Notes under the pieces: model-generated
What the model saw: only the letters and a program-made list of their open reading frames with translations
What the model was told of the DNA's origin: nothing
Database searches by the model: none
Shown here: in pieces, positions 1-64,000 of the stretch
Layout: the number at the start of each line of letters is the position of its first letter
Numbering within the stretch: the stretch's first letter is position 1
Assembly: GCA_004431415.1 (NCBI GenBank)
Contig: QPMI01000626.1
Location: forward strand, 248,001-312,000
Length of the DNA stretch: 64,000 nucleotides
Reading direction: 5' to 3'
From: Cyanophora paradoxa CCMP329
Taxonomy: Eukaryota > Plantae > Glaucophyta
Translations under genes and position numbers: made by a program

Positions 1-265
1 CTAGGAATGCGACTAGGAACGGCCCGGCTTGGGGACCCGGCGCGCCTGCATCTCGCCGCGGAGGAACAAGGCGCCTAGGAATGTGCCTAGCTCCTCCTCC
101 TAGCGGAGCGCGCCCCCGCATCTCGCCGGTCTAGTAATGCGCCCGCCTAGGAATGCCCGTCTAGTAATGCCCGGAATCGCCTGGCTCTAAGAATGCGCCT
201 AGGAATGGGCCCGCCTAGGAACCGCCTGGTTCTAGGGATGCGTCTAGGAACCACCTAGGAATGCC
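1..265. repeat. Degenerate CTAGGAATG-type repeat inside a lipase intron
   Basis: Many variants of ctaggaatg/ctagtaatg/ctaggaac, plus degenerate copies of the neighbouring exon end. Confidence 0.7.
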
Positions 266-3200
266 CAGGAATGGCGCGCCTGCATCTCGCCCCCGAGGAA
301 GAAGGCGGCGGCGTAGGCGAGGAGGTCCATCGCCGCCGGCATGTTCCGCACGTCCTGCCGGGCGGGGGTGGGGTGGAGTCAGGCGCCGCGCCGGGCCGGA
401 GGGATGGGCGCGGCGGGGAGGGGCCTGCCTGGAGGAGCTTGATGAGGAGCGAGTGCACCGGCCCTGCGCCGGGGCGTTAGCCTGCGAGCCCTCGGGGGGG
501 GGGGGGGGGGGGGGGGTGGGGGGTGGGGGGGGGGCAATCTCTCGGCGGCGCCGGTGGGAAGAGCGGTGGGAAGAGGGAGAGGCGAGGAGGGAGAGTGGGT
601 GGGTGGGGGGGAAGAGGGAGAGGCGAGGAGGGAGGGGGAGGGCGGGTGGGAGGGGGGGAAACGAGTAGTGGGCGGCGGGGGGCGGGGGAGGGCGGACCGG
701 TGGGGAGGGCGATGGCGTTGACGCGGCGAGCGACCAGCACCTCGAAGAGGTACCTGTGAGACGGCCGGCGGGCGTCGGGAGTCGGGCCGGGCCCAGCCGG
801 GCCGGGTCGACGCGGCGCCCCAGCGGCGAGTGGGCGGCTCTCGAAGAACACTAGATGCGCTATCGGGACTCCGCACTCAGATCTGGATCCGAGCTATAGC
901 GCTAGCCTGAGCCTGCTATTTAGCGCTGGGAATGGCGCCCTCGAACACTAGATGCGCTATCGGGACTCCGGCGGCTCGGGTCGCGCGGCACTCTGGACTC
1001 CTGGGGCCAGGGCGGGGCGGGGCGGGGCGCGCGAGCTAAGGAGGGCTAAGGCTAGTGCGCAAGTTAAGTGCGGGGGCGGGGCGGGGCGGGGCGGGGCGCA
1101 CGCGAGGGCGCGGAGGATGCGCGGGACGCCCCTGTGGTGCCCCGCCGGCGACAGCAGCAGCAGCTGCGGAGGCGGCGGGAGGTCAGAGAGACGTCGGGCG
1201 GACGTCAGCCAGACGGCGCCGGCGGCTCGAAGCGAGCTTCAATTAAGCTTTACTAAGCTTAAACATGAAGGAGACTCATAGGCGGGAAAGATGAATCGAC
1301 GTCCATAAAGATCCGGACCGGTTGGCCGTGGGAGGCTTAAAGGGGGCGAGACGGCTACAGACGGGAGGCTAGAGGGGCCCGGGGCGTCTCAGGCGGCTCG
1401 GATAAGAAGCTCAGGTCAGCGTTACGGGGCCGGGGCGCACGTGGGAGAGGTGGTGGGGTACGCCGCGCCGCCGCGCCGACATCACGTGCATGAGCAGCGC
1501 CGCCGCGCCCATCTGCGGCAGAGGGGCGTCAGGCGGGGCGGGTCGGAGCCTCGGGGGTCGGAGGAAGATAGGCGAAGAGGGCGCGGATGCGAGCGTGGGC
1601 GGGGCGTCGATCGGACTGGCGGGGCGGGGCGGGGCGGGGCCGTACTAGCCAGGGACCGGAGGGCCTCGCTAGTCCGGCCCCGCCCCGCCCCGCCCCTCCT
1701 AGCGGGGAGGAGGAGAGACGAGGGAGGAGAACGCGGGGGCGAGCTCGGGCGGGGCGGGGCGGGGCGGGGGGGGGGGGGGGGGGGCGGACGCACGCTGTGG
1801 GCGATGGCGGTGATCGTAAAGTCTGCCGGGCCCGGGGCCCCCGGAGCCGCCCCCGAGACCGCCGCCGGGGCCGCCGAACAGCCCGGCCCCGCCGACGCCG
1901 CTTCAGGGGACGAAGACGAAGACATCGGGGCCGAAGCCGGGCGGGACTCCGAAGGGGCGGAGGAGGCGGCGGCGGCGGCGGAGGCGGCGGCGGCGAGCGC
2001 GCGGGCTTTGAGGCCGGCCGCTTCCGGCGGCGAAGGCGGGCCAGACTCCGCGGCGGCGATGGAAGAGGAGGAGGGGCCGACGGCCGACGCGAGCTCGCGG
2101 GTCTTGACGCGGCGGATGGCCCGGACGAAGGCGGGCACGTCCTTGTCGTAGTGCTCGTTCACGCTGAAATCCCTGCCGCCGCCTCACGTTAGAGACTCCA
2201 GGGGTACGTTGTCCGGGTTCAACTAGAGCTCTTCGAGCCTCGCTCGCTCGCTCGATTGTCCGCGCACCAGTACTCGGCGTGCGAGATGCGCGGGTTGACG
2301 TGCCCCCTGCTGCCCGTACCCCTGCGCTCGGGGGTCAGGACGGGGTGGAGGAAGGGGTAGAGGGGAAAGGGGGGGTACCGGAAGTTGCCGAGGAAGACGT
2401 CGTACCCCATGTCCCAGGCGCGGAAGGCCAGGCCGCCCATCGTGCCCTGGAGGGAGGGGTACCGGGCACGGATCAAGAGAGGCGCAGGGGGATTGGGGGG
2501 AAGAGAGGGGGGTACGGGCGCACGGTGGAGATCCAAGCGAAGCTCGTGTCGAGGAGGCCGTGCTGGAAAAGCACTACCCTGGAGGGGGGTTGAGTTGAGG
2601 GGGGTACAGGGCGGAAGGGGGGGGGGGCGCACTTGCGGGACTCGGGGCGGGCGATGCGGTCCAGCGTGAGGAGGTACCCGTCATCTAGGGGGGGGATGAG
2701 TCCGGGGTACGGGAAGGCTCGGGCTACCTGGGTTGAAGTGGGGAGCGCACCGGTGACGACGGTGTGGGCCTCGTGCACGTAACCCGCAGCGCGAACGATC
2801 TCCCCGACGCTGCGGCGGTCTGCAAAGGCGAACGAAGGCGAATGGTCGTTCGGGCGAACGCATGGCAACGAGGGGAGCAAACGTTCAGCGGACCGGGGCG
2901 GGCGGCGGCGGGGGCGTGGACGCCAGAGGGGCGGAAGACGCGCAGGCCCGTCCACAGCTGCTTGAAGAAGCGACGGAGGGCGCAGAGGAGGAGGACGGGG
3001 GAGAGGGTACGGAGCGAGCGGCCCGCCGCGCGGAGAAGGGCGCGGGCCCCTCCGAAGAATAGATCCAGGTAGATCAGGAGGCTCAGCTGAAGGTCCTGGG
3101 GTACGGTGCGCGCGTCCGGGTCGGCGTCCGGGGAGGGGAGAAGCGGGCGGGGGGGTACGCGATCGGACCTCGAAGAGTCCCGTCGAGTTCTTCTCGAAGG

Positions 3201-4293
3201 CGAAGACGCGATCGGTGGGGCGGCTGTGTATACCCGTCCAGGAGGAGGCGGGGCCGCTGGGTACAGGGACGGCGGCAGGCACGGCGTCCGCAGGAGCGGG
3301 AGAGGCGGGGGTGGGGGCCGGGGTTGGGGCCGGCGACGGGGCGAGGGGAGGGGGCGAGGATTCGGGAATGGTGGTGGGGGGAGTGGATGCGGGGCGCGCG
3401 GCACGGAGTAAGGAATCGGGACTTCGCCCGAAGGTCCGGCGCCGCGGCGGGCGGTCGGAGCGGAGGGCGGGTACGATGTCTTCGGCCTCGATGCGCCGCC
3501 GGCGCGCGTCGGGCGTGACGAGGTGGCGGAACGCGCCGCCCGCCAGCGCCGGGCTGCTCTGAGTGCGCGGAGGGGTGCGCGGACCAGAGAAGCGGTCGGC
3601 GGGGGTAGGGGAGGCGGAGGCGGAGGCGGAGGCGGAGGCGGCGGGGCGCGGGGCGGGAGACGGAGCCGGAGAGGACGCCTCGACGGCCCGCCAGAGATCG
3701 GGGAAGGCGAGGTGGAGAAAAGCGAGGAGCCTCTGGACGACGAAGCGGAGGAGAGAGCGCAGGAGGGAGCGCTTGGGCAGCGCGCTGGGCCGGAGCGATC
3801 CTGCGGGGCGAGTCGGGAGCCGCGGTGAAGGCGCAGGCGGAATCGCTCACCTCCGGAGTCCGAAGCGGACCATTCAGCGCCGTCTCCGTTGCTGCGCGCG
3901 GGCGCGGGGGATCAGATCGCGGGAAGGGAGGCCGAAGCGGCCGTGCGGCTCACCTCGCGCGCTCCGACGTGTGGCGGTGGATCCTCCTGCGGCTCTCTAG
4001 GTAGTACCTGCGTTTCTGGATCGCTGGGAGGCGTGGCCGCGCGGCGGGGGAGCCCCTCACTTTCCGCCCGCCTCCGGATGAATGAGGTGGAGAACCGCCG
4101 CGGCCCCGCCATTGAGTAACTGGGTGCCCGCCCGCCATGCTGCAACACAACGGGGCAAGCGAGAGAATGAGCGCCAAGAACGGGCCTGACTCGATCATGA
4201 GGGCACCCGCGCACCTTCTTTGACGGTCCCCTTGGCGACCTCGGCGGCGACAACCAGCGCGCCGTCTATTCTCCGCTCGATGTACGAGAGCAT
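1..4293 (-). CDS. Multi-exon AB-hydrolase lipase/sterol esterase (abhydro_lipase; plant At1g73920-like family); 3' end runs off the window
   Basis: Exon peptides: EIVRAAGYVHEAHTVVT..DGYLLTLDRIAR, VVLFQHGLLDTSFAWIS, LAFRAWDMGYDVFLGNFR, SRGHVNPRISHAEYW, NEHYDKDVPAFV, ITAIAHS (start of nucleophile elbow). N-terminus MLSYIERRIDGALVVAAEVAK and DLQLSLLIYLDLFF resemble the plant family. ATG at 4293. Confidence 0.85.
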
Positions 4294-4370
4294 CCCGATG
4301 CTCTGTTTGCCTCTAGCTCGCCATCGAGCAAGTTGGAGGGGGGGCGGGCGAGCCGGGGGTACGGGCAGAA

Positions 4371-5366
4371 ATGGCGGGCCTGCAGCTCCCGCCGACATGG
4401 ATCGTGGGCATCCAGGTGAAGGTGAAGGTCCTGACCGGAGAGGAGATCACGGGGACGGTTTTTACCTACGATGCGGTGCGCGGGACCGTCGCTTTGGCCT
4501 GCCGCCTCTGACGCTGAGGCTATCGCCGTGCTTCGCTCCGCACAGACCAGCGGGATGGTCGTCCTTGATATCCTTGAGCCCGCGGCCGCGCGGCCGAGTC
4601 CGCGATGCGCGATGGCTGCCGCGCTCGCCTTGACCCCTGCCGGCTCTGCACAGGAGTATCTGGCGAACGACAAGCGTAACATTCGCATGCTGAAGTCTAG
4701 CTTCATCAAGGAGGTCCAGTACGTCGCGCCGCCGAACCAGACGGTCGACACATCGCGGCTGCCCCCGCTCAACATCGGGCGCATTCGGGAGCGAGAGGCG
4801 GCGGCCATTCGGAAAGCGTACGAGGCGGCCTCCAGGATAGGGATCGGGGTGCGAAGCGCCCGCCCGCCGGCTCCGCTCGCCTTGCGCGCGGCATCCGAGC
4901 CCGCCGCGGCCCGCAGGTGCCCCCCGAGGCTCAGCAGCTCTTCGATGCGCTCTCGAAGACGTGCGCTTCCCGTCGGCGGCCCGTCCGACCGGCCGCTCCC
5001 CGCACCGGCGCCGCCGGCCCGCACTCCCGCCCGCCCGCTGATCCCGCGCGGCGCGCGGCGCGCAGCATGCCGGTCGAGTGGGAGGCGGAGGTCATCGTCG
5101 TGTTCCGGGAAGTCCGCATCTGCCCCCCGTACGCTGTCGAGTCCGTCACCGGCGGGTCCCAGCTGAGCCGCGACCGCGTCAAGAAAGTCGTGCGCTCGCT
5201 TCCCCCGCTTTGCTCTGCTTTGAAGCCGCGAGCCCCGCGGCTCACGCGACGGCCTCAGGTCGAGCTGGAATGGCGCCGCATGCTGCGCAAGACGCCCGCC
5301 GCCGGCGCCGCCGGCGCATCGCCCTCCCCGCCCGGGGCCTCCCCTGTTCCCACCCCGGCCTCGTAG
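4371..5366 (+). CDS. LSM12: LSM12 homolog (Lsm domain plus anticodon-binding domain), 6 predicted exons
   Basis: Spliced peptide MAGLQLPPTWIVGIQVKVKVLTGEEITGTVFTYDA|TSGMVVLE|EYLANDKRNIRMLKSSFIKEV..IGIG|VPPEAQQLFDALSKT|MPVEWEAEVIVVFREVRICPPY..RDRVKKV|VELEWRR. Confidence 0.9.
4568..4651 (+). other. U12-type (minor spliceosome) AT-AC intron in LSM12
   Basis: 5' end ATATCCTTG; branch site GCCTTGAC at 4627-4634, with the A 18 nt from the 3' end; ends TGCAC. Removal restores VVLEEY..RNIRMLK. Confidence 0.85.
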
Positions 5367-5734
5367 TAACCCTCCGGCGCCCCTCGGCGCCCTTCCCTCT
5401 TTCCTAGTTCGTCAGTCCGCTCCTGTATAGATTACAACACCAGACAGACTTAGTCCCATCGAGCCGAGAGGCGGGAAAGCCCGGGGCCGGGCCGGCAGCG
5501 CGGCGCATGCCGCACTGTGACACAGCGCTAGCGCCGGCAGCGAGCAAAGCGCTTCAGCCTAGTAAACCTGGTCGACGCTTGGCCGGCACATGCTCACAGC
5601 GCTGGCGCGCCTGGCCGGCCCGCGCCTCCTCCTGTCCGACGCGATCGGAACGGTACCGGCGGATCCGTGTCTCGTTCGAGCTCGAGGTGGTTCGTCTGCA
5701 CATGTCTATCTCCAGTACTAGTCTCGGCGGCGCC

Positions 5735-8400
5735 TCATGATCGGGGGCGGCTCGCGGCGCAGACGGCGTCGACGAAGTGCCCCGCGGTCGCCGCGTCCCT
5801 GCCGCCGGGCGGTAAGGGAGGCCCGCCTGGCGGGCCGGCAAAGCAGCGCTAGCTATACAGGGAGGCCGCTAGGCGGAGTCCGAATCTTACGTCTAGAGTT
5901 CCCGGGGCTACTAGGCTAGTGATGAGAGGCTTAATGGCATGCGTCATGAGGCATGGCATGCCAGACAAGGAGGCCGCGAGGCGGAGCCCCTGAAGAGAGG
6001 CTTCCCAGGCCGAAGGATTCCGGAGGATGGCATGCCGGACGGGCCGGCAAAGCCGGGCCGCCGGGCTCCTGGAGCGACGCGTCCCAGGCCGAATTTAAGG
6101 AGTCCCAGTCTAAGAGGGGCGGCCAGCCGGCTCGACGACGCACATGCAGAGGTGTACCCAGGAGGCCAGCACGCGCCCCGAGTCGACGCTGTACCCCTCG
6201 TCCGCCGCCGGCCGCCCCGGCGTCTCCCGCTCCACCTGCAGAGAACCGCTGGGAAGAGAGGAGGGGGGCGGGAAGGGGGGTACGCGTACGCGGTAGACCA
6301 GGTCGAGTCCGGGGGGGTACGGCGGCGCCGGCTCGCCCCCCGCTATCTCACAGAAATGGAAGACCTGCCCCTTGAGCGGCTGCAGAGGGTTTACGTTAAA
6401 AGGAGAAGGTATCCGGGACACGGCGGACGGTGTCGGGGGGTAGAAGCTGGACGCGGAGCAAGGCGGCGCGGGCGGCGGGGAGCGTCGCCGTGCAGTATCC
6501 CATCGCCATCTGAGAGAAAGCAGCGGCCGGTAAGGTCGGAAGGGCAGGGGTACGGGAAGGGCGGGCGCCCGGGCGCGCCTTTCCGCCCATGCGGGTACGG
6601 AAGGGAAGCAATCCGACCGCCCCGTGCGCCCTCTGCGGGCGGCCAAGCGAGACCAGCGACCTCAGACGCAGAGGCTTCTGTGAGGAAGTCTCTTTCGGGG
6701 GCACGGGCCCGGGGCCGCACCGCCTTGCCCTCCTTCCCCGCCGCAGGCTCGATCGACTCCGAAAGGTACATCATACCCCCGCACTCCGCGTAGATCGGGC
6801 CTGGGGGTACCCGTTTGAGGAAGACGGGGAGTACGAAGGTCGGGCGGGGTACCCCCGAAGGCGCGGACGGCGGAGCGGGCGGCTGCGTTCGCCTCGAGCT
6901 CCGCGGCGTGCAGCTCGGGGTACCCCCCTCCAAAGATCCTGCTCAACAGTGAGGGGGTACTGCGTCTGTCACGCGCGGTGAAGTCGGGCGGGGGGTACAG
7001 CGCGTCGCAGTTGGGAGGCGGCCCGGGGTCGCGGAGGGGGGACCAGGGTACCAGCTCCGCCCCCGCCCCCCGAAGAGCGTCCAGCCCGCTCCTGCGGAGT
7101 ACGCGTTCTTTGGCGGGTACGCGGAGCGAGAAGGCGCAGGGGGTACCGGTAGTAGAAGCAGAAGGCCTCATCGAGCTCCAGCGCAATCCTCGCGCGAGGC
7201 GGGGGGTACGCGGGCGGGGCTGGCAGGGGTACGGCCCCCGCGCCCGCGCTCGCGGCCGCCAGCAGAGCGTCGAGGTCCACGTGCCTGGGTTCGAGTCGGA
7301 CCGGGTCCACTTCCGGGGCGGCCGGGCGGGGGTACCGCGCGACGAGCTCCGCGGTGCGCTCGAGGCGCGCCTCGCGCTCGGCGGGCGCCTCGTCCCGCGG
7401 CCTGTGCAGCCCCAAGTGGCGCTCCTTCATCTGAGGCGGGACGGGGGCGTCAGGCCGGGAGGGGTACAGGGCCGGCGGACGGGCGGAGGGGCGGGCGAAG
7501 GGGCGAGCGGGAGGCCGGGCGTCAGGTTGGGAGGGGTACGGGGCGGGCCTGGACGGCGGCCTCGGAAGGAATCGCGCCGAGGACGGGCGGGGCGCGCTCC
7601 CTCAGCGATCGGATCGCGTCCTCCAGCCACGCGCGGTGCGAGGGGCCGCCCACGCGGTTCTGGCGGAGGCGTCGGCGGGACTCTGGCGGGGCGGGGAGAA
7701 GGAGACGGGTACCAGGATCACGCCGACGACGCGCAGCGCGGGATCGAAGGTGCAGTACCCCAGCACGACGGCCGCCGCGGAGCGCGCGAGGGCGTAGCAG
7801 TCGACCACGAGGACCACTGTCAAGGAGCCAGATTATTGAAAATTCGAAACCGGATCAAATCTGCAGCGGGGACGGATCATCGGACCGCACGCACCGCCTG
7901 CGCCGAGGAGCTTCGCGACGGCGGCGGTCGATGCGAAGTCGTCGGCGCCGCGCGCCCCGTCGAAGAGGCCCATGACGCCCTCCACGACGCACGCGTCGCA
8001 GCCGGCCGCGTACCGTCCGAAGACAGCCGCCAGTCCTGCGCGCCCCGCTCGGAACTCGAGCGGGGCGGCTGCAGCGGCCCACGATCGCCGGCCGCTATCC
8101 CTGCACGGGCCGCATGCGCACCGTCGCCGAGCATGTGCTGGTCGAGGTTGACCGTCCCGCGCCCCGCCTCCGCCCCTGCGCGCCGCGCGTCGGCTCGAGC
8201 GCTCGCTTGGAGCTATGCAACCGCGAAGAGGACGCACGGAGGGCCGCGTCGTGCTGCAGGCAGTCCAGGAAGTCGGGGCCGCACTTGAAGCTCTGCACCC
8301 GCAGGCCGCGGTTCGCCAGGGCGCGCAGCAGGCCCAGCGTCGTCGTCGTCTTCCCCACGCCGGAATGCGTCCCCGCGACCACGATCGTCGGCGGCCGCAT
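5735..8400 (-). CDS. cobB: Cobyrinate/hydrogenobyrinate a,c-diamide synthase (CobB/CbiA), multi-exon
   Basis: [14 protein letters not shown] (P-loop), [72 protein letters not shown] (GATase Cys), [14 protein letters not shown], last exon [13 protein letters not shown]. Interrupted by GT-AG introns. Confidence 0.9.
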
Positions 8401-9341
8401 CGCTGCACGCCTCCGAGTGCAAACGAGCGAGCACCGGCGGAGATGCAAACGCTCCGCTTGCCTCTGCTAATCGAAGCTGGCTCTGCCGCAGCGACGTTTA
8501 AGGGCGGGCGATCCACGGCGACCGCTGCGGCGATAAGTTGGTGGCCTTCGGCCAAAAGTTCGGCGCAAGCCGTTGTGGCTTGAGCTGTGCTTGAGCCACG
8601 ATCGAAGCTTGATGGGCTCTGTTGAGCTTGAGCTAGAGCTCAACGAGCTTGCTGTTAGTTCCGAGTTGATCGATAGTCCTGTACCCCTCTTTCGCGATCG
8701 ATTTCCGCGCTCCTCTCCTGGCGCGTGGGGGCGACTTTGATGATGTTGCGCATCAACTAAATCCTCATTGGACTCGCGAACATTGATATCGGAGTCCCCC
8801 GCTCTTCTGTATTGAGCGTTGTGCTGAGCGACACATTCGCGATCAGATGGTTCTTAGTGATCATGCTGTTTTTGAAGCCGGAATCGCATTTCGACGGCGT
8901 GTTTTCAACTTTTGAGAATATGGTCTGGAGATATGAGTCTTCTCCGCCTTTTTAGCGCCTTTGCAGGGCGTGCGATACGTTCTTTGTGCAGCGAGACGTA
9001 CGAACAGAACTTTGTATGAGAGCCAGGAACTTGGAATCAATTAACGGCTTGCGCCGAAAATCACGTCGCACCCCGGCCCGGCTCTTTCCCCCCTCCTGAT
9101 TTTGACCGGGCCTCGCTCCTGGGCCTCCCGGCCGCGCTGCGGGCGCGCGCGCCCGCTCGCGCAGCTCCCAACGCTCTCAGATGCGCTTCCCTCGGCCTTG
9201 TGCAGCTGCGCGCTCGGCCGCGGCGCTTCGCGCGCTCCTGTCAACCCGCTCTCCAAACGTTACCAATGCAAATCGGAGCCTTCGAGGCGCGAGTCCCTAC
9301 ACTGGCCAGTTCCTACGAGGCGACTCGTGAGCCGTACGCGC

Positions 9342-9349
9342 TATAAAGC
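9342..9349 (+). promoter_or_regulatory. Putative TATA box
   Basis: ctataaag in GC-rich context about 140 bp upstream of the ATG at 9485. Confidence 0.35.
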
Positions 9350-9484
9350 CCCAGATCTTTGCGCGAATTGCCCGCTTCGCTACACTTACAGCTTTCAGTC
9401 TAACGCAGCCCCTCAAAAAGCAGCAGCAGCCGCTCGCCCAGCAGTCCCCTCGGCGGCATCAGCGGTGGCACGACAGCAGCAGGC

Positions 9485-10982
9485 ATGGAGGTCTCCCGCA
9501 TAGCTGCGCTGACGGCGCGCTTCGTCAGCTCTTTCATCCTCCCCGGCGCCGCGGGGCCGGTCCGCAGCGCCTGGAGCTACGGTGAGGCTCGCGCGCTCCC
9601 TGCGGTCAGTGCTTGATGCTGACGCGGACCGCGGCACCGCGCAGGGGAGATCTGGACGCCCGACCACACGACCCGGGAGGACGCGGCGCAGCCGGAGCTG
9701 ATCTGCAGGGCGATTGCCTGCCGGAAGGACGCGCACGGCGAGCGAGAGGTCACGTCGCTGGCGACGCTGGCGGCGATGCTCTCCGGATCCGCGTCGTCGG
9801 AGCGGCTGGAGGCGATGGATGCTTTCAAGGACTCGGCCGCCGCGCTCCGCATCCCCTCCGGCTCGTGCCTAGTCGGCAACGCGTACGCGCAGAGGTGATT
9901 GATTCCGCGCGCTCCGGCGGCCCGCCGCCGTCGGGGGGGGCTTCCCCCCGCAAGTTCCCCTCCAACCTGTCAACGGCCCTAACTGGTCTCGCCGCCCGCA
10001 GGAGCCCGCAGCACCTCGAGGACATCTCAGCGGCGCAGGAAACCGAGCTCCTTCGGCGCGACGCCGCGCTCCGAGCAGGTTTCACGTCGGGTCCGGCCAT
10101 TTCAAATTTTTCAATGAGTCACCGGGGCTGACCCCAAGGTCGCGCAGCCGTCGCCTTTCCCGTCTTCCGCAAGATCGATTCCGGCCCGTCCCAAGTCAGC
10201 GCCGTCGTCATCCTCTTCAGCCCGCGCCGGGCCGGCGTCTGCCCGGCGGCCCACACCGCTCTGTCGCGGCTTCACGTGAAGTGCGAGTCGTCGCCCGCCG
10301 ACGGCGCGTTCTTCATTCCGCCGGTGCGCTCCGCTCGCACGCTTTTGAATTTTGGAATTTTCGAATCCGCCGCGGCTCACGAGCGGGCGCGGCCGGCCGC
10401 AGGACGTCACGCTCTCGTTCCTCCCCCCCAACGTGCGCCGCGCCCAAATCGCCGCCGCTTTGCATCTCACATCTCACATCTGATCGACATCTGACCGCCG
10501 CCGCCGCCGCCGCGCAGCACAAGAAATCGTCCCGCGCCGCGAGCCCGACGACGGCGACTGCGCCGAAAGGATCCGTGGCCGGAGCCGCCCCCGCCCTCTC
10601 CGTCAACGTGGCGCTCGCTTCCTGCTCCGTCCCTTCCTCGCCGCCCGCCTCTAGCCGCCCCGCCTCGCCCGGCCCCGTGACTCCAACGCCGCTCTGCACG
10701 TCGGCCAAGCCGCTGATCCCCTCCATCCCGACCTCTGCCTTCTTCCTCCCGCCGCCGCCGGTGGCGGCGGCGTCGGCTTCCATGCGCCCCGCCAAACGCC
10801 CCGCGCCCGCGTCCGACGCCGACGGCGCCTCCTCCGACCCCGCCGGCAAGCGCGCCCGGGAGATGCGGTCGCCCACGCCGCCGCCGCCGCCGGCTCACAA
10901 CTCGGAGGTGGCCGAGGTCAATTCCAAGCTGGAGAACCTGGCCGGAGCCGCCCTCCTGCTCTCCATGCGCCACAACTCTTGA
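9485..10982 (+). CDS. Multi-exon protein with an N-terminal GAF-like domain and a Ser/Pro-rich tail
   Basis: Spliced AWSY|GEIWTPD..LIC..AFKDSAAALRIPSGSCLVGNAYAQR|SPQHLEDISAAQETELLRRDAALRAG..AVVILFS matches the GAF pattern of NIN-like and cyanobacterial sensors. Ends AGAALLLSMRHNS. Confidence 0.55.
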
Positions 10983-12271
10983 TTTCGATATTGATTCGAG
11001 CCGTAGTTGATTTCGTAGACAGCTGCAGGTAGCATACCCGATCTTGCGTTCCGGATCTCAGCCCATACCTGCCCGTTTCTCTCTCCACCACTTTACTATA
11101 TACGGTCGAGATGTGTTTTGCTTGTCTTGGCTTTTGGATCTTCTGGATTTGTTTGCAGATAGCTAGATCTAGCCTCTTCGACCTCGAGCCTGCCAGGGGA
11201 TAGCGATACGCCGCATTTTTGTCCCTTAGACGTCCGATGCGCGGCCGTCCTCGCGACGTGTTCCCTCTGCAGCGATAGAGCTTCGATTCCGTGTGCCTTC
11301 GATCCGTATCCTTTCGATTTCCGTCGAGGGAGCGCGTAAGAGTTTGTTAATTTGTTTCGGCCTTCGTAGCTTGGAGCACGCGCGCTTTGTAGGGTTAGGT
11401 CTCTTGTTTATGCATGTGAGGTGTCCATGCAGCTTGCAAAATGATTCGATCTCCCAAGATCATTATATCTCCCCATGTTAGTTTTAAGCTTGTGCCCTGG
11501 CATTGTTGAACTTCGGAACGGATTTTCGGGGCGCCCTTTGTATAGCTCTCGAGTCTCGTGATTGGTGACCCTTTAATTTCCTCTTCGCCGCCTGCAGTCG
11601 CCGGCAGCGAAAGTACTAATTATAAGCTTTCTCACAGTCTCTGTAGACATTCTACTTAACAAAAAAAATACATATTAGGTGTAACCTTGTAAAGTTGCTC
11701 TGTACACAGTTCGGGGCGGGATTAGTTGTCCGCCGCGTGACTTCGCGCTTTTCTGTTTTCTTCAATTCTTAGAGATCAGCCGCTGAGCCCGCTTAAGTGT
11801 AGCCAACACGCCAGGAATTTCGCTAGCTGCTTCCTCGGCGTGTGCAGTGAGTCAGCGCCAGTGCAAAAGACACTCAGCCCCGGATTCGGACAAGTGAGCT
11901 TAGGACCGGAGCATGCGAAGTGCATACTTGATAGCAAGCATTCTGTAGAACGATTGATTTTCCGATATCGATCATGATTAGGTTATCGGTAGGTCTTCCA
12001 GCAGACACGCCTGATCCGGATCCGGACTCCAGCTTTATTGGACTCGAGTAGCTATATTCGTTGGTATGCCGCGGTGCATATGCATGTGCCGCCGCAGTCA
12101 CAGTTTGCGTGATCGTGGTTCTGACTGACGTACATGTCTGAGTTGAACGTGACGCAATATAAGCACAGCGCTAGCTATAGGACTTCTTCCCTCGGCGCCG
12201 GCGGCGCCGGCTCTCCTTAAAGCAGATACTTAAAGGCCAAATTTACTCCGAACTCTTCGCGTCCGCCTTCG

Positions 12272-15200
12272 CTACCCTTCGCCGAGCCACTGCTGCCGGA
12301 GGGGCGCCGGCGCGGCCACAGGGAACGAGACCCCCCGCCTCAAAGAGGACGACGAGGGCGCCGACGGGGCGGAGGCGGAGGCGGAGGCGGAGGTTCCCGG
12401 CGCCGGTGGCCGCTCCCGCCGGAAGGAGGAGGAGGAGGAGGAAGGGGGGAGCGGGGTGGCGAGGGCGCTGGTCGAGGCGGAGGTGGAGAGGGAGGCGTAG
12501 GGGCCCCTCCCGGGCTGCTGCTGCTGCTGCTGCTGCGGCCGGCCCAGAGGGGACGGGAGGCCCCGCCGCCCGACGCTGTCGCCCCCGCCTCCGCCTCCGC
12601 CTCCGCTGCTGGTGCCCGGCCTCGCGAGGAATCCCTGCAGGCAGGATATCAAATCTTCCAAAGGACATCATAGCATAGCATAGCATAGCAGAGGGAGAGG
12701 CGGCGGGCACCAGCTCGCCGGCGGTGCCCGGCCTGGCGCCGGCGCCGGCCCCGGCGGAGGCTCCAAGGAGGCCGGAGGAGGGCGGGCGCCCGTCCGGCGA
12801 GCTGCCGCGCCGCGCCCGCTGCTCCGCCTGCGAGGGAGAGTGAGAACGAAGTGAATAAAGGGAAAACCAGCGAGTTTTTAGAGTCGCTGAAAGTCTGTAC
12901 AGTTTTCTAAAGGAACTTCTTAAACGCGCCGGGGGGGGGGGGGGGGGGGGGGGTAAAGGGGGAGGGCTGGCTGCAGCCAACGACCGACGCGGCCGACGGT
13001 TCGCTTCCTCCTCAAGCGGGCGGCTCTAGTGCGTCCTTAGGACGTCTCTAAGCTCTAGACGGTTCGCTCAAGAACGTCCTCAAGGAGGCGGCTCTGGTGC
13101 GACACGGCCGACCTGGAGGATGGCTCTAGTGCCCGTCTAAGCCGCCCCGGCGGCTCTAGTGCGGGGGCGGGCGGGCGGGTGGCCCTAGTCCTTCCTCCAG
13201 GCCCGCTCCGTCGCACTAGGGGGCGTGCCTGGGGGGGGGGGGGGGGGGGGCGGACTTTCGTTAATCTCTAGGGGTTTCTTAAGGACTTCGTTAAGGCGTG
13301 GTTTAACAATCTCTAGGGGTTTCTAGCCAAGCCAACAACAACAACGTGCGACGCCGACCTGGAGGAAGGACTCGGCGTAGGCCTTGAAGGAGCGCCAGAC
13401 CGGCTCGTAGATCTTCAGCAGGAACCCCGCGTTGATCTGGGGGGGATCAGGGCGGGGCGGAGCGGGGCGGGGGGCCCTGGGTTCGAGGAGGGGGCCCGGG
13501 GGCCTGGAGGAGGAGGAGGAGGAGGAGGAGGAAAAAGCCTAAGAGAGGAGGCACGCGCTCGCTTGCCTCGACGAATCGCTCGGGGCTGAAGCGCTCCTCG
13601 CCGCCCTGCAGCGAGATCGACCCGCCCGTCGCCCCGTCCACGCTGCGGGGGCGGGGGAAGGGGAGGGTAAGTCGGGGCGGGGCGGAGCGGTTAGACAGAG
13701 CCGGGGTAGGGGGCTCGAGAGCCGGGCTCAAGATTCGAGCTGATGGAAGCTTAAGCCAAGAAGCTAAAAAGCTAGACAAAGAACCCAGCTCGTCCAACCC
13801 AATCCAATCCGCTGCGAGCGCGCCTGCATATGTGGAGGAACTCGACCTCGTCGGCGTGCACGGCGTGCATCCACCGCTGCCCGTACCCCGCCAGCCGCTC
13901 CGCCACCTGCCCGCCGCCGGAGGGGGGTCAGCAGTCGACGGGCCGGGGGCGGGAGGGGCGGGAGCGGGGCGGAGGTCTTTCTTATCGATATCAGTTGGCC
14001 GGACGCGAACGCTTCTTAACTGCTTCGTCTAGGCTAACAAGTGGTGGGGGCTAGTGGTGGGGAAGAGGGGGGAGGGAGGGGGGGGGGGGGGGTCTAGACT
14101 TCTTTTAGGACTTTATCCTGAGGTCTAGACTAGACTAAAGCAGTGGACGGGGGTCTGTAGCGCAGGGGGCGGGGGCGGGGCGGGGGCAGGGGCGGGGGTC
14201 CTGGCTCGCCTTGTAGCGGGCGGGGCGGGCGGGGGCGCTTCTAACTCCTTCTTTTTCTAGAATAACAAGGCCTTCTGTTGGGCCTTTCTTATTACTACTA
14301 TTTGGGGCGGGGGCCCTTGGGCTCGCGCGCCTTGTAGCGGGTGGCTGTATACAGGTCGAAGGAGCGGCCGACGGCGCAGAAGAGGCCGCGGTCCGCGTGC
14401 GGCGCCGCCTTCGGCTTCACGTACCTGTACCCGGGCGGGGGGGGGGGGTTGTCAGAGGGGGGAGACTCGGGGGGCTTGTCTAGTACGAAGCCTGCAAGCA
14501 AAAGAAGGCCTCCGAGCGGGCGAGCGGGCGGGCGAGCGGGCTTTTAGGCTTTTCAAGCTTCTAATGTTTTAAGGTTTTAATCTTTTAACGGGAGGCCTTA
14601 GAAGCCAAGGGGGCTTTCAACACAATAAAGTGATAACGTAAAGAAGAAGGTCGGATGTGCGCACACGACGTCCCGGAAAAGGCGGCGGAGGAGGCAGAGG
14701 ACGCCGGCGGGCCACACGCGGGGGCCCACGTCCAGCAGCAGCACCAGCGAGCCCCCGTCCTGGGGAGGGGGCGGGTCAGAAGGGGAGGGGGGGGGGTCAG
14801 AAGGGGGGCGGGAGGACGGCTTCGGAAGAGTTCATCAGGGGGCGGGGCCCGGGCTCGCCTTGAGGTTGCGGAGGGCGGCGACGGTCTGGGCGATGAGGAG
14901 GCTCCGCTTCAGCCGCACGCTGTGCACGTGGTACGTCTGCCCGCGGCGCCCGTCAGGGCGAGGTGGGGACAGATCGAGGGAGCTCCCGCGGGGGCGCGCC
15001 GGTCGACGGCGTCCAGAAGCTAGTTAGATAGCTAGCTAGCTAGAAGCTAGAGGCGAGAAGCTAGGGCCTCGGCCAGCCAGAGGTCGAGAGAGCTCCCGCG
15101 AGAGAAGTTAAGCTAGCGCTAGAGGCGAGAAGAAGCTAGGCCTAGCTAGCCCAGGCCGCGAACAAGCGAAGGGAGGAGAGGAGAGGGGGGGACGGACGGC

Positions 15201-16817
15201 GAACGCGGTGACGAGGTCGACGACGTTGGTGAGGCGCGTGGATCGGTCCTTCTGGAAGAGGAGCGCCAGCGGGTCCTTCGCCGCCTCCTCGTGCCGTACC
15301 TAGAAGGGAGGGGGGGGGGGGGGGGGGCGGGAGGGGGGGGAGAGAGAGAGAGAGAGGTCAGCCGCGTCCTGGCTAGCTAACTACTACTTGGTCCGAGTGA
15401 GGGCGGGAGGGGGGGGGGGGGGGGGGCGGGAGGGCGGGGGCTACGGGCGGGCCTGGAAGTGGTGCGGGATGCCGTTGTTCAGGTGCACCTGCGCCCCCCG
15501 GCTTGATTTCGGGGGAGGGGGGTACTGCTTATTTGAGGGAGGGGGGTACGCGGACCTCCTTCATGAACTGGAAGTGCCACTGCTGGTTGAATCGCAGCTC
15601 CCAGCCCTTCTCCAGGCAGACCCCCACGCCCTTCACGTAGTTCTGGGGGGGAGGGGTACGGCTGCCGTCAGGAGGGGGGGAAGTCGGCTTGGGGTACGCG
15701 GCGCGGCTCGCCTGGGCCCGCGAGAGGATGTAGCTCGCGCATCCGCCGGGTAGGCAGTTGATGTCTGGCGGGGGGTACGGATCACTGGAACGGAAACGAA
15801 GGAACGCGGCTGCACGGGGGGTACCGTAGAACTGGCACACGGCGCCGGGGACGTGAAATAATCGCCGCAGGCCTCGTCCACCTCCTTCATTCTGCGGGGG
15901 TACGCGGTCGGCGCGGAGGGGCTGAGCCGGGTGCGCGCGAGATGATGCGCTAAAGCAGCGATCGAGTTTGTGTAGTTCTAGCCAAGCCGACGGCTCGACG
16001 GCTCGCTGCCCGCGGGAGGGGGGAGGAGAAGCGGGAGGGGGTACGCACATCTGCCCGAAGCGGCCGAGGGAGGACCCGCCGACCTTTCCCCCCCGGAACT
16101 TGGCCTCGATCTCCTGGCTGTACGAGCTCCTCGCGAGCCGCTCCCGCACCGCGAAGAGCTCCCTGGGGGGTACGCGGTATTAGCTCGGGGGTACGGGCGG
16201 GGTCGGCGACGACGAAGAGGGGGTACCGGTAGTGGAGGTTCCGGCGGAGGAAGTGTAGGTGGAAGATTTTCTTGGGACCTGGGCAGGGGGGGGGGGGGGA
16301 TGTTAGACTGGCGGGGCCTCCGGGGGGAAGAGGCGGGGGGTACGGCCCGCGCACTCCAGAAAAAGGACTCGCGGTCCTCCTCGGGTACGTAATTCGGATC
16401 CTCGTCCAGGATGAGCGAGCCGGCTGTCGTACCCCGGGAGCGGGGCCGGGCGAGGGCGCTGGCGCTGCGGCTGGCGGGGCGGGACCCGGCGCCGCCGCCG
16501 GCGGCGGGCAGACCCGAGGCGGTGGCAGGCCGCGGGCGCTCGACCTCTCCGCCGAAGGGGAGGTACGCCCCGCGCCCCGCGACGACCGCCGGCTTGCCCA
16601 CGCCCTCGGCCACGCTCATGCGCGGGCCGCGGAGCCGGACGGCGGGAGAGCTGTTCGGGCGGTTGCTCCCGAGCATAGACGGCGTGCGCCGCAGCGCCGG
16701 CGTTGACGCGGAGCTCAGCGGGCGGAGCGGCGGGACCTCGGGGTGCTGGTGGCTCTGCGCCGGGCTCGGCGGAGATGCCCCTGTTGGGCTCCCGGCTGCC
16801 GTTGGAGACTCCGCCAT
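12272..16817 (-). CDS. FtsJ/RrmJ-like SAM-dependent methyltransferase domain protein, copy 1
   Basis: Exons DINCLPGGCASYILSR (SAM-binding loop), SLLIAQTVAALRNLK|DGGSLVLLLD, YVKPKAAPHADRGLFCAV; roughly 17 exons. Confidence 0.65.
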
Positions 16818-18655
16818 TGCTGCCGCTGTCTGATGGCCGCCGGGAAGAGGAGGAGCGCGCGCCGGACTTGGCCGGGGCGGCGGCTCGACGGCAGAGTCCC
16901 GCCTGCAGCGCGCGCTTAGCTAACGCATCCAGAGCAACCAAAGGCAGATACAGAGAGCAGAGCCGCACCGCTCAGGGCCCGGCGCGAGAGGATGCGGATG
17001 GGCGGTTTTAGGTCAGTTCGCCGCCGCGACTGAAGCAGCCGCCAGGGAGCTGCTGAATGGCGCTAAGACCTGCTACCAAGGCTCTCAGAAGCTTGGCGAA
17101 GCTTGGAGAAGCTTTGCGGGCTTGCTGCGCTCGTTGCTAGTGATTGTACCTCTTCGTGGAGCAGCCTGGCTGCAGGTGGCTGCTGCAGCCGCTTGAAAGC
17201 CCGCCGCTTGATGCATATGGGACAGCAACGCTGGCTCATCATGGTATGATCAGAGCTAGCGCTCAAGCTTGGAGATGCGGGCTTGTTGGACATGGGCTCG
17301 TTTTATTGTGTTGTCGTGAGCGGATACTTTGTGAGCTCAAATGGTCGAGCGCTGGCGCTTCCGCGGAGCCCAAGCTGCGCACCCGCGGCCGCATTCGTCA
17401 GCGGCATAATTCGAAGCAAGGATCGCGCGTATACGCAGACGCACACAGACGCACACGCACACGGTGCGGGGTGCGGGCTTCGCGCTGAAGTACTAGTGCG
17501 CGATGCCCAGGTGCAGCGACCGTCGGTAACGCCGCCGATCGACTGCTGAACACGAGCCCACTGCTGCGACGGCATGAGACAAACGCCTCTGAGCTGCATA
17601 GGGCGCGCCGCAGTAGAGCTGCAGTTCTGCTGGGCATTCCTGTACCCCGGATTTTCGGAAGTCGCATCGCGGTCCGGTTGTTCAGCATGTCGACGTCGAT
17701 TGCTTTCGCGGCGCCTTCGGCGCTTGCATCACCAGCGCTAACGGTTCAGCCGTCGCCGCTCCTGGCCTCGGGCTCAAGCACTCTCCTCATGATCAGCAGC
17801 CGCGCACTTCGCCCGCGCGCAATCTCCTCAGCATCCGCGCCCATCGACCGCCTGCGGACCACTGACATGTCGGCATTCCATCCATCGCACACATCTCTAA
17901 GCGCCGGAGGCCGGCATTCCTTCCCTCGATATCGCCCGGATATGCGTGCACAGCTCGGGCATCGCAATTGCAATTGGCAGCTGCAGCTGCAGACCGCACG
18001 TGCACGCGCAGCTGATCATGATTTTCACGTGCGCGCAATGGTAGATCGTGATCAAGATCTAGAGCTCGAGGCGGCAAAAAAACCAAAGCAGCTGGCCATG
18101 GCCGCGCGCGGCCGCGGCCGCGGCCGCGGTCGACGTCGCCGCGCCGCAGCGGCAGATCCAGATCTAGAGCAGCTACAACCGGTTCCAATCGCAAAGCAGC
18201 TGCAGCAGATCGCTAGTCCGCAGATTATGCTCAGCGCGACGTCGGTCATCGTTGCCATCGGCGCGGCCGCTGTCGTCACAGCAGCTCCGAGCGTCGCGCC
18301 AGGGGGCATGTTTGCCATCTCCGCAGTTGTTGTGATTTCGTCAGCGGTTTTCGGTTACAACATCGGAATCAAGGTCGACGCCCCGGGGGGCCGGGCCGGG
18401 GCGCCCCGCCCGCGGCCCCATGCACGTGCACGTGTGTGCGCATGCCGTAAGCATCACTGATCATGAAGGCGCGTGCACATGCGTATGCAGGATCTTGAGA
18501 CGGCGAAAGAACTGTCGAAGAAGGAAGTTAAAGCGGTCAGCAACTGATATCTGTCGAAGTTCGGCGCGCGTCCCGGTGGTGTCGCTTTATCTGACGCAGC
18601 ATGCGCAGGCGGAAAAAACGGCGGAGAAGGAGGTCAAAGCGGTTCGTCAGCTTAC

Positions 18656-19066
18656 TTAGTTGAACTGCCCGACGCCGCGGTAGCTGTCCTGACGCAAACA
18701 GAAGGCGGAAAAGGCAGCGCAGATGCGGATTGACGCGGTTCGCATGCTGTGTTTAGTTGAATTGCCTGACGCCGGCGCCACGGTAGCTATATAGCTGTCC
18801 TGACGCAAACAGACAGGTGGAGACGGAAGCGCGGCTGCGGGTCGATGCGGTTCGCATGCTGTGTTTAGTTGAATTGCCCGACACCGCGATAGCTGTCCTG
18901 ACGCAAACAGAAGGCGGAAAAGGCAGCGCAGATGCGGATCGACGTGGTTCGCATGCTGTGTTTAGTTGAATTGCCTGACGCCGGAGCCACGGTAGCTGTC
19001 CTGACGCAAACAGACAGGTGGAGACGGCAGCGCAGCTGCGGGTCGATGCGGTTCGCATGCGCATGC
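18656..19066. repeat. Four-copy tandem repeat of about 95-115 bp (ABAB pattern)
   Basis: Unit ttagttgaa.tgcc.gac...gctgtcctgacgcaaacaga...ggttcgcatgctgtgt. Confidence 0.85.
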
Positions 19067-19919
19067 TGTGCTGCAGCCGATGATCATGAGCCCATGTGAC
19101 GCGTTGCCTTACAGGCAAACGCACTTGCCACGGAGAAGGATCGCGAGGTTTGTTGCATGTAGATCTGCCGGCGCCGCAATGCTGCTGCAGCTGCTGTATA
19201 TGCACAGATGGCTCGTACTCATCATATGCATAATCCTGGTCCTGTGGCTGCGGCAGGCCACGAATCAGCGGAACAAGGCTGAGCAGTTACTGGTCCGTTC
19301 TCGACAGAGGAACAGCTTCATTCACAGCTCAGCTCACGTGTGCGCGCAGAGTGAGAAACTTCACCTCGTGGCTGAGAACGCTGGGCTGCCCAAGCCGCGA
19401 ACGTCTCGGAAGTTTTCGGAGGAGGACGAAGCCTGATCATGATCATGAGCTCAAGGTGCCGCAGCACAGTCCGTGTGAGCTTACTTCTGTTTGTTTCTTT
19501 TGAGCTCCGGATCCAAGCCATCATGGCACATATATAATGATTGCAAATTGAACTGATCACGTTTTCTCAGCAATGACGCTCGCGAGTCGGGATCCGGAGG
19601 TGTCAACCGGAGCATGCGGCCGCGGGGGGCCTAAACTACGAAACTTCATCGGGCCTGATCATGATCATTCCGCCGGGCTGGTTCCGATAGGCCCGACTTG
19701 ACGATCGTGTCCGGTTTGATTGATTAATTATGTACCTCACAAATTAGGTGCCCTAGCTCGCCCTCTCGGCCCGTGGCCGACCATGGCCGGGCCACCCCTA
19801 GCTAGTTTAGGCGCATGCCTCATAATCACTGGGTCAGGACTGGAGCATGCGCACTGCACGCACATACTTGATAGCTATAGCAAGCATTCTGTAGATCGAG
19901 TATTAAAAAGTTATAATTA

Positions 19920-20043
19920 CGCCTTCAAATCCCGCCCGTTCCACATAATTCCGATCGATCATGCCCCACCTTGCCTGTACACGCCCCCACAGTGCTGGAG
20001 TAGACTAGAGGCTGTGGCCGGTAATTCACCAAAAAAAAAAAAA
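19920..20043 (+). mobile_element. Short poly(A)-tailed retroposon insertion (SINE or 5'-truncated LINE) with TTATAATTA target-site duplication
   Basis: Absent from the paralogous site near 27,445; ends ctgtggccggtaattcacc followed by A13; flanked by ttataatta at 19911 and 20044. Confidence 0.75.
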
Positions 20044-20342
20044 TTATAATTAATATTAATGATGATATTTCGATCGGAATATCATGATCAGTAGACGCGA
20101 ATGGATCCAGATATCGATTCATGATTGTTTCATTGGACACGAGTACTTTGAATGCTGCGGCGCATATGCATGTACCACCGCAGTCACAGATTGCGTAATC
20201 GTGGTTTTGACTGATGTACATGTCCGAGTTGAACGTGACGCAATATAACACATCGCTAGGACGTCGGCTCCTCTCGCACAGGCCTAAGCTAACGGGCAAC
20301 GTTGACATATGCATTTATTACGAATCCCCCGCCCCGCCTTCG

Positions 20343-23300
20343 CTACCCCTCGCCGAGCCACTGCTGCCGGAGGGGCGCCGGCGCCGCCACCGGGAACGAG
20401 ACCTCCCGCCTCAAAGAGGACGACGAGGGTGCCGACGGGGCGGAGGCCGAGGCCGAGGCCGACGCAGGCGCAGGCGGCCGCTCCCGCCGGAAGGAGGAGG
20501 AGGAGGAGGAAGGGGAGAGCGGCGTGGCAAGGGCGCTGGTCGAGGCGGAGGTGGAGAGGGACGCGTAGGGGCCCCTCCCGGGCTGCTGCTGCTGCTGCTG
20601 CTGCGGCCGGCCCAGAGGGGACGGGAGGCCCCGCCTCCCGACGCTGTCACCTCCGCCGCCTCCGCCTCCGCCCCCGCCGCTGCTGGTGCCGGGCCTCGCG
20701 AGGGATCCCTGCATGCAGGATATATATCAATCCCCCGGAGGACAGCATAGCATAGCATAGCAGAGGGAGAGGCGGCGGGCACCAGCTCGCCGGCGGTGCC
20801 CGGCCTGGCGCCGGCGCCGGCCCCGGCGGAGGCTCCGAGGAGGCCGGAGGAGGGCGGGCGCCCGTCCGGCGAGCTGCCGCGCCGCGCCCGCTGCTCCGCC
20901 TGCGAGGGAGAGTGAGAACGAAATAAATAAGAGGAACACAAGCTTTAAGCATCCTTTAGACTTCACTTAGACCTGAGCGGGCCGCTCTAGTGCGGATGCA
21001 GCCAACAGCGGATAACGACGGGCGGGGCGGGGCGGGGCGGGCCTGGAGGAAGGACTCGGCGTAGGACTTGAAGGAGCGCCAGACCGGCTCGTAGATCTTC
21101 AGCAGGAACCCCGCGTTGATCTGGGGGGGGGGGAGGTGAGGGGGAGGGGGGGGTGGAGGAGGGGCCGCGGGCTCGCCTCGACGAATCGCTCAGGGCTGAA
21201 GCGCTCCTCGCCGCCCTGCAGCGAGATCGACCCGCCCGTCGCCCCGTCCACGCTGCGCGCGAGGGGCAGGAGGAGGACAAGTCAGGGCGGGGCGGGGCGG
21301 TTAAACAGGGCGGATGGGGGATCGAGAGCCGGGCTCGGGAACTCTTCGGAAGAAGTCTTCGGATTCTAGAGGGGGGCCGGTCCGCGCCTGCATATGTGGA
21401 GGAACTCGACCTCGAAGAAAGCTAAAAGAAGCAGGAAGCCCTGGAAACTTAAAGGAGTTAAGAGGAGTTAAACTCTAAGGAGGGAGGAGGTTAAACTCTA
21501 AGGAACTTCAAAAAATGGAGGAGAGGATGAGAAGGGCATAAATCTAGAGGAGGAGGAGCTTCTCAGCTTGAGGAGCTAAGAGGAGAGAGCTCAAGAACCC
21601 TCTAAGAACTCGGATTCCAGAGGGGGGCCGGGCCGCGCCTGCATATGTGGAGGAACTCGACCTCGTCGGCGTGCACGGCATGCATCCACCGCTGCCCGTA
21701 CGCCGCCAGCCGCTCCGCCACCTGCGCCCGGCCGGGCCGGCGAGGGGTTAGTAGTCGGCGGGGGGGTCTGGAGCGCAGGGACGGGGGCGGAGCGGGGGGC
21801 CCTGGGGCGCAGGGGCTATCTATTGGCTGGACGAAGAGGCTTCTAAACCAACAAGGCCCTCTCTAGGCCTTTATTCGGGGCGCGGTGGGGGCTCTGGGGC
21901 GCGCCTTGTAGCGGGCGGCGGTGTACAGGTCGAAGGAGCGGCCGACGGCGCAGAAGAGGCCGCGGTCCGCGTGCGGCGCCGCCTTCGGCTTCACGTACCT
22001 GTACCCGGGCGGGGGGGAAGGTGAGGTGTCAGTACCGCGCCGCGGGAAGGGAAGCGTGGGATCCCGGGACCGCCTAAAAGCCGCCGCTACTGAGCGGTTA
22101 GAGGCCTCTAGCTGCGGGCATGTGGATGTAGCGGGGAGCCGTGTCCCCGGGAGGGCGGGGGCGAGGCGCACACGACGTCGCGGAAGAGGCGGGGGCCGGG
22201 AGGGCGCTTACAAGCTTTTAAGCTTTTCAAGCTTCTAAGGTTTTAAGGTTTTAATCTTTTAACGGGAGGCCTTAGAAGCCAAGGGGGCTTTCAACACAAT
22301 AAAGTGATAACGTAAAGAAGAAGGTCGGATGTGCGCACACGACGTCCCGGAAGAGGCGGCGGAGGAGGCAGAGGACGCCGGCGGGCCACACGCGGGGGCC
22401 CACGTCCAGCAGCAGCACCAGCGAGCCCCCGTCCTGCCGAAACAAGGCAAGGGGGCTCAGGAGGAGATTATCACGGGGCGGGGGCCCGGGCTCGCTTTGA
22501 GGTTGCGGAGGGCGGCGACGGTCTGGGCGATGAGGAGGCTCCGCTTCAGCCGCACGCTGTGCACGTGGTACGTCTGCCCGAGGCGACCGTCAGAAGAACG
22601 AGGGAGGGACCTCGGCCGGCCGCAGATCGAGAGAGCTCCCGCGAGAGAAGCTAAGCTGGGTAGCTAGCTAGCTAGAAGCTGGAGGCGTGAAGAAGCAAGA
22701 CCTGGCCAGCTAGGCCGAGACGAAGCGAGGAGAGCGGAGGAGCGGGCGCACGGCGAAGGCGGTGACGAGGTCGACGACGTTGGTGAGGCGCGTGGATCGG
22801 TCCTTCTGGAAGAGGAGCGCCAGCAGGTCCTTCGCCGCCTCCTCGTGCCGTACCTAGAAGGGAGGGGGGGGGGGGGGGGGGCGGGAGGGGGGGGGAGAGA
22901 GAGGTCAGCCGCGACCTGGCTAGCTAACTACTACTTGGTCCGAGTGAGGGCGGGAGGGGGGGGGGGGGGCGGGAGGCGGGGGTACGGGCGGGCCTGGAAG
23001 TGGTGCGGGATGCCGTTGTTCAGGTGCACCTGCGCCCCCCGGTTTGATTTCGGGGCGAGGGGGGTACTGCTTATTTGAGGGAGGGGGGTACGCGGACCTC
23101 CTTCATGAGCTGGAAGTGCCACTGCTGGTTGAAGCGCAGCTCCCAGCCCTTCTCCAGGCAGACCCCCACGCCCTTCACGTAGTTCTGGGGGGGAGGGGTA
23201 CGGCTGCCGTCAGGAGGGGGGGAAGTCGGCTTGGGGTACGCGGCGCGGCTCGCCTGGGCCCGCGAGAGGATGTAGCTCGCGCATCCGCCGGGTAGGCAGT

Positions 23301-24362
23301 TGATGTCTGGCGGGGGGTACGGATCACTGGAACGGAAACGAAGGAACGCGGCTGCACGGGGGGTACCGTAGAACTGGCACACGGCGCCGGGGGACGTGAA
23401 ATAATCGCCGCAGGCCTCGTCCACCTCCTTCATTCTGCGGGGGGTACGCGGTCGGCGCGGAGGGGCTGAGCCGGGTGCGCGCGAGATGATGCGCTAAAGC
23501 AGCGATCGAGTTTGTGCAGTTCTAGCCAAGCCGACGGCTCGACGGCTCGCTGCCCGCGGGAGGGGGGAGGAGAAGCGGGAGGGGGTACGCACATCTGCCC
23601 GAAGCGGCCGAGGGAGGACCCGCCGACCTTTCCCCCCCGGAACTTGGCCTCGATCTCCTGGCTGTACGAGCTCCTCGCGAGCCGCTCCCGCACCGCGAAG
23701 AGCTCCCTGGGGGGTACGCGGTATCAGCTCGGGGGTACGGGCCGGGTCGGCGACGACGAAGAGGGAGTACCGGTAGTGGAGGTTCCGGCGGAGGAAGTGT
23801 AGGTGGAAGATTTTCTTGGGGCCTGGGCAGGGGGGGGGGGGGGGGGATGTTAGACTGGCGGGGCCTCCGGGGGGAAGAGGCGGGGGGGTACGGCCCGCGC
23901 ACTCCAGAACGTCTCGCGGTCCTCCTCGGGTACGTAATTCGGATCCTCGTCCAGGATGAGCGAGCCGGCTGTCGTACCCCGGGAGCGGGGCCGGGCGAGG
24001 GCGCTGGCGCTGCGGCTGGCGGGGCGGGACCCGGCGCCGCCGCCGGCGGCGGGCAGACCCGAGGCGGTGGCAGGCCGCGGGCGCTCGACCTCTCCGCCGA
24101 AGGGGAGGTACGCCCCGCGCCCCGCGACGACCGCCGGCTTGCCCACGCCCTCGGCCACGCTCATGCGCGGGCCGCGGAGCCGGACGGCGGGAGAGCTGTT
24201 CGGGCGGTTGCTCCCGAGCAAAGACGTCGTGCGCCGCAGCGCCGGCGTTGACGCGGAGCTCAGCGGGCGGAGCGGCGGGACCTCGGGGTGCTGGTGGGCG
24301 GGCGGCGGGCCCGGCGGAGATGCCCCTGTTGGGCTCCCGGCTGCCGTTGGAGACTCCGCCAT
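20343..24362 (-). CDS. FtsJ/RrmJ-like methyltransferase domain protein, copy 2
   Basis: Same exons as copy 1, from MAESPTAAGSP to QQWLGEG*. Confidence 0.65.
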
Positions 24363-26208
24363 TGCTGCCGCTGTCTGATGGCCGCCGGGAAGAGGAGGAG
24401 CGCGCGCCCGACTTGGCCGGGGCGGCGGCTCGACGGCAGAGTCCCGCCTGCAGCGCGCGCTTAGCTAACGCACACAGAGCAACCAAAGGCAAATACAGAG
24501 AGCAGAGCCGCACCGCTCAGGGCCCGGCGCGAGAGGATGCGGATGGGCGGTTTTAGGTCAGTTCGCCGCCGCGACTGAAGCAGCCGCCAGGGAGCTGCTG
24601 AATGGCGCTAAGACCTGCTACCAAGGCTCTCAGAAGCTTGGCGAAGCTTGGAGAAGCTTTGCGGGCTTGCTGCGCTCGTTGCTAGTGATTGTACCTCTTC
24701 GTGGAGCAGCCTGGCTGCAGGTGGCTGCTGCAGCCGCTTGAAAGCCCGCCGCTTGATGCATATGGGACAGCAACGCTGGCTCATCATGGTATGATCAGAG
24801 CTAGCGCTCAAGCTTGGAGATGCGGGCTTGTTGGACATGGGCTCGTTTTATTGTGTTGTCGTGAGCGGATACTTTGTGAGCTCAAATGGTCGAGCGCTGG
24901 CGCTTCCGCGGAGCCCAAGCTGCGCACCCGCGGCCGCATTCGTCAGCGGCATAATTCGAAGCAAGGATCGCGCGTATACGCAGACGCACACAGACGCACA
25001 CGCACACGGTGCGGGGTGCGGGCTTCGCGCTGAAGTACTAGTGCGCGATGCCCAGGTGCAGCGACCGTCGGTAACGCCGCCGATCGACTGCTGAACACGA
25101 GCCCACTGCTGCGACGGCATGAGACAAACGCCTCTGAGCTGCATATATATATAGGGCGCGCCGCAGTAGAGCTGCAGTTCTGCTGGGCATTCCTGTACCC
25201 CGGATTTTCGGAAGTCGCATCGCTGTCCGGTTGTTCAGCATGTCGACGTCGATTGCTTTCGCGGCGCCTTCGGCGCTTGCATCACCAGCGCTAACGGTTC
25301 AGCCGTCGCCGCTCCTGGCCTCGGGCTCAAGCACTCTCCTCATGATCAGCAGCCGCGCACTTCGCCCGCGCGCAATCTCCTCAGCATCCGCGCCCATCGA
25401 CCGCCTGCGGACCACTGGCATGTCGGCATTCCATCCATCGCACACATCTCTAAGCGCCGGAGGCCGGCATTCCTTCCCTCGATATCGCCCGGATATGCGT
25501 GCACAGCTCGGGCATCGCAATTGGCAGCTGCAGCTGCAGACCGCACGTGCACGCGCAGCTGATCATGATTTTCACGTGCGCGCAATGGTTGATCGTGATC
25601 AAGATCTAGAGCTCGAGGCGGCAAAAAAACCAAAGCAGCTGGCCATGGCCGCGCGCGGCCGCGGCCGCGGCCGCGGTCGACGTCGCCGCGCCGCAGCGGC
25701 AGATCCAGATCTAGAGCAGCTAGCGCTACAACCGGTTCCAATCGCAAAGCAGCTGCAGCAGATCGCTAGTCCGCAGATTATGCTCAGCGCGACGTCGGTC
25801 ATCGTTGCCATCGGCGCGGCCGCTGTCGTCACAGCAGCTCCGAGCGTCGCGCCAGGTGGCATGTTTGCCATCTCCGCAGTTGTTGTGATTTCGTCAGCGG
25901 TTTTCGGTTACAACATCGGAATCAAGGTCGACGCCCCGGGGGGCCGGGCCGGGGCGCCCCGCCCGCGGCCCCATGCACGCGCACGTGTGTGCGCATGCCG
26001 TAAGCATCACTGATCATGAAGGCGCGTGCACATGCGTATGCAGGATCTTGAGACGGCGAAAGAACTGTCGAAGAAGGAAGTTAAAGCGGTCAGCAACTGA
26101 TATCTGTCGAAGTTCGGCGCGCGTCCCGGTGGCGTCGCTTTATCTGACGCAGCATGCGCAGGCGGAAAAAACGGCGGAGAAGGAGGTCAAAGCGGTTCGT
26201 CAGCTTAC

Positions 26209-26620
26209 TTAGTTGAACTGCCCGACGCCGCGGTAGCTGTCCTGACGCAAACAGAAGGCGGAAAAGGCAGCGCAGATGCGGATTGACGCGGTTCGCATGC
26301 TGTGTTTAGTTGAATTGCCTGACGCCGGCGCCACGGTAGCTATATAGCTGTCCTGACGCAAACAGACAGGTGGAGACGGAAGCGCGGCTGCGGGTCGATG
26401 CGGTTCGCATGCTGTGTTTAGTTGAATTGCCCGACACCGCGATAGCTGTCCTGACGCAAACAGAAGGCGGAAAAGGCAGCGCAGATGCGGATCGACGCGG
26501 TTCGCATGCTGTGTTTAGTTGAATTGCCTGACGCCGGCGCCACGGTAGCTGTCCTGACGCAAACAGACAGGTGGAGACGGCAGCGCAGCTGCGGGTCGAT
26601 GCGGTTCGCATGCGCATGCT
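26209..26620. repeat. Second copy of the four-unit tandem repeat
   Basis: Paralogous to 18656-19066. Confidence 0.85.
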
Positions 26621-27733
26621 GTGCTGCAGCCGATGATCATGAGCCCATGTGACGCGTTGCCTTACAGGCTAACGCACTTGCCACGGAGAAGGATCGCGAG
26701 GTTTGTTGCATGTAGATCTGCCGGCGCCGCAATGCTGCTGCAGCTGCTGTATATGCACAGATGGCTCGTACTCATCATATATATGCATAATCCTGGTCCT
26801 GTGGCTGCGGCAGGCCACGAATCAGCGGAACAAGGCTGAGCAGTTACTGGTCCGTTCTCGACAGAGGAACAGCTTCATTCACAGCTCAGCTCACGTGTGC
26901 GCGCAGAGTGAGAAACTTCACCTCGTGGCTGAGAACGCTGGGCTGCCCAAGCCGCGAACGTCTCGGAAGTTTTTGGAGGAGGACGAAGCCTGATCATGAT
27001 CATGAGCTCAAGGTGCCGCAGCACAGTCCGTGTGAGCTTACTTCTGTTTGTTTCTTTTGAGCTCCGGATCCAAGCCATCATGGCACATATATAATGATTG
27101 CAAATTGAACTGATCGCGTTTTCTCAGCAATGACGCTCGCGAGTCGGGATCCGGAGGTGTCAACCGGAGCATGCGGCCGCAGGGGGCCTAAACTACGAAA
27201 CTTGTCTGGTTCGTGTCCGGCTTGACGATCGTGTCCGGGTTGATTGATTAATTATAATTATGTACCTCACAAATTAGGTGCCCTAGCTCACCCTCTCGGC
27301 CCATGGCCGACCATGGCCGGGCCACCCCTAGCTAGTTTAGGCGCATGCCTCATAATCACTGGGTCAGGACTGGAGCATGCGCACTGCACGCACATACTTG
27401 ATAGCTATAGCAAGCATTCTGTAGATCGAGTATTAAAAAGTTATAATTAATGATGATATTTCGATCGGAATATCATGATCAGTAGACGCGAATGGATCCA
27501 GATATCGATTCATGATTGTTTCATTGGACACGAGTACTTTGAATGCTGCGGCGCATATGCATGTACCACCGCAGTCACAGATTGCGTGATCGTGGTTTTG
27601 ACTGATGTACATGTCCGAGTTGAACGTGACGCAATATAACACATCGCTAGGACGTCGGCTCCTCTCGCACAGGCCTAAGCTAACGGGCAACGTTGACATA
27701 TGCATTTATTACGAATCCCCCGCCCCGCCTTCG

Positions 27734-30700
27734 CTACCCCTCGCCGAGCCACTGCTGCCGGAGGGGCGCCGGCGCCGCCACCGGGAACGAGACCTCCCGC
27801 CTCAAAGAGGACGACGAGGGCGCCGACGGGGCGGAGGCCGAGGCCGAGGCCGACGCAGGCGCAGGCGGCCGCTCCCGCCGGAAGGAGGAGGAGGAGGAGG
27901 AAGGGGAGAGCGGGGTGGCGAGGGCGCTGGTCGAGGCGGAGGTGGAGAGGGAGGCGTAGGGGCCCCTCCCGGGCTGCTGCTGCTGCTGCTGCTGCGGCCG
28001 GCCCAGAGGGGACGGGAGGCCCCGCCGCCCGACGCTGTCGCCCCCGCCTCCGCCTCCGCCTCCGCTGCTGGTGCCCGGCCTCGCGAGGAATCCCTGCAGG
28101 CAGGATATCAAATCTTCCAAAGGACATCATAGCATAGCATAGCATAGCAGAGGGAGAGGCGGCGGGCACCAGCTCGCCGGCGGTGCCCGGCCTGGCGCCG
28201 GCGCCGGCCCCGGCGGAGGCTCCAAGGAGGCCGGAGGAGGGCGGGCGCCCGTCCGGCGAGCTGCCGCGCCGCGCCCGCTGCTCTGCCTGCGAGGGAGAGT
28301 GAGAACGAAATAAATAAGAGGAACACAAGCTTTAAGCATCCTTTAGACTTCACTTAGACCTGAGCGGGCCGCTCTAGTGCGGATGCAGCCAACAGCGGAT
28401 AACGACGGGCGGGGCGGGGCGGGGCGGGCCTGGAGGAAGGACTCGGCGTAGGACTTGAAGGAGCGCCAGACCGGCTCGTAGATCTTCAGCAGGAACCCCG
28501 CGTTGATCTGGGGGGGGGGGGGGGGGGGGGGGAAGGTGAGGGGGAGGAGGGGGGGAAGGAGGGGCCGCGGGCTCGCCTCGACGAATCGCTCGGGGCTGAA
28601 GCGCTCCTCGCCGCCCTGCAGCGAGATCGACCCGCCCGTCGCCCCGTCCACGCTGCGCGCGAGGGGCAGGAAGAGGACAAGTCAGGGCGGGGCGGGGCGG
28701 TTAAACAGGGCGGATGGGAGATCGAGAGCCGGGCTCGGGAACTCTTCGGAAGAAGTCTTCGGATTCTAGAGGGGGGCCGGTCCGCGCCTGCATATGTGGA
28801 GGAACTCGACCTCGAAGAAAGCTAAAAGAAGCAGAAAGCTCTGGAAACTTAAAGGAGTAAAGAGGAGTTAAACTCTAAGGAGGGAGGAGGTTAAACTCTA
28901 AGGAACTTCAAAAAATGGAGGAGAGGATTAGAAGGGCATAAATCTAGAGGAGGAGGAGCTTCTCAGCTTGAGGAGCTAAGAGGAGAGAGCTCAAGAACCC
29001 TCTAAGAACTCGGATTCCAGAGGGGAGCCGGGCCGCGCCTGCATATGTGGAGGAACTCGACCTCGTCGGCGTGCACGGCGTGCATCCACCGCTGCCCGTA
29101 CCCCGCCAGCCGCTCCGCCACCTGCGCCCGGCCGGGCCGGCGAGGGGTTAGTAGTCGGCGGGGGGGTCTGGAGCGCAGGGACGGGGGCGGAGCGGGGGGC
29201 CCTGGGGCGCAGGGGCTATCTATTGGCTGGACGAAGAGGCTTCTAGACCAACAAGGCCCTCTCTAGGCCTTTATTCGGGGCGCGGTGGGGGCTCTGGGGC
29301 GCGCCTTGTAGCGGGCGGCGGTGTAGAGGTCGAAGGAGCGGCCGACGGCGCAGAAGAGGCCGCGGTCCGCGTGCGGCGCCGCCTTCGGCTTCACGTACCT
29401 GTACCCGGGCGGGGGGGGGGAAGGTGAGGTGTCAGTACCGCGCCGCGGGAAGGGAAGCGCGGGATCCCGGGACCGCCTAAAAGCCGCCGCTACTGAGCGG
29501 TTAGAGGCCTCTAGCTGCGGGCATGTGGATGTAGCGGGGAGCCGTGTCCCCGGGAGGGCGGGGGCGAGGCGCACACGACGTCGCGGAAGAGGCGGGGACC
29601 GGGAGGGCGCTTACAAGCTTTTAAGCTTTTCAAGCTTCTAAGGTTTTAAGGTTTTAATCTTTTAACGGGAGGCCTTAGAAGCCAAGGGGGCTTTCAACAC
29701 AATAAAGTGATAACGTAAAGAAGAAGGTCGGATGTGCGCACACGACGTCGCGGAAGAGGCGGCGGAGGAGGCAGAGGACGCCGGCGGGCCACACGCGGGG
29801 GCCCACGTCCAGCAGCAGCACAAGCGAGCCCCCGTCCTGGGGGGGGAGCGGGGTCGAAAGTTAGTTAGGATGCTTCGGAAGAGTTCATCGGGGGGCGGGG
29901 GCTCGCCTTGAGGTTGCGGAGGGCGGCGACGGTCTGGGCGATGAGGAGGCTCCGCTTCAGCCGCACGCTGTGCACGTGGTACGTCTGCCCGCGGCGCCCC
30001 GCCCGTCAGCGGCCGTCAGAACGAGGGAGAGATCCAGCTAAGAGAGCTCCCGCGAGGGAAGCTAGGCTAGCTAGCTAGCTAGCTGGAAGCTAGAGGCGAG
30101 AAGAGAAGGAGCTAGGCCCAGTTGGGGAGGAGGGCGCGCCGTCAGCGGCCGTCAGCGGCCGTCAGAACGAGGGAGGGACCTCCGAGGCTCGGCGGCGCGC
30201 CGGTCGACGGCGCCTAGAAGCCGGCTAGCCGGCTAGCTAGCCCAGCTAGGTCCAGCTCGAGGAGCGAGCGCCCGGCGAATGCGGTGACGGGTCTAGCTGG
30301 AAGCTAGCTAGCTAGCTTGCTGGAAGCTAGAGGCTAAGTTAAAAGCAAGGCCTTGCTAGCTAGTTAGGCTAGGCCGAGGAGGGCAGAGGAGGGACGAAGG
30401 GCGCCCGGGGGTCTAGTTGGAAGCTAGCAAGCTAGCTAGCTAGCTAGAAGTTAAGAGGCGAGGAGAAGCTAGGCCGAGAGAAGCGAGAAGCGAGGAGAGA
30501 CTAGGCGAGGAGAAGCTAGGAGAGCCGAGGGGCGGGCTCACGGCGAAGGCGGTGACGAGGTCGACGACGTTGGTGAGGCGCGTGGAGCGGTCCTTCTGGA
30601 AGAGCAGCGCCAGCGGGTCCTTCGCCGCCTCCTCGTGCCGCACCTGCAAAAGGGGGGGGGGGGGGGGGGGGGTCAGCCGCGGTGGCCCTAGAGCGGACGG

Positions 30701-32105
30701 GCGGGCGGGCGGGGGGTACGGGCGGGCCTGGAAGTGGTGCGGGATGCCGTTGTTCAGGTGCACCTGCGCCCCCCGGCTTGATTTCGGGGGAGGGAGGGTA
30801 CGGCTTGATTTCGGGGGAGGGGGGTACGCGGACCTCCTTCATGAGCTGGAAGTGCCACTGCTGGTTGAAGCGCAGCTCCCAGCCCTTCTCCAGGCAGACC
30901 CCCACGCCTTTCACGTAGTTCTGAGGGGGGTACGGCTGAATTTAGGGAGGGGGAAGGCAGCTTGGGGTACGCGGCGCGGCTCGCCTGGGCCCGCGAGAGG
31001 ATGTAGCTCGCGCATCCGCCGGGTAGGCAGTTGATGTCTGGCGGGGGGGTTCAGGTCACTGGAACGGGAGCGAGGGAACGCGGCTGCACGAGGGAGGGAG
31101 AGGGAGGGGGTACCGTAAAACTGGCCCACGGCGCCGGGGGACGTGAAATAATCACCGCAGGCCTCGTCCACCTCCTTCATTCTGGGGGGGGTACGCGGTC
31201 GGCGCGGAGGGGCCGAGACGGGTGCGCGCGAGGCGGGTGAGCTAAAGTAGCGATAATTGCAGTGCAGTCCTAGCTGAGCCGCTCGGCTCGAAGGCTCGCT
31301 GCCCGCGGGAGGCGGGGGGAGAAGAAGCGGGAGGGTACGCACATCTGCCCGAAGCGGCCGAGGGAGGACCCGCCCACCTTGTCCCCCCGGAACTTGGCCT
31401 CGATCTCCTGGCTGTACGAGCTCCTCGAGAGCCGCTCCCGCACCGCGAAGAGCTCCCTGGGGGGTACGCGATATCAGCTCGGGGGTACGGGCGGGGTCGG
31501 TGGCTACGGAAGGGGGGTACCGGTAGTGGAGGTTCCGGCGGAGGAAGTGCAGGTGGAAGATCTCCTTGGGGCCTGGGCGGGGGTACAAGGTTAGACTGGC
31601 GGGGCCTCCGGGGGATCAGGCGAGGGGGGGGTACGGCTCGCGCACTCCAGAACGTCTCGCGGTCCTCCTCGGGTACGTAGTTCGGGTCCTCGTCCAGGAT
31701 GAGCGAGCCGGCCGTCGTACCCCGGGAGCGCGGCCGGGCGAGGGCGCTGGCGCTGCGGCTGGCGGGGCGGGACCCGGCGCCGCCGCCGGCGGCGGGCAGA
31801 CCCGAGGCGGTGGCAGGCCGCGGGCGCTCGACTTCGCCACCGAAGGGGAGGTACGCCCCGCGCCCCGCGACGACCGCCGGCTTGCCCACGCCCTCAGCCA
31901 CGCTCATGCGCGGGCCGCGGAGCCGGGCGGCCGGAGAGCTGTTCGGGCGGTTGCTCCCGAGCATTGACGGCGTGCGCCGCAGCACCGGCGTCGAGGCGGA
32001 GCTCAGCGGGCGGAGCGGCGGGACCTCGGGGTGCTGGTGGGCGGGCGGCGGGCTCGGGGGAGAAGCTGCTGTTGGGCTCCAGGCTGCCTTTGGAGACTCA
32101 GCCAT
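27734..32105 (-). CDS. FtsJ/RrmJ-like methyltransferase domain protein, copy 3
   Basis: Same exons; N-terminus MAESPKAAWSP; more diverged in the 5' half. Confidence 0.65.
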
Positions 32106-32694
32106 TGCTGCCGCTGTCTGAAGGCCGCCAGGAAGAGGAAGAGCGCGCGCCCGACTTGGTCAGGGCAGCGGCTCGATGGGAGAGTCCCGCCTGCAGCGCG
32201 CGCTTAGCTAACGCATCCAGAGCAATTAAGGGCAGGTTTAGAGAGCAGAGCCGCACCGCCCAGGGCCCGGCGCGAGAGGATGCGGATGTGCGGTTTTAGG
32301 TCAGTTCGCCGCCGCGGCTGAAGCAGACGCCAGGGAGCTGCTGGATGGTGCCAATACCTACTAGCAGGGCTCTCGGAAGCTTGGCGAAGCTTGGAGAAGC
32401 TTGCGGGCTTGTTGGGCTCGTTGTTAGATGCTTGTACCCCTGCGTGAAGTAGCCCCCGCTGCAGCCGCGCTCGAAAGCCCGCCGCGCGACGGGACAGCAA
32501 AGCTCGGCTCAGCTTAAACAACTAGCTCGAGTGAGCCTAAGCGCAACGGTCGCCCGCTCAAGTTCGCTACAGCCCGGCTACACAGCCGTTAGTCGCTCCC
32601 GTGCCCTGCTTCCCACTGCTGAGGCGTGCAATGGCAGCGTCCTCCCGCCTCTAGCGTTCCGGGCCTTCCCGCGGCCGGCCAGAAAGACTCGGAG

Positions 32695-35680
32695 ATGCGA
32701 GCGCAACGCGGCCCTGCCGCAGTAGCCCCAGCTCCGGCGTCCCAGGTGTTTACGCGGACCGAGACGCCGGACGATGGCTTACTTGACAGCGAGCTCGCCG
32801 TGTCGCCCCCGGCGGCGCGCGCCGAGCTGCCCCTGCGAAGCTTCGATGAGCCGGCCCCCGGGCCAGCGGCGGCCGCCGCGGCCAACGCCGTCATGCATCG
32901 GAAGTGGGCGGCGCATTCGCGGGACGGAGACGGGCCCGATCGGCCGGCCGCCCGCTCGCCGGCCGCCAGTTCCGACATACTCTGCTCGTCCGTGTCGGCG
33001 GCAACGATGCGCCGACTGATAGAGGCGCCTCTGTACCCATTGGAGGGGGATCTACGCCTCTCGGACTCGCCCCTGTACGCCCCCTCTCCCCTCGCTTCCT
33101 CGGCCCTGCTGACCGCCCGCCGCCCGCCCCCCGCCCAGGCTCCTTTCCCTCATGAAGGTACCCCCGTGCGATTCGGGCGTACCCCTGCTGCCGCCCGCTC
33201 ACGCCCCGCACAGATCGTCGGCGCGGTACCCCCCTCGCGCAGCCGCGTTCTGAACGGGGTACACGTCGTCCTCGTTCTCCTCCTCGCCGCCCTGGCCCCC
33301 GTCCCCTGGACCGCGATCTACGTCGTGCAGGGTACGCGCTTCTTCGGCCATCGCTCTCGGTGCCCCTGCCTCGTCGAGGGATCGAATCGCAGAGAAGCCG
33401 TTCCACGTCCCGGCGGCGGTGCTTGGGTACTGTACCCCCGCTCGATCTCCGCCGAAACCCCCTTCCTTCCTTCCTCAAAGGCCGCCGCAGGGGTACCGTG
33501 ATGGTCAGCCTCTGCGCTTTTTCTATCTGGTATTACCGCTCTACCCCCCACGGGCCCAACGTCATCGCGCTAGCCGCCCGCCTGCTCCGGTTCCCCCCCC
33601 CCCCCCCCCCCCCCCCCCCGCCTCCTCCCCGGCACCGGGCGATCCCTTTCGCAGCTCGCGTCGGCGCGAGGCGGCGCGGCGTACGATGGCTACCACTCTG
33701 CTTTTCCTGTACCTGGGCCTTGGTTCGCTGTACCCCCAGCCCGGACCTGCCCGGCCTGATCCGCGGGCGCAGCCGTCTCGCAGACGCTCCTCACTTGCTG
33801 GTGGATCTTCAGCACGAGGGGGTACGGGCGCCGGCTCGGCGCAAACCGACCCGCCCGGATTCGAGCCCGGGCCCCGCCCGAAAGCGCAGCTACTACAAGA
33901 GCTCGACGTGGCTACCCGTCTGCATCGTCTCGGTAGCGACGGTGGTCCGCGTATCTCCCCCCCCTCTTGAGTCTTCCCCGCAACAGGTTTTCGTAACCCG
34001 GTACCCCCCGGCAGTCGATCGTGGACATCGGCGCGGGCCTCACCATCTTCTCCTTCGCCCTGCAGACCAGTCTCTTTGTCGCGTGCGATACATCATCGTA
34101 CCCCCCGCCCCTTCATCCCCGCGAACGAACCGCGTACCCCACCCCAGGTGCTACCAGGACATCACGGAGGAGATCGGGGCACCGGACGCGGAGGAGGGGG
34201 CCCTGATCCGGGGGCTCGAGAGGTAGCCGTACCCCCCCCCTGCCCGGATTCGCGCGATCTAAGGCGGGTAAGGGTCGCTCGGCCGAGGGCCGCCCATAAA
34301 CACCTTCTCTTCACTCTGTAGTCTGGGGCTGCGTTTCTTGCGCGGCGTGGTGTCCATTGCTAAATATCGATATCCAAACATCTCTTAGCGCCGCCCATAA
34401 CTACGTTCTCTTAACCGTCTAATCTGAGTCTGCGGCTCTAAACATCCTTCTCCTCAGGTTCCCTGCGGTCGCCGAGCTGGTGACGTCGACCGAGGCAGCC
34501 TGGGGCCCCTTCCTCGCCCCCGTCACGGTGCCTTTCCCTCCCGAGGGGGGTACAGGAGCTTTCAGGGAAGAGGGGGAGAGGGGCGTAGGGAGCAGCAGCT
34601 TTCAGGGGCCTCCCCCCTTTCCCGCCCGGGCCTCTACCCCCGCCTTCTGGGCCCTCTGAGCGCCCTGCGACGGCAGGGGGTGGCGGGGATGGCGTTCGCG
34701 TACATGGCCTACGTCTTCTACGGTTCGTTCCGTGTCCGCGCGCCCGTTCAAAGTCTCGGGTCCTAGCTCGCATTCTCGAAGATCGTAACTCTAACCTCGC
34801 CGCCTCCCCATTTAATAGTCTTAGGTCCTCCTTAGATCATAACTCTAACCTCGCCGGCAGACGCGGTCCCCTTTAATAGTCTTAGGTCATCTTTAATAGT
34901 CTTAGGTCCCCTTGAAATAGTCTAAAGTCCCTTGTCCGTCTTCTCTGTCTTCTATGGTCTGTCTGACGTCTTAGCCCGCAGACGAGAGACCTCGCCTCTA
35001 AGATTATAAATCTAACCGCGGCGGCAGACGCGGAGCAGGACTTCGTGATCCTCTGCTACGCCCTCGCGATGGCCTCCATCTCGGGTCCGCTCCCCCTTTA
35101 GAGCCCTTCGCTGCGGCCTTGAGCTTCTCGCTCGCTCGCTCTCCCTCGCTCTTAGGCTTGTTCTCAGGCTTCTTCCTGGTCTCGGCGGCGCGGGTCACGT
35201 CGGCGGCCGCCGGCGTGCGGGACGCGGCGGGTCGCTACCTCATGCCGGGGGCGGGGCGGGGGCGGGGCGCCGGCCCCCCCGGCCCGCCCAGTGCGCCCGC
35301 GCCCCGCGCCCCTCGCGCCCAGTGCCTCGCGCTTCGGCGTGCGCTGACGCGCGCGCCGCCGCCAGGGCCGAGGGACCCGCCGAGCGGGCCGCGGTTCGCT
35401 TTCTCCACTACTTCGGCTCCCGGGAGGTGCGTCTCTCAGCTACCCTTCGAACCGATTCCAAGCGCTTGGATTACTATAACTTGACTCGAACTTCTCCTTG
35501 TTATAATAAGTTATAACTTTAAGAAAGCAAGGCCTAATCTATATCGTAACTCGAACTTCGCAGCAAGGCTTCCGGGTGCTGGGCGTGCTGGTCACGAAGA
35601 GCCTCCTCTCCCGCGTCCTGTACCTCCTCCTCTCCGCCGCCGGCCTCCTCCTCCGCCTCGCCCTCAACCGCTCCCTCTGA
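32695..35680 (+). CDS. Multi-pass membrane protein, GRL/DUF3537 (7TM ion channel, Or/Gr-like) family candidate
   Basis: Hydrophobic exons, ending DFVILCYALAMASISGFFLVSAARVTSAAAGVRD..RFLHYFGSRE|QGFRVLGVLVTKSLLSRVLYLLLSAAGLLLRL*, matching the TM6 and split-TM7 pattern of DUF3537/GRL. Confidence 0.6.
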
Positions 35681-35967
35681 CGGGCTGCGGCGCCGCGCGG
35701 CCGCGGGTCCGGCCGCACTGCGGCAGCTAGCTAGGAGCTAGCCTAGTAGACTCTGCAGCTGTAAGCTATGAGCTGACTAGTGTTTACGAGGTCAGGATAG
35801 AGCACAAAGAGCCTCGGGGACGGGGGAATCAAAGCCTGGCGGCGGCGGCGGCCGCCGGGCCCATATGTACGGCACGCGTACGCGTACGGCGCACAAGTAC
35901 TGCAACTTTTGATCCGAGCGAGTCCGACCGACGCCGGTTCGACTCCGAACTCTTCCCGAGATATTCG

Positions 35968-38900
35968 ATGCTGGCCTTCGCGGGGCTCCCGGCGGCTCCG
36001 GCCGTGCCGCGCAGCGCACCGGCCACCGTAGCCGTGACGCATGCCAGCGTGCGGCAGCCGCCGGCGCCTCGGGCCGCGCTCGCGAGCCGCACGCCGCGCT
36101 CCTTCCTCGGAGCGCGGCCGGGGTTCTTCAGCGGCTCCGTGGCCTTCGAGCGGCAGCTAGCGCTCCGCCGCGACCAGCAACCCTCCCGAATCGCCGCGCA
36201 CGCGTCGGCGTCGTTAGAGGACATGCAGGCCCGGCTCGCAGCGAGCACAATCATGAAGACGGGGCGGCCGGCCCTCGACGATGAGATCGCGAAGTTTGTC
36301 GTCGCTGCTCTCAAGGACGACGATGCGCTGGTTCGCTCGGCGGCTCGGCGGTCGGCGCGGAGCTGTCACGCCGCTCACGCGCCGGCTGCACGTCGCAGAT
36401 CGCGGCAGCGAAGGAGCTGAGGAAGGTGGCGGTCGCTGCAGAAGATTCGTACATGGTCGGGCAGGTCCGCCCCCCGGGAACGAACCAGAACGAGGCACGC
36501 CGGCCGAACCGCCCACGCCGCCGCTCGCCGCCGCGCAGGTCCTCTGCCGAGCGGCGCGCGTCATCGCACACGAGCTGCAGCTCATCGAACGGTGCGGCGG
36601 CCCTCTCCGGATCCGAAGCCGCGAAGCCCGCCGCGCGGCCCGCCGCATCGCTCAAGCTTAGACCCTCGGCCCGCGCGCGCCTCGCAGCGCCGAAGCGGTG
36701 GTTTACAAGGGCGCGCCCGCGGCGGAGTTTGCAGCATCCCCGCAGCTCATCATGCCCATCATCTCCTTCTTCGTCGCCCGCGACGGTGCTTGCTTTGCTC
36801 GCGTTCGCGCATCCGTTCCCGTACCCCGGCCGATCAATCCCCCGTACAGACTTCGACAAGTGGGCGAAGGCGTACGCGTTTTACGCGGAGTCGGCCAGCG
36901 CAGAGGCCGCCGGCACGGCGGCGATGGAGGCCGCCAAGGTGCCCCCGTACCCCCCTCGCGGCCCCGCCCCGACGAACTCGCCCGAACGCGTACCCACTTA
37001 GGCCTCGTCGGGAGAGCGCGGCATCGTTCGCCCGCTGAGCGAACCCTTCGAGCCCCTGCAGTCCAAGGTCTCGTACCCCCGCCACAGGCCCAATCTATTC
37101 TTAGTTTCGAATCGGATCCGCGTACCCCGCAGGTGGCGGCGGGCCTTTGTATGCGGAGAGAGTTTGCGACGGCGCGGGCGGCGCTGCCGCCCAACTCCCG
37201 CCAGTACGGCTGGTTCGCCCGGGGCGCACCCTCCCTTCCCACCCCCCCCCCCCCCCCCCCCCCTCCATTCTACGTATGAGGCCTCTTTCCGGCCTCGTCC
37301 CGTGTCCCCCGTCCCCACCCTGTACGCCCTCGCTCCCCCAACCGTGCGCGTACCCCTCCAGGTGCTGCCTTTACGCGATCGGGAACCTGCTGGTACCCCG
37401 CCCCCGCCCCTCCCCCGCCCCCCTCCTGGCCCCCTCCGATCCCGGTACCCAGGTGCTGGCCCTGGGCGGGGGCTCCCACGTGGGCGAGATCCTCAACCCG
37501 GCGTACCCCATCACCCCCAAGGACGTGCGCTCACCCGCCCCACCCTATTCGTCCGCCCCTCCCCCTTAACCAGCCCGGCCCGCCCTTCAGGTGCCGGGGC
37601 GGCTGCGTCCGATCGTGCAGGAGTTCGCGTCGGTCGAGGAGCTCGGCTCCACCCGCTGCAACATGGTCCGACCCGCCCAGCGCCCCCGCCCCGCCCCGCC
37701 CCACCCCACCCGCCCCGCCCGCCCAGCGCCCCCCAGCGCCCCACCCCGCCTCGCAATCAAGCAAGCTCCGCCCGCCCCGCCCCGCCCGCCCCACCCCACC
37801 CCGCCCCGCCCAGCGCCCCCCAGCGCCCCACCCCGCCTCGCAATCAAGCAAGCTCCGCCCGCCCCGGCCCGCCCCGCCCCGCCCCGCCCGCGCTTGCAAG
37901 ACAGCGAGGAGGGGTAGAGGCTCCATCCGCGCGGGAGAGAGACGCGCACCACGCGCCGCCGACCTCCCTTAGAACCCCTCCTATCTCCCTCTCTCGCCGA
38001 CCTCCCCGAGGGATCTAGGCAATCCAAGCGATCTCTTCCGACCCAAGCGCCTCCCCCGCTCCCCGCCCTCCTGACGCCGCCCCCCCAGGTTGCCGACTGG
38101 GCGCTGCGGCTGCTGCGGAGCAACCTGCCGCCCGAGAAGGCCCTCCCCGCCCTCGACCTCATCGTGCCCCTCTTCGACGAGGTGCGAGCGGCCCTAAGAA
38201 GAAGCTTAAGATGCCGCCGCCTAAGGCCCCGCCCCGCCGCGATGAAGCCTAGGAGCTCCAGCTCTAGCTCCAGCTCTAGCTCTAGCGCCAGCCCCTCTTC
38301 GACGAGGTGCGAGGTGGAGCGAGCTAGTGCTGCGGCCCTCGGGGCGCGACGCGCGGGGCGTCTAGCTCTAGGCCCTCCCCGTATCCCCGGCGCCTCCCAC
38401 CCCCCTGGAGCTCCTGCCGCCGAGGCTCCCAGGAGCCTTGCTCCAGCCCCACCTCCAGCTCCAGCTCAGGCCCCTTCGCCCTCGACCTCGTCGCTATATT
38501 TAGCTCCAGGCGCCCCGCGCCCCCGGAGCTCCTGCCCTCTGTTCTAGCCGGCCTCCCCGCCCGCCTCGCCCCGCATCGCCTCTGTTCTCGCGCCCCCCGC
38601 GCCCCGCCGGCTAGCTTGCGCGGGCTAGCTAGCTAGCCAGCGAGCTGGCCGGCTCCCTTTCCGCCCGCCTCGCCTCGCCTCTGCTCTCGCCGGCCGGCTG
38701 ACCGGCGCGCTCGGCCCCGCCCTCCCTCCGCGCAGGTGGGCCACCGGCACGACGTGATGCGGGGGGCGCTGGCGTTCGCCCGCGAGTCGGGCACGGGGCC
38801 CCGCCTCGCCGAGGAGGCCCTCGCACGGGTGCGCCGACGCGAGCGGGGTGTAGAAGCGGGGCGGCTCGCTGGGCCGTCCCCCCGCCTGGAGCGTCCGCCC

Positions 38901-41900
38901 CTCTGGCCCACCCCAGACTTAGGCCGAGGCTCCTAGCGGGCCTTAGACTTCGACTTGGTGGCTCTATGCTCGCCCCGCGCCGAGCTGACGCCGCCTCGCC
39001 CCGCCGCCCCCTTCCCCCCCTGCGCGCGCTCTACACCGCCCGCTTCCAGCTACTCTACTCACCGATAGCGCCGCATCCATCCACCCGTCTGACGCTCGCC
39101 GCTCTTTCGTGCGCAGTTCGTGCCGGAGTTCGACGACCCGGCGCGGGGCCCGGGGATCGCGCCGGGCACGCTCTTCGACTTCGCGGCCGAGGTCGCCCAT
39201 GCCTACACCGCCACGCCCCCGGAGGTGCGAGGCTGGGGTCGGATAGGATAGGACGGGGGGCGGGCTCGGGTAGGATGCGCCGGCTTAGCACCGAGAAGCT
39301 CCCGGCATGCGAGGCGGCTCTAGGGGGCTGGGGGCGAGGCTAGTGTTGGGCACGCCTACACCGCCACGCCCCCCGAGGTCCGCCTGCCCCCGAGGGCTGA
39401 GGGCCGAGGGCTCGCGTGGGTGGATAGGTTCACGGGCTAGCTGAGGGTCGTAGTGCAACTGCGAGGGGTCGGCCCGCCGGCCTAGCACCCAGAGGCCGCT
39501 GGCATGCGATGGGCCTCGAGGGACTGTGGGCTTGGATGGGTCGCCTCCCGAAGGCCCCTTGCTTGCGGCGCCCCTCGCTCGCTCGCTCGCCGGCGCCGCG
39601 CGCTGACGCGCCGGCGCCGGCAGCTGCTGCAGGCGGCGGCGGCGGCGGCGGCGGCGCCCTCGGCGGGGGCGGCCCTGGACCGGGCCTCGTACCTGCGTGC
39701 GCCCGCCGCCCGGGACGGTTAGAGTTGATAGAGGACACCCAGTGCAAGCAAGTCTTGCCCGACAGGGCAGAGTCTTAACTCTACCGCCACACCTAAGCCA
39801 CCTTAGGCTATCTCCCGGCAGAGTCTTAACTCTACCGCCACACCTAAGCCACCTTAGGCTATCTCCCGGCAGAGTCTTAACTCTACCGCCACACCTAAGC
39901 CACCTTAGGCTATCTCCCGGCAGAGTCTTAACTCTACCGCCACACCTAAGCCACCTTAGGCTATTTCTCCGCCCGGGACGGTTAGAGTTGATAGAGGACA
40001 CCCAGTGCAAGCAAAGCCACGCGTGCCGGCCGGCACAGCCTAGCCTTAATTAACTCTACCGCCACACCTAAGCCACCTTAGGCTATTTCTCCGCCCGGGA
40101 CGGTTAGAGTTGATAGAGGACACCCAGTGCAAGCAAAGCCACGCGTGCCGGCCGGCACAGCCTAGCCTTAATTAACTCTACCGCCACACCTAAGCCACCT
40201 TAGGCTATTTCTCCGCCCGGGACGGTTAGAGTTGATAGAGGACACCCAGTGCAAGCAAAGCCACGCGTGCCGGCCGGCACAGCCTAGCCTTAATTAACTC
40301 TACCGCCACACCTAAGCCACCTTAGGCTATTTCTCCGCCCGGGACGGTTAGAGTTGATAGAGGACACCCAGTGCAAGCAAAGCCACGCGTGCCGGCCGGC
40401 ACAGCCTAGCCTTAATTAACTCTACCGCCACACCTAAGCCACCTTAGGCTATTTCTCCGCCCGGGACGGTTAGAGTTGATAGAGGACACCCAGTGCAAGC
40501 AAAGCCACGCGTGCCGGCCGGCACAGCCTAGCCTTAATTAACTCTACCGCCACACCTAAGCCACCTTAGGCTATTTCTCCGCCCGGGACGGTTAGAGTTG
40601 ATAGAGGACACCCAGTGCAAGCAAAGCCACGCGTGCCGGCCGGCACAGCCTAGCCTTAATTAACTCTACCGCCACACCTAAGCCACCTTAGGCTATCTCT
40701 CGGCGGCGCCCTCGGTGGGGGCGGCCCTGGAACGCGCCCAGGCCGCCATCTCCGCCGGCGACCGCATGAAGGTGCGCCGACGAGCGGGCGGGCGAACATG
40801 GGCGGGGTGGAGTCCGGGCCGATACATAGTTTGGTTTGATTAGACGGGGGAGGGCGACCGCATGAAGGTGCGGGCGGGCAGCGACCGCATGAAGGTGCGC
40901 GCGGGCGGGCGGGTGAACATGGGCGGGGTGGCATGCCGAGGACGCCGCGGCCGAGGACGCCGCGTGTCTAAAAAGCTAGGCCGCCGCCGCGTATTCTAAG
41001 ATGCTACGATGCCACGCGCCCGCCCGCCCGCCTCCCTGCCCTCTCTCGCGCGACCCGCTCGAGCCCTGACCCGCCCTCCCCCTCGCCCCCGCAGGAGCTG
41101 CTGGTGCGGGCCGGCCGCACCGCCGAGGACGCCGAGGACCTCCGCAAGGTGAGCTGGGACCTAGAAGGACCGGGATAGATAGATAGATAGACCTGCGCAG
41201 ATATCTAGAAAGCAGCTAGATATCTAGAAGGATGAGAGATAGATAAATAGATAGATATCTAGAAGGACCGCCGAGGACGCCGAGGAACTCCTCAAGGTGA
41301 GGGAGGGGATCTTTCCCTAGACCCCTAGAATCCCCTAGATCCCTTTCGGGGGATCCGGGTACTTCTAGATCCCCTAGATCCTTCCCTAGATCCCTAGGTC
41401 TACCTTGAAGGCGACGAAGGTGAGAGAGGGGATCCGCGTAGAAGTCCCAGAAGATAGAAGATAGATAGATAGATAGATCGATATCTAGAAGGACCTGAAC
41501 AGATAAATAGATAGATTTACGGCCTAGACCTACCTACCAGGCGACGAAGCTCGATTCCGCCTACTGACCCCTCGCCTTCCCCGTAAGCTCGTCGGCATGC
41601 TGGAGGGCGTGCTGCGGTACCCCGGCGTGGGCGCCGGCGCCGCCTGGGCCCTCTTCGAGGCCCTCAAGGCCCGCTACGCCTCAGGCGCCTCCGCCTTCGA
41701 AATGGTACGGTAACCCCCCCTTATCTAATCAAACCAAACCACGTATCGATATCTATCTTCTAACTATCTATCTATCCCATCATCTTTCTCAGGACGGGTA
41801 CGTCTCGCGCTGGACTTCGTCCCTGGCGGACTTCGCCATCTCGCGCGCCTCGCCCTTCGCGCCCGTGGACGAGTCCGGGCGGCGCGCGGGGCCCGGGACC

Positions 41901-43673
41901 CATCCCCCTTCCCCTTCTTCTTCTTCCCCTTCTTCATCCTCCTCGGACGGCGGGGACGGGGACGGGGACGGGGACGCCGCTGCGGCGCCGGCGCCGGCGT
42001 CGCAGCAGGACCGGGCGCCCCGGCAGGGCACCATCGGTCCGCCCTCCCCGTCCGCTCTTTCTTCTCCCCTTCCTCACTCCCCCTCCCCTCTCCCGCAGCG
42101 CGTGCGAAGTGGGCGCTGGCGGAGCTGAAGCGGGTGGAGGAGGCCTCGGCGGGGCTCGTCGACGCCGTTACACTGGACCAGGTGCGAGGAGAGAAGGGGG
42201 GGCGTGTGGGGGGGGGGGGGGGGGGGGGGGGGGGCGGCGGGGCGGCGCGACGAGGAAACCGAGTGGGGGCCGCGGCGGGCCCCGAGGGCGCGGGGGCGAG
42301 GCGCTGCAAGTTCGGGAGAGAAGCGCGAGGCTGGGGGGGCCTGATCTGATCTGATCTAGTCTGATCTGATCTGATCTGATCTGACCCCTTCGCTCGCAGC
42401 TCCGGTGGCTTCGCAAGTCCATCGCCATGGTTGTCTGGCCCCAGAACGTGTGCCCTAACCCCCCCCCCCCCCCCCCCCCCCCCGGCTCCCTCCCCCTCAC
42501 AACGCCCCCCCTCCCGCAGTTCGACAGCTGCATGGAGTGGCTGCGCGAGAAGCAGCGGGCGGGCAGGACGGGCCCCGTCCGCGCCTACTCCGCCCTCGTC
42601 CGGTACCCCCGTTCCCTCTCTTCCCCTCCCCATAACAGATTCTGACTCTGTACCCCCCAGCGCCGTGGACAGCCGCCCCTCCTGGGAGCGCGCCTGCGCC
42701 GTCGCGGATCTGCTCGAGGGCGCCCACCGCGTCGGCCAGACCCGTCTCTGGGTACGCGCTTCATCCCGTACCCCCTTCTCTTCCCCCCCCCCGGGTGGGG
42801 CCACCTCTTACGCTTTCGGCGCAGTCGTCGTCGAAGGCGGCGCGCCTGTGGCTCGCCGTGCGCTCCTACTCGCGCGCGTGGACCGCCATTCGGGCCGCGG
42901 AGAAGGGTGCGGGCCCTCGGAAATTCTTTGCCTTTCCCGCCTGAATTCATCGATATCTGATCCGATCCAATCTTTTTTCCTCGCAGACTACGATGAGCGG
43001 CTGGCTCAGACGGGCGGCGTACCCCTCGCCGGCGACGACGAGCAGCTCCGGTACCCCCCTTCTCGGCGTTTCGTCGGTTCGCGCTCGGCTGATGCTGAGG
43101 GGGTACGTGTACAGTTTCATGTACGAGTCGGTGGTGCTGGCGATTCTTGCACCGGCGCCGGCCGTCCCCGGCGAGCGGAGGGACAGCCGCGCCGACCGGC
43201 GGGCCGAGGGCGAAGGGTCGCTCGAGTCGGCCGAGTCGAACCGGAGGCAGCAGCCGTCGTACCCCTCCTCCGCTTCCTCGCCCTCCTCCTCGCCCCCCTC
43301 CTCCTCGAGCTCCGCCTCGTCCTCTGCGGCGGCGGCGGAGGGGGTACAGGACCAGAGGCGGGAGAGCCCGGAGCCTCTGGGCCTGGCCCAGGGCGTCGCG
43401 CGGCGCGCCCGGCGGCGCAACATCTCCCTCCACCAGTCCGTCCTCTCATGCCTCGCCCGCGCCGAGCGCGCCCAGGGCGCCACCCCCACGTACCCGTACC
43501 CCTCCTCGTCCTCTTCCCCCTCCCCCTCCTCACCCGCCCCGTCCGAGGGGGCGGGCGGTCGCGAGAGGCCCGCGGCGGCGCCGGTCGGCCGGGCGGCCTC
43601 GCCGCGGCCGCGCGGGGCCGGCGGGGCCGGCGCGGGGCGGCGCCCCTACCCCCCTCGCCCCCGCTACCAGTAG
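35968..43673 (+). CDS. Large multi-exon, probably plastid-targeted alpha-helical repeat protein (PPR/OPR-like)
   Basis: N-terminus MLAFAG.. is Ala/Ser/Arg-rich with an early Phe, like a transit peptide. About 20 short helical exons, e.g. VADWALRLLRSNL, AAWALFEALKARY, PVRAYSALV, WERACAVADLL. Confidence 0.55.
37680..37890. repeat. Intronic C-rich duplication, about 83 bp x2
   Basis: cagcgccccaccccgcctcgcaatcaagcaagctccgcccgcccc occurs twice. Confidence 0.8.
39706..40698. repeat. Intronic compound minisatellite: 51-bp unit x4, then 122-bp unit x6
   Basis: 122-bp units start at 39971, 40093, 40215, 40337, 40459 and 40581. Both unit types share ttaactctaccgccacacctaagccaccttaggctat. Confidence 0.95.
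41160..41530. repeat. Intronic GATA/CTAG simple-repeat tract
   Basis: (gata)n runs and recurrent atctag/ccctag. Confidence 0.8.
42341..42384. repeat. (CTGAT)n microsatellite
   Basis: About 9 copies just upstream of an acceptor. Confidence 0.85.
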
Positions 43674-44237
43674 CCCCGCGGGGCCCTAGCGGCCTGCCCC
43701 CCCTTTTCTCAGAGTCTCTAGAGCGCGACGAACCGCGTACGCCCCACCCGCTTTCGCGCACCGACAGAACGTCGCAATGTAGGTCTGAAAACTAAAAACG
43801 AGGCCCGCGGTTCGCTTCTTCCATCAATTTGAACACTGTGCGAAAATGGACGCAAAAATGGACACGTCGCATCGATACACCACGGCACATGTATCAATGT
43901 TCTACTTGACGTGCCCTTCCGACAGGTCAGCTATCCAGCCGATCGCGAAGACGCTAGCTAGGTGCCGGCCTTGCGTCGCTCAGTATGGGAGGTTCGCCTG
44001 AGTGGGGGAGACATGGTTTCCGGTGATAGCCGTAGCCAGTCCCACGCGCCTACCCCTTGATCAACCCCACGTCATCCCTCATTGCAGCTGCTGCATGTGA
44101 TCGTGAGCGACGAATTCGAAGGCCCGATGTTGATTATTACTGTATATATATGTAGGCATAATCATGAATCACACCCTGCTTAATTATAAAGTTTGATTAT
44201 AAGCTTGCAATTTCAGTTGACGCAAGCACACAACGTG

Positions 44238-47200
44238 CTGGCAATGCATCGCAGCTGCAGTCGCACGACGTGTAGGCAACTGGATGCATAATTATATAAT
44301 GCACATGTACAATCGATATCGGCCGCGGGGTCAAAATGGATCCGGAAGGGGACCCGGGAACGTCGACGGAGGAGAAGAGGGAGCCGGGGGGAAGGCCCAG
44401 GTCTAGAGGGATATACGTGGATCTAGATCTAGGGGCAGCCTGGCAGCGCGGCCCGGCAGCGGGGCAGCTCTTCAATTCGGGTCGGCTTGCGGTGCCGAAG
44501 CTTATAATTATCAAGGTGCATGGGAGACCTGGCCATGGTGACCACAGACCTGGTCATGGTGACCACAATGAACCCTTCTTGAAACGACTGGATCCACTTT
44601 ATTCTTGCAATTGACGTCGACCGTGCACCTGATGCTCGAATTACAAGACCGGTACACTTCTTGATATCGAAAACGTCGATAACGTCCGACGGTCGTTGTT
44701 CGGAACACCAAAACCACGCAATCATCGAATGGTTCTAGATTTAACGATGGCAACGTCCTTGCTGTTTCGCTGAAGAGAATCTATAGATAGGCTTGCAAAA
44801 GCTTTCGTCCTGAAGAATCGGCGACTACAAATTATAAGCCCCGCCAGCATGCACAGCTCTATATATATTGCAAGGGGGGAATTCGAAGGGGGCCCCCTTG
44901 CTTCCCGTTCCCTCGCTTCAGCCAAAAGTTTTCTACGAGGCCGTTTTCGAGGGCCAGTCTGCAACGAAAATGTGGGCCAGTCTGCAACGAAAATGTCTTT
45001 TATTCGCGTTCGGATTGGCTCGGTGGACCGGTCAGCTCTCGACTTTCGAGCGTCGAATTCGAGGGGAAAAAGTGGTTTTCGAGGGGAAAACTAACTTCTC
45101 TCTCTAACTCCGGTCTTCGAATTCCTTGCGCGGTTCTGCATGGAACCAGTTCTCCCTAGCTGTCTCCTCTAGACTTCGGCTTCCTCGCAGTGCGTCGCGT
45201 ACGCCTTGCTCTTCGTTGCGCGGTTCTGCATGGAACCACTTCTCTCTACCTGTCAACGTCTCCTCTACTAGGCTAGATTTCCGCCTAGAAACTGCTTGCG
45301 TTGCTGCCTGCGCCGCTGCAGCTGATCGCAGCCGAGCACGCCCGGCCGGCCAGATCTAGACCGTACTCTCTCGCTGCGCTTATATCGAGCTTATATCGAG
45401 CTTATATTGCAGAACCGCGTGTGCCGGCCGAGCACGCCGGCCGGGCCGGGCGCTCGGCGCTCTTGTTGCGATCGGCACCCGGACAGCAGACTAGCTATAT
45501 ATAGTTCGTGTGCTGCGCACGACGTGGCGCTTGTCCGCTCATTCGGCACCCCGCGTGCGCCCTGTGTTGCGCCGCGTGCACGTGCGTGCGCCCCCGCCGC
45601 TTGCCACCCGCTGAATCTGGCCTTTCATTCAGGCTTTTCTTTATTCGGTTAGATCGCAGCGTCTGCTTATCAGCCCTTTTCTATTCTTTTCAATCATATA
45701 TAATCTGTGTCTATCTTTACTACTTCAACCTGCCGCGCGCGCTGGGCCGGGGTCGATCTACATCTGCCCCGTGCATGTTCGTGCCACTACTACTCTTTCA
45801 TTAGATCCCGATCCCCCCCTTGCACCCCCGGCGCGCCAAACGCGGCCGGGCCCCTAGTATGCGAACCGTTCGTGCCTCTCTGGTGCGAGCTCGAGGTGGC
45901 ATTAAGTTACGGAACTGGGGGGCGGATCGAAGGCCGATGCATGCGCACATCGATCATCGGATATATATCGATATGATATCGCTCTCGAAAATTCGAGCTC
46001 GAGTCTCTATACCGAGCACTCGAGTATAAGTACTTCTGCAATTTACCCCCAAAATGGAAAAGTTGGCGTCGCGCACATGCATGCCAGCTTTCCCGTAATA
46101 TCGCTATCATCATCCGTTCGGCGGGTATCTCTCGCAAGAGCTCGCTAGCTTACGGCTGTGGCCAGCGCAAGATATCTTGCATTAAGTACGACTGCATGCG
46201 TCGACAAAATTGAAACGGCAATTGCGAATGTCTGACCGTCGGACGTCGACGTCGACGTCTACCTCGGACACAGCTTAAAGCTGACACATGATTCTAAGCA
46301 CAGATCTCGGCGTCCACGGCGTAGCATTCGGCCTCGAGCACCTGCATACGATGCGAAGTCCGTGTGCAATGGAGAGCATGATCAGCTCAAATTAAAGTGA
46401 ACCCGAACTCGGCAAATTGGGCGGGCATGCAGAGCGCACCGCAGCCTCAGCCTCCAGCTCGGCGTCGAGCTCCGCGGCGTCCATCTCGGCTTCAACAATC
46501 TGTTCGCGATCGTGTGCATATTAGTTCTCAGAGCCTTGTACGCCGTGACGATACTACATTATATCAATTAACTAATCGGCGCAGGCGCGGCCTTAGCGCT
46601 AGCGGGCAAAGATCCAGCTTTGTCTGATTAAGTTTTGCTGTGATATCGATCACGATGAAGTGCGCACCTGGGCCTCGGCGTCAAGCAAATAACCCATCAG
46701 AGAGTACGTGGGAGATGAATCGATCGGGAACGCATTCGGAAAGTTCGTGCAATCTTGGCCATACGACATTGACTTCCCGCCGGTGGCCTTGCACATCTCA
46801 CCAGCCAGTTCAGTCGCGTCGGTGTTGATTTCCCAGAGGACAGTTTGGACCGTCGACGGCGCAGCGCCGCAAGAGCCATAACTGTAACACTTGACCTCTG
46901 ATTCGGAGATATATAGTGATCATGAGTGATCAATCTGCGAAGAGATGCAAATTTAAACTGAAAACGACGCACTCCCTCCAACATTGCCCATGTTGTCAGA
47001 GTACGATCTGCATGCATGCGCATGAGCGAAAACCATCATGGCATTAATATTATAGAGATTGAATGCATAGTTCCATAGTATTAGTATGCATACTACGGTA
47101 CGTTAACATAAGGTATGTTACACGTTCCTTGTGAACGTTCAATTAATATTGCAACGCGAACGCATACGTTTAGCGCGCGAAGCGATCTATAGCTAGTGAT

Positions 47201-48124
47201 CGCGCGTTAGCGGTCGACGTCCTAAGCTTGACGGCGTCCGCGAATATCGATATCTCAGCTTATAATTGCGATACGCCGCGGCGCTAATTATATAAGGGTG
47301 TCCGACGGTCGTCGGATATCGATGCGCCAAGGATCGGAGCTCACCGTGCGGGTAGAGGCGATCGAGATGAAGAGACCGGCGAGAATCGCGCCGATCAGAG
47401 CTAGACAGAGGCGAACTTGAAACTGCGGCAAGCTTTAAGAAGCTGTCGCACACTGCGGCAGCAATGAAGATCGCAACGCGAATCGAAACCGTGGCTTTTT
47501 TCCTGCTGGCTCCTGAGAGGCGCCGGCGCCGGCGCGCGCGCGGTGCCGGCGCCTGCGCCTTCGGGGCCCGGGCGGCTCGAAAAAGCTCGAAAAGGCCGCG
47601 GCTGCAGCTGATCATGAAGCCTGAACCGAGGCTGAACCTTAGTCATGAATCAGGCTGCTGTGCCAGCCACTGCCAGGCTGCCAGCTCAGCGGCTGCAGGC
47701 TGCAGGCTGCAGCTGGCAGCCTGCAGGCGTGTCGGCCCACTGTCGGGTAGACGGTAAAAAAAGAGATGTGGAAGAACTCCGCAGCTTTTTTTCGCCTGGC
47801 TCCTGAGAGGTGCTGCCGGCGCCGGCTGGCTCGAAACGGTCGACGGCGCACCGGTTCGTGAAACGTTTCCCTTCAAATGAAATGGAGCTAACCAATAGAC
47901 TGCAAGCTTCATCAATTCCTGGGACACTACTCGGAAGCCAATGACTTGGCAATAGGTACCAGCTATAGCTTTGTTTTTGACGTAATATGCTAGGCTATTG
48001 GCTCGCTCTGCTCTGCTCTTTATGCCCCCTGGGCAGCCCCCGCAGTGCTGGTGTCTAGAGATCTAGACTGTGGCCGGTAATTCACCAAAAAAATATAACT
48101 TATTACTGATGACACAAGCGGACT
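44238..48124 (+). repeat. Left arm of a long inverted repeat, including an arm-specific segment of about 1.37 kb (44,650-46,020)
   Basis: Reverse complement of 49018-51434; mirror-image ORFs (46397+/50439-, 47643-/49145+). Confidence 0.95.
48014..48093 (+). mobile_element. Second, shorter copy of the poly(A)-tailed retroposon
   Basis: cagtgctgg..ctgtggccggtaattcacc followed by A7; absent from the opposite inverted-repeat arm. Confidence 0.65.
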
Positions 48125-48183
48125 ATTCGAAAAAAAATGGTTAATTATAACACGGCCGGCTGAGCTTGCAGTTCTGATTCAGG

Positions 48184-48467
48184 TCGTTTTCCCCATGCGC
48201 GGCGACTTGGAATTCGGTAATTAGCTAGGTAATTCGGGGTCTTTCGTCGACGAGGGGAGGGGTACAGTCTTTAAACTAGTCCGGACAGCCCGAGCTAATT
48301 AGCCGGAACTCGAGGAGGTCCGGGGCCGTCCGGCCCGACCTCCTCGAATTCCAAGCTAATTAGATTTTTACCGGTTCGAGGATCGTCCGCAAAAAAAGGT
48401 GCGTGTTCGACCTAATTACCTAATTACCTAATTCCCGACTACGGCAAGTCCTACATGGGGAAAACGA
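48184..48467. repeat. Quasi-palindromic foldback/MITE-like element, about 285 bp
   Basis: Perfect 14-bp terminal IR tcgttttccccatg/catggggaaaacga; inner taattag/ctaatta symmetry; central hairpin at about 48296-48363. Confidence 0.65.
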
Positions 48468-49017
48468 GGTCAGTTCCCCGATTTGTCTCAACGCATATGA
48501 GAACACAAGCCTGAAGGTGGCCATGGATCCCGGAGAGCATACCGTAGTAACCGGTATGCCGCTGTTAACGTTGTCACGGCGTGGCAGGGCGTGCGGCGCG
48601 AGCCGCGCGACTCGCGGCGCGCGCGGCGCGCGCGCCGGCGGTACGGTGGCGCGCGGACCCGGACCGTCGGACTACCGTAAAACTTGAAACACATAAACAC
48701 CGCGCCCACTTCATTACCGCGGTACCAAAATTACCGCGCCAAAAGTTTGTAAAAACGCGGTAATAATTTATAATTTGGTACCGCGGAAATTACAGCGCTC
48801 CGCGGCAAAGTCTTATTAAATTTTCAAGCTACCAACCCGGCCAAATCCTGGCCATGGGATTCCTAATTATTTTGGGGTCTTAAATAAAACCCGATATAGA
48901 AGAAATGTACAGCCTGGCAGGCCTAGGCCTAGCCTAATAACTCTATAGGCCGGACTCCGGCGCCATGCCTCAGAATCTGGCTCAGATGCCGCCCATAATA
49001 GAGTCCCATTGCTTGCA

Positions 49018-51434
49018 AGTCCGCTTGTGTCATAAGTAATAGGTTATAACTTAGTATTGAGCAGAGCGAGCCAATAGCCTAGCATATTACGTCAAAAACA
49101 AAGCTATAGCTGGTACCTATTGCCAAGTCATTGGCTTCCGAGTAGTGTCCCAGGAATTGATGAAGCTTGCAGTCTATTGGTTAGCTCCATTTCATTTGAA
49201 GGGAAACGTTTCACGAACCGGTGCGCCGTCGACCGTTTCGAGCCAGCCGGCGCCGGCAGCACCTCTCAGGAGCCAGGCGAAAAAAAGCTGCGGAGTTCTT
49301 CCACATCTCTTTTTTTACCGTCTACCCGACAGTGGGCCGACACGCCTGCAGGCTGCCAGCTGCAGCCTGCAGCCTGCAGCCGCTGAGCTGGCAGCCTGGC
49401 AGTGGCTGGCACAGCAGCCTGATTCATGACTAAGGTTCAGCCTCGGTTCAGGCTTCATGATCAGCTGCAGCCGCGGCCTTTTCGAGCTTTTTCGAGCCGC
49501 CCGGGCCCCGAAGGCGCCGGCGCCGGCACCGCGCGCGCGCCGGCGCCGGCGCCTCTCAGGAGCCAGCAGGAAAAAAGCCACGGTTTCGATTCGCGTTGCG
49601 ATCTTCATTGCTGCCGCAGTGTGCGACAGCTTCTTAAAGCTTGCCGCAGTTTCAAGTTCGCCTCTGTCTAGCTCTGATCGGCGCGATTCTCGCCGGTCTC
49701 TTCATCTCGATCGCCTCTACCCGCACGGTGAGCTCCGATCCTTGGCGCATCGATATCCGACGACCGTCGGACACCCTTATATAATTAGCGCCGCGGCGTA
49801 TCGCAATTATAAGCTGAGATATCGATATTCGCGGACGCCGTCAAGCTTAGGACGTCGACCGCTAACGCGCGATCACTAGCTATAGATCGCTTCGCGCGCT
49901 AAACGTATGCGTTCGCGTTGCAATTGAACGTTCACAAGGAACGTGTAACATACCTTATGTTAACGTACCGTAGTATGCATACTAATACTATGGAACTATG
50001 CATTCAATCTCTATAATATTAATGCCATGATGGTTTTCGCTCATGCGCATGCATGCAGATCGTACTCTGACAACATGGGCAATGTTGGAGGGAGTGCGTC
50101 GTTTTCAGTTTAAATGTGCATCTCTTCGCAGATTGATCACTCATGATCACTATATATCTCCGAATCAGAGGTCAAGTGTTACAGTTATGGCTCTTGCGGC
50201 GCTGCGCCGTCGACGGTCCAAACTGTCCTCTGGGAAGTCAACACCGACGCGACTGAACTGGCTGGTGAGATGTGCAAGGCCACCGGCGGGAAGTCAATGT
50301 CGTATGGCCAAGATTGCACGAACTTTCCGAATGCGTTCCCGATCGATTCATCTCCCACGTACTCTCTGATGGGTTATTTGCTTGACGCCGAGGCCCAGGT
50401 GCGCACTTCATCGTGATCGATATCACAGCAAAACTTAATCAGACAAAGCTGGATCTTTGCCCGCTAGCGCTAAGGCCGCGCCTGCGCCGATTAGTTAATT
50501 GATATAATGTAGTATCGTCACGGCGTACAAGGCTCTGAGAACTAATATGCACACGATCGCGAACAGATTGTTGAAGCCGAGATGGACGCCGCGGAGCTCG
50601 ACGCCGAGCTGGAGGCTGAGGCTGCGGTGCGCTCTGCATGCCCGCCCAATTTGCCGAGTTCGGGTTCACTTTAATTTGAGCTGATCATGCTCTCCATTGC
50701 ACACGGACTTCGCATCGTATGCAGGTGCTCGAGGCCGAATGCTACGCCGTGGACGCCGAGATCTGTGCTTAGAATCATGTGTCAGCTTTAAGCTGTGTCC
50801 GAGGTAGACGTCGACGTCGACGTCCGACGGTCAGACATTCGCAATTGCCGTTTGTCGACGCATGCAGTCGTACTTAATGCAAGATATCTTGCGCTGGCCA
50901 CAGCCGTAAGCTAGCGAGCTCTTGCGAGAGATACCCGCCGAACGGATGATGATAGCGATATTACGGGAAAGCTGGCATGCATGTGCGCGACGCCAACGTT
51001 TCCCTTTTGGGGGTAAATTGCAGAAGTACGTATACTCGCGATCGGTCTTGGAATTTGAGCATCAGGTGCACGGGCGATTGCAAGATCAAAGTGGATCCAG
51101 TCGTTTCAAGAAGGGTTCATTGTGGTCACCATGACCAGGTCTGTGGTCACCATGGCCAGGTCTCCCATGCACCTTGATAATTATAAGCTTCGGCACCGCA
51201 AGCCGACCCGAATTGAAGAGCTGCCCCGCTGCCGGGCCGCACTGCCCCTAGATCTAGATCCACGTATATCCCTCTAGACCTGGGCCTTCCCCCCGGCTCC
51301 CTCTTCTCCTCCGTCGACGTTCCCGGGTCCCCTTCCGGATCCATTTTGACCCCGCGGCCTATATCGATTGTACATGTGCATTATGCATCCAGTTGCCTAC
51401 ACGTCGTGCGACTGCAGCTGCGATGCATTGCCAG
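49018..51434 (-). repeat. Right arm of the long inverted repeat
   Basis: Matches 46020-48124 and 44238-44650 in reverse complement. Confidence 0.95.
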
Positions 51435-51491
51435 AGTCATTGCTGCGATGCATATCGAGTGCATTGATCATGAGTCATTGAGTGCATGTGT

Positions 51492-51830
51492 ACGTATCCG
51501 GAGGAGGTCCGAGCTATATATCGCGTACGCGTGCTCAGCGGGTTGAGGCCAAGGCCGTGGTCCTATAGCTAGCGCCCGGGCGGCCGGCCCTTCAAATTTG
51601 GCTGTCGCTTATATAGATAGTCCGGCTCCCTCTCGAAGACCTACAAGTTTGCATCCTTCCAATTTAATTTGCGCAAGCCTATCACTACATGTACATTATT
51701 TAGAGAAGCCTACAGCTAGCAATAGCATTGGAATTTCGAGTCGAGGAGCTGACCGTTGGAAATCCTGATTATGACTATTTCTGTGTGACTGCAGAGGCCT
51801 TTATATAGCTCGGACCTCCTCCGGATCCGT
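51492..51830. mobile_element. MITE-like element, about 335 bp
   Basis: Perfect 25-bp inverted repeats atccggaggaggtccgagctatata (51496) and tatatagctcggacctcctccggat (51802-51826); no coding capacity; no clear TSD. Confidence 0.55.
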
Positions 51831-51972
51831 TCATATTTTGTGCTTTTCGCATAAATATTGTTTCAGATGCTCGAGCTCTTTCGAATTCGAATTCTGAACA
51901 AGCAGGGGGGCAAGCCCCCCCGCACCCCCCCATTTACTAATGAGCATGACCCAGGCCCCCTCCGATTCCGTC

Positions 51973-52370
51973 GTGCGCGGCGCGCCCGGCGGCGCAACAT
52001 CTCCCTCCACCAGTCCGTCCTCTCCTGCCTCGCCCGCGCCGAGCGCGCCCAGGGCGCCACCCCCACGTACCCGTACCCCTCCTCCTCCTCTTCCACCCCC
52101 TCCTCACCCGCCCCGTCCGAGGGGGCGGGCGATCGCGAGAGGCCCGCGGGGGCGCCGGTCGGCCGGGCGGCCTCGCCGCGGCCGCGCGGGGCCGGCGGGG
52201 CCGGCGCGGGGCGGCGCCCCTACCCCCCTCGCCCCCGCGACCAGTAGCTATAGCCCGGCGCAGCCCTAGCGGGCTGCCCCCACGTCCTACCCGCCTTCGG
52301 CTTTCGCTTTGTTCGGTTTTCGCGTAGCAATGAAGGTCTGAAAAATGAAATCGAGCAATGAGGTCCGCGT
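51973..52370 (+). pseudogene. Duplicated 3' end (last exon part plus 3' flank) of the 35968-43673 gene
   Basis: Direct, moderately diverged copy of about 43397-43810 (RRARRRNISLHQSVLSCLARAER..). Confidence 0.85.
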
Positions 52371-52819
52371 CGCGCGCGCTCAACGGGTTCAACGTTAACG
52401 GTTCAGCGATCTTCCCTAGTCGTGTAAGTGTTGTACATGTATTCCCTTTATTTCTAGATGCATGCATATGCGCAGCCACCTACGGCTTAAATGCATGAAC
52501 ACCCGCCTTCGAATTTGAATATTGCTTGAACATCTACAAGTTCGCATATGTACAGGCCTATTATATCACTACATTATTTATAGAAGCTTATAGCTAGCTA
52601 TACGGTTGGAATTTAGAGTCGAGGAGCTGCCATCCTGGATGATATCTGTGTGATCATGACTGCATAGTTTCAGAGTGCCTTGAATTGAAGCCTCGGAGCT
52701 TGAACTCCTTCCGTTTGCGAATCAGACCTTCCGGCGTGCCTGCGATCGCGAGGAAGGCATGCGCAGCATGGCCTTGCGCGTGAGCCGACGAATTTCGAGG
52801 CATGGCCGAAAGCATGGGT

Positions 52820-53234
52820 CCAAGAAAATTGAAGCGCGGACCCTCCTGTTCTGTACGATTGGATCCGCTTTGCCCAGGACTGTGACGCTTTCAAAACCCT
52901 TTTCGTTGCCTGAAACGTCGTTATCCTGTAAGTATAAATTAAAATCAGAATACGATACGAACTCGCGATCGAATTGAATGCAATAATGGTGCGCGCACAG
53001 CCACAATGCCCTTCGCTGATTCGTAGAAGAGAAAGCCTGTAGATCCGCAGTTGTGTGCGACGTTGTCACGCAAAATCGGATCCGTCATCTCGTCCCGCAC
53101 TTGAAAGCATCCATAACCGATTACGCTTGGGTCAACGTTTGCCACGTTGCAGCCCTCCACAATTGCTCGGCTCCCGCTCCTAATGAAAACTAAGCATGAC
53201 TTCGGAACGTTGTTGCGGATGGTGAGGCTCGCAT
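52820..53234 (-). pseudogene. Right-handed parallel beta-helix (PbH1/FBXO11-like) gene fragment cut by the viral insertion
   Basis: SLTIRNNVPKSCLVFIRSGSRAIVEGCNVAN..DPILRDNVAHNCGSTGFLFYESAKGIVA, a GT-AG intron, then DNDVSGNEKGFESVTVLGKADPIVQNRR. Homology stops at about 53,235. Confidence 0.6.
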
Positions 53235-53600
53235 GGGGGTGAGCCCCACCAATTGTGCGACCTTCCCGCGACCATTTTCAATAAGCACATTTTCAGCATC
53301 ACGAATCTCAGTCACAAAATCACAAATTCGCACTGAGCCACACTGTATTTTTCAAACATCTAACCCCTCCTTACTGAAACCAATCACAAAAACCTACATA
53401 TAATCTTTTCTCTAATTCCTTACCATTCCCAGTAAGCCCTTAAACCCTCCCTCGATTTCTCAGTAAGGACAGTAAGACCCCTATTTTTACGAAATGTTCC
53501 CGATCGTTTCCGGACTGTTTTCAGTTAGCCAAATTGAAAAATCAAGGTGAGCCCCACCAATTAAACAAGTGATCCCCACTTAAAGACTTCCCGATAATAT
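53235..53600. repeat. Putative left terminal (TIR) region
   Basis: Non-coding; starts GGGGGTGAGCCCC (hairpin); ggtgagccccaccaatt recurs at about 53546; cagtaag x3. The partner end is not in the window. Confidence 0.5.
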
Positions 53601-53609
53601 ACTGTAACA

Positions 53610-53933
53610 ATGGCAAGCGATCAAGTAACTCTACCTGAGAGTAAGCAATGCAATGTATGCAACAAGGTAAAACCGGCATCGAGTTATACATTGCAAAAGG
53701 GTAGCTCAGGAAGTATACTTTTGAATTGGAGATGCAAAGTCTGCGAACGTGACTATCGCAATTACCTTTATCATTTCGTGTTAAAAACGCGTCCGAAGAT
53801 CGAAGTACAATCGAAGATATGCTCGCACTGCAAGATTGAGAAGCCTGCAAGCGAGTATAATAAAAAACAAAGCACAAAGGATGGTCTCTACTATCAATGC
53901 CGAGAATGTTATAGTAAAACTCGTAAGAGTTAA
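53610..53933 (+). CDS. Tandem CxxC zinc-finger protein (type often attached to viral endonucleases)
   Basis: KQCNVCNKVKP..CKVC and KICSHCKIEKPASEY..DGLYYQCREC. Confidence 0.75.
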   Translation: MASDQVTLPESKQCNVCNKVKPASSYTLQKGSSGSILLNWRCKVCERDYRNYLYHFVLKTRPKIEVQSKICSHCKIEKPASEYNKKQSTKDGLYYQCRECYSKTRKS

Positions 53934-54173
53934 AACCGAATTTCATTTTATATTTTTTAAAGCGAGTTTGTGCATGAGCAAGCATGCCGAAAATGCCCAC
54001 CTGCACAAACTTGCGCACCCCATCGACAAAGTACGATGATCGACGAAGTACGACGATAGACCACGTTAAAATAAACTCGCGCCCCGCCCACTATGCAAGA
54101 TACATGCGAACAACATGCATGATCTATGAAAAATGATAAAATGAACAGGGTAAAAATATCGACTTAAATAATA

Positions 54174-54566
54174 ATGGATTCCCGATACCGCGGCTACCAC
54201 GTCATGCTTGACTATATAACCGACCCGTTCACCGAGTCCCCGGAGGCATGCGCCGAGTGGATCACAGCGAACCTGTCGCAATATATAACAGATCGCCAGA
54301 TGCGCATCGTGCACCAGCACACCTGCATTTTCGATGGCTCTAATTCCCCTCCCGGTTTCGCGATTGGCTTTCTATTAGATGAGTCGCATGCCACAGCTCA
54401 CTCTTATAGCGACCAGGGGCTATTAGCGATCGATATCTTTACATGCGGCTCAAATGCCGAAGCGAAGACAATGGGTATAGCACAGGACATTAACGATCTC
54501 ATACAGGAAAGGCTGAAAGTTCGAAAGTGGGACTTACAGGTCGAGCAAAGGTTCCCAATTTCATAA
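54174..54566 (+). CDS. speD: S-adenosylmethionine decarboxylase proenzyme (short prokaryotic/viral class)
   Basis: GYHVMLD, F..PPGFAIGFLLDESHATAHSY (ESH autocleavage site), LAIDIFTCG; 130 aa. Confidence 0.9.
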   Translation: MDSRYRGYHVMLDYITDPFTESPEACAEWITANLSQYITDRQMRIVHQHTCIFDGSNSPPGFAIGFLLDESHATAHSYSDQGLLAIDIFTCGSNAEAKTMGIAQDINDLIQERLKVRKWDLQVEQRFPIS

Positions 54567-54591
54567 AAAATGAAAAAAGCGACATATACAT

Positions 54592-54906
54592 TTAATGTTC
54601 CTTGATCGGAAACTTGCCCATTAGTGGGTGATCGAGACCCATAACATACCAGGATTTCATAACGGGATCCCAGCGGGCTTTCTCAGCCTTCGCTTGATCC
54701 TTAAATTCATAAGGAATATCGAGGTAAAGCTTCACGTTTCTTTGATACACTTGCTCATAGCTTAGAGTTTTGAACTGAGAGCATAGGGGGTGATCTTTCT
54801 TCATGACATACCAGCATGAATTCTCACGATCCCACTTTCCACCGAGGGATTTCGCAACGTCTTTTTTATCAAACGGAATATCAACATAATACTTTTCACC
54901 CTCCAT
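54592..54906 (-). CDS. Tandem DUF5710 domain protein
   Basis: YVDIPFDKKDVAKSLGGKWD..WYV and YLDIPYEFKDQAKAEKARWD..WYV. Confidence 0.8.
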   Translation of the reverse strand: MEGEKYYVDIPFDKKDVAKSLGGKWDRENSCWYVMKKDHPLCSQFKTLSYEQVYQRNVKLYLDIPYEFKDQAKAEKARWDPVMKSWYVMGLDHPLMGKFPIKEH

Positions 54907-54919
54907 CTCTTTTATATTT

Positions 54920-54939
54920 ACCGGAGAAAATAATTTCGG
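54920..54939 (-). promoter_or_regulatory. Conserved viral upstream motif (sense CCGAAATTATTTTCTCCGGT)
   Basis: 20-mer identical to 60680-60699; ends 14 nt upstream of the ATG at 54906. Confidence 0.7.
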
Positions 54940-54945
54940 GGTTTG

Positions 54946-56328
54946 TTATGAACGAGAAGACCGAAGAATGCGCGTAGTAGGGGCTGTGTAGCTTGCGCTC
55001 TGATTCTTGAATGATTTATACCACCGCTGACTGTTTACCTCTGAGAGCTTCTCAGTTCCCGCGATCGTTAATTTAGCGAGCTCTCTCAGCGCCCTCTTTG
55101 TCTTTTCTGCGCGATCTTCCAATAATGCGCCTTTTGGAACACTTGCGGCGACATCTATGCCTTCTTTTTGAACCTGCCGGATAGAAGCGGCTTCTATTTC
55201 GGCTGCTTTGATTGCGTTGCCTGATGGCTCCACCACAGCTTCGACCTCTGTAATGATTTGCAATTCGTGCGGCTTAAAAAGCTTCGGCATTACGTTCCCC
55301 GCTGCATCTTGCACCTCTATTGCGTTTCCCCTCCTTCCCACTATTTTGTAGACCTCTCTGCTATACCTTTGGGTCGCGCCTTTATCGAACTTCGATCTCG
55401 GCAATAATAGGCGGACGTGGAGACCCGGCTTAAAGTCGCTGAATATATCCTTTACGATTGTGTTCTTTCTCGAAATAATAGCCGCTCGGATCTGCTCCAT
55501 ATCTGAGAGCTTTACATCCCCCGGTTTCATTCCTATGGTTCTGTGAATGGTGTTATTGTAATTGAAAACGAAGTCGTCCAATTTATCCATAAACCGCACT
55601 GTATTATAGGCGACACAGTAATTGTTTATCATCGTTTTTAGGGTCAAATGAAAGCGATTCATAATTCCCAGCGAAGTGTGATCTCCGACCTGTTTAAAGC
55701 GGTGTTCTATTCCGTTATTTTTAACGATCTCCTGAAACTCCTTTGCGATGAATTCTGAGCCGTTATCTGTCTCTAAACGCTTCATTGGAGCCGGGAGCTC
55801 TGTGAGCATCTCCGCAAAAGCGGCGGCAACACTTGCGCCCTCCTTATTCTTTAACTTCTTGGCATATGCTTTTCGGCTTGTCATCTCGATGAGAGTAAGG
55901 ACTGCAATGTAGCCGGAATTATAATTGCCATATGAGAGATAAAAGATGAGATCTGCTTGGTAGCACCACGGCGGGGCTGTGATGGGAATAAAAGCGGTTT
56001 GGGTCGGTGCGGGGGGCTTCTTGTTGATCTGCATAAATTCTTGTTTCGCTGCGACATCTTGCACTTCTTTCAATGTGAGGCTCTTGTCCTCTTTTCTCAG
56101 CTCTTCGTACAATGCCGATGGGTTCTTAAAACCTGTCTTCGGGTCATACATGCGTCGCACGATCTTAGAGGACGGGTTAGCAATGCTAAAAGGAACATCT
56201 CCTAATAAATTTGATTTTGCTTGGCGTTTTGTGATTTTTTGGGGGATTAGCTCAGTTTCAGGAACCGCGATAGGTAGTATGGTGGTCTCTGTCTCCTCTC
56301 CCGCTACCCTTCTAACGATCCGTGACAT
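54946..56328 (-). CDS. Polinton/virophage-type retroviral-like (rve) integrase
   Basis: YDPKTGF..LY, YQADLI, LETDNGSEF, GIMNRFHLTLK, YNNTIHRTIGMKP, FKPGLHVR..FDKG..YSREVYKI. Confidence 0.92.
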   Translation of the reverse strand: MSRIVRRVAGEETETTILPIAVPETELIPQKITKRQAKSNLLGDVPFSIANPSSKIVRRMYDPKTGFKNPSALYEELRKEDKSLTLKEVQDVAAKQEFMQINKKPPAPTQTAFIPITAPPWCYQADLIFYLSYGNYNSGYIAVLTLIEMTSRKAYAKKLKNKEGASVAAAFAEMLTELPAPMKRLETDNGSEFIAKEFQEIVKNNGIEHRFKQVGDHTSLGIMNRFHLTLKTMINNYCVAYNTVRFMDKLDDFVFNYNNTIHRTIGMKPGDVKLSDMEQIRAAIISRKNTIVKDIFSDFKPGLHVRLLLPRSKFDKGATQRYSREVYKIVGRRGNAIEVQDAAGNVMPKLFKPHELQIITEVEAVVEPSGNAIKAAEIEAASIRQVQKEGIDVAASVPKGALLEDRAEKTKRALRELAKLTIAGTEKLSEVNSQRWYKSFKNQSASYTAPTTRILRSSRS

Positions 56329-56347
56329 TTCTTCTAATTAAACCTGT

Positions 56348-57850
56348 TTATTTTTTGCTGCAATTGCACCCGTGATGCGCGAGTTGACAATTGTCTTTAA
56401 GGTGTGGGCGCTTATTATTGATGCGATCCACGACGAGCCTGTAATTCGGATCTTGCGGCTCAATCGGAATCGGAAGGGAACAGAGCGCACAGGCGCCCTT
56501 CTGTTGCTTCTTGCGCTCTAATATCCACTCCGGCGTAATATAATCCGCCTCGTTGAAATCGCGACCGGCACGCTGATCCTGGCATTTATAACCGCGGATC
56601 TTCGTTTTCAGATATTCGATGTAGTCGCTCTTTCCTTGGAACTTGTGAATAGGTGTATAAATCAGCACCGTAGACAGATCGCGGTTACGAGTGAGCGCGG
56701 TATAGAACCATTCGCGAGTGGTATAGCGGAACGTAGCCTCACAAATGACAATGCCCGAATCAAGTGTGAGACCTTGCGTTGAATGACCTGTTCCTGCATA
56801 AGGGAGAGAAAAATGTTCTAACATCGCGCACGGAACCTCGAACGTGACGCCATCGAAGACGTCAGTTAATGTGACCATTTGCTTGGTGATTTTGGTGATC
56901 CGATAGGTGTAATTTGTGTATGCGTTAATAGACTCACCCTCAGACCGCGAAATGCGTAGATACCTGCGACAAACGACCTCCAAACCCTTGTAGAATTTGA
57001 TGCCGTTGACCTCTACGGTTGCAATATTTACTTTTCGTCTATCGTGCATCAGTTTGTTATAGGCTAAGGTCATTTCGTTTCTGTAAGCGATGCCAAAGTA
57101 GCCGTCGGGAATGGCGCTTAGATCATTAATTGTCGGCAACCCGTATTTCGAGATAATCTGTGAGGCTTCGAGTCCGTTTTCGAAGAGATCCTCTTTAATC
57201 GCCCGAATTAATTCACGGTCTGTCTCCTTCTTGTGCCGCTTGTTTATGCGTAGACTCAGGACATTAGGGAACATGCTCTGCACAGCGCGCTTATAGTAGC
57301 CCTTGCGATCAGAAACCGAGAGCTCGTCATTAATTGGTTCGTTCTGATAGGTATCGCCATTAGCCAAATATTTGATATCCGGATAGCGGTCTATGAAAGT
57401 CTTGATCTTAGCGAGATCCTTTACGGAATACGCGAATATCTCGTCGAACATTATATGGCTGAACTCGGAGACGAACGCCCTCTGGTCTTTTTCGCTCATA
57501 GCCTCTTCGTAGGTCTGATCATTTGAGACACGGATCCCGAGAACATTATATAAAGTACGAACGGTAATATTCTCGATTCCGCGGACTTTGAGAGAGTCCC
57601 TCAGCTCCGCGCACTGTTTGTTATAGGGGCAAATAACTAAGCAATTCGACTTTTGAGATGCGAAACAGTTAATACCGAGTGTCGACTTTCCACTTCCGGG
57701 CATGTCAGCAAGGACAAGCATACGATTATGGAGCTTCGCAACCCAATTAAAGCACTCCGGATTAAATTCGTCCCTCAGCGAGAACCGGTTAATGAGTGTC
57801 TCGGGATCCTGAAATTCGAGAGTTACACCCGTGGTGGGCGGAGTGCATTC
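56348..57850 (-). CDS. Superfamily 1 (RecD/Pif1-like) helicase with C-terminal HNH endonuclease; frame open to 57850, first ATG at 57721
   Basis: Walker A DMPGSGKS, Walker B MFDEIF, GDTYQNEPI, YAGTGHSTQGLT, YTALTR; CALC..VDRINNKRPHLKDNCQLAHHGCNCSK. Confidence 0.9.
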   Translation of the reverse strand, partial: ECTPPTTGVTLEFQDPETLINRFSLRDEFNPECFNWVAKLHNRMLVLADMPGSGKSTLGINCFASQKSNCLVICPYNKQCAELRDSLKVRGIENITVRTLYNVLGIRVSNDQTYEEAMSEKDQRAFVSEFSHIMFDEIFAYSVKDLAKIKTFIDRYPDIKYLANGDTYQNEPINDELSVSDRKGYYKRAVQSMFPNVLSLRINKRHKKETDRELIRAIKEDLFENGLEASQIISKYGLPTINDLSAIPDGYFGIAYRNEMTLAYNKLMHDRRKVNIATVEVNGIKFYKGLEVVCRRYLRISRSEGESINAYTNYTYRITKITKQMVTLTDVFDGVTFEVPCAMLEHFSLPYAGTGHSTQGLTLDSGIVICEATFRYTTREWFYTALTRNRDLSTVLIYTPIHKFQGKSDYIEYLKTKIRGYKCQDQRAGRDFNEADYITPEWILERKKQQKGACALCSLPIPIEPQDPNYRLVVDRINNKRPHLKDNCQLAHHGCNCSKK

Positions 57851-60657
57851 TCAGGGCATCTTTTCCCGGGAATATAGCTGAATTTGCCCATGTTCTCAAA
57901 CGCATTTCGGTCGAACTCTTTCTTACTTGTCCATGAACCTTCGATATATAGGCAATCCGTTCTGATCCCGGCAACCTTGTGCCCGCGCGCTGTCAGGCGC
58001 TTGTATTGCGCAAACATATTGGCACGGTTGCGATCGTAAATATGAAAGTGGATAGGAAGGAATCCGTTAACGAGCTCGCGGTGGGAGCTGATCTTAACGA
58101 AATAGATGTGACCTTCGAATTCGCTAAGAGTTTTGACACGTTTCGAATTCTTAGGATTGAAAGTAAACACCTCTACTGTTCCTCCGCATTCTTGGGCGAA
58201 CCTCTCAGCCTCGGCACGGTTGTAGAACATTTTCGTGGATGTTTGCGAGTCTTGGAATTTGCCGAGCATTCCGATCTCTTTCACTAAAATGTGCTTCTTA
58301 TCTGTGGTTTGAATGTCACTTGAAAGTACTTTCTTCATCTCCGAGATCGACGTATTGGGCACCAAATGCGAAGGCTCCGCGACCGCGATAATCTCTATCT
58401 TGTCCTTTACGTCCGCCCAATGCATGGAGAGAGTGTAGCCTGTCATGAAATTATAACAGCGACCACTCACGGAAAATGCGCGATCCAGAATAATTTCGAT
58501 TCCATCAATCTTGCGAGACATGGCGGCATCATAATCTACATCCTCATCATCGGCGAAAGTCGCTTGCTCTCTCTCAAACGCAACAACACGCACGTAGTAG
58601 ATCGCGTATTCGAGAATATCGCTTCCCGCTTTAAAGGGAACGAAGTCATCGAATACATTGTATTTCGGAAGATATTGCATGCCTTTTAGAATCGAAGGGT
58701 AGCACTTCGCCATATCGACAGCTGTGTAGGTGGCTTTCGGGTTCGGCTTATAGAAAAAGCCGCTTAGTGCGGATCGCTTGTAGTGCGTGAGAATTTCGCG
58801 CATGTTCGGGCTGTAATGTGAGATATTCGTCGCATTTAGTAGCGACTCGCGGAACCCCTTACCGATTTCACAGACCTTATTATAATACTCCTCTGTTTCG
58901 AAATCTTGCTCAATAAAGTGGTCGGTTGTGCGTGGATCTTTGATAGAGAACATCGAGCCATTAGCTTTGAATGTGATGCTGTCGATTTGTTTCGATGGTG
59001 TTAGCTTCACTGCGGGCTCATATCGCATTTTCAGGAACGTAAATAGAAGACCTTCCAGACCTTCGCGCCCAGTATAAAGAATGCGGATGAAACTGCGCTC
59101 GTCGGGCGATAGTTTTAGTTGCGTGATCTTTAACAAATCCTTGGATGTGTGCGCGAAGATATCGTGAGTAAGACACGTCGGAATTTTATAGAGTGCTAAC
59201 GAAGAGGTCGACTTAGGAACATGATTATCGAGCTCTTCGACCTCCATCTTTGCCATGCGCATTTCGAGCGACTTGATGTTATCGTTGAATATATAGATAT
59301 GCTTGTTGTGAATCATAAAGTGAATATTGCGGGGATTGATATTTTTGTTAATTGATTCTGCCGCGAATTTGTATACTAACTTACCGTCGACATCAAAGAC
59401 GCGGAAGCCTGTCTGAATTCTCTTACAGAATTTCTCGATGTGGCGGAGGGTGAGAGCCAGAGAGTCGCCAGGTGTGCGTTCGTGACCGTGAAAGAATTTA
59501 TAGAGACCGTCGTAGGACATAGTTAAGTCAGTATATCGCGGTTTTGGCGCCTCCTGACACTTCTTAATGGACGCTCCCCATGTGGAGATGATCATATCGT
59601 AGCCGCAAGCGTTAGATGTCGATGATTTGGGAAGCTCAATAATATCTTCGAACTCAGACGCGTTTGGATTTAATGTGTAGTCTGTGAATTTGCTCATAAT
59701 CGCGGTGCATCGCATGCTGTCCATTAGCTCCTCATCCAGAAACGCATAGCGATTTCCAGGGATAGCACCGGCTCCGTCATCTTCGACACCTTCGTCCCCA
59801 TCGATCACGACCTCATGAACAGTTATAAAGGCATCATCGACACTGCCGCCAAAATCATTAAACATAAGGCGTAGTCTTTTCTGTTCATCGGTTGGTGGTG
59901 TCTTAAAGAAGAACACCTCGTATGCTTGTCCGAACGTTTCGAGATATATAGTCAATTCATCGTAGTTTTCGAGTAAACGGAAGATTGATTTTCTCTCTTC
60001 CGAATAATAACGATTTTGAGCGGTGAGAACTCCATACCGTTTATCGATTTTTGCCAGAGCAAAGTTTCGCAACACCCTCACCGAAACTGTCTCTCTTATA
60101 TTGCGGTAGGTGACAAAGGTTTTGTCTTTTATACGTGTTCCGGGAATTCCGGGAATAACAATTACCTCCGACGACCGAGCACCGGATCCAGGTCCCCATA
60201 GCTTGAACGTAATTGTTGCGAGAGTTTCCGGATCGTATGCGGCGATTGGATCGAGAATAGTGCGTTTAATCGCATCCTCTACCGATTTTACTTTACCTCT
60301 CTGCTGCTTCGCTTCGAGTTTCGCTTCTTTCGCTCGTTTCTGTTCTTGCTTGCGATCGAAGCGCTGTAAACGCTTAGCCTCTTGTTCTTTTTGCTTCTGC
60401 TTTTCTATATTAACTTGGGTGCGAGCGGCGCGCTTTTCTTTCCGCTCTGCCCTGCGGAAAACGCGGGGATTAATGATTCCATTCAGAGTATCCCGAATGT
60501 CTATCAGCGTTTGGAGCTTGGGCTTCCGATTCATTGTGTTGTGCATCGCCCAATGCGCCTGTTCTTCGGTTAGCAAATCCTGACTCAATCCCTGCATAAT
60601 GTATCCGATAATTTCATCCCGAACATTGTTAGCGATTCTGTTGGTTGCGCGCGGCAT
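57823..60657 (-). CDS. polB: Divergent family B (protein-primed type) DNA polymerase with N-terminal putative terminal-protein and vOTU protease regions
   Basis: Motif A AVDMAKCYPS, motif B KHILVKEIGMLGK, motif C GIRTDCLY; upstream NACGYDMI..RVFD..IHFMIHNKHIY (Cys/His pair). Confidence 0.78.
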   Translation of the reverse strand: MPRATNRIANNVRDEIIGYIMQGLSQDLLTEEQAHWAMHNTMNRKPKLQTLIDIRDTLNGIINPRVFRRAERKEKRAARTQVNIEKQKQKEQEAKRLQRFDRKQEQKRAKEAKLEAKQQRGKVKSVEDAIKRTILDPIAAYDPETLATITFKLWGPGSGARSSEVIVIPGIPGTRIKDKTFVTYRNIRETVSVRVLRNFALAKIDKRYGVLTAQNRYYSEERKSIFRLLENYDELTIYLETFGQAYEVFFFKTPPTDEQKRLRLMFNDFGGSVDDAFITVHEVVIDGDEGVEDDGAGAIPGNRYAFLDEELMDSMRCTAIMSKFTDYTLNPNASEFEDIIELPKSSTSNACGYDMIISTWGASIKKCQEAPKPRYTDLTMSYDGLYKFFHGHERTPGDSLALTLRHIEKFCKRIQTGFRVFDVDGKLVYKFAAESINKNINPRNIHFMIHNKHIYIFNDNIKSLEMRMAKMEVEELDNHVPKSTSSLALYKIPTCLTHDIFAHTSKDLLKITQLKLSPDERSFIRILYTGREGLEGLLFTFLKMRYEPAVKLTPSKQIDSITFKANGSMFSIKDPRTTDHFIEQDFETEEYYNKVCEIGKGFRESLLNATNISHYSPNMREILTHYKRSALSGFFYKPNPKATYTAVDMAKCYPSILKGMQYLPKYNVFDDFVPFKAGSDILEYAIYYVRVVAFEREQATFADDEDVDYDAAMSRKIDGIEIILDRAFSVSGRCYNFMTGYTLSMHWADVKDKIEIIAVAEPSHLVPNTSISEMKKVLSSDIQTTDKKHILVKEIGMLGKFQDSQTSTKMFYNRAEAERFAQECGGTVEVFTFNPKNSKRVKTLSEFEGHIYFVKISSHRELVNGFLPIHFHIYDRNRANMFAQYKRLTARGHKVAGIRTDCLYIEGSWTSKKEFDRNAFENMGKFSYIPGKRCPENALRPPRV

Positions 60658-60679
60658 CTCTATTAGTTCTTTTAAAATA

Positions 60680-60699
60680 ACCGGAGAAAATAATTTCGG
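60680..60699 (-). promoter_or_regulatory. Conserved viral upstream motif
   Basis: Same 20-mer, about 23 nt upstream of the polB ATG. Confidence 0.7.
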
Positions 60700-60825
60700 C
60701 GCAATCTACCAAATTCTCCTTTTCATACCCTTGTCGCCAATTCTTTAAGTGCTTTTTGACCGATACGGGGAATAAAAAGGGAGGTAAAAAATTAATCATT
60801 TTTTGCATCGTGCGGATACTTTCCG

Positions 60826-61239
60826 CTACGGATTTTTCGCGTTCTCGACAACATGCTTTCGGGGTCTCCCAGCGGGCTTTTGCGGCTGGGGCTTTACCGG
60901 CGGATTCAGCTTTCGTTCCGCTCTCTTTCTGCGTTGGTATTCCCTTGCCTTCTCTCGGATTTTCTCCCGATACTCTTCATCGTCTTGGTATCGCTGCTGT
61001 TTACGAATTGCAATCTTTTGTAGCTGTTCCGGGGTGAATATCGTAGCCTCTCCGGCGGCTAATCGCTCCTGTTTTTGTCTCTGATGCTTGTTTCGCTGCC
61101 GCTCGGCGTCTTTTTCGCGTTTTAATCTTAATCTCTCCGCCTTCTCCTCTTCTGTGATCACCTTTTTCGGTCGCCCGGGTCTGCGCTTTTCCTGCTGTGC
61201 CGCCATCGCCTCTTGGTTTGAAATCTTGGGTTTCGCCAT
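60826..61239 (-). CDS. Small basic protein with two AT-hook-like motifs
   Basis: KRRPGRPKK and AGRPRK flank a Lys/Arg/Glu-rich helix; upstream motif present. Confidence 0.7.
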   Translation of the reverse strand: MAKPKISNQEAMAAQQEKRRPGRPKKVITEEEKAERLRLKREKDAERQRNKHQRQKQERLAAGEATIFTPEQLQKIAIRKQQRYQDDEEYREKIREKAREYQRRKRAERKLNPPVKPQPQKPAGRPRKHVVENAKNP

Positions 61240-61247
61240 TTACTATA

Positions 61248-61260
61248 ACCGGAGAAAATA
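61248..61260 (-). promoter_or_regulatory. Conserved viral upstream motif (core TATTTTCTCCGGT)
   Basis: About 9 nt upstream of the ATG at 61239. Confidence 0.65.
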
Positions 61261-61363
61261 GTTTTTTGTCACTCTGTATTATTTCCCTTGCCCTTAAATA
61301 CCTTTTACCGAAACCTTCAATTTTTGCCCTTGGCTCGATACAAGCGCCACCGAAATTCACCGC

Positions 61364-61780
61364 TCAATAACCATTCCAGACGGTTCTTTCTTGTTGCTGA
61401 GGATATACATAAGGGTTTGTTAAGCTGTCATCGTCGCCTAATGCCATTTGATCCAATCTATACATCGGATAAGGGGAGTCAGCGCGCAAATGACCTTCTA
61501 CAAACTCAGGACATGAGCGCCTTCTAATATGCTCTACATGCACGTCCTCTATCTGAGCGGTTTCGATATTGGAACTCATAGCCGCGGTCACAGGCGAGGG
61601 CGATCGAGATCGTGGGTGGTTGTGATTGTCGCTGTGGTTAGAATATACAGAAAGGCGCCTACCTCCATTATCCTCGCCATCTGATATTTCGATTTCTACG
61701 GTTGTGTCACAGCATGGACTGTGGCAATTAGACACGACGTGAAGCTGAAACATCTCAATGCATTGTGTGATGAAATTCAT
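61364..61780 (-). CDS. Viral hypothetical protein
   Basis: 138-aa ATG ORF preceded by the conserved motif. Confidence 0.55.
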   Translation of the reverse strand: MNFITQCIEMFQLHVVSNCHSPCCDTTVEIEISDGEDNGGRRLSVYSNHSDNHNHPRSRSPSPVTAAMSSNIETAQIEDVHVEHIRRRSCPEFVEGHLRADSPYPMYRLDQMALGDDDSLTNPYVYPQQQERTVWNGY

Positions 61781-61810
61781 CGACCCTACAAATGGGCAAC
61801 GTATTAAATA

Positions 61811-61823
61811 TCGGAGAAAATAA
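61811..61823 (-). promoter_or_regulatory. Conserved viral upstream motif variant (TTATTTTCTCCGA)
   Basis: About 31 nt upstream of the ATG at 61780, between divergent ORFs. Confidence 0.6.
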
Positions 61824-61829
61824 AAGGGA

Positions 61830-62147
61830 ATGAGGGCTTTACTTGCTCGTGTGTTTCCTTATGAGTTGGTCGACCTTATAATGCTGTTTATGGAGCCGAC
61901 ATGCCCGTTTTGCAAGGGCGTTCATAGCGCTTGCGCGAGGCAAGCTTGCGTGCCGCTTAGACCCGCTCTAAATACGGGCGGGTTCAGCTTTGCCTTGCGG
62001 ATATTCACAGTCATTAGCGGATATGGCGTTTACCACCGAGCATTGCGGCATAATTCACGGGTGCGGTCGGCACAATATGTGCATATTGCGGGGCGACCGA
62101 TTGCTGACGAGTTACGGCTTGCGCATCTGTCTTTTCCTCCTTTTTAA
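61830..62147 (+). CDS. Viral hypothetical protein, possible F-box-like N-terminus and CxxC
   Basis: LLARVFPYELVDLIMLF, CPFCKGVH; 3' end overlaps the opposite-strand ORF. Confidence 0.4.
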   Translation: MRALLARVFPYELVDLIMLFMEPTCPFCKGVHSACARQACVPLRPALNTGGFSFALRIFTVISGYGVYHRALRHNSRVRSAQYVHIAGRPIADELRLAHLSFPPF

Positions 62148-62697
62148 TCTCCTCTACGTCGACCTTTTGCTTTAATCCGAGCTTTGAGATCTCTTTCTTT
62201 ACGAGCCCCTTTAATTTCTTGCGTTCGTTATAATCTTGCATCCATTTCTCGTAGTTAGAGACTTTCATTTCAAGGTCTCGCACTTTCTCTTCAAAGCTCA
62301 TGACAACGTCGACAGGAACCGTGTGTTTTTGATAGGATCCGCGCTTTTTAAGCTCAGTTTCGGCGGCTTTTGGGACGTCTTGCGTTTTGTGCTGGCTTGC
62401 GACAACTTGCGCTTTTAGTACTTTGTCGGTTGCTTCATCGATGGAGCCGCCTCCAATCTGTGGTTTTACAGTAGCTAAATCGTCCATTTGGCGTTTACCG
62501 CTATCTTGGTTTCCCTTGTCCGCGGTGGCACTCGCAATAATCGCCTCTTGCTTGGCGACCTCTTCTGGCGAAGTGTCTATAAGATATTCGGGCATTTCGA
62601 GACCGCCGCCCGACGTTAATCCAGACTCTTCAAGTCCGCGATTAGGATTACCAGAAGCGACCGTTTGAATGGTTTGAGGCTTCTTTCGGTAGACCAT
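62014..62697 (-). CDS. Viral hypothetical coiled-coil protein
   Basis: 227-aa ORF starting immediately after the ATPase stop codon. Confidence 0.7.
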   Translation of the reverse strand: MVYRKKPQTIQTVASGNPNRGLEESGLTSGGGLEMPEYLIDTSPEEVAKQEAIIASATADKGNQDSGKRQMDDLATVKPQIGGGSIDEATDKVLKAQVVASQHKTQDVPKAAETELKKRGSYQKHTVPVDVVMSFEEKVRDLEMKVSNYEKWMQDYNERKKLKGLVKKEISKLGLKQKVDVEEIKKEEKTDAQAVTRQQSVAPQYAHIVPTAPVNYAAMLGGKRHIR

Positions 62698-62699
62698 GA

Positions 62700-63566
62700 T
62701 TATCTTTTCTTACACTTGATTAACATTTTCTTTTTCTTGGGCGAAATTTGCGAAAGTTTGGGGATACCTTCAAGCTCACGCTCAAATTTGGATAAAGTTT
62801 TGCATACAGTTGTCGAATCTTTGACAGGCGGCGGTTTTGTAGCTTGCTCCTCTTGTTGTTTGCGCTTCTTTTCTTCAAAAGCCGCCCGCTTGTGGAATTT
62901 CGTAAACGGATGGTCATCGATCATATCGGCTTTTTCGACCCACCATCGCACAGAATACCCGGTATTATCGTGAATGATCGCTTGGTAGCTATGACAGAAT
63001 TCTTGGAACATGCGCTTAAAACTCTCTTTATCCATGTTCCCGAACTCTTCGTGATATGCTTCAAACTCTCGCATGTTTGACCAGCTTAGGAATATGATAT
63101 ACTCCGCATTGCTGCGAATGATCGTTGAAAGTTTTGTTAGTTTCTGCGATATTAAAGCCACGGAACAAAACGTATGACGACCTTGCGCCATCAATTTATT
63201 TAGCAAATGATCGCGCGAAAGATCGATAGTTCCGGACTCCAAACAATCGTCGAGTACGATGAGAATATTCTTTGGTTTCTTTCCAGCGATGATAGCTTTC
63301 TTGCGGGCTTCTATGATCGACTCTACATATTCCGGTTTCCAGGTATCATGCACTTCGTCTGTTATTTGACCCCAGAAACCGTTAAAACTCGTAGGACAGA
63401 AAACCAGAACATACGAGATCTGGTCTTCGAGTTCTTTGATCAGCCACTTTAAGAATACCGATTTACCACAATTGGTTTTCGCCAATAGGAGAAATCGTGC
63501 GGGAAGTTTCACCCTTTGTTTCGGGTTCCATTCTTCGAGATCCATGGGCGTCGTCCCTTTTTGCAT
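62700..63566 (-). CDS. A32/FtsK-HerA genome-packaging ATPase
   Basis: LLAKTNCGKS (Walker A), ILIVLDDC (Walker B), QGRH, LISQ, IIRSNAEY; likely ATG at 63566. Confidence 0.93.
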   Translation of the reverse strand: MQKGTTPMDLEEWNPKQRVKLPARFLLLAKTNCGKSVFLKWLIKELEDQISYVLVFCPTSFNGFWGQITDEVHDTWKPEYVESIIEARKKAIIAGKKPKNILIVLDDCLESGTIDLSRDHLLNKLMAQGRHTFCSVALISQKLTKLSTIIRSNAEYIIFLSWSNMREFEAYHEEFGNMDKESFKRMFQEFCHSYQAIIHDNTGYSVRWWVEKADMIDDHPFTKFHKRAAFEEKKRKQQEEQATKPPPVKDSTTVCKTLSKFERELEGIPKLSQISPKKKKMLIKCKKR

Positions 63567-63624
63567 TCTTTCACTATAAAAACAATAGAAAAATAAGACT
63601 GAATGTGGTAATCGCACGAATTCC

Positions 63625-64000
63625 TCATGCTGATACTCTTCGGATTCCGTCGGCGGAAATTATCATTATGTTATGAGCGAGGGCAATGCACTGAATTTGC
63701 ATCTTCTGATACGCGGAGCCCGCATACCACTCCTCATTACCGACTCCACCGGCTGTGACACCATTGAATTCGAAGACCAGATCGAACGCCGATGTGCCTG
63801 TGGCATCGATGTAGCCCGTGTTCTCTTGGTTGAGAAGCGACGCCTTTCCGTTTCCAGCACCGAAGTAAATGCCAGTGAGAGCGGGGTAGCTTGTGCTCTC
63901 GGTAAAGATCGCCGAATTATATTTATCTTGAAGTTCGGTCGCGGCAATCATGAGAGGAAGCGAAGTATTCGAGTAAAGGCGGTTATTGTTGAGTTCCACA
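63625..64000 (-). CDS. C-terminal part of probable major capsid protein (double jelly-roll)
   Basis: Frame open to the window edge; beta-rich; ends ..IALAHNIMIISADGIRRVSA*, like PLV capsid C-termini; adjacent to the packaging ATPase. Confidence 0.55.
   Translation of the reverse strand, partial: VELNNNRLYSNTSLPLMIAATELQDKYNSAIFTESTSYPALTGIYFGAGNGKASLLNQENTGYIDATGTSAFDLVFEFNGVTAGGVGNEEWYAGSAYQKMQIQCIALAHNIMIISADGIRRVSA

What the first reader, a model, noticed from the sequence alone, without database searches (positions are those of the whole stretch)
53235..64000. Largely intact endogenous Polinton-like virus with an unusual gene set
The element combines a packaging ATPase and probable capsid protein with an rve integrase, a PolB/SF1-helicase/HNH replicase, AdoMetDC and DUF5710. 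ORFs are tightly packed with only one visible break and a preserved shared upstream motif. This suggests recent integration and possible reactivation, perhaps as a parasite of, or defence against, a giant virus (as established for Mavirus/CroV). It is the strongest candidate for an undescribed system in the window.
Basis: partly seen in the sequence, partly recalled or inferred. Interest (0 to 1): 0.85.

Follow-up and report, generated by a model that had tools for sequence, protein, structure and literature searches.

The report
Known algal Polinton-like provirus, left part
This is the left part of one of likely tens of inserted copies of a virus-like element in an alga, likely Cyanophora paradoxa; its capsid protein is almost identical to one already published and its gene set is of a known kind, so it is real but largely ordinary.

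Summary
Bases 53227-64000 (46% GC, host 67%) are the left part of a multi-copy endogenous Polinton-like virus. The left end is at 53227, not 53235. The cut-off last gene matches a published Cyanophora paradoxa major capsid protein at 121 of 124 residues (Bellas 2023, Table S2; compared by eye). The replicase is the known Tlr1-like fusion (vOTU protease, PolB palm, SF1 helicase, HNH). Tlr1 and three IMG/VR contigs pair it with an rve integrase too. A 2025 table already counts AdoMetDC in 66 and rve in 85 of 156 glaucophyte elements. The single frameshift is absent from the contigs covering it in three DNA runs, so it is private to this copy or an assembly error. The upstream motif is real (4 copies, 0.02 expected). 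Against 'intact and ready to reactivate': the third catalytic residue of the integrase is Asn, not Glu, and depth relative to a host repeat is stable across three runs. Nothing here shows a giant-virus helper. Open points: the role of AdoMetDC, the motif, the D-D-N integrase, the right end.

The parts
53227..53262 (.). Left terminus of the element; whether it is one arm of a terminal inverted repeat is untested
   Evidence: Depth steps from 48 to 639 (X1) and 13.4 to 278 (X12) in the bin starting 53227; several contigs start at 53227; different flanks lie before 53227 in 1 record of X1 and 2 of X12
53546..53562 (+). Internal direct copy of a 17-base terminal motif (53238-53254), at the start of an optional cassette
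   Evidence: Sequence; joints skipping 53529/53540-53985 or 53550-54017 in X20, X12, X1
53610..53933 (+). 107-aa tandem zinc-binding protein like the N-terminal part of EndoVII/HNH nucleases; absent from some copies
   Evidence: PHROG 5558 E 2e-13, 1035 E 3.5e-12. 6 of 15 listed differences are silent on this strand; the overlapping minus-strand ORF gains a stop
54174..54566 (+). Bacterial-type pyruvoyl decarboxylase (AdoMetDC/SpeD fold), 130 aa, ESH and TCG motifs intact; substrate untested
   Evidence: PF02675 E 2.3e-11; TIGR03330 47 bits, below its 75.65 cut-off; aligns to PDB 2iii and 1tlu
54592..54906 (-). Tandem DUF5710 protein, 104 aa
   Evidence: PF18974 E 9.4e-24, two stretches
54946..56328 (-). 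rve integrase, 460 aa; catalytic triad reads D126-D188-N224
   Evidence: PF00665 E 5.1e-14; Glu at the N224 position in 4 of 4 related viral integrases and in the lentiviral integrase chains aligned
56348..57844 (-). SF1 helicase plus C-terminal HNH/EndoVII domain: 3' part of the Tlr1-like replicase
   Evidence: PHROG 325 E 1.5e-14, 1035 E 2.8e-10; helicase motif residues invariant in 28 sequences
57823..60657 (-). N-terminal domains, vOTU-like protease (C351, H453) and PolB palm (D648, K788, T900-D901): 5' part of the Tlr1-like replicase; one-base frameshift at its 3' end in this assembly
   Evidence: 463 relatives at E<=0.001; C351, H453, D648, K788, D901 in 40 of 40 aligned; contigs of X1, X9, X12 over this site are one base longer
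60826..61239 (-). Basic 137-aa protein with AT-hook-like motifs, likely DNA-binding
   Evidence: PF02178 17.5 bits against cut-off 17.4; motif 10 bases upstream
61364..61780 (-). 138-aa ORF of unknown family; partly skipped in some copies
   Evidence: No hit; motif 31 bases upstream; joints 61339-61463 and 61357-61647
62014..62697 (-). 227-aa ORF of unknown family, directly after the ATPase
   Evidence: ORF; only weak hits
62700..63566 (-). A32-like genome-packaging ATPase, 288 aa
   Evidence: PF04665 E 1.7e-10; one relative at 67% identity
63625..64000 (-). 3' end (124 aa) of the major capsid protein gene, cut by the window edge
   Evidence: 121 of 124 residues identical, by eye, to the C-terminus of gene_3321 in Table S2 of PMC10120064
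54922..54932 (-). Upstream motif TATTTTCTCCG, 15 bases before the DUF5710 start
60682..60692 (-). Upstream motif, 24 bases before the replicase start
61250..61260 (-). Upstream motif, 10 bases before the AT-hook ORF
61812..61822 (-). Upstream motif, 31 bases before the 138-aa ORF

Best explanation
This is the left 10.8 kb of one chromosomal copy of a multi-copy Polinton-like virus with a Tlr1-type replicase and an rve integrase, in an alga that is likely Cyanophora paradoxa; the family likely replicates in the nucleus on its own enzymes, and this copy is likely dormant. Shown: genes, left end, repeated occurrence, capsid identity. Inferred from PMC11161782: one long protein is made; its vOTU domain would cut off a terminal-protein domain; the PolB palm would extend from the protein primer at the ends of a linear genome while the fused SF1 helicase unwinds ahead. 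The A32 ATPase would pump genomes into double jelly-roll capsids, and an rve integrase would insert new copies. The shared motif likely marks transcription starts. AdoMetDC most likely supplies decarboxylated SAM for spermidine synthesis (untested; such homologues can be arginine or ornithine decarboxylases). This copy's D-D-N integrase is predicted to be weak or dead, so new insertions would need a sister element's enzyme. Odds: identity as an endogenous PLV about 0.95; helper-independent lifestyle about 0.55 to 0.6.
For: Hallmark genes and GC step. Capsid match to a published C. paradoxa MCP; that genome has 366 MCP hits. All 124 of 124 relatives of 1100 aa or more, among 151 examined, carry the helicase; protease and polymerase catalytic residues are invariant in 40 of 40 aligned. 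PMC11161782 predicts such palms are active despite the lost first Asp of motif C. Replicase directly followed by rve, with ATPase and capsid-sized genes nearby, in 3 of 8 IMG/VR loci (L002-L004). Single element contigs are 13-49 times deeper than the flank contig. 8 of 12 listed differences in five core genes are silent (binomial p 0.003-0.02), so copies diverged under selection. TsV-S1, with the same replicase type, is described as autonomous. C. paradoxa methylates and silences repeats.
Against: No right end, target duplication or minor capsid gene is in reach. The integrase lacks its catalytic Glu. Motif B Asn (36 of 40 relatives) is Val792 here. My own tests did not recognise the capsid fragment, and the published HHpred support for that row is only 92% (94-98.5% for the other five C. 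paradoxa rows). The selection test uses 12 of 605 listed differences, chosen by the tool as best supported. A short shared upstream motif also fits helper-driven transcription, as in Gezel-14T. Dormancy and methylation of this copy were not measured.
Confidence: 0.6

Rival explanations
1. Same element, but helper-dependent: a virophage-like PLV transcribed by an unknown glaucophyte giant virus that recognises the upstream motif, possibly protecting the host population.
For: The motif is strict, element-specific and 10-31 bases from start codons. Gezel-14T shares its helper's early promoter; Tetraselmis PLVs are awakened by TetV-2. The motif contains TCCG(G), part of the TCCGGA motif of Tetraselmis virus 1: a lead only.
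Against: No helper is known: two literature searches listed no glaucophyte giant virus by title or abstract start. The motif is not the AAAATTGA early promoter and precedes only 4 of 9 annotated starts. The Tetraselmis PLVs that were awakened use other replicases.
Confidence: 0.25
2. A former virus that now spreads, or spread, only as a transposon-like element; this copy is dead.
For: D-D-N integrase; a frameshift if it is real in this copy; copies with internal skips and up to more than 10% divergence; depth relative to a host repeat is constant at 8.0-10.0 in runs of 2012, 2019 and 2024. Tlr1 was described as a transposon.
Against: ATPase and capsid frames are open; a compensating indel pair keeps the capsid frame in X12 (63730/63737); silent changes dominate; the frameshift is absent from the covering contigs of three runs.
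Confidence: 0.13
3. Chimeric assembly of a contaminant virus with host DNA.
For: The element is highly repeated; the flank contigs reach only 30 bases into it, one short of the tool's 31-base bridging standard; runs hold only 0.56-0.60 of its 31-mers.
Against: The same junction is in contigs of 3 of 3 DNA runs laid, from three years; 19 of 24 listed runs, all of one organism, hold more than half of its words; other host flanks join at the same base.
Confidence: 0.02

Closest known systems
Endogenous viral elements of Cyanophora paradoxa (Bellas et al. 2023, PMC10120064, Tables S1, S2, S4; Bulzu et al. dataset, PMC12220804, Table S6)
   Same: Capsid C-terminus 121 of 124 identical to a listed MCP. 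Of 156 glaucophyte elements, 139 have Pox_A32, 85 rve, 34 SF1 helicase, 66 AdoMet_dc.
   Different: The tables give counts, not gene maps, so co-occurrence in one element is not shown there. DUF5710, the upstream motif, the terminus and the D-D-N integrase were not found in the passages and supplements searched.
Tlr1 element of Tetrahymena thermophila and PLVs with Tlr1-like helicases (PMC5499653, PMC11161782)
   Same: vOTU-palm-SF1 helicase-homing endonuclease replicase without the first Asp of motif C; Tlr1 also has rve, ATPase, MCP and about 30 copies.
   Different: C-terminal nuclease is HNH here and GIY-YIG in Tlr1. AdoMetDC and DUF5710 are extra. No direct sequence comparison with Tlr1 was run.
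Freshwater/environmental PLV contigs L002-L004 (IMG/VR)
   Same: Replicase followed directly by rve on the same strand; A32 ATPase; DJR-like MCP.
   Different: 28-31% identity; 25-33% GC; their integrases keep Glu; their MCP profile does not match this capsid fragment; no AdoMetDC, DUF5710 or motif.
Mavirus / EMALEs of Cafeteria (virophages)
   Same: rve integrase; AT-rich insert in a GC-rich protist genome (the latter recalled); PolB lacking the first motif C Asp.
   Different: Mavirus pPolB has no fused SF1 helicase. No virophage-type MCP or maturation protease is recorded for glaucophyte elements (0 of 156). Helper dependence is not shown here.

Membership tests
Polinton-like virus | [quoted passage not shown] | tested here: met
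   Near-identity to a published MCP (HHpred 92% there). Own profile and fold tests on the 124-aa fragment were negative or uninformative.
Polinton-like virus | A32-like packaging ATPase | tested here: met
   PF04665 41.3 bits, cut-off 22.8
Polinton-like virus | Minor capsid protein (penton) | not testable with these tools
   Would lie beyond 64000; no genome is held
Polinton-like virus | Terminal inverted repeats, 15-40 kb length | tested here: inconclusive
   Sharp left end at 53227; right end outside the window
rve-integrating PLV | 5-6 base target site duplication | not testable with these tools
   Needs the right flank; no empty-site contig was listed
rve-integrating PLV | Intact D-D-E triad | tested here: not met
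   D126, D188, N224 in this copy; state in other copies unknown
Tlr1-like replicase | vOTU domain with catalytic Cys and His | tested here: met
   C351 and H453 invariant in 40 of 40; the name vOTU is assigned by position and motif, no fold was predicted
Tlr1-like replicase | PolB palm with motifs A, B and an xTD motif C | tested here: met
   D648, K788, G796, T900-D901
Tlr1-like replicase | C-terminal SF1 helicase fused in one ORF | tested here: met
   Split by one base in this assembly; covering contigs of 3 runs lack the shift; 124 of 124 long relatives fused
Tlr1-like replicase | Terminal-protein domain; no exonuclease | not tested
Polinton/Maverick (strict sense) | Canonical pPolB (PF03175) with exonuclease | tested here: not met
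   No PF03175 hit at E<=0.1
Virophage | Virophage-type MCP, cysteine protease, dependence on a giant virus | tested here: inconclusive
   No stand-alone protease in the part seen; 0 of 156 glaucophyte elements have a virophage MCP or protease; dependence not testable

The most novel reading that the evidence does not exclude
Glaucophyte PLVs carry a bacterial-type AdoMetDC (42% of 156 catalogued elements) to drain S-adenosylmethionine and blunt the host's CpG-methylation silencing, and their strict TATTTTCTCCG motif is the promoter fingerprint of a still unknown giant virus of glaucophytes; a family-wide D-D-N integrase would make this subfamily depend on sister elements for insertion.
Probability: 0.1. 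Interest if true: 0.75.

Novelty: already known. Interest (0 to 1): 0.28.

Why it matters
As it stands it adds detail to a catalogued family: an exact terminus, a candidate promoter motif, an optional zinc-finger cassette and an altered integrase. It would matter more if the AdoMetDC proved to act on host methylation or polyamine supply in a virus this small, or if the motif led to a glaucophyte giant virus. Two searches found no paper pairing DUF5710 or AdoMetDC with Polinton-like viruses in the main text; AdoMet_dc appears only as a table column.

Tried and rejected
Capsid tests on the 124-aa fragment that gave nothing: homologue search among longer proteins, 0 of 311 candidates; single-sequence fold, pLDDT 32; hhalign to five PLV MCPs, probability 0.1, same as two controls; PDB, only E=1 hits; HMM of 73 NCLDV-type MCPs, no hit, while five PLV MCPs scored only -0.7 to 10.3 bits and 500 shuffles reached 2.2. 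A model of the L001 MCP was too poor to use (pLDDT 42). No close relatives of ATPase or integrase in viral contigs, phages or metagenomes; one search returned 9 distant loci (27-38% identity) that look like bacterial IS transposases, of which the one with Asn at the 224 position (L166) aligns poorly there and was set aside. None of 10 window proteins is in the cluster collection. Free replicating DNA: raw element-to-flank depth varies (13, 36, 49) but is 8.0-10.0 against a neighbouring host repeat, so no sign of amplification. Programmed frameshift at 57823-57844: rejected, since covering contigs lack the shift. Minus-strand ORF 53542-53985: rejected. Terminal hairpin: not above chance, z -0.74. 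Expression: no RNA holder listed; run X20, whose RNA status is a guess, gave 12 records and was not used. No tRNA. Pfam on 14 host frames gave 0 hits, so the host was not identified from its own genes. Earlier findings of the scan: none on this genome or sequence; eight loosely related notes do not bear on it.
Full report
Observation. GC falls from about 0.67 in window 1-44000 to 0.457 from 53227 to the window end, and ten reading frames cover 88% of that stretch. Pfam finds an A32 ATPase, an rve integrase, AdoMetDC and two DUF5710 repeats above their cut-offs. PHROGs adds an SF1 helicase with a C-terminal EndoVII/HNH domain and a small zinc-binding protein. The motif TATTTTCTCCG occurs 4 times, always on the minus strand 10-31 bases before a start codon, never in the host part; 0.02 are expected. 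It precedes 4 of the 9 starts I annotate.

Ends and copy number. No genome is held, so I used public runs. 19 of 24 listed runs, all of one organism, hold 0.56-0.60 of the element's words. In 3 of 3 DNA runs laid, a contig runs from the left flank to 53256, and depth jumps there. At finer scale the step is at 53227, where several contigs start and other flanks join. The left end is therefore 53227. The flank contigs reach 30 bases in, one short of the tool's bridging standard. Single element contigs are 13, 36 and 49 times deeper than the flank contig, but 8.0, 8.8 and 10.0 times a neighbouring host repeat. The tool warns that depth is no copy number; I read this as roughly tens of stable chromosomal copies. 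Records range from over 99% to under 90% alike.

Replicase. The 944-aa and 498-aa frames overlap by a one-base shift. Contigs covering that site in X1, X9 and X12 are one base longer, at full depth, so the break is private to this copy or an assembly error; PMC10120064 warns of such artefacts. The search of representatives gave 463 relatives, of which the best 150 were listed. With P0001, 135 of 151 carry the helicase, including 124 of 124 of 1100 aa or more; 88 of 151 have the C-terminal CxxC...CxxCN pattern. In the first 40 long relatives, C351, H453, D648, K788 and D901 are invariant; motif B Asn (36 of 40) is Val here. This is the Tlr1-like helicase: TP-vOTU-palm-S1H with a C-terminal GIY-YIG or HNH nuclease, first called inactive (PMC5499653) and later predicted active (PMC11161782). 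It is not the reversed helicase-pPolB fusion of OmPLV.

Capsid and host. My own tests on the cut-off last ORF were negative. Table S2 of PMC10120064 lists a Cyanophora paradoxa MCP whose last 124 residues match at 121 positions, compared by eye. HHpred support there is 92% for that row and 94-98.5% for the other five rows from this species; the genome has 366 MCP hits in two clusters (272 and 94). This fixes the gene as MCP and makes C. paradoxa the likely host. Standard MCP profiles also miss these proteins: 2 of 156 in Table S6 of PMC12220804.

Is the gene set unusual? Not much. Tlr1 has the same replicase type with rve, ATPase and MCP. Of 8 IMG/VR loci fetched with a profile of relatives, 3 (L002-L004) place rve directly after the replicase; the L003 capsid-sized gene resembles DJR clusters in the Atlas. 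Table S6 counts, among 156 glaucophyte elements, 139 with Pox_A32, 85 with rve, 34 with SF1 helicase and 66 with AdoMet_dc (columns checked). The main text never mentions AdoMetDC. DUF5710 was found in one unrelated paper.

Is the copy intact? Over the part seen, nearly. 8 of 12 listed differences in AdoMetDC, integrase, replicase and ATPase are silent (p 0.003-0.02); these come from 40 rows shown of 605. Compensating indel pairs keep the replicase and capsid frames in other copies. But the integrase has Asn at the third catalytic position, where 4 of 4 related viral integrases and the lentiviral chains have Glu. That site is not among the differences shown, which does not prove other copies share it. 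That such a change impairs integration is recalled knowledge. AdoMetDC keeps its ESH and TCG motifs.

Mechanism. Shown: an integrated, repeated element with capsid, packaging, replication and integration genes. Inferred: protein-primed replication with a built-in helicase, packaging into jelly-roll capsids, integration by an rve enzyme, silencing by CpG methylation, which marks repeats in C. paradoxa (not measured for this locus). I favour a helper-independent nuclear lifestyle (about 0.55-0.6), because TsV-S1 with this replicase type is described as autonomous while the awakened Tetraselmis PLVs use other replicases. Helper dependence stays open (0.25): Gezel-14T shares its helper's promoter, and the motif here is unexplained. 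AdoMetDC most simply feeds spermidine synthesis; viral homologues can have other substrates.

Papers seen. Passages only: PMC8502044, PMC11161782, 10.1101/2022.07.28.501842, 10.1101/2025.10.09.676808, PMC9992855, PMC12344493. PMC5499653: parts 1-2 of 5. PMC12721341: abstract and Results. PMC12220804: passages and supplement file 1 searches and part 33. PMC10120064: passages, part 2 of 7, supplement searches and part 29 of a file cut when stored. 10.64898/2026.06.19.733378: passages and section 6; its supplements were not seen and may classify this lineage.

Verdict. Real, correctly recognised as an endogenous Polinton-like virus, and already catalogued as a family. Interest 0.28.

Noticed in passing
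window 44238-51434: Large foldback structure 1.8 kb left of the element: arms of about 2.4 kb (44238-44651 with 51043-51434 at 93%; 46021-48013 with 49059-51038 at 99%) around a 1045-base centre; the left arm has an extra 1.37 kb. One arm contig is 1.7-4.9 times flank depth. Looks like a long-TIR DNA transposon.
   Followed up: partly
window 15064-32511: Tandem segmental duplication of about 7.5 kb (15064-22693 and 22607-30104, 95-96% identical) with a partial third copy (30420-32511, 86%) and a further partial copy near 11900-15080.
   Followed up: no
window 51895-51931: Short G/C-rich palindromic repeat at very high depth (14,893 in X1 against about 50 nearby), found with many unrelated flanks; possibly the end of a small mobile element.
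   Followed up: no
window 39706-40704: Tandem array with a period of about 122 bases, about 8 units.
   Followed up: no
window 53530-54017: The zinc-finger cassette is skipped in some copies and begins with a copy of the terminal motif; the commoner version of the gene differs from this one at 15 or more sites.
   Followed up: partly
window 53341-53529 and 53985-54015: Run X20 holds one 931-base contig at depth 300 that matches only these two pieces and runs on unlike for 567 bases: perhaps a related subfamily or short derivative.
   Followed up: no
window 43398-43701 and 51975-52281: A 300-base piece of host GC-rich sequence is duplicated (94%) on both sides of the foldback structure.
   Followed up: no
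L008 (whole locus): IMG/VR contig with a split Tlr1-like replicase and rve fragment, flanked by inverted blocks of unrelated genes; may be chimeric.
   Followed up: no

What the first reader, a model, noticed from the sequence alone, without database searches (positions are those of the whole stretch)
56348..60657. Probable replicase polyprotein: vOTU protease - divergent PolB - SF1 helicase - HNH, joined through a -1 frame overlap
The helicase frame is open 43 codons upstream of its first ATG (to 57850) and overlaps the polB end by 28 nt in the -1 frame. That ATG sits right at the Walker A strand, too late for a natural start, and no upstream motif precedes it. PolB stops about 40 aa after motif C, has RTD for DTD and lacks recognisable exonuclease motifs. 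Inference: one fusion protein of about 1,430 aa, either broken by a 1-nt indel or expressed by recoding. The helicase may supply strand displacement and the vOTU-like Cys/His domain may release a terminal protein.
Basis: partly seen in the sequence, partly recalled or inferred. Interest (0 to 1): 0.8.

Follow-up and report, generated by a model that had tools for sequence, protein, structure and literature searches.

The report
Known viral replicase, one-base break
This is a known kind of all-in-one DNA-copying gene from a virus embedded in what is likely a protist genome; it looks split here only because this copy is one base shorter than in all seven sequencing runs that cover the spot, so programmed frameshifting is unlikely.

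Summary
The two frames and the 28-nt -1 overlap are real, but recoding is not supported. Of 8 public runs laid, 7 cover the junction. All 7 (6 samples) carry one more base in a short G run at 57828-57830, at full depth, which makes one continuous 1,436-codon gene. 134 of 150 homologues found with the polymerase half alone carry the helicase in the same chain. The overlap holds no canonical slippery heptamer. The architecture (N-terminal region, vOTU, pPolB palm, SF1 helicase, HNH) is the published Tlr1-like helicase / pPolB-S1H of polinton-like viruses (PMC5499653, PMC11161782). The xTD motif C and the missing exonuclease motifs are family traits: 0 of 142 homologues have DTD. The gene lies in a multicopy endogenous polinton-like virus with an rve integrase and an A32 ATPase. 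I could not separate assembly error from a deletion private to this copy. The scan met this family before on another genome (e1-7145383). Ordinary; low interest.

The parts
56348..60657 (-). pPolB-S1H-HNH replicase gene (Tlr1-like helicase), 1,436 codons when continuous; in this window split into ORF1 (944 aa) and ORF2 (500 aa)
57828..57830 (-). Break: homopolymer run one base shorter than in 7 of 7 covering runs
   Evidence: table 4 (one more C behind 57827 on the + strand; depth with the base equals total depth)
59758..60657 (-). N-terminal region, residues 1-300: helical part plus a low-confidence beta-rich middle part at the position of the terminal protein (role inferred from position only); poorly conserved
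   Evidence: PMC11161782 section 9
59263..59700 (-). vOTU-like cysteine protease domain, about residues 320-465, Cys351 and His453
   Evidence: Cys+His in 139 of 139 covering rows; OTU folds top both searches
58840..59172 (-). Probable vestigial exonuclease-fold remnant, about residues 496-606, with no invariant acidic residue
57862..58821 (-). Protein-primed-type PolB palm, about residues 613-932: motif A Asp648, motif B Lys788..Gly796 (usual Asn is Val792), motif C RTD901
56666..57772 (-). SF1B (Pif1/RecD/Dda-like) helicase, ORF2 residues about 27-395, Walker A GSGKS and Walker B DE
56351..56578 (-). C-terminal HNH-type zinc-finger nuclease domain (CxxC, DR, H, NC, HxxC)
   Evidence: weak PacI match, E 0.013
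60680..60692 (-). 13-nt motif upstream of the replicase ATG, shared with three other genes; likely promoter element
   Evidence: 4 matches against 0.12 expected
54946..56328 (-). rve integrase gene directly downstream
   Evidence: PF00665, E 5e-14
62700..63617 (-). [quoted passage not shown]
   Evidence: PF04665, E 1.6e-10

Best explanation
This is one ordinary pPolB-S1H-HNH replicase gene of an endogenous polinton-like virus, and the -1 overlap comes from a single base missing in this window's copy, likely an assembly slip or a private mutation rather than recoding. In intact copies one 1,436-aa polyprotein is predicted: the vOTU domain would cut off the N-terminal terminal-protein-like part, that part would prime synthesis at the genome ends, the palm would polymerise without proofreading, and the fused SF1B helicase would unwind ahead of it; the HNH domain is likely an acquired homing nuclease. 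If the deletion is real, this copy would make a 944-aa product without helicase and could not replicate unaided. Shown: the frames, the extra base in all covering runs, fused homologues, motifs. Predicted: folds. Inferred from the literature: cleavage, priming, activity.
For:: 7 of 7 covering runs have a single bridging contig with the extra base at full depth (2578, 75, 658, 1748, 2042, 3103, 214), with more than 150 letters on each side; 134 of 150 homologues of the polymerase half contain the helicase; 5 long homologues from the helicase side; the distance from motif C Asp to the Walker Lys is 90 in the read-through against a median of 92 (quartiles 88-99) in 135 fused homologues, so nothing else is missing; the conserved [DEN]E[WFYL] motif 29 residues before the Walker Lys (found 22-40 residues before it in 111 of 135 homologues, at exactly 29 in 74) lies upstream of Met44, and 0 of 21 close homologues have Met at that column; no canonical slippery heptamer among 12 in-frame positions; phi29 polymerase is the top fold (E 1.3e-6; Z 15.5, rmsd 4.9, 361 aligned); same architecture in print; frameshifts in assembled endogenous protist viruses are a documented artefact.
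Against: All runs are contigs, which drop rare variants, and the window's own reads were not available, so the window's state is neither confirmed nor excluded in any sample. 16 of 150 homologues lack a helicase match; several end shortly after motif C (P0038, P0075, P0090, P0115, P0138) and their DNA could not be inspected, so independent splits are not excluded. vOTU fold scores are weak (best Z 5.8; best E 0.012). Motif B Asn (125 of 142) is Val here and in the runs, so polymerase activity is not assured. No RNA or protein evidence was obtained.
Confidence: 0.95

Rival explanations
1. Sub-case A of the best explanation: the missing base is a sequencing or assembly error in a homopolymer, and this copy is intact in the cell.
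For: The difference is a 1-nt loss in a homopolymer, and no covering run shows the window state. Such artefacts are reported for multicopy protist viral elements. The integrase and ATPase frames are intact.
Against: The assembly looks otherwise accurate: the complete indel table has no other uncompensated coding indel at full depth across 44 further runs of 4 or more bases, and a 1,993-nt inverted repeat has 0 single-base gaps.
Confidence: 0.5
2. Sub-case B: the deletion is real but private to this integrated copy, which is an early pseudogene of an otherwise intact multicopy family.
For: The window also differs from all three covering runs at full depth by substitutions such as 56554, 57736, 58549, 58585 and 60502; three of these five are CpG-type transitions. 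Contigs drop one-copy variants.
Against: Those substitutions could be strain differences. All catalytic residues are intact and I found no other break in the genes examined.
Confidence: 0.45
3. Programmed -1 ribosomal frameshifting or transcriptional slippage yields both a polymerase-only and a fused product.
For: The geometry allows it (28-nt overlap), a G run could slip, and the 73 nt downstream can fold (-14.2 kcal/mol, no shuffle control).
Against: The split is absent from 7 of 7 covering runs of the same element family, there is no canonical heptamer, and 134 of 150 homologues are fused.
Confidence: 0.02
4. Two separate genes, or an intron (for example a 77-nt GTAAGA..AG stretch at 57926-57851) that restores the frame.
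For: ORF2 has its own ATG; frame-restoring GT/GC..AG pairs exist (18 found).
Against: Starting at Met44 would lose the conserved DE[WF] motif and part of the first strand. The 77-nt intron would delete conserved Gly924 and Gly931. The DNA runs already give a continuous frame.
Confidence: 0.03

Closest known systems
Tlr1-like helicases / pPolB-S1H fusion proteins of polinton-like viruses and transpovirons (PMC5499653; PMC11161782)
   Same: Order N-terminal/TP-position domain, vOTU with Cys and His, pPolB palm lacking the first Asp of motif C, SF1 helicase, C-terminal HNH; size near the published 1,000-1,400 aa; no exonuclease motifs.
   Different: This copy is broken by one base; motif B Asn is Val (10 of 142 homologues); a dead exonuclease-fold remnant seems present where the papers say the domain is lacking.
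Tetrahymena Tlr1 element
   Same: rve integrase, A32 ATPase and pPolB-S1H in a multicopy endogenous element.
   Different: Tlr1 ends in GIY-YIG, this protein in HNH as in other PLVs; host composition differs; capsid gene not reached in this window.
Mavirus-type palm-retaining truncated pPolB
   Same: [quoted passage not shown]
   Different: The mavirus helicase is an SF3 enzyme on a separate gene.
Oxyrrhis OmPLV helicase-pPolB fusion (PMC12721341)
   Same: SF1 helicase fused to pPolB; often fragmented in endogenous copies.
   Different: Opposite order (helicase first), complete exonuclease, no vOTU or TP found.

Membership tests
Tlr1-like helicase / pPolB-S1H | pPolB palm and SF1 helicase in one chain, helicase C-terminal | tested here: met
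   Continuous in 7 of 7 covering runs and in 134 of 150 homologues; split only in the window copy
Tlr1-like helicase / pPolB-S1H | Palm of the protein-primed type (closest to phi29-like pPolB) | tested here: met
   phi29 polymerase takes ranks 1-9 in Foldseek; Z 15.5 against 8.4 for the best other PolB
Tlr1-like helicase / pPolB-S1H | TPR1 and TPR2 subdomains delimited | tested here: inconclusive
   The phi29 alignment spans the region (model 496-940, chain 5-499) but no residue-level mapping was returned
Tlr1-like helicase / pPolB-S1H | Motifs A and B conserved, first Asp of motif C replaced | tested here: met
   Asp648, Gly796, Asp901 in 142 of 142, Lys788 in 141; position 900 is Thr in 133; no row has D at 899 together with T (2 D at 899; see report); motif B Asn is Val here
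Tlr1-like helicase / pPolB-S1H | vOTU domain with catalytic Cys and His before the palm | tested here: met
   Cys351 and His453 in 139 of 139 covering rows; model pLDDT 93.7; OTU-type proteases fill the top ranks, though Z is only 5.8
Tlr1-like helicase / pPolB-S1H | No functional exonuclease domain | tested here: met
   No acidic position above 74% conservation in residues 485-625; a fold remnant is likely
Tlr1-like helicase / pPolB-S1H | Alpha/beta middle domain at the terminal-protein position | tested here: inconclusive
   Beta strands are predicted at 146-210 and 279-286 but pLDDT is mostly 40-68
Tlr1-like helicase / pPolB-S1H | C-terminal HNH or GIY-YIG nuclease | tested here: met
   CxxC, R, H, N, C pattern in 18-20 of 21 homologues; PacI match E 0.013
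Polinton-like virus (Tlr1 type) | Packaging ATPase and integrase beside the replicase | tested here: met
   PF04665 and PF00665
Polinton-like virus (Tlr1 type) | Double jelly-roll capsid gene and terminal inverted repeats | not testable with these tools
   The element runs off the window at 64000 and no genome is held
Programmed -1 frameshift site | X XXY YYZ slippery heptamer in the overlap | tested here: not met
   0 of 12 in-frame heptamers
Programmed -1 frameshift site | Split conserved among copies and relatives | tested here: not met
   0 of 7 covering runs show the split

The most novel reading that the evidence does not exclude
Recoding is all but excluded (about 2%). The boldest reading left is that these pPolB-S1H replicases did not lose the exonuclease domain outright but keep a catalytically dead remnant of its fold between vOTU and palm as a structural part, and that in this high-copy family the terminal-protein-position domain diversifies quickly between copies while the core stays conserved, with a polymerase that tolerates Val in place of the motif B Asn.
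Probability: 0.4. Interest if true: 0.3.

Novelty: new member of a known kind. Interest (0 to 1): 0.12.

Why it matters
Little. It removes a false recoding candidate and adds one member to a described family. The family has been described by modelling only in the sections I read, so an intact, high-copy representative could serve to test whether pPolB-S1H palms are active and whether vOTU releases a terminal protein, but hundreds of homologues would serve equally (442 at E <= 0.001).

Tried and rejected
No whole genome is held, so other copies in the same assembly could not be read. The search for related loci found no relative in viral contigs (29 pattern matches, 0 confirmed) or metagenome contigs (25 matches, 0 confirmed); an alignment query was too divergent. 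No tblastn match in phage records. The protein Atlas was unavailable. No RNA holder listed; run X20 (RNA by guess) gave 4 short pieces, none over the junction. Pfam and NCBIfam do not recognise ORF1. No terminal-protein fold was listed for the low-confidence N-terminal region; that part was not folded alone, so this is no test. The intron and separate-start readings were rejected. A literature search for polinton plus ribosomal frameshift gave 6 papers, 5 listed, none on this by title (listing only). No earlier scan note matched by sequence. Internal repeats used as an error gauge were informative only for the near-identical inverted repeat.

Full report
Observation. The minus strand holds ORF1 (57823-60657, 944 aa) and ORF2 (56348-57850, 500 aa stop to stop, first Met at codon 44). 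They overlap by 28 nt in the -1 frame.

Context. G+C is 67% over 1-44,000 and 46% over 53,400-64,000. The low-G+C stretch encodes an rve integrase (54946-56328, E 5e-14) and an A32 packaging ATPase (62700-63617, E 1.6e-10) and runs off the window. The flank has frame-split host-like gene pieces (CobB-like; lipase-like). I infer a GC-rich unicellular eukaryote host and an endogenous polinton-like virus; the host group was not tested. 20 of 24 listed runs, all of one organism label, hold the stretch or a part of it. 253-336 contig pieces per DNA run lie on 4.45 kb, which indicates many related copies.

The junction. I laid 8 of the 24 listed runs. Seven cover the junction (X1, X2, X5, X6, X7, X14, X19): 6 samples, 5 named studies and two rows without a study; one may be the source. 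Each has a single bridging contig of 389-766 nt with one more C behind 57827 on the + strand, and the depth with the base equals the total depth. With that base the frames join into one gene of 1,436 codons. X20 did not cover the site. Caveats: these are contigs, which drop rare variants, and the window's own reads are not available. In one search, whose indel table is complete, this is the only uncompensated coding indel at full depth; 12 rows were shown and 44 were not.

Homologues. A search with ORF1 alone gave 442 proteins at E <= 0.001, of which the best 150 were listed. 134 of these 150 match the helicase frame in the same chain, and 114 reach the HNH end. Of the 16 without a match, most stop before or within the palm; five end shortly after motif C, and their DNA could not be inspected. 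A search with ORF2 for longer proteins gave 5 fusions of 1,164-1,440 aa. In an alignment of 142 homologues (139 of the 150, leaving out 11 that were mostly fragments, plus 3) the distance from motif C Asp to the Walker Lys is 90 in the read-through against a median of 92 in 135 fused rows. A conserved [DEN]E[WFYL] motif lies 22-40 residues before the Walker Lys in 111 of 135 rows, at exactly 29 in 74; the window has DEF at 29, upstream of Met44. The 43 codons before the ATG are therefore coding.

Recoding signals. None of 12 in-frame heptamers in or next to the overlap is canonical or relaxed-slippery. The GGGAAAA just upstream is out of register and is followed by a -1-frame stop. A 77-nt candidate intron would remove conserved Gly924 and Gly931.

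Domains. The AlphaFold model of ORF1 (63 rows, pLDDT 78.9) matches phi29 polymerase best (Foldseek E 1.3e-6; VIA Z 15.5, rmsd 4.9, 361 aligned), and protein-primed polymerases fill the top of the viral library. Asp648, Gly796 and Asp901 are invariant in 142 rows and Lys788 is in 141. Position 899, the first Asp of DTD, is K 75, N 35, H 14, R 8 and D in only 2; the summary's '0 of 142' should be read as at most 2 of 142, since I did not check whether those two rows also have Thr at 900. RTD is thus a family trait. Motif B Asn (125 of 142) is Val792 here, and bridging contigs show no difference there. Residues 305-480 folded alone (pLDDT 93.7) give OTU-type proteases in the listed Foldseek rows, all weak (best E 0.012), and at the top of the VIA list (best Z 5.8, rmsd 2.7, 96 aligned); Cys351 and His453 are in 139 of 139 covering rows. 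The helicase is SF1B-like (Pif1, Dda, RecD; E to 5e-20 with the family profile), with Walker motifs intact. The C-terminus has an HNH zinc-finger pattern. The phi29 alignment starts at model residue 496 and chain residue 5, so at least 50 aligned residues fall in the phi29 exonuclease domain (boundary near residue 190, recalled). No acidic residue there is conserved above 74%: a dead remnant is likely.

Mechanism. Inferred from PMC11161782: the polyprotein would cleave off its terminal-protein-like part by vOTU, prime at the genome ends, polymerise without proofreading and unwind with the fused helicase. None of these activities was tested here. Whether this copy is intact (assembly error, about 0.5) or an early pseudogene (about 0.45) is open. 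The assembly looks otherwise accurate, and the copy has apparently private substitutions, three of five in CpG context; neither decides it.

Literature seen. PMC11161782: abstract and introduction, passages, whole section on Tlr1-like helicases. It describes TP-vOTU-palm-S1H with HNH or GIY-YIG ends and predicts active palms despite the missing first Asp. PMC5499653: abstract and introduction, passages and the domain section. PMC10120064: passages and the section on degraded elements, which reports artefactual frameshifts in multicopy viral elements. PMC12721341, PMC13215967 and bioRxiv 2022.07.28.501842: passages only. I did not see figures or supplements; SI Figs S6-S7 of PMC11161782 may already show the exonuclease remnant or the middle-domain variants.

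Verdict. New member of a known family with a one-base break. Interest 0.12.

Noticed in passing
window 54920-54932, 60680-60692, 61248-61260, 61810-61822 (-): A 13-nt motif TATTTTCTCCGRT lies shortly upstream of four element genes (4 matches against 0.12 expected); likely promoter. It loosely resembles the TCCGGA upstream motif reported for Tetraselmis virus 1 (passage), a possible hint at a helper giant virus.
   Followed up: partly
window 6662-8639 (-): Pieces of a CobB-like cobyrinic acid a,c-diamide synthase in different frames, probably exons of a host gene (E about 1e-10); unusual for a eukaryote (recalled).
   Followed up: partly
window 44238-51434: Large nested inverted repeat with arms of about 2 kb at 99% identity, lower in G+C than the flank; another mobile element or an assembly fold-back.
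   Followed up: no
window 59850-60130 (ORF1 residues about 177-270): Differences between the window and the runs are mostly non-synonymous here and mostly synonymous in the core (only the 40 best-supported rows were shown).
   Followed up: partly
window 54174-54566 (+), 54592-54906 (-), 53610-53933 (+): Accessory genes of the element: S-adenosylmethionine decarboxylase-like (E 2e-11), tandem DUF5710 (E 9e-24) and a small Cys-rich protein.
   Followed up: no
window 12000-32500: Three diverged tandem copies of a unit of about 7.5 kb (87-97% identity).
   Followed up: no
window 39766-40837: Array of 51-nt and 122-nt repeats.
   Followed up: no
window 53238 and 53546: A 17-nt direct repeat near the left edge of the low-G+C stretch; the element's left end was not defined.
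   Followed up: no
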